A stretch of DNA of 64,000 nucleotides from Bugula neritina (Eukaryota; Animalia; Bryozoa). Both the position numbers and the translations under genes were made by a program. Each line of letters begins with the position of its first letter. The stretch's first letter is position 1. Below the pieces are notes generated by a model that was given only the letters and a program-made list of their open reading frames with translations, was not told the origin of the DNA and searched no databases. Shown piece by piece: positions 1-64,000 of the stretch. The DNA lies in the NCBI GenBank assembly GCA_964035545.1, contig OZ037768.1, positions 6,294,741 to 6,358,740 of the forward strand, written 5' to 3'.

Positions 1-1035
1 GGCAGATATATTTTGCTGGCAAATGCAAAATTGATTTTACAGAGTTGATAAAATGTAACCATAAGCAAGTTGCTTGTCAACAGAAGTAATTTTTTAAAAT
101 AAATGTATACTTTGTTTAGTAACGAAATAGTCAAGTATTAAACCTCAACCCAAAAGAAGTCTAGCAATAATAGATAATAAATAATTGTATCTAATGTTAT
201 AATGTATTTGGTAGTCTAGGTTGATGGGTATATTGAAATAACATAATTGGGTGTCTCTAATTTGTTGTAGATGAAGGGTAATAAACTGTTGTATATATAT
301 GAGCGCTTGCTTATATGATATGGGTTTAGACTTGAGTGTATCATTGTATTTCACATATCAATGAAACAATTGTGAATTAGCAATAGTGCTGCATTAAATG
401 TCCAACTCATTCCATTGGTAATTTATCATACTGAGATTTGTGCACAATGTCCACATGCATTTAACCCTAGTAATTTAGTTTTATTCCTCAACTTTATACA
501 AACAAAAGAAAATATTAAATATGTAATATCTACTATAACCTATTACCCTATCTTTTAACAAATTTATATCGCTAGCATGTATTATGGCTACTGTCAAAGA
601 TTTTGATATTGGTTTCATTGATCAATATTTTTTGATATTGATAAATTTCGTTTGATTAGGTTCAGATTCAGAAATAAGGCATTACTAATGTTAAAAAAAT
701 TTGGCCAAGAAATAAAGATATTTTAGATTTACCATTTATATTACCATGTTTTGTTACTGTTAATTTCTTTGTAACTTTAAGAAATATTGATGATTTAAAA
801 CACTACCATGCCTAGGTGAAGTTGTATTAGTTGTCTACACTTTGTATCAGCACTACCTGTTCAACTATTGCACTATGTAATATTATTTACACCGTTCTCC
901 ATTAAATTTTCAAGCAAATTTATTGTCAGCTTATTTTGTTCGAAGTTAAACATTTCACTAAATGTAAATAAGACTTCAATATTTTTAAATAATAATGCTT
1001 TCTTGGCAGTTGGGTGAAGACTGTTTCCAAGGAAA

Positions 1036-8384
<7,349 letters not shown>

Positions 8385-9187
8385 ATGCCACTTCCTCAAG
8401 TAGCTTGTAAAAAACTTTATTTAATTAAGTTATTTAATTATTTTTATTGCAGTCATTTTTAGTATCTTTTCTATAAACTTGTTTAGTAATGTAAAAGTAC
8501 CAGAGAGTGTCGAATTAGAATACATATATAAATCGGAGAGTATAGAAGCAGAGTATAATATACTATGTTATAGTTTTGTTTCTTGATTCAAGTACTGCTC
8601 AGCCAGTAGGTGCTTATGATTGTTAGTTACAGATTTTAATCAGTTATGATTCGTATATTTTTATCTCCTTCTGTATATATTTTTATGCAAGATTTTGGCT
8701 TTTAAAATTTAATACAAATGCAGTTTCAAATCAACTAGAAAAATTGTGTGATGTTTTAGATACAAAAAAAGTTGAAAAAGCTACTTGGCTGTGCCCTGCA
8801 GATTTAATATTTTTGTTTATTATTTGCTGTTTATTCAATTCAATGGAAAATTTGGAAATGAATAAGCTTGATGATTCACTAATCATATAAGTAAATGACA
8901 AATATTGAATTATAAGTTCAGATCATAATATAAACCTCTATCCCTAATAGACAAGAAATGAAAACGAGCCAACTATCCATATGCAAATATTTTGTCATTC
9001 AAATAAATATAGCATATTATATATTACATTGCATAATATATACATGATATTCTGTAATATCTCAAAAAATTTCGTACAAAACCTTGCTTTCAAGTAAGAG
9101 GCCTGCATGAAACAATAGAAGGCAACAACTTTTTAGGGCTTCTGCTAGAATGCATATACAGTATAATATACATGTATAGTGTATATA

Positions 9188-9393
9188 CAGTGCTCCCTCT
9201 ATATCTTACGGATTCATATTTCATGAAACTCCATAGGTTATGAGAAAAGCCTGGAATCTGTTTTGTGGCTTATGTATGTGTGTATAGGGAAAAAATGGCC
9301 TAATCCAATGGATAAATGAGTTAAATTTGGTATTCTACTATGTCACAAATTGAGGTTTAGCAACCACAGCTTAGTGAGATAAGGAGGGTACTG
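9188..9393. mobile_element. Degenerate Tc1/mariner (pogo/Tigger-like) MITE, ~206 bp
   Basis: TA|CAGTGCTCCCTCTATATCT ... GAGATAAGGAGGGTACTG|TA: imperfect ~19-bp TIRs starting CAGT, flanked by a TA duplication. Confidence 0.65.
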
Positions 9394-10268
9394 TATTTGA
9401 AAAATTTTAGCTTGGTGACACTTATTCGATTTGCCCGTGCATGGCAATTGATAATCGTCTGCTCAACTGGTTTCTGCAGCTATAAATAGCAGTATGAATA
9501 TAGCTAACATTTTGTTTGCATGCCCCAAGCAAAGTTGATCACAGAAATTTTGTCTTAAAAACTGTGCAGAGCCTTACTAATTCTTTTTAAAATCACAAAT
9601 GGCTACATTTTTATAGACAACAATATATTATTTACTTTCAAACCTTTGGAATATCTTGGCAACTTGTTAGCATTATTATCTCTTTTTCTCACTTAGACTG
9701 CTGTAATTTTGCAAGGGTAGCTGCTCATTAATATTAATATATCTAGCTAGACATAAGTATGCATAATTTATGTATTCTAATTGTTAGTTTGTGTCACACA
9801 GATTTGAAAAAACACTTGAGAAAAATCAAATTTTTATACTAGCTGCTGGGGATTTTTAATTACATTGTTAAGCCCCTTTTTTATTAATATCTCATTAAAA
9901 TTTGCTGAAACTATTTGCAACAGCGTACTTCAAGACATATAGTCTACCCTGTCTAGTACATTATAAACTTAATATATTGTATAATTGAGTACCTTGTGAT
10001 AAGAATATCTATTGTATTATATTTTGAATCATTTGTTACAGCAGTTTTTGATTGCAGTTGTAATGTAGGTGTAGTTAGAATAAGGAACTAAATGATAAAT
10101 CTAACAAATCCCCAACTGACTGCTGCAGCTTAATTTTAAATAATTTAAAATGATAAAATAAATTTTACATTATAATTCAATTGAAATTGTTTTATAGTGA
10201 CAGAGATATTGATTTGTTGATTTAGACAGATTATATGCATTTAGTCATAGCATTTTGTGTAAAAGTTA

Positions 10269-10505
<237 letters not shown>

Positions 10506-10947
10506 CTTAATTCTCCAGTTATGTACTGCTGCTTCTACATCAGCCAATCAGCAAACGCTGAAACTTATCCTGAAGGGATTTGTGTCATCTAAAAAAGGAA
10601 AAGATAACTCCAAACTTAATATTTTTTTCTTTAAAATTTATAAAATAATAAGTTAAATATGAAAAATTTGTTATTGATAATAATTTTATAATTGCAAAAA
10701 TTTTGCAATATTTATTTCACTTGGGCGGATGCAACCAGAGATGGTTTTTCACTGCGTTTCCTTCTCAAAAAGCGTTTTCTTTGCGTCAAGATTAATGCGC
10801 GACCTTTCGCTCAGCCGTCCAGATTATTTCTTGTCCTCTGAAGACGTCTATACACTTAGTATTAACTCAAAAACTCAGTGTTTTGAGTTGCACTTGCTGG
10901 TTCATATTAATTAAAGTCCAGTTCATTACTAAACAATACATATATAA

Positions 10948-16313
<5,366 letters not shown>

Positions 16314-18749
16314 TGTTGCATCTTGATTCTGACAATGGATATCATACAAGTGCGCAAAGTTGATGAAATTATATAAGAAAGTCGGATATAGTTTGGTCAG
16401 TTGACCTGCAGTGCAAATTTTTATAAAACAATTTAATTAACACCACATAGTTTAAGGAAACAAATCATTTTTCCCATAAAAACCTTTTAGAGGTAGTCCA
16501 CCTTAAAAATAGTAAGAAATCCATGTTACTTTTTATTCCATCACATGAGTGCATTTATAAAGTTTCTATGTTATTGCGCTAGATCTTACCATATTATACG
16601 TAAAGCTGATATAAACATCTTTTTTCAAAAAGTTTGTAATTGTCCCATATTTTGTATCTTTCATTAATGACCTTGCTAAAATAAATTCACATAAACTTCT
16701 TAAGTTTCTTGTTTGGTGTCTGCTGAAATAAGTTTTATCCTTCTTTTGCTGATCCAATAAAGGAAATAAAATGCAGTTTCAAAATTGAGGAGTTACCTTC
16801 TCATTGGCTGCCAAAATGATAAATTTATTAATAATATTTATACAATTACAATTATGATGTAGTCTCACTATGAATACAACATATTTTATTCTGTGTGGTA
16901 TAGACGTTAAAACAAGAGTTGTAAACTCTCTGTATAAGCAACAACCAAGGCTTTGTTTTGCGTTGAGTTTTCTGATGCAGGTTGGAATATTTCAGATGAT
17001 TTATAATGTGACCTTTTGCGTGCATTAGGTAATACACCACTGAAATAGAGATAACATTATTTAGCTCATTGGTAATACACCAGCTGTTTTAAACTTTCCA
17101 AGCAAATTCAACGACATTGAAGCCTCCCACATTGACACTGCAACCTTTGGCTTGTAAGACGTTACAGCGACTCACAGTGACCATGGCTTTGCATTTAAAT
17201 TATAATGTCATGATTATAATATAGCTCATATTTTCCATAGTACAACTACAATTACAATAATAATTATAATATTAATTATCAATTATTATTAAAATTATAA
17301 ATTATTAAATAGAATAATTATCATTATGATAACGAAAATTATTATCACTATCACATTTACATTATGATTATCATTAATGATTATGGTTACGATTATCATA
17401 ATTATAAATATAATGGTTATGATTTTCATAATTTTACACCAACATTTTTTGTTCATGACCTAAACATAAAGTTCAGGTTTCAGTTTCTGTAACTCAGTAA
17501 GCATTAAGTTAATCAGATTAAGTTAAACTTAAAGTGATTAAGAATTCAGTGGTTATGATCTATGAAGTACACCGAAAGTAATATGTGCCATTGCCTGATA
17601 GTGATACAGTATAGCAAGCTATATCAATATGTTATGTTGTTGCAGCTAAAGTTGTTTTAATGAATATTATTATTTCATTTATTTACAATTAGGTCATTAT
17701 ATTAAATACAAATACTATACTAATTTCTCATGAATATAATAATAACAATATACTTTGTTGTCTTGGTATTCAAAGTAATGGCCAGTATCAGTAGAAATAC
17801 CATTTGATGTTTGTTAAGTATTGATATTATTAACATTTGATATGCATTCTAATATTATAAGTATCATTATAATTATTAGTAGTAATATTGTACCTCATAC
17901 ATCAACTTGCACTAGCTAACTAAATTAGCTGTAATAAAGTATGATAGTAATCAATTAATCAAATTTAATTATTGTAATGTGATAGTAGCAGTAGGTATGA
18001 GTTAGGTATACTGTAAGTTCAAATATTCTTGCTAGTTAAAATAATGTGTACTTTTTTATTTTTTCAGCATTTTATTTTTAAAAATCCACTGCTTTAAATT
18101 TATTTTCTCTATAAATTATATGATTAGTATGCTTAAGGAGTTATTTTCTTTTCCTATTGGTATTGAACAGCTCAACTTGTGCATTAATATTATCTGTATG
18201 TTATTTGAACTTTGAGTATGATAATTAAACTTTTCTTATCTGTGACATAAATTATAAGAGCTTGCTTTTCAAATGCAGCAGGAATTTATTGAATTAATTA
18301 CAAGAACCTAGATGTATGTGCTAATAGAAATGATATATTTAAGGTGTTGAGTCATCAGTAGTAGACTGTATCTGTTGTAGAAGTTCACCAATTAAATGAA
18401 TCAAAAGTTTGCTCAAACCAGCATCAGGTGAGAATGGCTTTTAGTAATGTTATGAATATTTATTACTTAGACATTTCTTATTTTATAGTTGTAGGCTAAA
18501 AAATTTTCTACTGGTCTTTGTAGTTTATATCCAAAATTTAGCGGTACTATGATCATTCTTTAATTTGAAAAACTGAGCTAGCTTCGATATCAATTGTGTA
18601 ATTAACAATTTCTTTTTTTTGTAAACAATAATTAGACGTTTTAAAATTTGGTTTTGAATATTATATATTATATTATATTATTTGCATTTGATTTTAGCTT
18701 AATTGCTCGACATCTCAGCATTAGATCCAGAATCCAAACAAGCAACAAT

Positions 18750-21700
18750 ATGGCTTTTGACCTGGAAGATAAGTTATATAGTCTAAGTGCCAATGGCAAA
18801 GTTTCAGAGCTAAGAAGCTTAATATCAAGTAAGTTTCATTTCTAAACAGTTCATATATTTTGTTTAAAAAATGTTTGCAGTTTTATCTTTGTCTTTGAAC
18901 CGCTTTATTTTCATTGACTTGTTCTATCAAGTCAGGTGATACTTGAATCAGGCAAAACCTTCCTACGTAGTTGGTCTTGTTAAGTTTTAATATGTAATTT
19001 AAGCTTTGAAATATGTAATAGAGATCTGTCATTTAAATTTTTATCTAAATTTACGAGTTTAGGGTGCTGGTTTCTTTATCTAAGAGCACTTGAGTGATCT
19101 ATTGATAAATTCACGGTAAAGTTCTTTTATCACATTATTTTCAGCATAGTGCATCTGTAACAACTTTTCTAACATTTCCTAGTTGACTCATAACTATTGC
19201 CCTGCTTATAATATTTTGAACAGTGTCCAACATCAAATTGAATGCATCAAATCAACGAGGTTGGACTGCATTGATGTTTGCAGCCAGAAATGGACATAAA
19301 GATGTCGTATCATTGCTGGTAGAAAAAGGGTAAAGTCAATTTCCATGATCACTTCATATCAGCACACATAAGTTAAATCAGATCACTTGATAACATGTCA
19401 TGAACAGGAAATCAGTTTATACGAATTTAGTGAGGCACTACAATTTATTTACTCACATTCATGCTGAACATATAAATTTTTCTAGCGGTAGTTTTATAAA
19501 ATAAATAAATTTTGTTTTATAGTTTGGGTTACATGAATTTAAAAATAAGTTCTCTTCAGTGGAAACATATTTACCTACTTTATGGTGTAAAATCAGCCCC
19601 ATTCACTACACTACCAGGATGATCATACAAAGTCAAGGCTGGGTACCAAGCCTACTGAGAGCTTATTTTATACTAGATTTGAAACCCTTTGAATTATATG
19701 AATTACACTGATGTTTTAGTGCTAATGTAGAACAGCAAAATGGCTTGGGACAGACGGCCTATGACATCGCTGCCTTCTGGAGTCAAACAGCTATACTCAG
19801 TTTGTTGAAACAACCCGACACAGAAAGTCAGCCGACAGAACCTGTACACTACTTTACTGTAAGACATTTAGACAGAGCCAATGAAAAGAGAAAAGATTTG
19901 CAATGGTTAAAGGAAAGACTAGCTACTTCACAATTATCCACATTTATCTTAGCGTTTGTCAAAACTTTTCCAGTGCTAAAAGGCGACGACAAGAATTATT
20001 CAGTTAGGAAATTTTTACCAAAGGATTTGGAAAACTTTGTGGACTTAGAGAATTGTGAAAAATCCGAAATAGTTTTTCTTGGGATGCGGACAAATAATGA
20101 AACAGGGAAACAGGAGTGTCTATTTGCTGTGGATATTTCTCAAGGTACTATACTGTTACTACTTGCAAAGCAGTATGATGTTAGGTAATTTATTATCAAT
20201 GTATGCAGCTGGAGGGTTTAGTTTGTCTTACACTTTATGGTTGTTTATAAATATGTCTGCGTGTATGAGTAGAGTTTTATCAGGGTTTTGAACATATAAA
20301 TTTATTACAGTGCTATTCAGAATATATGCCATCTTATTCATAGAATATCTGTGGGTAAAAATTTGTAAACTCCGAAATTAAATAGATGCAGTCACTTTAC
20401 ATATCAAAATATAATGCTCTAAACTCATTACTGGCAGTTTTTTTAAGATACAGAAGTTTACTTGTAGTTATACTCTAATGTGTAGTTTACTCATCAAAGT
20501 TAGCTCTGTATGATTTCAGAGACATACAAAGATATACAAGCTGCTTTTCCCAATGAGAGTTTATATGTACCCAAAGGCTTGAGGGATGCATTTCTGCTGG
20601 ACTCTGAGGAAGCAGCTTTGGCTGGGCTGGTAAGGTGACAGACCTGTTGTCATGTGGTATGTTTACAGAGAATTCACAAGCAGTACATGCGTTGTTCTTG
20701 TTTTAATTAAGCCCTTGTTTCTCATTTTCAGTTTTCTCTTTGATTATTTTGGTCATTTTATTAGACTTATCCTTTTTTACTCTATTATGATGTGAATACA
20801 TGAGGATTTTGATAGATTATAAATAAATATGAACTTTTTGTCATCATTAACTCTTACAGTGTAAGAAGTTATAATTAAATTTGGTTTATCTGTTTGTTAA
20901 CAGGCACATAGCGTACTGGATTGGCATAGAAACTGCATATTTTGTCAATGCTGTGGGTATCGTACCAAGTTTGCTCATGCTGGATATAAAAGAGAATGTA
21001 CTAATGAAGATTGCCGTACGGTACGAGGTAGGTTTTTTCTATAATAAAACTGTTTGTAGTCCTAATTTCTATATATGCTATATTATTTACAAAGCATTAA
21101 ACAATAAATTGTGTAATTAAAAGGTTTTCTTGCTTTGTGTTGATAACAAATTTGAGCCTATGATGTTCAGTAAATAATTTGATAAAAGAAAGTTCAAATT
21201 GACTTTTTACACATTTCACTTGTTCTCTTTAAAGCACAATGAGCTGTTATTAATTGTTTAGATTGTACTGTATTTGTAGAAGTCAAAAATTCTTCCTACC
21301 TCCGTCTAGATCCTACAATTATTGTGGCAGTTATCTCCGCTGATAAGAGTAAGCTGCTGTTGGCACAGGGTCGAAGATTTATTCCTAACATGTGGAGCTG
21401 TCTAGCAGGCTTTATGGAGCCAGGTGAAATAAATTATCTCCTTTAAAGATATCTAACCAGACTAAACTCTACTACAAGAAAATTTTTAAAATATAACTCA
21501 AAAAAGTTTTTTAAGTCTGAAGATAAGATAGCAATTTGATAAAGTAACAGTCATTTTATTTGATGGCCGAAAGCTTAATTGTTTTTATTTTACTTTTTGT
21601 ATTAGATTTTATTGTGATATCATCTATGTCTCACTAGTCTATACCTGTCTAAGCATTCTCTAAGTTACATGAATTTGAGTGTTTATCAACTTTTATACCC

Positions 21701-22618
21701 GGAAATATTGGCCTCAACTCCATTTGAGGTAACTTGCTTAGGTTATGTTTCCATTGATCCGCTTCATTTTTTTTAAATTTAAGCAGTTTAGGATTTAACC
21801 ATGATTTATCTTATTTTTAAATTTAGTTGTTTGTTGTATCATTTGAGTTAAAACTTATAGGTAGGTTTCAATTTAAATTTAAGAGTTAATTGACAAATTT
21901 CATAGAATTTGACTTTTTAAAAGGAATTGTCTTCTTTTTCAGACAAGAATATACTGCGAATGAATAATTGGAAATAATATATTCTGGTAAAAAATCGAAC
22001 AATTTTGATGCACATTTTTTATGCTATAATACACAGCTTATAGGTTGCATGGCTACACTTTTTTTTCTGAAGCCATGAATTTGTTTATTTAATATATGTT
22101 AGTTTTTCTCGAGTGTTAGATTCAAAAGTAGTCTTAACAGCTGTTGCTACCCTAGAATCACGCATTCAAAGTCTCTCCATATATTTAGTAAAGTTATTAG
22201 TGGAACTAAGGCTCGTTATCTACTGATTGCTGTGCTTCCTCTAGTAAAGTAAAAGCATAATATGCATTATTATTAGTGTTAATATTATTGTTTTATTGTT
22301 TTAGGAGAAAGCATTGAAGATGCGTGTAGAAGAGAGGTGTTTGAAGAAACTGGGATTCGTGTTGGCCGTGTAACATACCATTCAACCCAGCCATGGCCAT
22401 TTCCTACCCAGATCATGATTGGTCTTATAGGACACGCTACGAATACAGATATCACGGTCGATAAATCTGAATTATCAGATGCTAAATGGTTTTCACGCTC
22501 AGAAGTTGTTCAAATGATGACTAGAAATCATCCACATGGATATTTCCATCCACCACACAATGCTATAGCACATCATCTGATTAAGGCTTTCTTGCACAAT
22601 ACATCCTCTAAGATTTAA
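18750..22618 (+). CDS. NUDT12: NAD-cap/NADH pyrophosphatase NUDT12 (ankyrin + NudC-type Nudix), ~433 aa, 7 exons
   Basis: Exons 18750-18828, 19224-19329, 19720-20144, 20520-20629, 20904-21027, 21280-21423, 22305-22618. Ankyrin repeat GWTALMFAARNGH, Zn ribbon FCQCCG...RECTNEDC, Nudix box GFMEPGESIEDACRREVFEETG, NudC signature TQPWPFP, C-terminal SKI. Confidence 0.95.
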
Positions 22619-23824
22619 CTATTCATTCAACTGTACTACTGCATTCATGTTGACCAACTGAGGGTGTCTTCATTACTCATTGTCAGTTGATATGGCCTTA
22701 CTGATGTGATGTTTCACATGTTTCATTGAGTGTCATAGTTTTAGCCATCAAATCAAGTTACGCTTCAGATAGGTTGCTCTAGTTAGTAGCCTTATTAAGG
22801 CTACACAAATTAGGAAACTTCACTAAATATATAACATTCTGTAAAATATTTTCATCTTTCAATTTAAAGATATTGGCATATTTATAACTCTATGTTTATT
22901 GTTGAGTTATGCTAGGCAATTTTTCAGTTCTGTGATGCAAGCATTAGAAAATTTATATTTAATATATTTATTAATAAATTACTTTAAAATCTGTAATACT
23001 ATTATTTAACAAATACATCATGTAGCCTATACAACACCATTACTGTTAGAGGAAAATTGAGAAACATTACATACACTAATGGTGCATCTTAGCCATGCAA
23101 GCATTTTATTCTGAGCCTGTCAAGTTTCATAGTTCCATTCAAGTGCATTGTGTTTTTTCAAGTTGCACTTGTTCTATTTTTTACTTTCACCAACTTCATC
23201 TTTCCCTAATCATTTATTGCTATACATTATTTTCAAAATAACTCATTGTTCAATGAATTTTCTCTGCATATTGCTACTTATAATGACTAGCCTCAATGGT
23301 ATAAGCTTTGAAAGCCTTTAGAGTTTAGAATGTAGACATTGTGATAAAAAGTTACTGTTAAACACTTATAGCTAAAACTGACAGTGCATTGTTGAATTTG
23401 CAAAATGAACAGCTTGTAGAACAATGTTTATAAAACATCAGAAGTTTCCAACAGAAATTTTGGAGATAATGGTTCATGAGCATGCTCAAGTCACATACTA
23501 TAGCTTGTCATCAACTTACTTTTTTAGTCTATAAAATAAACAGTCAAGGTTGCTGCATATATTCATGGCCAAAAGTATTGCATATATTCATAAAATACCA
23601 TATAATTTTTATCCTGTAGCTCATGAAAGCCCATGGTGCTTCTATTAAATGTCCTGAAGCATAAAATTATTTATACGTATCCATAGTTTAAGCGTAGTAG
23701 AGCTCCAGAAATTTTTTTGGGGGCATGCCATTTATTATAACACCTATACCATCAAACTCAATAATGTCTTTTTCAGCTCAGTGACTTATACAATATATTA
23801 TGTGGGGAGAACGTGATTCGCATT

Positions 23825-23868
23825 GACCGCACCCATAAATCCGTCATTCCTTATGACCGCGCCCATAC
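23825..23868. promoter_or_regulatory. Twin TGACCGCRCCCATA motif in a CpG-richer patch upstream of a putative 5'UTR exon (donor GCG|GTAAGG at 24010)
   Basis: The 14-bp motif is repeated at 23825 and 23855, with ATTGG nearby and a consensus splice donor downstream. The gene it serves is inferred. Confidence 0.35.
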
Positions 23869-26310
23869 GCTAATAGTCCGAAAAAAGATCAAACTTTGGC
23901 TATTGGAAATTTTATACGATGAACGACTAATATATCTAGCCTATCATTGACGACCATCTTTTATCTCAGACTAAAGCAGTGCTGAAAAAAGCTACACGGT
24001 TGATTTTGCGGTAAGGAGTGAAGTTGTGCAGCTTACAACTTGTTAGTTAATTCATACTCTTAAAGTCAAACTGATGGACTGTTAAATACTAAAAGCACAT
24101 TTGGTTTGCTTTGATTAATTTTATAGTATATTAATGAAAGCTTTTTTCCCAGTTACCTTTGCCAATATCAATATGAATATGAATAATTAATACGAAATTC
24201 AAATTGAGTAAGTATAACAATAAGTGAATAACTATAACTATAAGTATAACATGAAAATTGACTTTAGTTTTTGAGTAACTGATTAACTCAAGCTGAATAA
24301 CTCAAAGTAAAAGCCACTAACAGTAACAGTAGTACATAACATACAATTTACTTTTACTGTTTTTGTAAAGCTGTTAGTGACTTAGAGTAACTTAGTGTTA
24401 TTGTTAACTTAGTCATCTCTTGGTCTTACCAAATTTTGGTATGGGTACAATTTTAATTTTGTTTTAAAATGATTAGTTGATGTTAATAATAATTATATCA
24501 ATAATACTACCAGCACTTATACTTCTAAGTATTATAATATTAATAATATTATTATAGGTATAGGTGCTAGCAGTACACTACTGGTAGTATTACTATTAGA
24601 AGTAGAAAGTTAAAATAGATGTTTTAATGTAATACTAGTTAGTAGTAGTTGTATCTAATTTTAATTTTTAGTGCTATTACTAGGCTTAAAAATAACAGTA
24701 GAAGAGAGATGCTCATAATGTTATAAATGACAAACTTAATGCATCTGGTCACTTTCAAAATTACTGTAGTCTATGACAGTAACACATTAATAAAAGCATT
24801 ACTATTGGTATTAGTGTGATCACTGCATTTTACTGAGTTTGATATAATTATGACTAGCAAAGAAAAATATATTTATAACAAGATTTCAAATGTAGTAATA
24901 GTCATAGTTGTGATATAATTACGGTTATAATAATAATAGATATGACTTCATACTCATAATACTATGTCAAGTGTTCTAAGTTAATCAGTTATTAGCTTAT
25001 AAATTAGACTCGTAGCATTAGAGTTGGTGAGGTTTTTTTTTACCAAGTTTAATGGTTGAATATTGCTAGTATAAATATAAGTTAGTTGGTAGAAACAATA
25101 TGTTTTATAATATTAATGCGTATTACACCTGCTATTATAGTTATATGAGCATTAGATTAGGCATAAGTTAATAAGTATTATTGAAGAGCTTCAGAGTTAA
25201 TCGTTAGTATAATTTGTCTTGTTTTCATAATTATAAGTGCTACTGTATTAGTAAAACTATGGTACTGGAGGGTCGCCAATTCTAATTATTAGGAATAAAG
25301 TAATCTAACCTATAGTTGAAGTACAAACAAGAATATCAATTTTGAGTGTATGAAAATATGAATTCTGTCATTTTATTTTGCTGGCTATTCAAATTTTTGG
25401 AACCAGTCTTATTCAGTAAAACTTTATAGTAAGCGAACAAGTTGAAATTGCTAAGTGATACCGGAACCAGTTTATTTGAGTAAAATAAATAATAAGTGTG
25501 AGGAGAGGTTGTGCTAAAATTTCTACTCACATAATAGTAGGCCTATACATATAAGGGACACAATCTAGGCACACCAAAGCTATAAAATAAGATGTTTCTC
25601 TGCTTTTTATATAACGATGTTATTAAAGAACATCTTCGAATACTGAGAAAATTGACATGCAACAATGCATAGTAGAGCAGCTGTATAAAGGCAATTAAGT
25701 GTAATGTTGGTGACAAAAGTCTTTTGACATTTAACTGACATTTATGGAGCCGAAATCTGTAACAAAACACACAAGTTTAGGTTTATTTGTAGCAATGATT
25801 TTTGTGAAAGTGGTATGGTTTTTATTATTAAAGATAGAGGCTGTGGCAAGTTTGATACGATGCTTTTGCTGACACCACAGATAGCCAAACTAGCCTAACC
25901 CAACATCTCCAGACTCTTAGTTTCCTTTTATTTTATTTGCTTCGGCGCCACATAGATGAATAAGTCCTTAGCCCACTTCAAAAAAACTCTTTTCATTAGG
26001 GGTTCTCACAGGGATGGCGACTATACCCATTCAAGATGACACCATTAGTTTTTAAAGTTGTTAGTAGTCATCATCTCCAAGTTTGCTTTTTTACATGTTG
26101 TAATTTCTTTAGAGACCTCTAACCTCTCCTTGGATTATCGTTTTTTTAATGAGTACAAGTTTGAAGGAAATGCTATTACATGTATATAGTTGTATATAGG
26201 TATATGTATAATTGTATATATGTATTATTGAGCAGGTAGTCACAGAAAAGTATTGTAATATACACTGAGTAGTTAATACTAGCTAGTAACGCCTACGCTG
26301 TACAACAATC

Positions 26311-29300
26311 ATGTGTGTCAGGAGTTTCATAGTCATCTCCTGCTTCATTTTACTTTGGAGAAAAGGGTATTCAGGTAGGCTATTGTTTTTCCTCACTAGT
26401 GCAGAATGAAAAATCTATTAACAAAAACATCTGCATTGAAATATCTCAATTTATCATATAAAAGTAAACATTCTTCTACAATTAATAGCTTGTACAAGCC
26501 CAGTGTGTTTGTGTGATAAATCTTAAAGACACTGAAATATGAGATACTTGATGGCGATTAGTACAAGCACCCACATAGTGTATGAAGGATTTTTATAGCA
26601 TGTAAATCTGCATATATACATGCTACGTATATTATGTGTCTATTTTTATAATTATTATGCTGTATGCAGTTGGTTAAATGCGTATATTTTTCAAGTATAT
26701 GTATATATGTTGCGGCAAAGTTTTTCTAATTTAACCAACAGTATATGTAGGTTGAATTAATGTACACTAATTAAACTTGCAATATGTGTAGGTTAAATTA
26801 ATTTACATACATTACTGAACCACCTAAACACTATTTATATATGTTACTAGACCAACCATGTAGATGGTTATATTATTTGTGTGAAGTGATCAAAATCGCA
26901 TGTCACATGGTACTGTGATGTTATGAAGTCAATACATTAGAGCATTACTCAGGTTAATTTAAGTTTTCTTGTTTCCTATCACAAGTTATCTAGCTGAAGC
27001 CTGATACTGAGTAGTTACACATTTCATATAACAAACTAAATTTGGTTGTTTTGCCTTTTGTAGAATTTGTTGGCAATGAATGGCCAGGTAACGGAAATTC
27101 CTGGCCAGGTTTGGCTAATTCTGTATATATAATGTATAACAATGGTCCATCCATTCCATATGATGGTCACATTCATGCCTTCCATGCCGACATAGCTAGT
27201 CCTGGAGCTTATATTGAGTTCCAGATATGGCGGGAAGGCAATGTTTCAGGCTCTTACATCCTGATTGGCCAGCAAGGATTCACAACAACGGCAGCAGACG
27301 TTGCTGCCACTAACTCATCAGTAAGTTTGCTGATTAAATTATAGAATACAGATTGCATATGCTCTTTAGTGTCTTGTATTGATATTAATGTGATTGTTTG
27401 GAATAGGTGAATAAGTGTTTATTTAGTATGATTCAAGATGGATGCACCTCACAGCATGGCATGTGTATCAACTTTCTAGGCTGAATATTCATAGCATCTA
27501 TCAAGTCTATATAAATATGCAATCCAGTAAATTTCTGTAGGCAATGTGACACTGGCCTTTCATTGAGCCTGAAGAGATTATTTTGTAAAGTTATATTGTA
27601 TTGTAATTTGAAGGTGGCATAGCATTTACATCACAGCTATGGCTGGTTTATTTTTCTCAGGTTCTACTGGTTATATACTAGTATTATAGTTTTTGACTAG
27701 TGGTAGACTCTGCTGTGTATATAGTATACTATGTAATCATGTTACTAGAAAAAGTTGCGTTATCTGGTTTGAGTACCGTTCGTGGGCCTTAATCATTGTG
27801 ATAGGTTATCTAAAAATAATATATTGTAAATATTTAACAACACTTCTTTCATTAAAAAAACCTGCCATCATATGAAAAAAACTATGTAAATCTGTTGAAG
27901 ATAGTTTCTTTAGAATTTTATAGTACTCTATATTATGGTTACACTGTTGAGCTCCTGATTTTGTTTCTATTTTAGAAATATTGCTATAATATGTGAAATT
28001 TCAGATGTTTTACCAAATTAGTGTCAATTGTAGCACTTCAAAAATTGAATTTCATATGAAATGACTTTAGTGATAGAATTATTCTAATACAATATTTATC
28101 TTTGAAAAATACAGTCATTGATAATGTTTCTGCAATTCTTGCAGTTTTTGTTACCATCCTCAATCGAAGTTAAACAAGGAGATCGAATTGGCTTCTGGAG
28201 TAAAAATTCGGTTGTCCCTGTGGCTAGGTAAGACCTGTCATTACCTGTTGGTTCTGAGATGCACCTGTAATTGTAAAACGCTTCAGTTGCTGCGGTCAAA
28301 ATTATTGATCCTTGCACCACTGTGATATTGGCATTTATTCTTAAGACAGAAATGTGGAAATTTGTTCAATCAATTTGTAATGTTTTTTGCAGATATTTTG
28401 GAGATTTTGTACTTAAAGCATTTGTCTTTAAACAAAGCGCTCAAGCACCAGTGGAAGGAGCTGTTTTGACTCAACTGACCACTTTCAATAAGAACGAGTA
28501 CTTTGCTCTTGGAGTCACTTTGGAGACTCAACCTCTAGTGAGAGAAATGACGACAACAGGACCTACAACTGAAGGACCTAGTAGCACGGTTGCCCCAACC
28601 ACCACAGAACCTGTTCCCACTGACAGAGGTGAGGTGGTGAAAGGCTGAAAGGAAGCTTGTTTATGTTGTCTGTGTGTTGGTGTGATACTTTTGATGAAAA
28701 CTTACAATCAGTCTGTGTTTCTAAATTGTTCAACTTCAGTAATTAGGCTTTAGGAATAAAAATAAGTTCACTCTTTGCTGTAGACTCAGTCAACTTTTTA
28801 ACGAAATGATTTGTCTTTACAGAGTATGGCAGACTGGGACTTGCGGGGGAAGAGTGGCTTGCTGTATCCCAAATCAGCTATCTTTCACTACTCATCAACT
28901 TTACTGAACCTATTATTGGAGGATATTTATCAAGATTTCAAATTTATTCCTTAAAGCGAAATGTCGACATAAAGTTTCAAATCTGGAGAACAATCAGCAA
29001 CACAATTGGCAGTCGAAATTTTCTTCTAGTTGACGAATTGTCGTATACAACAAAACTTGTCAACTCATTTGAAAACACTGTAAGTTTGTTTAGTCTTATT
29101 TAAACTATTTCCTACATGTGAGTTCTGCTCACCAGGCTACTATCTGATATCTTGTATATCTTGTATGTACCTTGATATCTAGTACTTGTATCTGATAGCT
29201 AAGTAGTCTGATCTGTATTTTATATAAATGTGGATAGTAAATTATAGTACGTATTATATTGAACTTCTTTTCCAACCTCAGAGTTCTTCTTAGTGGTATG

Positions 29301-32300
29301 AAACTATCATAATTATATGTGTACTTTGTAATCAATATTATTCATTATAATATTGCTCTTGGATTGTTATTCAATTAAGGCAGTGGAAGTCATCGAAAGT
29401 CATACTTAATCAGCGAAAACTTAATAATTTAGTATTGAAAAGTTTCTAGCAAAGTATTATGTTATATGGAAACTCTATAGGCTGTAGCTCACTGAGTTAT
29501 GATAGAAAATTAGCACTAAGAGATAAAGTCAGTGACAGTCCCAGCTGTTGCTTATATTTTGAAAAAAACGTTTCTGGTGGGACCTCTCGGTAGTTATTCT
29601 CCAAACTTGAGTAATCTAACAGACTAGTTGGTTATTTAATTGATTAGGAGTTGCCAAATTCTAGGAAGGCTCCTTGGCATTTTTAGACGATTTTTTTTTA
29701 AATTGCTTCATTTTTAAGCCATTTTATTATTAAGTAGAGGATTGTTCTTGTAAGATTAGCATCTTTCTTATGTGACGATATTTTTATTGATAACGAATTG
29801 TTCTCTCATAATTCCAGAGTATTTGGAATGCCAACATAATTGACGGAGACTTGATCGGAGTGACTATTATTGATGCTAACAACAAGGGCATTCCTATTGG
29901 CTGGGAACAGGTTACCGGAAATGGAGAGAGAATTTATAAGAAAGCCACACGCACCAAAGCAGAGCTACCCATCATTGGCCGAACGTATATGGACTATGAG
30001 CTGATCAACAACCACAATCAGCTTGCAATGGTTGTCTACATTTCAGATGGTAATAAATAGTCTTGATGGAGGTGTGATGATTTGCTTAGAAATGTCATAG
30101 CAAATAAAACATGTGTGTGAAAACTTCAGACTGGAATGAATTGCTCAAGTGTGGTTATGGTTTGCTTTGTAACTTCTGGTACTTGTCAATAAGCGAGAAG
30201 TTGTGGCAGTTTTTCATGTGTTTAGTGCAGTAAATATGGTTTATAGGCTGGTAAGGTTCATCATTATTGTTATATATTATCCAGCTCTACTCCATTTTGT
30301 TTTGTAGTATTTATGGTTCGATTGTTTTTCTTGTGGTAAATTTGATTTCCAAAACTCTTTATTTTCTTATTCTGTTTCATAGATAAGAAGGCTGATGATG
30401 GGAGTGATAACATAACCCTTACAACCACATCAATGGCCGTCACTACTTCTGGGCCAATACAAAGTACAACTGCAATTACAGAAGGTATATAGCCTTGCAT
30501 TCGTTTCAAAAGATTATTTCCAACATTCTGTTTACGCAGTTTTAGTGGTTTAGTAGAATGTTGATTAAAAATATTGTGTGCACATGTGTAATTGTGTGTG
30601 CAACATGCAAATGTATATGTATGCCTGTGTATATAGATACACTCATATAATTATATATGTGTGCATGTGTGTTTGTCCAAGCACATGAGTGTGTATGAAT
30701 ACACATACTCCTGCAAAACACAATAATACATGTGAGTATGAGTGGGTGTGTAATCTGTAAATATACATATGCATGTATAATAGCTTATAATGTGAATGTA
30801 TCTACTATACACAGGTGTGTATGACTGTAAGTGCAGCTTGTACATTGAATTATTCAGACTTCGCCATAAATTGTTTATCATTTCAGCAGATGGCGTACTG
30901 TTAAGCTTACATGTATTATGCAGTAGTTTCATTGGGTGTTGTGTTTATTACCTACAAAGATAATTAGACTAACATATTCTCCACCTCTACTCTGTGCATG
31001 TAATATGTTGTCATTTCATTAAACTTCTTCACTACAAGTGATTAGTGTATGTAAGTTGGTCGAACGCTGTGTTGTTTATTTGTGTTTGTATTTTAATACC
31101 CCAGGAACAACGGGTACAACAGTTCCCATCACATCAGGTAACATCTTGTGCAATGAGTTCTATACATGTACTAACCTGAACTATATTGCGTCGTTTAACA
31201 TACATATTGTGTACATCTTTCTAAGTGCTATCGAGTGAGTTTCAGCATCAGCTTTAGAATAGAAGTGTTTACAGTGCAAGATACTGATGATATATGCTTC
31301 TCGGCATGCTGCCCGAATTTAGTTGCTGTTTTTTATATGCATAGAATTTTCTTGCATGTTGAAAGACTATGCTGTTAGTTTTGTACTTAGTTTTCAAGAG
31401 TGCCTTAGGATTGATAAAGTTGTAATCTAGTAGGTATTTAGATTCATGACTTATGTAACTTCACAGTTGAATACCTTGTCATAGCACATTCAACATCTTG
31501 CTTATCCCCTAACCCACACGCCTTTGTCAATCACCATTTTTAATTTACCACAAAAAACATGTTAAGGCACAAAATATTTCAAAATTTGAAATCTGCTTTC
31601 CACTGCTCTGAAAATAATGATCAAACACAGAGTAATAGTCTTTTGGAAATATTCTGTTGATTACATCTGCTGTCCCTCCATTACAGAGCTTATAATCGGC
31701 AACAAAGATGTGGTGGACAGTTCTGGCAGTTTGGAAGAGTTCCAACCATTCGCCAGTGTTACTGTAGTGCTGACGGAACTTGAGATGAGGCGCGATGGGT
31801 TTCTCACCAGCATTGGGTGAGCATCTCTCTTGACATTAGACAGCTTCTTGACATTAGACAGCTTCTCGCGGCAGCTATTATGCTTGTTTATTTCTCAAAT
31901 TCAATTATTGACAAAGATATGTATAAATATGCGTACTCCTCACCCTGTTCACTTTAATAGAAGTACAATCAATAACAAAATGATAATGAAACATCATGTA
32001 CAGTGTATTAGCATTCTAATTGTTGCTTCTAATTGGAACTTCCAATTATTTTGCACATTAGATACTCTACATTGTATCTGAAGGTCCACAGTTGGTTATT
32101 TCATTGAGTTTTTGGTTACCCGGAGAAGTGTTGATCTCCAGTATTTTCAACTTTTTACAGGCCGGCTGCTTCATAAACACTATTTGTATCGAGGCATCAT
32201 CATTAGCATTACACTAAGGGTTCATTTAATTTGATAGTACTCGAATGTTTATTGTATAGCATATAATTACGTTTTTAGGATTTATTTGAATTATTTGAAT

Positions 32301-35300
32301 TATTTGAATTATAGAACAATTGTTTGTCTAGATTTTACGCCACCGTAGCTGAACCTTTGGAAGTTGGAATATTCAGACCCATTCAAGCATCATGCCCTCG
32401 GCCAAGATGTTATGAAAAGATATTTACTGAAGACGTGAACATAACTGCCGCTGGACCTGTAATTGTATGTATTGTCTTTATTATACATCCTTCTCCACAT
32501 TGATATAGTGCCTGAATTCGACTGCTAATTCTGTTTGGTACGCAGACTTATCAGTGTAATGCAACCACCCGACTAATTTCAGCCATAGCCTATAAACTTC
32601 ATTTATTTCTGACTGCAGATGGAGTCTTTGCACTCATTTCATATATCTGGAAGTTCAAACATAATAGACAATTTTCAATGAATTTCACTCATCAAAACTT
32701 ATGCGGAGTTATCTCTCTTGTTGAACTGGCATTCTTGGTTGAAATAAAAAAGAAATAGTGTAGCTATGCTATATTGATAACTATAAACCATACTCTAAAT
32801 AAAGCTTATAAAATGATGTGCAATTATATTTAACATTAGCATTTTCTAGTTTAAGAAAATCTGTGCATATTAGGCTATACCCTAACTGCATGTTAATTGT
32901 TAATATTATTAAATTACACAAAACTAATTTTTTGTCTCATTAATTACTTGAAACTATTGCTGATTAATTGCAACTATTTTATTTTTATAAATCAAGCTAT
33001 CTCTGTTATTTTTTAAAAGAAATTGTCAATAAAAATGCTTATTGTACACTCTCATGTTATAGCAATAATAAAAGCACACTGTTGAATTTGTACTATGTTG
33101 ATAAGTAATTGGGGCTGTCACACTATTAAACAGTGTCGCACTGGGCTGCTGTATATACTAAAAGTATTTAAATATTTGACTAACTATTCATAAGCTGATA
33201 AAAATACTCTCTGTTCCGTAGCTGTCATTTGAAGACTCTCCTATTCCCGTGTTAGAAGGTGATGTACTCGGCTTCTACAACACGGACCCTTCATCTTTTG
33301 TTGTGGGTAGAGTTGCTGTCGGCGGCAGTAAGTTCATGTTTTATAGCAATTCTTTCAGCTCTTATTCGAATATAATTTAGAAAATGTATTTTAAATTTAT
33401 TTTTAGTTTTGTGTCGTTTTTCGGCAATAAAACACCATTCAGGTTTATATATTTTCTCATCAAAACCCAGCATGGAAAGTGTATTATAATGTGGTTTACA
33501 ATAGACCATGTAAGTTTGGTACATTTAGTACCTTGTACCAATTCTAGAATACTCACCACTATAACTTATAAAAACTTCTGCAAATTCAAATGCAAAATGC
33601 ATACTTCTAGAAAATAGCTGTGCAACTTTTATTACATGCATTATTTTATTTCATATCTTAAATTTATGAATCATGAGTTCATTTTTCAAAATGTTTAATC
33701 TAAGTGCTTAAAAAATGCAAATAAAAAGTACAAGTTTAAAAAAATACCCTGGTGCAAATTGACCACAGCCCCAGCTGTTTTGGCAAAACACATTTAATGA
33801 CATTTTCATCGACATAGTGGTAAATGGGCTGGTTGTTTTTGGCAGATGGGTAGCACGCTGGCTGGCTGCACCTTTATACAATTCTGATTGGCAGGACTCT
33901 ACATGACCAGCTAATGATTGTATCTGATTGGCCTAATAATTCATTTGCATTTGAAAATGTAGAGTTTTATATAAGTTATAGTGGTGATATTTTAGAGTTG
34001 GTACACACCCCTTTTTTGGTTGAGTTTTATAGTCTGATCACGCTGTAGTCATCTACAACACTTCAGTGTATGGAGAAATTATTAGTATTACGAAATCTGT
34101 TTTGGCTTATATTGCTATGCCAGTTTTCTGACTTGGTTTGTAATAAACCATAGGCAGCTATATAACTTAGGTGATTTCATCGAAGGTAGACACTGTTTAG
34201 GTGCAGCAAATCAAACACTGTTTTTACTATTGCAAAACAGTAGCAATAGCATAGCACAGTCAGCGAACTGTAATGGCAGTGCTGCACCATATTTATCATC
34301 ACTAGCATATATTTACAGCACACTGACGAACACATGTATAAGCATGTGCTAAGCATAAATTAGTTGCTTATGTACCAACCATTATTTTACTTAAAAAAAT
34401 TACAACAGTAATTTTTTTAACTTGGTTGCATATTTATTTGCAGGAGTTAAAATGCCCAGCTTTTAGCAATAGACGTAACATAGACGATTTATATAAAAAT
34501 GAGCTTTAACCTGTAGTGCTTGGCATGCTAGTCTATACTGTTACTTGGTATCATGACCATTTTGTACATAATTTCCTTAGTGAAACAGCATGTTTATCCC
34601 ACAAATGGAATGCCATCAGCCATAGGACAATATAGTTCAGTTTCTTTCAACTATGAAGTGATTTTGTTAGCAGCTTGCTTCATTTTTAAGTGATATTTAA
34701 CAGTGAGCTTCTCAGTCTCAAGTCATTGTTTGAGGAAATATCTGCACCTAGCTCTGAAGCTATACTAATGAGTTTTCAATACATGTTTTTCCTCACTCAA
34801 AGTAATCATCAACCACCATTGAGGCAGGAAGATGACAAAAACATTCTGAGGGCTAGTATCCAATACCATATGCCAGCCATTAAAACTTCACTATAGTGCT
34901 TCCGGAGCACACCTATTTCTACTATACCATGGCGATCTTCCTACAGTATTTACTTATTTCCTGGCCATGCCACCTGGAAAGAAAGGCCATTTTCAACTGA
35001 CTAGAATGCAGTAACTCTAAACTAAATTAATTGCTATCCTTAGAATCCAGGTTAAAAGAGCAATCAACCCATAAAGGGCTTGATATCCTAAATAGTCCTG
35101 GAGGTATAAGCTTACTGTTTGCACCTCTTTTAGAAAAGATTATAATAGTCTGCTGTGCTTTCTGCAGATACCCTTGGTAACCAATAAAATGTAGCACTTT
35201 ACAATATTTTTTTGGTGTGCTATTGTATATGCATGTGCTATACCACTATGCTTTGTAAGCTAAATTCAGATATTAATGGTTTTTGGGTGAAAGAAAATGG

Positions 35301-38300
35301 CAGCTCAGACTCGATGCTTATTTTGCAAAATACAAACTCATATATAGATAATATTCTGTTGGTAACAATGTTGTATGCAGTCAGTGTTGAAATATAATGC
35401 CTTCATTACAGTTTTAGTGGGATCAGCGTTTTCTCTGTAACTATCATGTTGCATCACACAATATGAAAAAATGTTCATCAAATCCAATGTTTAATCATCA
35501 TTTATTCTAGCATATACCAGAGAACCTTTGTATTTTACCCAACTGACTAAAACATGTATTGAAAACTCATTAGTAAAATTGTTGATGTTATTGCGGTAGC
35601 TTCACAGCTAAGTGTAGGCACTCCATCCAGCAATGGTTTGAGGTTGATTATTTCACAGTTAAAAGAATTTAGAGTCTAGATTCTAGACTATATTGTCCCA
35701 TGGCTGATGTCATTACATTTGTAAGATAATCATGCTGTTTCGCTAAGTAAATCGTATACAAGAAAGGGTTATCAACATGGTATTATAGGTGATGATACCA
35801 ACTGGCAATATAGACCCACATGCAAGGCATTACATGTTAATACTAATTTTTATACAAAATGTCTACATTATCTGTGCAATTAAACTCTTGCAGATTAATA
35901 TGTGATTGATTAAAAAAGCTACTGCTATATAAATTTAAAATAAAACAGTAGTAAGTACACAAGCAAGTAATTTATGGTTAGCGTAGGTTCATGCATTTGT
36001 AATATGCATGTGAAGCAATTTTTTAAATTATCACATTAAAATAAGCTGAAGCGCAAAATAATCAGACTATGAGAATGTATTCAGTAATATGCATTGATTT
36101 AAAACTAAATCATGAAATGATAATCATTTTTGCAACTTCTGTACTTGGTAGACAAGATAGAGAGGGGTGGTGTGACTGCTGTAACTGTGTTACTGCTCTA
36201 CATACTAACAGACTAGGCTAGTGTATTGAAGTGCCTTACATAAGATATTTCAATAAAACTGGTGAGTTTAGTGTGGCCACTGCCATTGCAGCTAGGTGAC
36301 TGTGCTAGTGTGCTATGCTCTCACTACTGCTTTGCAATAAAACCAAGTAACAGCACTGGTTGATTTGATGTTCTAAGGTCTAAGTAATGTCTACCTTTGA
36401 TGAAATCACCTAAGTTAGAACAGCCTGCATATAGTTGATGAAAAGCTAAGTCAGAAAACTGGCAAAGCAATATAAGCCAAAACAGATTTCGTAATACTAA
36501 TAATTTCCCCATACACTGAAGTGTTGTAGATGACTACAGCGTGATCAGACTATAAAACTCAACCAAAAAAGGGGTGTGTACCAACTCTAAAATATCACCA
36601 CTATAACTTATATAAAACTCTACATTTTCAAATGCAAATGAATTATTAGGCCAATCAGATACAATCATTAGCTGGTCATGTAGAGTCCTGCCAATCAGAA
36701 TTGTATAAAGGTGCAGCCAGCCAGCGTGCTACCCATCTGCCAAAAACAACCAGCCCATTTACCACTATGTCGATGAAAATGTCATTAAATGTGTTTTGCC
36801 AAAACAGCTGGGGCTGTGGTCAATTTGCACCAGGGTATTTTTTTAAACTTGTACTTTTTATTTGCATTTTTTAAGCACTTAGATTAAACATTTTGAAAAA
36901 TGAACACATGATTCATAAATTTAAGATATGAAACAAAATAATGCATGTAATAAAAGTTGCACAGCTATTTCCTAGAAGTATGCATTTTGCATTTGAACTT
37001 GCAGAAGTTTATATAAGTTATAGTGGTGAGTATTCTAGAATTGGTACAAGCTACTAAATGTACCAAACTTACATGGTCTATTGCTGAGTTATTTATATAT
37101 CAAACAGTAATATGCTATTAATACATATGATGTTATAGATATTTGTGATTCATTCCTATGTTATATATATTATATACCTTTTGGTTATGGTTACGGTCAG
37201 TTCTTTCTATGCTGTCAAGCTGTACACTTTATACATTACAACAATAAACCTTACGTTAAATTATTCTAATGGTCTCATCTTAATTATTACCCACGACAAC
37301 ATACAAAAACTGAAAACATAACAGATAGTAATGTGAGTTATGCAATCTATTTGTAGGAGGAGATGTGCCTTACCTGACTATTGGTCCAACGAATCTAAAT
37401 GAGGTCACTGAAGGGTTTAATCAGTATTTAAATGGCTATAAATATGCTATATATGCTATAATGGCTGCAGGTTAGTGGTCTTGGAATGACTCATGTGTCT
37501 AATCTATACTCTTATTATACGAGCCAATCTACCTTTAACTCTATTGTAATTATTGTGGTTGTACTCTCTTCCAAGTGTGACTCTTCAAAGTTGCTCGCTG
37601 ACATGCCTTACTGATTCAATGGTGGCAGCATCAGTGTCTTCTGATGAGTCATTGATGAAGAATTCTGCTCAATTTATATCATTACACTATGAAAATAGGT
37701 AGAGTGCTAGTAAAAACCAGGCAATAAGCCAATAATATGTGATATTTTATACATGTTCTTTATATATTATTATGGTAGCAGCTTCCCAAAATTATTTATT
37801 TGAAAGTCCCTAACTGCTAATAAGAATATTTATATGTTAGCTGTTTATATTTACTTTGTCAAATGCTTTTGTTAGTTTTTGAAATTTATATGTATATTGT
37901 GTTTTGTTTTGTAGTGCCAACCACAACAACATCTACTACAAGTGAGTCTAAGTACATGTTTATCGTGTTTATTTTACACTTATTATTTATGCAGTAACTT
38001 TTTTCTGCAACCTAATTTTTGCTTCTCTTGAATTAAATGTGAAATATGTAAAATTGCTGTACCTTAACTACATCTGAAATTCGAAAAATTATTAACCATT
38101 TCGCCGTGATTATACTTAGTTTGTTGAGCTGGTGGTGATCTATCAGTAGTTGGTGTGTAGCTATATGAACTGTGAGCATTGCATTCTATATATCTGTGTG
38201 TCCATAGCCACTGTATCAATTCTCTGCTATTATTCTTTTAGACACCTTAAACAGTATGCTATCTGTTGTTTTTTTTTGTTTAATAATTCTTAGTGTATAC

Positions 38301-38829
38301 TTATGAAGCATTCTGCTAAATCGATCAACTTTATAATATGTCTAGAGTATAAACTATAAACTGATGCAATTTTTATTTTTAAAACCTGGGCTAATACTGA
38401 TGATAAGAAATATCGAATATGGATGATCATTGATGAGAAATAAGATCTCAAAAAGTTGTTTATTCAATCACAAGTAGGTTATTTACATGACATCTTTTAT
38501 TTGCTATTAATAGCTACCACACAGACCATACTCATTAAGGGAGTTTCCGGTAATCCAGGATCAGAAGGTCCTGTTGGTTCAATTGGAGCTACTGGAGAAA
38601 AGGGCTCCAAGGTTTGTCTATTTTATAGTAAAGCTATACAGAGAAAATTCTAATTCAGCGCTGTAAATCCTAATAAAGTCATAGATTACTGTAAATTTTC
38701 AATAATAACTTCTTGCAGTATTTACATCACACAGATATGGGATTTAGTTTATGTTGTTGCAACCTTACCTAATAATTAGGAACACAACTGTAATAGTCTG
38801 TTGAATCAAAATATATATTATATTATTAT

Positions 38830-38903
<74 letters not shown>

Positions 38904-41130
38904 TGGTAAAGGATTCTTTCTTTGGTGTAGGGAGCTATTGGACCTACCGGTGCTACAGGTGATAAGGGAGATTTTGGTGACCCCGGAGATCAAGGAGTTA
39001 TGGGCTCAACTGGTGCTACAGGAGAGCGAGGTTCAAATGGTTCAATTGGAGTAGTTGGAGATAAAGGCGAAAGAGGTGCCACTGGACAAATTGGAGATAA
39101 AGGTACAGTTTGTTTATGTGCTTTAGTTACTTTCAAATAAAAATTATTTTTGTGGTGCTTCTAACAATAGAACTGGTGTGCTGTAGGCCTCAAAATTAAT
39201 TGCTATGACTTTTGCTTAAATAGGTTCTTAGTAATGTGTTGAAATAAACTTAACTGAGCTGAGCTTTTTCTTGAATAATGAAGGTGTGAGAGGGGATGTT
39301 GGAGCTACAGGAGAAAATGGTGCAAGGGGAGATCAAGGAGAAAAGGGACAACCTGGTTTGGTCGGACCTGATGGTTTTCAGGGTTTGAAAGGAGAAAAGG
39401 GTGCTCAAGGTATGGTTGTGTAATGGTGAAGGACAATACAGTGTCTGTCTTTATATGTCATATATAGAGTCATGGTATTTTATTACTTAAACAACCTGCC
39501 TATAGATGGGTTTTGGACTTGTTTAAAATAATTTATAAAATGTGTTTGCAATTGTTTGGGTAATTTATTATATATATTTTGCCGTTATGTTGATTCAAAA
39601 ACGTTACTTGGAAACTTAAAAGAGTATTTTAGTAATTTATAGTTTTTGTATGATCACGTTATCTTGAATGATGTAAATATGTTGCATACGTATCCTTGGT
39701 TGCAGGTGACACTGGTTTGGAAGGGGATCAAGGGCCGCCGGGACCAAAGGGTAGCCAAGGTATAACCGGAGACAGAGGAATACCAGCTTTTATTGTGCTG
39801 ACTAATGAGTGTAGTTCACAGTGTGTCGGTGAGAACAACGTCTGCACGGATACTGACCTGTCATTTGAGTGCGGATGTGGTCCGGGCTACACTCTTGAGA
39901 GTGACGGCAGCTGTAAGGGTGAGTGACATCTCAGAAACTTTTATTTCTCAAGCAGACTCTAAAATTTGTATTGTTTTTGTGATTTTAAATTTAGCATTAA
40001 GTATATCGGTTTTTAAAACTGAGTTGAATAGAAAAAATGTTATCATGTATCTTTTTTATTTTAATGCTAAGAGCTGATGAATATACAAGTTATGTATTTT
40101 TTTAAAAAATTGCTAAAACAAATTTACCAGTTATTTGAAAAACTTCTTTGAATTGTCAATTTGCTATTCACTTTGTGTTAGAATGTTTGTGTATAAAGTA
40201 TGTTGGGATATAACTCGTGTGACTGTAGATTTTGATGAGTGTAAGTTACATAACGGAATGTGTCAACAGATATGTAACAACACTCTGGGCTCCAGAAGCT
40301 GTTCATGCTTCGATGGTTACACTCTCTCTCCTAATGCCAGAACTTGTATGGGTAAGTCACATTTTTACACTTGTGCGCATTTGTAGGCTTAAAATTCAAA
40401 ACTGTCATATGGGAGTTGTCTTCTATAAATGATCTTTATATACCGAAAAGCCAGGATCATAAAAAATTCAAAAACTGCAATAATAATATTTATATTTCAA
40501 CCATAATATTTTCAAAGCGAGGTAAGAATAAAATAATGATGAATTCTGGAGCTGATTAGATTTGTCACACTCAATTTCAGACATAGATGAGTGCTTATTA
40601 AACACAGATGACTGTACTAATGGAGAACAGTGTTTCAATGAAGTCGGCACCTTCAAGTGTCTCATCAAACAAACAGTGACAGCAGGTACAAACATTTTGT
40701 ACATACTTTTCAATTTGCTTGACAAAATGGGTAGAATTCATGCATATTCGTAGTTGTAGAGTTTGTCTTGAAAAAGATTCCATTCATCATAAGCCGTCTG
40801 ACAAGTCAATGGTGACTGTTCTAAGTTAAGGTCTCCAGATCATAGTTCTCCATAAGATTCCATTAAGCTCAAATTAACCAGCTTCTTTTAATAATATTTT
40901 TCATTATCTCCATATATTTTATAGCTCAATTGGTTGAAATACAGCAACTTGGAAGTCAGAATTGGTGGGGACTCATTGCTCTGGGTCTCCTTATTTGGGC
41001 AGCTGTGCTGAGTATATCCTGCATTATCTTATGCATAATTCTTTGTGTTGACCACAAGAAAAATAAATCCAGGAAATATCAAGAGAGCTATTATGGCTCT
41101 TCTACTAATGTTGACAATGACAGTACTTAA
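26311..41130 (+). CDS. Uncharacterised type I transmembrane collagen: SP - 3x unknown ~160-aa domain with Thr-rich linkers - (Gly-X-Y)50 - 3 EGF - TM - short tail (~938 aa, 20 exons)
   Basis: Exons 26311-26374, 27064-27320, 28145-28227, 28393-28628, 28823-29079, 29818-30049, 30383-30484, 31105-31137, 31687-31816, 32332-32464, 33222-33327, 37357-37470, 37915-37941, 38514-38611, 38931-39102, 39284-39409, 39706-39918, 40229-40351, 40581-40685, 40925-41130. All are GT-AG, phases are continuous, total 2817 nt. Signal peptide MCVRSFIVISCFILLWRKGYS; cbEGF starts DFDEC and DIDEC; TM WWGLIALGLLIWAAVLSISCIILCIILCV. Confidence 0.85.
33503..37079. mobile_element. Non-autonomous foldback-like DNA transposon, ISL2EU/PIF-Harbinger type, with ~630-bp near-perfect TIRs
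   Basis: Ends are AT|AGACCATGTAAG ... CTTACATGGTCT|AT. 33503-~34133 is the reverse complement of ~36447-37079, with about 8 mismatches by eye. A transposase relic lies inside. Confidence 0.9.
34961..35180 (+). pseudogene. Decayed DDE_Tnp_4 (Harbinger/ISL2EU) transposase C-terminus
   Basis: In frame from 34961: LAMPPGKKGHFQLTRMQ*L*TKLIAILRIQVKRAINP*, then after frame disruption ISLLFAPLLEKIIIVCCAFC. This matches the recalled family pattern LxIPP..KG..Q.....T..IA.LRI.VERAI...IPI.....D.I..VC.AL.N. Confidence 0.7.
38821..38899. repeat. (TAT)n-(TA)~33 microsatellite
   Basis: Read directly; it ends ~30 bp upstream of the acceptor of collagen exon 38931. Confidence 0.95.
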
Positions 41131-41822
41131 TCAACTATTGATACTCAAATTTTTATTGCATACAAACATCTATAAAACTAGTATGTAACGGCTGACTTTC
41201 ATACATTTCTTACTCAACCTGTTTTGCTTATGCAAGTTGTGGTATTTTGAACAGTAGTTTTGCTTTGTGAAATGCTGATTTGGCATGTAATAAAATCGCC
41301 TCTAGCTGTGCCTTAACCATTTTACCATTATTGTATTCTATTTAATATGCTATATGGCATAGGATTCCTATATTTTTATTTTATATAAGAGCATAATATT
41401 GCACCTGTAACAATCTCAATGGTTTTACATTCCATTTTTCTTTTTACTTGTGAGTACAAATTTCATGTTTTATCTCTATATAATAATGTATGTTTTTAGT
41501 ATTGAGTAATATTTTATGCAGGTTTTGCAAGATGTATTTACTTTCATGTATATATGCACACACACATTTATATATAATAATAAAATGGATTTCAACAGTT
41601 TACACTCGATCTATATGACCGGTAATATCCATCTAATAACTCTACTTCAAAAAATTGGTGTGTGACGTCTGTGAAGCTCTGCCACAATCTTGGATTTTGT
41701 ATAAAAACACGAAACAAACAGTATATTATTTACACTCTAAAACATAACTAGGCACATCTCCGTGTATACTGTACAAACCATAAAATACCATTAATAATAT
41801 ATAGCAAGATATATCCATTCTA

Positions 41823-44800
41823 CTACGTCAAGAACCACCAAATGTAAAATGCTACACGAGGTATAATGAGACTAGTGATTATTGTAGAGATTAAATTCAC
41901 CGCATGATTGTCAAATATAGCTCTTCCGGAAATATCTTTAACAGAAGGATCGGGTCGCTCGACAACATATCTTCCTTTGGCCAGGCCTACAATTATATTT
42001 CCACTTAATACGGTCATATTTGTATCCTAGTTCACCTCTGCAAGTTTATTCAAGTAATTAAGCAATTTTTACCCAAATTTATTAAGCGCAATGAACAACA
42101 ACACATGTACTATGAGAAAGCAAAAATGTAGTTCAATGTTTGCGAGGATTGTTTTGTGTGGCAGCAACCAATGACGTTTTCAACACTCAAAATCATTTTC
42201 TATTTAATAGGATTTCATGCAAAATTAGTACCAATTAATTACTAAAATTCACAAACATGAAAAAACCCTGATTCAAATGCAGGCTAATCCATACAAATGT
42301 TAAGCTATTATAAATGAACAACTAACATAACAATGTGTTGTGGAAACTAGTTTACAATGACATGTTATGCAAACTGATGGCTATATACCTGAATATTGAA
42401 AAGTAGATCCAATCAAGGAGTCTATGAGACTACCTATAAACCCTGCCAGTGTACACAGAACTATGACAGGCCACTGGTGAGCAGAGCTGGCAATATGTTC
42501 AGTATCTACACTTAGAAGTAACGTGATGTAAAATGATATTCCCACAATCAAACCACCTAGACCACTTGCTACTGTGCCGGCAATAGAAATACCACCATTT
42601 GTACCTACATAATAAGATAACATTTGGGTTCATATTTTAGACATTTACAATTTGCAATTTTATTATGTCACAATAACTCAATACTTGAAAATTAATAAAA
42701 TGATAGCTGATGATGCTTTGTATGATGACTGAATGCATGCGCATTTAAATACAGGGTCTACAAAAAACTACAGGGAAAGGTATTTGAGTACACGTAAGCT
42801 TAACTTCAGTATATTATTGAAGACTTGAACAAACTTTGCTTAAAGATTCAATAAAAAACCAAGGTTTCAAAAAGAGATAACTCAATTTCTTTTAGATAAT
42901 CCGACGTAATACCTTTAGGAACTCTCTGAAAAGAAGTGACCAGGTAGGGCTGGCTGAAAGGCAAAACAGGACCCAACTCTGATGCCAGTGTATCACCACA
43001 ACTACAGCTGATGGCACCAAGTACGCTGACACTCCACCAGGAGGCGCTATACGACTTAACAAAGTCTATGGGAGTCTCTACACAGCCATCTTCCAGGCAG
43101 TAGAAGAGTGTGAAGATAGTAGCCACACCTCCATTGCTGAGCACCTGCACACAATTGCGGGCAGTGTCTACAATGACATGCTCATCCAGTCAGTGACACA
43201 AGGTGGTTAACATAGAGTAATAAGGTTACAGACGTATAAAGATCAGCAAACATAATATTATCATGGCATTACATCCAATACAACCTTGTTGAGTGCCTAC
43301 AAAGTTGAAGAAGTTAGATTTTACACTTACTTGACAATTAAAAAAGTAATTTGATGAATACCAGAACACTACCAAAACAACACAGCACATTCTCTTTACC
43401 AACCATGCATGTATGCATCATCCTGCACTAATTCAAGTTCTTAGGTATAATTATTGCTGGTGCTAAAATTTTTCACAAAACTTTGCCTCACTTGACCGAG
43501 TTAGCTCTAGTAGCTGAATGTTGATACCTGAGCAAGTATGAGTCATATGCGCTCATATGACTCATACATATATTATAACCTTTGACACATTTAATATTAC
43601 ACAAGTAGGTTTACTTTACCTTCCCATGGAAACCCGAAAACAAACTAAGGCTGGAGCAAAACATTAAAGATAGTGAGATACACTTTACTTACGCTGGTCT
43701 GCATTTTCATCAAATTGAGATTTTTGGGATATTCTAAACTTTGTTGCTTTAGAGCCGACCAGATAAAAAGTCAAGAGAGAAACTAGGAAGCCATAATGAA
43801 CAAGGCACAATATCCACCCAATAATCATTGCTAAAAGAATAAAGAAACATAGTTTCATCACAGGAGTGTTGAATTATTACGCACTGTTTTGCGAAATTCT
43901 ATAAGATTCAAAATAAATATAACACCTAAATGGAATACAAAACAGCATTGAGACACAAAGAAACAAACATTAGTATGCATAGAGATGTAGAGCTTCAGAA
44001 ACGTACATAACATTACGTAGTGAATAATCTACTAGACTGAATCTCCACACATGCATATCCAGAACCATCAGATTACTGACCTGCTAAAGCGCCAGAAGTA
44101 GTCAACGACTTTTTCCGAATGCCATTATAAGCTAGATATGAAGGTAGAATGATTGAAAGTGCAAACTTGAAAGGACCCACTGGTCTGTACAGCCCTGCAA
44201 CAGATGTGTGAGAAGTTAACTGTTTCATTAAGCCTAGGGCCACACTGTGCGTATTTTCGCATGCGAAAATTGAAACCACGAGTAGCAAAGGTGTCTACTG
44301 TAGCGTCAGTGATGCGTGATAAATAAAGCTTTCATTTTTAAATCGCACTCGCTTTTAATAAAACGCAATTTACTGGAATATAGCACTAAAATAAAAGAAT
44401 TGGGCTCGCTAAATAACTACCAGCCAATTAGGTGACGACGACAGAGACGATTCGCACTTGCGTTGAGAATGCAGAGCGACAAGTGCGAATGTTTTCTCAA
44501 CGCATACAGTGGACACCTTTGCTACTCGTGGTTTAAATGTTCGCATCCGAAAATACGCAGTGTGGCCCTAGGCTAACTAGAACATTGCAAATATTGTTTC
44601 TAAATTAGGGAATTTTTCTGCTTTCAAAAAGTTTATCAAAAAATTCCAAACTGGCTTTAAAAGGGATGTTATGTATTTGAAAAAGTTGCCAAGAGCTATT
44701 CGCAACTCTGTTTCACCAAATTATAATCGCACGTTATATAGTAACTAGAATAAATCTGCTACTTTAGTATAAACCTTAAATGTTAACTAAATTCCAATTT

Positions 44801-45161
44801 ACTAATTTAATTTTGTTCATCTAAAAAATTAAAAAATAACTTTAATTCAGATACCAAAGGTTTTTTTGAAACTGCTGTGATCAAAACAAGCCTGGTGTTA
44901 CATTAGGTTCAAGGATTGCAATAATTTTTGAGCTATACAATGTATATTTATGGTAACTTCAAATACTACATTGAAACAATGCAATAACTTCGACAATTAT
45001 TTTAACAATAAAATGCATCAAAAAGTAAGAGCTTTTTTATCAATTTAAACCTTACCACTTTTGCTTCCTTCACTATGGGAATAGTTGACTAAACAAATGA
45101 ACCATGTTATCAATGAAAGTGGTGTTACTATATAGAGCAACACCAAAGCTCCAACTTTCAT
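41823..45161 (-). CDS. TMEM19: Transmembrane protein 19 (DUF92 family), ~330 aa, 6 coding exons
   Basis: Minus-strand exons 45161-45056, 44194-44081, 43830-43693, 43167-42913, 42604-42389, 41986-41823 (993 nt). Motifs KKSLTTSGALA, RNCVQVLSNGG, CSCGDTLASELG, VPKGTNGGIS, GSLIDSLIGSTFQYSG, DNHAVNL. Confidence 0.93.
44232..44573. mobile_element. PIF/Harbinger (Tourist-like) MITE, 342 bp, ~70-bp TIRs, TAA TSD
   Basis: TAA|GCCTAGGGCCACACTGTGCGTATTTTCG ... CGAAAATACGCAGTGTGGCCCTAGGC|TAA, ~35 bp from the exon-2 acceptor in TMEM19 coding intron 1. Confidence 0.85.
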
Positions 45162-47519
45162 GAGTAGAGTCGTAGTGAAGGCCTCACTTTTTCACTTGAT
45201 AGTCAAGGTAGCAGCACTAATGTTCAAGTTTCAAAAGCCAATAGCTCACTAAACCAGAAAAGCAAACAAAAATAAATATTATGAGATGTCTAATTGTATT
45301 TTATTCATTTATTCATTTAAGATCAGCAGAAAAGTTTGGTTTATTTTTTACTAATATTTATGCTAATAATTAACATTTCAATAATATACTTAGTTCTAAA
45401 GTTGTACCAACTTTAGCACAGGTCAAAGTAAAAGTGGCAGGTCATGTTTGAGTCACTAAAATTTACTCAAGTTGACAAGGGTACTTGTTACTTCCAATAA
45501 CGAAAACTGATTGACTTTAATTTACTTGTAGAAATTATCGACTAGATTAGCATTGATTTGGCTAAATCCAATTTTATAGAATTGCCGTAAATCTTTCAAA
45601 TCCAAGCCGTCTAAAGTTCAGAGGAAATAAATTTAGTTGTTAGCAGTTATAGCAATCATTAGGATAAATCTTTTAAATAATTCTAATCTAAAAAAAATTC
45701 AATGATAACTATTTTAACAAATAATTACATTATAATTGTTATTAGAAATTAAAATTCATTTGGTTGTTTAATATTAATTTGTTTTTGGTAAATAAGCTTT
45801 AATTTCTGGTTCAATCATCCACTTTTACTTTTAGCATAAATAAATATTAATGTTAGGTTAGCTTGACTTCAAGTCACCGTTTTTATAATTTCAACTGCTA
45901 GGCCCTAAATACATATAAATATGGATAACATTATAGAATTTTTGACATTGCACATGCTTTCCAGTAAATTCAACTATTTCATACAAGTGGATTTGATTAA
46001 CTTTAATTCACTTCAAGTTTATTTGCATCACAATTTGGCTTCTTTCAGTTAACCGTCGACTTGACTTTACAGTTTACATGCTGTGACTTTGATTCAAATG
46101 TAGAAAAAAATAGAACAGCCATAGGCATATTGATATTTAAATTTTTCTCAACACAAACACGTACAGCAACAGTAACAGTAAATGAGTTTAGGCTTTTGAT
46201 TCAAATCGATTAATCATTGATTTTGAGTTATTTTTGAACGTTACAGTTACAGTGTAGAATGTATTTGAAAATATGAATGAGCAAAGAACAACATATTCAT
46301 ATTGAAAACATAAAAAAGCATTATAATTATACTAATAGTAATTACTCACTCAGTGAGTAATTACTGAGTCAGTGACTCAATAATAACTAATTAGTAATTA
46401 CATTTATGATTTATTATTATTACTTAATACTAATACTAATAGTTACAGTAATACTTGAACTACTTGTATTTGTACAGACTTGTAGTTGTAGATTAAGATA
46501 TACTAATACTAATACTGAGTAATAGTAATACTATTACTATTAGACTTAGTATTAGTATTACTAATATTAATAATAAATGTAATACTATTTACTAATAGTA
46601 GTACTAATACTAATACTAATAGCTATAGTAATACTAATACTAATAGTATTAAAATAATATTAATAGTAATAGTATAACTATAACTAATAGTAATAGTAAA
46701 TTACTAAATCAGTAAAACTAAATGTAATACTTCAAGTTCATGAGTTCAACTTGTAGACACCCAACTTCAAACCTGTTTATTCATAGTGTTGTCACTATTG
46801 CAATCATAGAAATCAGTCGTAGGTTGGTAGTAATTTATTTTAAACTTTCAAGATTGAATTTATACAACCATAAGCACAATGCTTATCCTAATCCTATGCA
46901 TTACTTATACAATCACAGCACATAATGATAATTATGATACATTATTATTTATAAGCTTCATGCATGCTCATCCTTGGCTTAGCAATGATTTTTTAAACTA
47001 ATGTTTCGCTTTTAGACGAGGGGGGCGGGAAGAAGGGTTAGATTTCGAGTAGTAGTTTATCGATGAACTGAAAAAGGTCAGTACGATCTGTCATCTGAAC
47101 TTGAACCCTTTGAAAAAGACCAGTTTCTAGTGCAGTACTAATTATTACAAGTCGTTCTACAAGCAGCTCCAAGTTGGGGGTGACAAAATGCAGTAGTTTA
47201 GGGTTTTCGAGTTTGTAGTTGGGGTGTGAATTACAACTTGGAACCCCACTTTTGGGGTAATATGCTTTGAGCATAGAATTAACGGTGACAGTAGTTGCAA
47301 AGGTCTGCAAATATATTAAAAATTAACTTTAAAATACTGTGAATTGTGATGACTATATGGATGGTAAATAAACGTAGGTGGGCAGATCGCAGCAACGTGA
47401 TATACCCGCAACAAGATGACCTTACCTTATTGGCCCAAGCTAGATGCTTAGGTTTCAGTACCTATATACTATTGGCCTAAAATCTAAATCGTATTGCGCG
47501 ACACAACTGATCGGTATTA

Positions 47520-47540
47520 GTCACGTGATTATTCACATGA
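47520..47540. promoter_or_regulatory. CLEAR-like E-box GTCACGTGAT plus M-box-like TCACATGA in the putative TMEM19/GRN bidirectional promoter
   Basis: GTCACGTGAT at 47520-47529 and TCACATGA at 47533-47540, in a CpG-richer patch with ATTGG motifs. Flanking outward-facing donors: minus-strand AAG|GTAAGG at 47425 and plus-strand ATA|GTAAGG at 47600. Confidence 0.6.
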
Positions 47541-48844
47541 TCGTTCCTCAAAGAGAAAGCTAGTTTTAATTCATTTTCACAGTCGATATCGTAGAGATAG
47601 TAAGGAATAGTACGAGCCGAATTGAAAATCCTTGCCGGTGCTTTTGAACTACAAAGTTATATAACTTACAGTTGATTTTAAAATGAAGTTTGGGTTTAGA
47701 ATTACAATGATATCTGTTGTTAAAATCAAATCCATTAACTAATGTATAAGTTAAATAAACATACGTTTTTATTTATCATTTTACTTTTACAATTCAATTT
47801 TTAGTTTTGACCTTTTACTTTTCAGTAAAACTAAAACTCTTACATTTACTGATTTAGTGATTTGCTGATAGTGATAGTGATAGTAATATTTATACTTATA
47901 GTAATACAAATTGAAATAGTAATATTATAACTATAAGACTAAGTATAGTTTACTTATTAATTATCAACTTTTACTTTAACTATGTCTATAGCTATAATTT
48001 TAAATCAAAATGCATGCATTTAAATGAATAAATAATATAATTTTAATTTTAAGATTATTTCTGTTTTAGAATAATAATTGATTAAGTTCAACCACTCACC
48101 ATCACAGCCATTATGGCTGTAAATATGAAAATTGCTATAATTTATGTAATATAAATATAAGTTAATGTATAAGAATTAGTGTTCTGTATTACTTTTCTTC
48201 TACTAGTAGTAACACTAACTAATAGACTACAAGTATAAGTATATATACTTAATTTTATTAATCATAAATGTAGGATTCTATACTCATACTAATACTAATA
48301 CTAATAGTATTAGTAATACTTATACTATAAGTATAGGGAAAAGTATAAATTTGTAATATTAATTCTAATTCATGTTTTAATTTTGTGGGCTTAGTCCCTA
48401 GTGCTACCGCTAGGTTTTTAACCCTAAGATAATTATTCTTATCGATCATATCTATAAGTATATCTAACTTTTCTCTGTGTTTGCATTTGTTATATAGCTG
48501 TTCAGTTTAAAAATATACATTATTTTGAATATAGTGTGTTAGAGTTTTTTAACAACTATAGCTGTTATTTTTAGTCGAAAAGCTTGCCATGGAATAAATA
48601 ATGCAAAACTTAAGAAACTGCAGTGTTTTGAAAATTTTTACAAAAATATCAATTTTCTTTCACTTAATGCAACAAATATTTGGAGTTTCATAGTTGGTGA
48701 TGTGCAACTACTACTAGAGATTAGAGCTCATTGAAATTTTTACTTGAGCTGTGTGTGGTAACATGAATAAAAATGTGCACTTCAAATTATTTGCTTAGAA
48801 TATTTAATAATTATGATTGTAGGATATTGAGAAGTTGTGGCAGC

Positions 48845-51800
48845 ATGCTTAGCACTAAGTATCTAGTGCTAATAGCAGTGCTGGTGGCAGCTGCTTTAGG
48901 ACTGGGTCATGATTTAAAAACACTTTTGTTGAGGTACAACGCCAATTGTGATGTCAACCAGCTAACTTGTAAATCCTCCCTCGGAGTTCGATGCTGTACA
49001 GATCCATTGGTAAGATGGTAGCCTACATATACTCCTTGTTGGTAATATATTCATTAACTGTGGTAATGTTAATTGATTTTTTTCAACCATTTCAGGGTGT
49101 ATGTTGTGAAGATGGCCTATCTTGTTGTCCACAAGACTTTTCTTGTGATGAGAAAACCAACACGTGTAAATCGAAGTATGGGGAAACAAAACGCCGTCCT
49201 ACAAGCTTTCCGCAGTCTGCTCTCTCTAAGAACCATCTGGAAAGTACAAACAGTTCTTGCACTACTAAACAGGTGAGCTATACAGACATCATTGTTTATA
49301 ATGGAAATATATTTGGAAGCTCTTTATAGATGCAAGTTGTGACAATTTTGCTAACACAGCGCATCTCATTCTTTATTTCTTCTTGAATTATCTGAAGCTT
49401 TTTTTCCTACTATATTATAACCAAGCTCTTCCCATTCTGTAAAAATGTCATGTAAACTACCACTAAAAAAGCTCTATAACCTGCTCGGAATAAAAAACAA
49501 TAATCTTAATGTTAATGCAGCCTACAGGAGTAAAAAATGTTTTCTTAATTGGCTCAATCATCATTTCAAGGAACTTCAACTCATAAATCTAATGAGAAAT
49601 GAAACTAATAAACTGATAGGAAAGTTTGTACTTCTTATTCGTTGCACTCTGTGTTTATTAATTTGAAGTGAACAAGCATATGGTCAAGTTATGGCTCAAC
49701 TGATATCATGCATATGATTATATATGCTATCTAGTTGTAGAAACTGCAATATTTAAGTAAAACAAATACAGTTTGTGATGCAGTAAAATATTCATCTGGT
49801 GAAAGGTGCAAAATGATGCACAAATTTATAAAAAATATGTTGCCGCCTGTATAACTAAACTTTACATTTCTTTTATCTGAAGAATAAAGTGTTTAAACTT
49901 TTCATGTCTAAAACTGGCAGTGATATGCGAGTTTGATCAATCCAATTGAAATGCATTAGATTCATCAACAAGACATGTATACATTGTTACTTTAGAAGTA
50001 TATTATATGATTGTGGTAAAATAATAAAAAGTTTAAAAGATAATGACTGTAATGGGTTAATTATTTTCTTTAAAATCTGTTGCTATATCAACCAACTGTT
50101 ATTATATACATATTTCTCCCTAAAGGCACTTTTATGCACAGTGTTGTTAATTTATAATTTGTAATTCATGTCAACCAGTAACCACTTTATGCGATATTTT
50201 GCTTGTAGTTGGTAAATATTTTTTTTTCTTCAAAAATAACTAGCAACACGATTAGGTTTGCTAGCTTTTGTCTGACGACAAATTTGTTAAAAAAATTAAA
50301 ATATTATTTGAATGTAAGCAGGGATGTATGACTTGTTGAAGTTTACAAACTAATATTTTCCTAACTCAGTGTAACGGTGAAGAGACATGTTGCCATGATG
50401 ACTGGGATTGCTGTCCTTTCCCAAAGGCAGTGTGTTGCAAAGACAAAGGCCACTGTTGTCCGCATGGCTATATATGTGATGACCAGCCGTTCATTTGCAG
50501 ATGGCCAGTAAGTGCATTTCTCATTTTTGACTTCTTTATGAATATGTGTATTTCACATCAAACATTTTATGCAAAAAAATGCTGTAGATTTATTTTCATA
50601 GACAACATTGTTTGCAAAAAATTATCAATAATTATGTGTGTTAAATTATTGCTAGCTTATTGTAGCTGTGCTAATGCATTGTAGGATGATGGCCATGTTG
50701 TGAAGTCCGAAGTACTACAAAAACAGCCTCAATTGCGTAATGTTGAATGTAATGCAACATTTGAGTGCCCTATGAAAAATACCTGCTGTGTGTTGCCTGA
50801 TGGAGATTGGGGTTGTTGTCCAATGGATTCCGCCACTTGCTGCAGTGATCATATCCATTGTTGTTCTGAAGGAACAACTTGCGATATAGTACATAGCCGA
50901 TGTGTAGCCAAATCTGGTAGGTTTCATTGGTTCTTTTATTTAAAAGATAGGAAGTTGCATGCATAAATTTGAGCTAATACATTCTTAATATTTGTAATCT
51001 AAATGTTGATTGGTTTTAGGACTATCCGTGTTGCCTATGATGGTAAAAAAGCAAGCTTCAAAGCGAATTAGACGACCAGTGAAAGATAATGCGTGCGATG
51101 CAACTCACTCATGTAATGTTGATTATACTTGCTGTAAAATGGAGTCAGGTGAATGGGGATGTTGTCCAACTCCAAATGCAGTATGCTGCGAAGATCATTT
51201 GCATTGTTGTCCGGATGGTTGGGTGTGTCAAAGTGGTTCTGGTGAATGTGCAAAAGGTATGTCTACCATTCCATGGTTGAGCAAAGAGTCCGCAATTGTC
51301 AAGGCTGAGCAAGTTGAAGATGTTCAATGTGACTCCACTCATTACTGTCCTTCAGGAAACACGTGCTGTAAGCTTTCATCTGGTCAATGGGGATGTTGTC
51401 CAGTTCCAAATGCAGTGTGTTGTGATGATCACGTACACTGCTGTCCGTCCGGCTACACTTGTTCGACTGGAACTGGTCAGTGTATGAAAGGTCTGTCTGC
51501 TGTCCCATGGCTGAAAAAAGAGTCCGCAATTGTCAAGGCTCAGCAGGTTGAAGATGTTCAATGTGACTCCACTCATTACTGTCCTTCAGGAAACACATGC
51601 TGTATGCTTTCATCTGGACAATGGGGATGTTGTCCAGTTCCAAATGCAGTGTGTTGTAGTGATCATGTACACTGCTGTCCATCTGGCTACACTTGTTCGA
51701 CTGGAACTGGTGAGTGTACAAAAGGTCTGTCTACCATTCCATGGCTGAACAAAGAGTCCGCAATTGTCAAGGCTCAGCAGGTTGAAGATGTTCAATGTGA

Positions 51801-54800
51801 CTCCACTCATTACTGTCCTTCAGGAAACACGTGCTGTAAGCTTTCATCTGGTCAATGGGGATGTTGTCCAGTTCCAAATGCAGTGTGTTGTGATGATCAC
51901 GTACACTGCTGTCCGTCCGGCTACACTTGTTCGACTGGAACTGGTCAGTGTATGAAAGGTCTGTCTGCTGTCCCATGGCTGAACAAAGAGTCCGCAATTG
52001 TCAAAGCTCAGCAAGTTGAAGATGTTCAATGTGACTCCACTCACTACTGTCCTTCAGGAAACACATGCTGTAAGCTTTCATCTGGACAATGGGGATGTTG
52101 TCCAGTTCCAAATGCAGTGTGTTGTAGTGATCATGTACACTGTTGTCCATCTGGCTACACTTGTTCGACTGGAACTGGTGAGTGTACAAAAGGTCTGTCT
52201 ACCATTCCATGGCTGAACAAAGAGTCCGCAATTGTCAAGGCTCAGCAGGTTGAAGATGTTCAATGTGACTCCACTCATTACTGTCCTTCAGGAAACACGT
52301 GCTGTAAGCTTTCATCTGGTCAATGGGGATGTTGTCCAGTTCCAAATGCAGTGTGTTGTGATGATCACGTACACTGCTGTCCGTCCGGCTACACTTGTTC
52401 GACTGGAACTGGTGAGTGTACAAAAGGTCTGTCTACCATTCCATGGCTGAACAAAGAGTCCGCAATTGTCAAGGCTCAGCAGGTTGAAGATGTTCAATGT
52501 GACTCCACTCATTACTGTCCTTCAGGAAACACATGCTGTAAGCTTTCATCTGGGCAATGGGGATGTTGTCCAGCTCCAAATGCAGTATGTTGTGATGATC
52601 ACGTACACTGCTGTCCGTCCGGCTACACTTGTTCGACTGGAACTGGTGAGTGTACAAAAGGTCTGTCTACCATTCCATGGCTGAAGAAAGAGTCCGCAAT
52701 TGTCAAGGCTCAGCAGGTTGAAGATGTTCAATGTGACTCCACTCATTACTGTCCTTCAGGAAACACATGCTGTATGCTTTCATCTGGACAATGGGGATGT
52801 TGTTCAGTTCCAAATGCAGTGTGTTGCAGTGATCATGTACACTGCTGTCCATCTGGCTACACTTGTTCGACTGGAACTGGTGAGTGTACAAAAGGTCTGT
52901 CTACCATTCCATGGCTGAACAAAGAGTCCGCAATTGTCAAGGCTCAGCAGGTTGAAGATGTTCAATGTGACTCCACTCATTACTGTCCTTCAGGAAACAC
53001 ATGCTGTATGCTTTCATCTGGACAATGGGGATGTTGTCCAGTTCCAAATGCAGTGTGTTGCAGTGATCATGTACACTGCTGTCCATCTGGCTACATTTGT
53101 TCGACTGGAACTGGTCAGTGTATGAAAGGTCTGTCTGCTGTCCCATGGCTGAACAAAGAGTCCGCAATTGTCAAGGCTCAGCAGGTTGAAGATGTTCAAT
53201 GTGACTCCACTCATTACTGTCCTTCAGGAAACACATGCTGTATGCTTTTATCTGGACAATGGGGATGTTGTCCAGTTCCAAATGCAGTGTGTTGCAGTGA
53301 TCATGTACACTGCTGTCCATCTGGCTACACTTGTTCGACTGGAACTGGTCAGTGTATAAAAGGTCTGTCTGCTGTCCCATGGCTGAACAAAGAGTCCGCA
53401 ATTGTCAAGGCTCAGCAAGTTGAAGATGTTCAATGTGACTCCACTCACTACTGTCCTTCAGGAAACACATGCTGTAAGCTTTCATCTGGGCAATGGGGAT
53501 GTTGTCCAGCTCCAAATGCAGTATGTTGTGATGATCACGTACACTGCTGTCCGTCCGGCTACACTTGTTCGACTGGAACTGGTCAGTGTATGAAAGGTCT
53601 GTCTGCTGTCCCATGGCTGAACAAAGAGTCCGCAATTGTCAAAGCTCAGCAAGTTGAAGATGTTCAATGTGACTCCACTCACTACTGTCCTTCAGGAAAC
53701 ACATGCTGTAAGCTTTCATCTGGACAATGGGGATGTTGTCCAGTTCCGAATGCAGTGTGTTGCAGTGATCATGTACACTGCTGTCCATCTGGCTACACTT
53801 GTTCGACTGGAACTGGTGAGTGTACAAAAGGTCTGTCTGCTGTCCCATGGCTGAAGAAAGAGTCCGCAATTGTCAAGGCTCAGCAGGTTGAAGATGTTCA
53901 ATGTGACTCCACTCATTACTGTCCTTCAGGAAACACATGCTGTAAGCTTTCATCTGGACAATGGGGATGTTGTCCAGTTCCAAATGCAGTGTGTTGCAGT
54001 GATCATGTACACTGTTGTCCATCTGGCTACACTTGTTCGACTGGAACTGGTGAGTGTACAAAAGGTCTGTCTACCATTCCATGGCTGAACAAAGAGTCCG
54101 CAATTGTCAAGGCTCAGCAGGTTGAAGATGTTCAATGTGACTCCACTCATTACTGTCCTTCAGGAAACACATGCTGTATGCTTTCATCTGGACAATGGGG
54201 ATGTTGTCCAGTTCCAAATGCAGTGTGTTGCAGTGATCATGTACACTGCTGTCCATCTGGCTACACTTGTTCGACTGGAACTGGTCAGTGTATGAAAGGT
54301 CTGTCTGCTGTCCCATGGCTGAACAAAGAGTCCGCAATTGTCAAGGCTCAGCAAGTTGAAGATGTTCAATGTGACTCCACTCACTACTGTCCTTCAGGAA
54401 ACACATGCTGTAAGCTTTCATCTGGGCAATGGGGGTGTTGTCCAGCTCCAAATGCAGTATGTTGTGATGATCACGTACACTGCTGTCCGTCCGGCTACAC
54501 TTGTTCGACTGGAACTGGTCAGTGTATGAAAGGTTTGTCTGCTGTCCCATGGCTGAACAAAGAGTCCGCAATTGTCAAAGCTCAGCAAATTGAAGATGTT
54601 CAATGTGACTCCACTCACTACTGTCCTTCAGGAAACACATGCTGTAAGCTTTCATCTGGACAATGGGGATGTTGTCCAGTTCCAAATGCAGTGTGTTGCA
54701 GTGATCATGTACACTGCTGTCCATCTGGCTACATTTGTTCGACTGGAACTGGTCAGTGTATGAAAGGTCTGTCTGCTGTCCCATGGCTGAACAAAGAGTC

Positions 54801-57573
54801 CGCAATTGTCAAGGCTCAGCAGGTTGAAGATGTTCAATGTGACTCCACTCATTACTGTCCTTCAGGAAACACATGCTGTATGCTTTTATCTGGACAATGG
54901 GGATGTTGTCCAGTTCCAAATGCAGTGTGTTGCAGTGATCATGTACACTGCTGTCCATCTGGCTACACTTGTTCGACTGGAACTGGTCAGTGTATAAAAG
55001 GTCTGTCTGCTGTCCCATGGCTGAACAAAGAGTCCGCAATTGTCAAGGCTCAGCAAGTTGAAGATGTTCAATGTGACTCCACTCACTACTGTCCTTCAGG
55101 AAACACATGCTGTAAGCTTTCATCTGGGCAATGGGGATGTTGTCCAGCTCCAAATGCAGTATGTTGTGATGATCACGTACACTGCTGTCCGTCCGGCTAC
55201 ACTTGTTCGACTGGAACTGGTCAGTGTATGAAAGGTCTGTCTGCTGTCCCATGGCTGAACAAAGAGTCCGCAATTGTCAAAGCTCAGCAAGTTGAAGATG
55301 TTCAATGTGACTCCACTCACTACTGTCCTTCAGGAAACACATGCTGTAAGCTTTCATCTGGACAATGGGGATGTTGTCCAGTTCCGAATGCAGTGTGTTG
55401 CAGTGATCATGTACACTGCTGTCCATCTGGCTACACTTGTTCGACTGGAACTGGTGAGTGTACAAAAGGTCTGTCTGCTGTCCCATGGCTGAAGAAAGAG
55501 TCCGCAATTGTCAAGGCTCAGCAGGTTGAAGATGTTCAATGTGACTCCACTCATTACTGTCCTTCAGGAAACACATGCTGTAAGCTTTCATCTGGACAAT
55601 GGGGATGTTGTCCAGTTCCAAATGCAGTGTGTTGCAGTGATCATGTACACTGCTGTCCATCTGGCTACACTTGTTCGACTGGAACTGGTCAGTGTATGAA
55701 AGGTCTGTCTGCTGTCCCATGGCTGAACAAAGAGTCCGCAATTGTCAAGGCTCAGCAAGTTGAAGATGTTCAATGTGACTCCACTCACTACTGTCCTTCA
55801 GGAAACACATGCTGTAAGCTTTCATCTGGGCAATGGGGGTGTTGTCCAGCTCCAAATGCAGTATGTTGTGATGATCACGTACACTGCTGTCTGTCCGGCT
55901 ACACTTGTTCGACTGGAACTGGTCAGTGTATGAAAGGTTTGTCTGCTGTCCCATGGCTGAACAAAGAGTCCGCAATTGTCAAAGCTCAGCAAGTTGAAGA
56001 TGTTCAATGTGACTCCACTCACTACTGTCCTTCAGGAAACACATGCTGTAAGCTTTCATCTGGACAATGGGGATGTTGTCCAGTTCCAAATGCAGTGTGT
56101 TGCAGTGATCATGTACACTGCTGTCCATCTGGCTACACTTGTTCGACTGGAACTGGTCAGTGTATGAAAGGTCTGTCTGCTGTCCCATGGCTGAACAAAG
56201 AGTCCGCAATTGTCAAGGCTCAGCAAGTTGAAGATGTTCAATGTGACTCCACTCACTACTGTCCTTCAGGAAACACATGCTGTAAGCTTTCATCTGGACA
56301 ATGGGGATGTTGTCCAGTTCCAAATGCAGTGTGTTGCAGTGATCATGTACACTGTTGTCCATCTGGCTACACTTGTTCGACTGGAACTGGTGAGTGTACA
56401 AAAGGTCTGTCTACCATTCCATGGCTGAAGAAAGAGTCCGCAATTGTCAAGGCTCAGCAGGTTGAAGATGTTCAATGTGACTCCACTCATTACTGTCCTT
56501 CAGGAAACACATGCTGTATGCTTTCATCTGGACAATGGGGATGTTGTCCAGTTCCAAATGCAGTGTGTTGCAGTGATCATGTACACTGCTGTCCATCTGG
56601 CTACACTTGTTCGACTGGAACTGGTCAGTGTATAAAAGGTCTGTCTGCTGTCCCATGGCTGAACAAAGAGTCCGCAATTGTCAAGGCTCAGCAAGTTGAA
56701 GATGTTCAATGTGACTCCACTCACTACTGTCCTTCAGGAAACACATGCTGTAAGCTTTCATCTGGGCAATGGGGATGTTGTCCAGCTCCAAATGCAGTAT
56801 GTTGTGATGATCACGTACACTGCTGTCCGTCCGGCTACACTTGTTCGACTGGAACTGGTCAGTGTATGAAAGGTATGTATCTAATAATATGATTCTTATG
56901 TTCATTTGATATCAAAGTTTAAAGATCTCTTCTCATACTACAAATTAATAGTGATGAATTTTGTGCCACTATTTGCATTTAATTGGCAACTTGTGTTATC
57001 GTGCTTCTTATTTTTTGACATACACGCTTCTGTCCATTACAGACTTTATGCGTTTTCGAACTTGTATGGACACTGTCTGGCAGTGCCATCCTATTTTTTT
57101 AGGCTTTGATGTTATTTCATGGATGAATAAAATACCAGCTTCTAAAGTTTCGGCAAGTTCTTCAGTTCAATCCTCTGCTCCTGCTTCTGTCAGCTGTGAT
57201 GATCAATATGAATGTCCAGATGAGTACACCTGTTGCCATATGCTAGATGGTGGTTGGGGCTGTTGTCCTTATATGCAGGTACCAAGTGTTGTGTTTTAAT
57301 ACATGAGTTGAAATCTAATACTAAATTTGATAAAATAGTGTACGTACACCCTCACTCCATGTTATTGGAATCAAATAATTGCAACTCTTTTATTACTCAT
57401 TTCTTTTGACTTTAGATTTTCCTACTTTGTTACTTTTATAGGCTGTTTGTTGTGAAGACGGAATGCACTGCTGTCCAAATGGATACACTTGTGATTCAAC
57501 TAGAAACCGCTGCATAGATGGGAGAGGAGCTAAACGTTCATTAGAGTTACTTATGGTAGCTACCAACCTCTAG
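48845..57573 (+). CDS. GRN: Progranulin with massively expanded granulin array (~2290 aa, ~29 granulin modules, 7 coding exons)
   Basis: Exons 48845-49009, 49096-49272, 50370-50507, 50685-50916, 51020-56872, 57103-57278, 57442-57573 (6873 nt, phases consistent). Signal peptide MLSTKYLVLIAVLVAAALG, with the granulin pattern C-x5-C-x5-CC-x8-CC-x6-CC-x-D-x-x-H-CC-P-x4-C-x6-C. Confidence 0.96.
51296..56872 (+). repeat. Coding tandem array, 24 x 234 bp (78 aa)
   Basis: Shadow ORFs recur exactly every 234 nt from 51296 to 56678, with no indels. Confidence 0.98.
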
Positions 57574-59045
57574 TCGATCTGACTTTCTATGTGACAATGT
57601 GGTGCACAGCATTAGCTTAATAACAATTTTCTAATATGGCTCGCATCGCAATTCGTTTTACGTTCTGCATAGTGAATTTTAGCATCTCTAAAACTTCACT
57701 CATTTGTTTTCAAATGCTTGTAGCATTCCTATTATATAATGCTATTGTAATTATGTTTTTTGTTCAAAAACACTTTTTTTATATAAATCAAGTTTTGTAT
57801 TTTTTCTTGTGTATGTAGCAATTTATGAGTCTCTCATAATTCTTTATAAGTTTTAATACAACATGATTATGTTAGATAGACTACTTCAGCGCAGTTCTTT
57901 CATTTTCAAACATCTATTGTTTTAGACTTTAGAGAATAATATGAGACAAAGACACTTGCATATTGCTTACCTAAATAGTATCCAGAAACTGAAAATGCTT
58001 GCCATAAGTAAAACTGATATATAGCAAGAGAGCCATTATTACCTGAAACGATATTTTTTTCTAAATGGTTAATGGTATACACATCATATTGTTTCTTCAC
58101 AAGTTATACAGGGAAAGTTATTTCAATTCAAGTTGAGCTTGTAATTTTCAGTCTAGCCCTTTTCACAAGGAATCCCAAACGGACCTAAATGTGTATCATC
58201 ATTCACAGCAAGTTTTAATAGACTCAATGTATCATTTTGCATAAAGATAACACAAGAAGACATTGACTTGCTATAATTTAAATCCTGTCTAACAAGTAAA
58301 CCTCTTAGTGCAACCAACTAAGTGCCATAAGTATTTTTAATCAGTTTACACATATTTATGATGAGTTCATTGCTCCCAGCTAGTAACCCAAAAAATAACC
58401 TGATTAATTGGTTGTTCATTAATAGTGCAAGCAGAACAGACTAGATGTTTTGCTGAATTGTAGTTGAACAGTCCAAGTGTTGATGATAGAACAACACTCG
58501 TATTACTAAGTATGTGTACAAAATTACACAAGAAAAAAAAATTAAAACTAATTAGAGGTAAACAAGGGCTTAAACTAGGAAAACTTTAATGCATTAAACA
58601 GTCAACATAGCAACATGACACTCCCATTTTCTTGTATTGTAAATTGCTAAATTTACAAAGAGAGCTAGAAGATTTTATTTAAAACTTTTTGAAATCATAA
58701 GAATTTTCAAAATCAAGATAAATCACCAATATTCTGTACTATCTACTTCAATATTAGTAACATACCAATATTATGTGTAAAACTGCCAATATAATTTTAG
58801 TATAGGTTACTTAATTCAAAAATTGCGTTCACTATTGTTGTAACTTTGTGGGCTACTACAATTGTGGGTTGAGTCCGTGTTGCAATGCTAGAACATAACT
58901 CTTTGCATATAAGTTTGAGAGAGAACAGTACTTGTGATTGTAGCAGAATGAGTATATTTATAATACTAATTAAGAAGTAAAACTACATCAAGGCAAAAGA
59001 AGTTAACACGATAGAAATTCTACACTAGTTAGCATAGTAATAAAA

Positions 59046-59339
59046 GTCCAGGAGCCAAGTGTGTCTGGTAGCTGCTCGAAAAATCATCCTTATAAAGGCA
59101 AGCTTGATGTTGATTGGTCCGTAAATTCTGGGGGTGGGGATTGCCGCAGCACCCCCCCCCTCGCCCGGCTGGCCGTGAAGCGTGCGGCATTTTACGGAGT
59201 AGAGCAGCAGCACAAAGAAATGCCATAATATAGTTGGACCAAAATACAATTGCTTGATACTGGCGAATAGGCGTGGCTCCAAGTAAGGCATAGGAAGAGG
59301 GGGGTAGCACAACATGTCCAACGGCCATCACACTTTTTT
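59046..59339. other. GC-rich self-complementary island; candidate structured ncRNA or inserted element
   Basis: About 50% GC (151 of 300 counted) against ~30% in the flanks. It contains nine 7-8-bp complementary pairs, ends in T6 on +, and is bracketed by ATAAAA at 59040 and 59340. Family not recognised. Confidence 0.4.
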
Positions 59340-61330
59340 ATAAAATTATCTGTAGTGGCATGTTACTTATTGAAGATCCAAACACATTTAGCCAAAGTAA
59401 TCTTACAGTTAAGCAAAAAGCAATGAAATTACTTGCAGACAAGATAGCTATATATGGTGTTAGATGGCTTGTTAATAAAAATGACAACAGACGTTTGCAT
59501 TTGTTATCATGCTTGCACTATTTGGTCTAGCGCGTTTGTACCTTCCTATAAATCTTTAAATGTTAAGATAAGAATGCTATATTATAGCTAGTAGAATTCT
59601 CTCCTTCAAATGGATAACAATCGCTAATACAAAACGAGACACGGACTTTAAAAGCAGATCGTTGTACTCATGACTACCGCAGTGAAATATTTATGTCTTA
59701 TTAAATCATGCAAACTAGAGTAGATCCCTATAACTTTTCTTGTGCACCAAGTTAATGTACAAAACTTAAATCCTTCATTTATATTTCATATTAGTGCTGT
59801 TCGTGCACCAGGAAGTTCTTTTGCTGATAACTTTGTCTATAAGCAGACAACTTTTGATGCAAGCTGCTTTATAAATCTTAATCAGAAGGCATCTTTCAGA
59901 GGTGCTTCGAATATCCATGCACTATAAAAAATTTTGACGGTGTCAACTGCGTGGGTTTATTCTATTGTAGAAATCAATTTTCTGGTTTCAAAGTTGAAGC
60001 ATATACAGAGCATATGATATTGTTGTGAGTTGTGGCATACCTGGGAATAAAATACCCAATTAAAGATGAATAGACCTATCCTGTATCAAGAATAAAACTA
60101 CCAGTATTTAACACAGTTTATCACTTCTTGCTTTTAATAAAAAATGTTGTAGCTGAGATCTCAATTTCATATATAGGTATTGCCTTTGAAAGCGAAAATT
60201 TTTGCTTGAAGAAATTGTAGTGCAGATGGAAGCTTTGTGAAGTTAGCAATTATCTGGCACATAGAAAACAATAAAACAAACCGGAGACAAACTCTGAACA
60301 AAAGTGGTTTTACCAACTCTGCTCATCACATTATAGTGACCACAAGATTCCAATACCTCCACCTGAATTGAATTTGTTGCTCCAACTGAACAAACGTAAT
60401 TTAATTAAATAAACTCCTGCAGCACTGAGCCCTATCGCTCCATAGGGCTTAGCTTGTGATTAATATTTTTCTTTAATTTTCAGTTTTATGTATTTTTTTC
60501 TTTCATTTTTAACTAAACTTAGCAAAATAAACAACTGTGATAAAACTACACTATGCCTTTACCATTATAAATTTTAAAAAGGAAAAAGTAGTTTGTAATG
60601 CTGGTAGCTAGAATGGTTGCAACTGGTGGCTAGTACAGCTTCAGATTTCACCAACAACTACCAAGACTCTAGCTTTGTTACAAGTTCTCTAATTCCATGG
60701 TCTCCAGAAATAACTATTTCTATATCCAACAGGTGCAAAAACTGCTGGGTGCTATATTTAGCTAGATAGCAGATGCAATTAACACAGGCCAGCTTAATTA
60801 CAAAACCATATTTTGATAAAAGTTAAGGAGTAATTTTGGTAAGCTACGTATCAAACTTATAAAACTTCCTTCTTCACATTTATCAAATAAATTGATAGGT
60901 TAGGCGATCGCAAAATAAAGAAATAAAATGAGCTAAAATATTGAATATTTACTGCTTTATAAAGATCCATGGGCTTAAAAGAGCTAACACTACACTTCCA
61001 ACTCATTTGCTTTCCTTTAATAAGAGCATATATATAATCTGCCATATAGCTTCTAATAGAACTGAAAGTTAAACCACTAACTTTAGATTATGTCTACCAA
61101 TACAACGAAAACATAAATATAAAACAATATATTATATGCAGTGACATTATCATAACATTCATTTAAATAATGCCACACAAGGCTAAAAACTGATAATTTT
61201 ATCACACAAGATAAATAGAGATAAATAAGGAAAGTGTACACATTATTATGATTAAATCTCCAACGCTATTTCACAGAAAAAATGGTTGCAATCAATAATG
61301 TGAGAAAATAAATAAATTGAATGAAACTAA

Positions 61331-63133
61331 TCAAAGTTCTGTTTTCACTTCAGTGTCACTTTCTTGGTTGTTATTACTCTCCATATCATCTGGATTGTCC
61401 CCATCTTCAGCAACATCAGGGTTTACATCATACAACTGGCTCTCTTTACACAGCTCTATAATAAAACACACTCATGTCAGGAATTTAAACAGTGATGACT
61501 ACTAATGTGAAACTTGCAATTCTTGCAACATATACATACATACATTATTCAAATGCAATCAGCTAACCTTTTGGCAACAGATATAAGAAAATGAAACTTC
61601 TAGGGAAAACTGATTTAGACTTGATAGATTAGGCAATCATAGTCTGGTAAGATACTTTTCTTTATCAATATTAAGCAGCTGCATATAATGGTATTCATAT
61701 TGAAAAACTATAATTCTATAAAACTTCAAATAAATCATATACTGTATAGTTTAGAGTTTTTTCACACACCCATTTTAATGTCAATTGAATTTAGCTGCAA
61801 ACGGTTTTTGCCGGATTATATGGGTAATGCAGATAGCTGCCTATGCCTTACATCAACATTACTATCTATTCTGAATTGAGTTCAGAGGTTACCAGCAACT
61901 AGTCCTATTCCTTGAACTGCAAATCTGTGTACCCTGCGGTTACCTAGCAACCTCCAGCCATACAAAGTACTATTAATAGATTTTATACTCTCACTTCTCA
62001 GCAACAACCTAAATCTGCATTATTGTTATTGCAGAAAGAATTAAGAGACTTATACGGTTATTAAAGATAACACGAGACGTCAAAAAATTAAAAACCTGCC
62101 AATAAAGTGCTTTTGTGTTGAGCAACAATTTGATATCATAACAACATTCCTCTAGAAGTTCATCAACCTTTATACAAGATTGAGCAAAAAACAAGTTAAC
62201 AAAAGAAACTTGAGGTAGCCAAGGGACTTAACAAAGAGGACTAAATATACCCAGCCTACTGCATATCCTAAATCTAATCAACCCGAGCTAATAGCATCAT
62301 GCTCTTTTATCACAGAATGTTTAAAACTCTATCAATAACAACCTAGAGTCCTGGACTGTCTACCCATCAAATGCAGGATTGGCAAAGTTATTTGGACATT
62401 TGATATGAACACAAATTAATGGTAATTTTTAGAGTTTTTTGAGTGCATTTGCTCAAATGGCTCATTAGTTTTTCATTTAAATAAATGTTTCATTATAATT
62501 TTCAACTCCGATTACTAGTAGGAAAATATAAATGCTATGAGAACCATCAAGTTTTATATTACTGCCTAAATTCCCCAAAATATAAACCTGCCCTTTGACT
62601 TTATTACAATACTCGTGTAATGATAGAAAATATACATTGTATCAGATGAACCAAATCTAAACACATATTTCCTTTTTTGGTCGTATCCTATTATTGATAT
62701 AGTTCAAACTTGTAAAATACGCAAATATATCTAAAGTCCGCTATGTAACAGATGCAGCTCAACTTCCAACAGTTTACACCCAGTGTGGTGTTACATATTT
62801 TATAGATGTAACGCAGAGCAGTATGCCTAAGCATTTCAAAATTAGAACATATCAACTTTTCCCAGCAAGACAACTTTCTAAAACAACTCAGGATTGCTTG
62901 TTACTATTGGGAAGTGATACTAGGTGAGCTATGTTTAATGTTAGAGGAAGTGGCTGGGAAAGTTTGACGACTCTTTAGTTGTTGACTACAGAAAAAGTAG
63001 CAGACATGGACAAACCCCAGACTTTATACTGACCTGTCTGACTCACACATATGCTTTGCAAATAATTCTCATTCTCCTTATCTCTAAATACTGTGATTAT
63101 TTCTTCTTCAAAATCTTCAGCGATTCCTTCACA
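61331..63133 (-). CDS. CNPY2: Canopy family (CNPY2/seele-like) ER saposin-like protein, last two exons (5' part not resolved in window)
   Basis: Minus-strand exons 63133-63034 (CEGIAEDFEEEIITVFRDKENENYLQSICVSQT) and 61455-61331 (ELCKESQLYD...DTEVKTEL*). This resembles CNPY2 CESIVEEYEDELIEFF...LC....LC with a KDEL-like C-terminus. Confidence 0.75.
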
Positions 63134-64000
63134 CTAAATAATAGGGCATAAATTTGAACAAAAATGGCCACACAGTGTAGGCATGCTAGCAGTAACAAGG
63201 GCCCATCCTTATCAGAGACACTACCTTTGTATCAGCTTCATCATAAAATGATTGTGAGTTCAGCAAATATAACCCAAAGCATTGTCTACTCCCTCTGATA
63301 AACTCCTTATCTAGTGTCTGATGCTGAACTACCTGGGACTAAAAACTAACTATACAGCTGATTACAGGTGCCCTTTTTCTAGAAACAATGTTGATGCCAA
63401 AGAACTATAGTCTTGCAATCAATTCTGGGAAGTTTTAATCTGTAACTGCTAGATTAATAATAGTTTCTATCAATTACAAAAAATGCATTAAAAACTAATA
63501 ATAATGGTGGCGCACTGTGCATTCAGCTTGTTCATGTAGGCTAAACAACTACACTATAGTCACATGGTTTCATTTTCCTCAACCTTAAAAAATCTGGTTC
63601 TATATATAGTATGTTGATAACCAACTGTGTGGTAGCTATAGTAGTTATTATTCTTCTCCAAATTAGCATATCAATGCTGTATTCACAGGTAATTCCCCCA
63701 TTGAATTGGAAACTGCCAACATGAATTTCATCTTTCAAATTATCCGTGTTCATGTTATATGAAACTTCCTTCTATGCTGTTTCATGTCAACAGAATGGCG
63801 GTTAAATTAGGCATTAAATTGAAAGGGAGAAAGGAGAAAAGTGAAAAGGAGAAGTATTGCTCATTAGATCATCTCTAAAGAAATGCATGATAATTTGAAG
63901 AATAAAGAGAAATGCAATCAAATCAGGAGCTAGGAGCAAATCTTGCAAGTGCACATGCACTGCTAGAAATTTAATGACTTAGAAGCAAGTTTCAACCATG

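What the first reader, a model, noticed from the sequence alone, without database searches (positions are those of the whole stretch)
26311..41130. Orphan type I membrane collagen receptor: triple unknown head domains on a 50-triplet stalk with EGF neck
The architecture was assembled from 20 phase-compatible exons: signal peptide, three homologous ~160-aa domains separated by Thr-rich linkers, 50 uninterrupted Gly-X-Y triplets (8+19+14+9), EGF + cbEGF + truncated cbEGF, a long TM and a ~26-aa Tyr-containing tail. Known membrane collagens (MACITs XIII/XXIII/XXV, XVII, class A scavenger receptors, ectodysplasin, gliomedin) are type II, and CCBE1 is secreted with its EGFs before the collagen. A type I trimer presenting nine N-terminal globular heads would resemble a membrane-tethered defence collagen or adhesion receptor. 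I do not recognise a named family.
Basis: partly seen in the sequence, partly recalled or inferred. Interest (0 to 1): 0.8.

Follow-up and report, generated by a model that had tools for sequence, protein, structure and literature searches.

The report
Lectin-headed, tail-anchored membrane collagen gene
A moss-animal-type genome carries a conserved 20-exon gene for a cell-surface protein with three sugar-binding-like heads per chain on a short collagen rod, held in the membrane by its tail end (the reverse of every described membrane collagen); a ribbon worm has the same design, but expression and function are untested.

Summary
A 20-exon model (26311-41130, + strand) has only GT-AG introns, matching phases and no internal stop, and gives 911 codons. 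It encodes a signal peptide, three homologous beta-sandwich heads separated by Thr-rich linkers, and 49 (not 50) uninterrupted Gly-X-Y triplets. These are followed by an EGF, a cbEGF, a 4-Cys half cbEGF, a transmembrane helix and a 26-aa tail.

The gene is not an orphan.
- Genomic contigs of three related species carry the same exons in the same order, and exon 2 looks to be under purifying selection.
- Two RefSeq models from the nemertean Tubulanus polymorphus ("uncharacterized protein") share the whole layout. One has exactly 49 triplets, and both have the half cbEGF and a similar transmembrane motif.
- The collagen-EGF-TM cassette recurs in two genes on the same contig. Earlier notes of this scan describe other type I EGF-collagens on other DNA of this genome.

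The head has no Pfam or PDB sequence match. A confident model (pLDDT 84) is closest to the lectin-like domain of Cwp84 (Z 13), then to phage tail and baseplate domains and carbohydrate-binding modules.

Best reading: a homotrimeric, membrane-tethered collagenous recognition or adhesion receptor with reversed chain polarity. No RNA evidence could be obtained, and ligand and function are inferred.

The parts
26311..26374 (+). Exon 1: start codon and signal peptide (21 codons plus 1 nt)
   Evidence: The ATG, the peptide (1 change) and the GT donor are conserved in the sibling-species contig L004.
27064..27320 (+). Exon 2: first half of head 1, including the FQIWR strand
   Evidence: Profile E = 2e-11. 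15 synonymous against 5 non-synonymous codon differences to L004. Orthologous exons in L018 and L019.
28145..28227 (+). Exon 3: head 1, GD-x-IGF strand
   Evidence: Profile E = 1e-6 at positions 97-117. 74% and 63% identical in L018 and L019.
28438..28628 (+). Exon 4: last strands of head 1 plus Thr/Pro-rich linker 1
   Evidence: orthologous exon in L018 and L019.
28823..29079 (+). Exon 5: first half of head 2
   Evidence: Profile E = 6e-14. BLASTP to exon 2 E = 2e-5. Orthologues at 42-44%.
29818..30049 (+). Exon 6: second half of head 2
   Evidence: Profile E = 1e-4 at positions 101-165. Orthologues at 37-38%.
30383..30484 (+). Exon 7: Thr/Ser-rich linker 2a (phase 1-1)
31105..31137 (+). Exon 8: Thr-rich linker 2b (phase 1-1)
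31687..31816 (+). Exon 9: head 3, part 1 (diverged)
   Evidence: Aligns to profile positions 27-43 but is not significant alone. It is collinear with exons 10-12.
32332..32458 (+). Exon 10: head 3, part 2 (FQIWRP degenerated to VGIFRP)
   Evidence: Aligns to profile positions 49-66 but is not significant alone.
33222..33327 (+). Exon 11: head 3, GD-x-LGF strand
   Evidence: Profile E = 6e-6 at positions 96-118.
33499..37083 (.). 3.6-kb insertion with 659-nt terminal inverted repeats inside intron 11. It accounts for most of the large gap between head 3's exons.
   Evidence: The arms are 98% complementary.
37357..37470 (+). Exon 12: last strands of head 3
   Evidence: Profile positions 147-168, E = 0.07.
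37915..37941 (+). Exon 13: Thr-rich linker 3 (phase 1-1), 602 nt upstream of the first collagen exon
38544..38611 (+). Exon 14: 7 Gly-X-Y triplets
38931..39102 (+). Exon 15: 19 Gly-X-Y triplets
   Evidence: Pfam Collagen 40.2 bits against a cut-off of 27.2.
39284..39409 (+). Exon 16: 14 Gly-X-Y triplets
   Evidence: Pfam Collagen 34.3 bits.
39706..39918 (+). Exon 17: 9 Gly-X-Y triplets (including GPP) plus a 6-Cys EGF
   Evidence: Collinear with P0003 residues 1290-1356, E = 5e-11.
40229..40351 (+). Exon 18: calcium-binding EGF
   Evidence: EGF_CA 32.4 bits and FXa_inhibition 43 bits. Aligns to P0003 residues 1363-1400.
40581..40685 (+). Exon 19: truncated cbEGF with 4 Cys
   Evidence: EGF_CA profile positions 2-29 of 43. 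The same 4-Cys module sits before the TM in P0003, P0018 and a paralogue.
40925..41130 (+). Exon 20: juxtamembrane stretch, TM helix, 26-aa cytoplasmic tail and stop
   Evidence: One Trp and two Leu positions in the TM are invariant across the two nemertean proteins and two paralogues.

Best explanation
One gene encodes a type I (tail-anchored) membrane collagen. Three chains zip into a triple helix of about 42 nm (49 triplets). The helix stands on an EGF-cbEGF-half-cbEGF neck directly above the membrane. At the outer end each chain carries three lectin-like beta-sandwich heads, spaced by Thr-rich and probably O-glycosylated linkers. A homotrimer would therefore show nine heads. It most likely works as a multivalent, low-affinity but high-avidity binder of glycans or other surface polymers on microbes, mucus, matrix or neighbouring cells. 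In geometry this makes it a membrane-tethered counterpart of the defence collagens and class A scavenger receptors, but with the chain running the other way. Shown here: the exon model, the domain grammar, conservation in relatives, the cross-phylum architecture and the fold class of the head. Inferred: trimerisation, folding started from the C-terminal, membrane-proximal end (the GPP triplet lies near that end in all three proteins), surface location, ligand class and biological role.
For: Gene model: 20 GT-AG exons with consistent phases and no stop. Exons 1 and 2, with their splice sites, are conserved in a sibling-species contig, and exon 2 shows 15 synonymous against 5 non-synonymous codon differences. 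Exons 2-6 are collinear at 37-74% identity in two more distant species. Single protein: Tubulanus models XP_074651551.1 (7 heads) and XP_074650029.1 (4 heads) join heads, collagen, EGFs, the 4-Cys cbEGF, the TM and a tail in one CDS. Window exons 17, 18, 19 and 20 align to them in order. Helix length is conserved: 49 uninterrupted triplets in the window and in P0003, and 25+6+16 triplets over 148 residues in P0018. The apparent gap between heads and helix lies inside head 3 and is caused by a 3.6-kb insertion with inverted repeats. Head fold: AlphaFold2 pLDDT 84 and pTM 0.80, all beta. The best matches are the Cwp84 lectin-like domain (Z 13.0-13.4, rmsd 2.6-3.0 over 140-142 residues), then phage capsid, tail-tip and baseplate domains (Z 10-12), N-terminal domains of carbohydrate and polyvinyl-alcohol esterases (Z 9-10), and CBM32, CBM6, F-lectin and discoidin domains (Z 6-7). 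Language-model features point to PF18560 Lectin_like twice. Context: the same head occurs in a transcript-like contig encoding a signal peptide, 4 heads and a TM, and at the end of mollusc-type astacin-ApeC-CUB-Kringle-C-lectin-Sushi proteins. Head number varies (3, 4 or 7), with near-identical tandem copies in Tubulanus. No furin-type dibasic site lies between the EGFs and the TM.
Against: The nemertean models are computational and lack signal peptides. Fold similarity is at 6-13% identity, so it shows neither homology nor sugar binding, and Foldseek found no PDB hit at E <= 0.001. The cytoplasmic tail is not conserved between the window and the nemertean proteins and carries no motif I recognise, so 'receptor' in the signalling sense is unsupported. 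Proline is scarce in the helix, with roughly ten Pro in 98 X/Y positions by my count of the exon translations. Exons 9 and 10 of head 3 are not individually significant.
Confidence: 0.55

Rival explanations
1. It is a structural tether rather than a recognition receptor. The protein would anchor epidermal or other cells to an extracellular polymer layer (cuticle, chitinous ectocyst, mucus or basal matrix), with the heads acting as polymer-binding modules and the collagen rod as a spacer of fixed length.
For: The head resembles polymer- and carbohydrate-binding modules of esterases and CBMs. Rod length is held at 147-148 residues across phyla, as expected for a spacer. The tail is short and not conserved. 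The same genome holds several other tail-anchored EGF-collagens (scan notes).
Against: The full architecture also exists in a nemertean, an animal without a cuticle (own knowledge). Variable head number and near-identical tandem head duplications fit recognition or avidity tuning better than a fixed tether. There are no localisation data.
Confidence: 0.25
2. The locus holds two genes: a secreted three-head mucin-like lectin (exons 1-13) and a separate collagen-EGF-TM gene (exons 14-20) with an undetected first exon.
For: There is no RNA evidence. If the donor of exon 13 is not used, the frame runs on about 17 codons to a stop, so a heads-only product is conceivable. In Tubulanus a heads-only model (XP_074651552.1) lies 1.26 kb upstream of the full-length one.
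Against: Exons 12 and 13 lie 0.6-1.2 kb upstream of exon 14, and phase 1 is kept across the junction. Two independent nemertean loci join heads to collagen in one CDS. Exon 14 starts inside a codon, and I saw no obvious start exon for a second gene between exons 13 and 14 when reading the frames.
Confidence: 0.1
3. It is a decaying or silent gene copy with no present function.
For: No transcript was found. Head 3 is strongly diverged and interrupted by a young 3.6-kb insertion in its intron.
Against: All 20 exons are open and all splice sites canonical. Exon 2 shows about 3:1 synonymous to non-synonymous changes against a lineage that is 89% identical. Exons are conserved at 37-74% in distant relatives. 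The insertion is intronic.
Confidence: 0.05

Closest known systems
Tubulanus polymorphus uncharacterized proteins XP_074651551.1 (LOC141906210) and XP_074650029.1 (LOC141905155)
   Same: The whole layout matches: FQIWR-type heads in tandem, a helix of about 49 triplets, EGF and cbEGF modules, the 4-Cys half cbEGF, a TM with the same invariant Leu and Trp positions, and a cytoplasmic tail. Window exons 17-20 align to them in order.
   Different: They have 7 and 4 heads instead of 3. Identity is only about 30-45%. The tails are unrelated. P0018 has two short helix interruptions and an extra EGF-like module. They are computational models without signal peptides, and nothing is known of their function.
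Class A scavenger receptors and CL-P1/COLEC12 (SR-AI, MARCO)
   Same: Trimeric membrane proteins with a collagenous stalk that hold globular recognition heads away from the cell surface (own knowledge; the type II statement is in PMC7848082).
   Different: They are type II (N-terminal anchor, C-terminal heads) with SRCR or C-type lectin heads and often a coiled coil. Here the anchor is C-terminal, the heads are N-terminal and unrelated in sequence, each chain has three heads, and the neck is made of EGF modules.
Soluble defence collagens (collectins, ficolins, C1q)
   Same: A collagen stalk with multivalent lectin-type heads, where avidity comes from trimerisation (own knowledge).
   Different: They are secreted, have one C-terminal head per chain, and use different head folds (C-type lectin, fibrinogen-like, C1q). 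Pfam finds none of these here.
MACIT collagens XIII/XXIII/XXV, collagen XVII, ectodysplasin, colmedins
   Same: Collagen triple helices attached to a membrane anchor.
   Different: All are type II (PMC7848082). MACITs have interrupted helices and furin shedding sites. The window protein has an uninterrupted helix, a C-terminal anchor and no dibasic site near the membrane.
CCBE1
   Same: It combines EGF/cbEGF modules with short collagen repeats.
Lectin-like domain of Clostridioides difficile Cwp84 (PDB 4ci7, 4d59; Pfam PF18560)
   Same: It is the best structural match of the head: Z 13.0-13.4, rmsd 2.6-3.0 A over 140-142 of 163 residues. It is also a lead from protein language-model features.
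   Different: Identity is 6% and Pfam gives no hit to PF18560 at E <= 1. It is a bacterial surface-layer protein, and shared ancestry is not shown.
Choanoflagellate collagenous lectin ChCL
   Same: A membrane protein that combines a short collagen domain with a lectin-type domain (bioRxiv 10.1101/2021.10.08.463732).
   Different: Its TM is N-terminal (type II-like), it has one C-terminal ConA-like lectin/glucanase domain, a collagen domain of about 50 aa, and no EGFs.

Membership tests
Unnamed type I 'head-collagen-EGF-TM' family (Tubulanus XP_074651551.1 type) | Tandem N-terminal FQIWR / GD-x-(I/L)GF beta-sandwich heads | tested here: met
   A profile without window rows hits exons 5, 2, 3, 11 and 6 at 6e-14 to 1e-4. 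The big search linked the window exons to these proteins.
Unnamed type I 'head-collagen-EGF-TM' family (Tubulanus XP_074651551.1 type) | Collagen helix of about 147 residues directly followed by EGF modules | tested here: met
   49 triplets in the window, 49 in P0003, and 47 over 148 residues in P0018. Exon 17 aligns across the collagen/EGF junction of P0003.
Unnamed type I 'head-collagen-EGF-TM' family (Tubulanus XP_074651551.1 type) | 4-Cys truncated cbEGF immediately before a C-terminal TM with conserved Leu and Trp positions | tested here: met
Unnamed type I 'head-collagen-EGF-TM' family (Tubulanus XP_074651551.1 type) | All parts present on one mRNA | not testable with these tools
Only gene-model logic and the nemertean models support it.
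MACIT / type II membrane collagens | N-terminal cytoplasmic domain and signal-anchor TM with a C-terminal ectodomain | tested here: not met
   N-terminal cleavable-type signal peptide and C-terminal TM with a basic stretch after it. The definition is from PMC7848082.
MACIT / type II membrane collagens | Interrupted triple helices and a furin-type shedding site | tested here: not met
   49 uninterrupted triplets and no dibasic RX(K/R)R-type site between the EGFs and the TM.
Class A scavenger receptors / collectins | SRCR or C-type lectin head C-terminal to the collagen, with a coiled-coil neck | tested here: not met
   Pfam finds no SRCR or Lectin_C in any exon. The heads are N-terminal and the neck is made of EGFs.
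CCBE1-like | Secreted protein with EGF/cbEGF modules N-terminal to the collagen repeats | tested here: not met
   The EGFs follow the helix and a TM ends the protein.
Pfam PF18560 Lectin_like (Cwp84 type) | Sequence match to the family profile at or above its cut-off | tested here: not met
   No hit at E <= 1 for the window exons or for 25 family heads. No PDB sequence hit.
Pfam PF18560 Lectin_like (Cwp84 type) | Same fold | tested here: met
   Z 13.0-13.4 over 140-142 residues, the top of 48,161 representative chains. The model is of a nemertean head, not of the window's own head.
Collagen triple helix (Pfam PF01391) | Gly-X-Y repeats scoring above the gathering cut-off | tested here: met
   Exon 15 scores 40.2 bits and exon 16 scores 34.3 bits against a cut-off of 27.2.

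The most novel reading that the evidence does not exclude
Bryozoans and nemerteans share an old, undescribed class of tail-anchored (type I) collagenous surface receptors. A new lectin-like head domain is displayed in multiple copies on a rod whose length has been held at about 49 triplets since the two phyla split. The triple helix is nucleated from the membrane-proximal EGF/TM end. This would be a convergent, reversed-polarity counterpart of vertebrate class A scavenger receptors and collectins.
Probability: 0.35. Interest if true: 0.75.

Novelty: new variant of a known kind. Interest (0 to 1): 0.6.

Why it matters
Every membrane collagen and collagen-like membrane protein in the review I read is type II, with its globular part at the C-terminal end (PMC7848082). 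A conserved family with the opposite polarity would show that the 'heads on a collagen stalk on a membrane' design arose at least twice. It would also raise a concrete folding question: what brings three chains into register when the anchor and EGF neck lie at the C-terminal end? In addition, this gene defines an unannotated extracellular domain (FQIWR / GD-x-IGF, about 150-170 aa, lectin-like jelly roll). That domain is present in bryozoan, nemertean and mollusc proteins, and it could be added to domain databases and tested on glycan arrays. The exact conservation of helix length across phyla gives a simple, testable structural constraint.

Tried and rejected
- **Self-comparison.** A tblastx self-comparison of 26-38.5 kb found no internal repeats, because the heads are too diverged.
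- **Pfam on head exons.** Scanning the head exons one by one found nothing.
- **Own-genome searches.** Searches with single head exons, the EGF exon and the TM exon found only themselves or weak EGF hits, so there is no close paralogue.
- **Word-based protein searches.** Exon 2 found only one 99-aa genomic fragment. The two nemertean proteins found only themselves. These blanks say little, because the tool needs shared 5-mers and similar lengths.
- **Structure and PDB sequence searches.** Foldseek against PDB gave no match at E <= 0.001. A profile of 25 heads against PDB sequences gave nothing.
- **RNA evidence.** I did not try further and read laying was not used.
- **Run and assembly accessions.** SRR4020082, SRR25569789, SRR31840193, SRR3401642 and GCA_964204645 occur in no paper of the library.
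- **Rejected family memberships.** MACIT, class A scavenger receptor, collectin and CCBE1 were rejected because defining features fail.
- **Exon 19 as a full cbEGF.** I considered a missed exon that would complete it. I saw no C-x-C...C candidate in the frame listing of 40686-40924, and the same 4-Cys form occurs in the nemertean proteins and a paralogue.
- **Joined protein left out.** Every exon was searched by reference. The structure model is therefore of a homologous nemertean head, not of the window's own head.

Full report
**Setting.** The window is AT-rich (about 32% G+C). It lies on contig C4 of a 216-Mb, 321-contig assembly. Earlier notes of this scan call the genome Bugula neritina, a bryozoan. 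I did not verify the name, but it fits the data: related exons occur in several unnamed sequencing runs, and one contig is 89% identical at the DNA level.

**Observation.** I listed all open stretches and all AG/GT sites around them and rebuilt the gene.
- The result is 20 exons from the ATG at 26311 to the stop at 41128-41130. All introns are GT-AG, all phases are compatible, there is no internal stop, and the total is 2736 nt.
- Exons 7, 8, 12, 13 and 16-19 are phase 1-1, the usual class for shuffled extracellular modules.
- One correction is needed. The only acceptor of exon 14 that fits the phase left by exon 13 is at 38544. The triplets are therefore 7+19+14+9 = 49, not 50.
- Pfam supports Collagen, EGF_CA/FXa_inhibition and a truncated EGF_CA (profile positions 2-29 of 43) above their cut-offs.

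Each exon was sent by reference.

**Are the exons real and conserved?**
- A word search with exon 2 returned a 99-aa fragment from run SRR4020082. Its 1.5-kb contig is genomic and collinear with 26022-27406 at 89% identity.
- In that contig the ATG, the signal peptide (one change), both splice sites of intron 1 and the donor of exon 2 are kept. Exon 2 shows 15 synonymous against 5 non-synonymous codon differences. This indicates purifying selection.
- The exhaustive profile search found many exon-sized fragments. Two of their contigs (L018 and L019, from two further runs) carry orthologues of exons 2, 3, 4, 5 and 6 in the same order at 37-74% identity. In L019 the introns are only about 150-250 nt.

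The case rests on three points.
- *Position of the gap.* The large gap between the heads and the helix is not between domains. It is intron 11, inside head 3, and it holds a 3.6-kb element with 659-nt inverted terminal repeats that are 98% complementary. The last head exon and a 27-nt Thr-linker exon lie only 1.2 and 0.6 kb upstream of the first collagen exon, and the phase is kept.
- *Nemertean models.* The profile search found two RefSeq models of the nemertean Tubulanus polymorphus: XP_074651551.1 (1531 aa, 7 heads) and XP_074650029.1 (1134 aa, 4 heads). Both have heads, Collagen, cEGF/FXa_inhibition, EGF_CA, a TM and a tail in one CDS. Window exons 17, 18, 19 and 20 align to them in order.
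- *Shared details.* The first nemertean protein has exactly 49 uninterrupted triplets. The second has 25+6+16 triplets spanning 148 residues. Both have the same 4-Cys half cbEGF just before the TM. One Trp and two Leu positions in the TM are invariant.

These nemertean proteins are computational models without signal peptides, so the support is strong but not final.

**The head domain.**
- Pfam has no model for it, either for the window exons, for the foreign proteins or for 25 isolated heads at E <= 1. A profile finds nothing among PDB sequences.
- The family is nevertheless clear. An in-session profile found 7, 4, 3, 4, 4 and 3 copies in six long proteins. The conserved motifs are FQ(I/V)WR, L(I/V)G, GD-x-(I/L)GF and a final (Y/R)-x-FS strand.
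- A profile built without any window sequence recognises window exons 5, 2, 3, 11 and 6 (6e-14 to 1e-4). It places the weak head 3 exons 9, 10 and 12 in the correct order. Head 3 is therefore a diverged third copy.
- AlphaFold2 on a nemertean head with the 25-row alignment gave an all-beta model (pLDDT 84, pTM 0.80).
- Foldseek found nothing at E <= 0.001. The exhaustive aligner did better:
  - lectin-like domain of Cwp84: Z 13.0-13.4, rmsd 2.6-3.0 A over 140-142 residues;
  - phage capsid-decoration, tail-tip and baseplate domains: Z 10-12;
  - N-terminal domains of carbohydrate and polyvinyl-alcohol esterases: Z 9-10;
  - PHR domains: Z about 8;
  - CBM32, CBM6, F-lectin, discoidin and SUN domains: Z 6-7.
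- The Atlas shape search found bacterial surface proteins (TM by query up to 0.79). The feature search twice pointed to PF18560 Lectin_like.
- At 6-13% identity this shows a fold class, a lectin-like jelly roll typical of surface-polymer binders. It shows neither ancestry nor a ligand.

**Where else the parts occur.**
- *Heads.* The head also occurs in a transcript-like contig (ORF 80-2974 of 3142 nt) that encodes a signal peptide, four heads, an acidic Ser/Pro stalk, a TM and a tail, without collagen. It occurs three or four times at the C-terminal end of astacin-ApeC-CUB-Kringle-C-lectin-Sushi proteins, one of them from the gastropod Babylonia areolata. At least two other loci of this genome carry it.
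- *Anchor cassette.* Following a lead from scan note s1-457175, I fetched 40 kb at C4:2.914-2.954 Mb. Two minus-strand genes there have collagen exons, EGFs, an exon 19-like half cbEGF (E = 1e-5) and terminal TM exons with the same Leu and Trp positions.
- The window gene is therefore the lectin-headed member of a wider type I EGF-collagen family. Earlier notes of this scan describe that family on other DNA of this genome, and I tested one of those notes in part.

**Mechanism.**
- *Shown.* The parts and their order are established.
- *Inferred from established collagen knowledge.* An uninterrupted 49-triplet Gly-X-Y run rich in KGE/KGD-type charge pairs should form a trimer about 42 nm long (0.286 nm rise per residue). 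No close paralogue was found, whether in the window or in the rest of the genome, so a homotrimer is the simplest case. The GPP triplet lies within the last seven to nine triplets of the helix in all three proteins. This is where fibrillar collagens nucleate C-to-N folding, so I propose that the EGF neck and TM bring the chains together at the membrane and the helix zips outward.
- *Consequences.* Thr-rich linkers are typical O-glycosylated, stiff spacers. A trimer would display nine heads, which suits avidity-based binding to repetitive ligands.
- *Tail and shedding.* The tail is not conserved and has no motif I recognise, so signalling is not supported. No furin-type site suggests shedding.
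- *Role.* I rate a recognition or adhesion role as most likely and a structural tether role second.

[quoted passage not shown] The choanoflagellate collagenous lectin ChCL also has an N-terminal TM (bioRxiv 10.1101/2021.10.08.463732). The window protein works, by geometry, like a class A scavenger receptor or a membrane-bound collectin, but it fails every defining feature of those families (see the membership test). It belongs to an unnamed family whose database members are all labelled 'uncharacterized'.

**Verdict.** This is a real, conserved gene with an unusual but not unique architecture. The 'orphan' label is wrong, while 'no named family' is right. Function and the single-transcript claim remain to be shown.

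Noticed in passing
window 33499-37083 (intron 11): A 3.6-kb element is bounded by 659-nt terminal inverted repeats that are 98% complementary, with 44-nt sub-repeats inside each arm. It is probably a young DNA-transposon or foldback insertion.
   Followed up: partly
G000:C2:8135592-8135993 (-) = L010; G000:C5:954343-954564 (-) = L013: Two further loci of the same genome encode the FQIWR-type head. The C2 copy has almost the whole domain in one 175-codon open frame. I saw no collagen or EGF exons within 10 kb on either side.
   Followed up: partly
L025 (Tubulanus polymorphus OZ123230.1:9164451-9194371): The heads-only model XP_074651552.1 (666 aa, 3 heads, no signal peptide) ends 1.26 kb upstream of the full-length XP_074651551.1 on the same strand. 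The latter itself starts inside a head. The two may be one gene with ten heads.
   Followed up: no
P0013 (Logan contig) and P0020 = XP_076465481.1 Babylonia areolata: Large astacin-ApeC-CUB-Kringle-C-type lectin-Sushi proteins end in three or four copies of the same unannotated head domain.
   Followed up: partly
L024 (run SRR3401642, 3142 nt): A transcript-like contig encodes a signal peptide, four heads, an acidic Ser/Pro-rich stalk, a TM and a Tyr/Ser-rich tail, with no collagen. This is a second type I architecture for the head domain. The organism is unknown.
   Followed up: partly
G000:C4:2916492-2934250 (-) = L020-L022: Two neighbouring genes have collagen exons, EGFs, a half cbEGF and terminal TM exons that share the window gene's TM motif. 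This is the locus of scan note s1-457175.
   Followed up: partly
window 38805-38906 (intron 14) and 10322-10490: A long AT-rich microsatellite (about 100 nt, reading as alternating Tyr/Ile codons) lies between collagen exons 14 and 15. A TG/CA dinucleotide repeat of about 150 nt lies at 10.3-10.5 kb.
   Followed up: no
window 51020-56872: The G+C content rises to 0.47 over a long open exon. Another note of this scan reads it as a 24-module granulin. I did not examine it.
   Followed up: no
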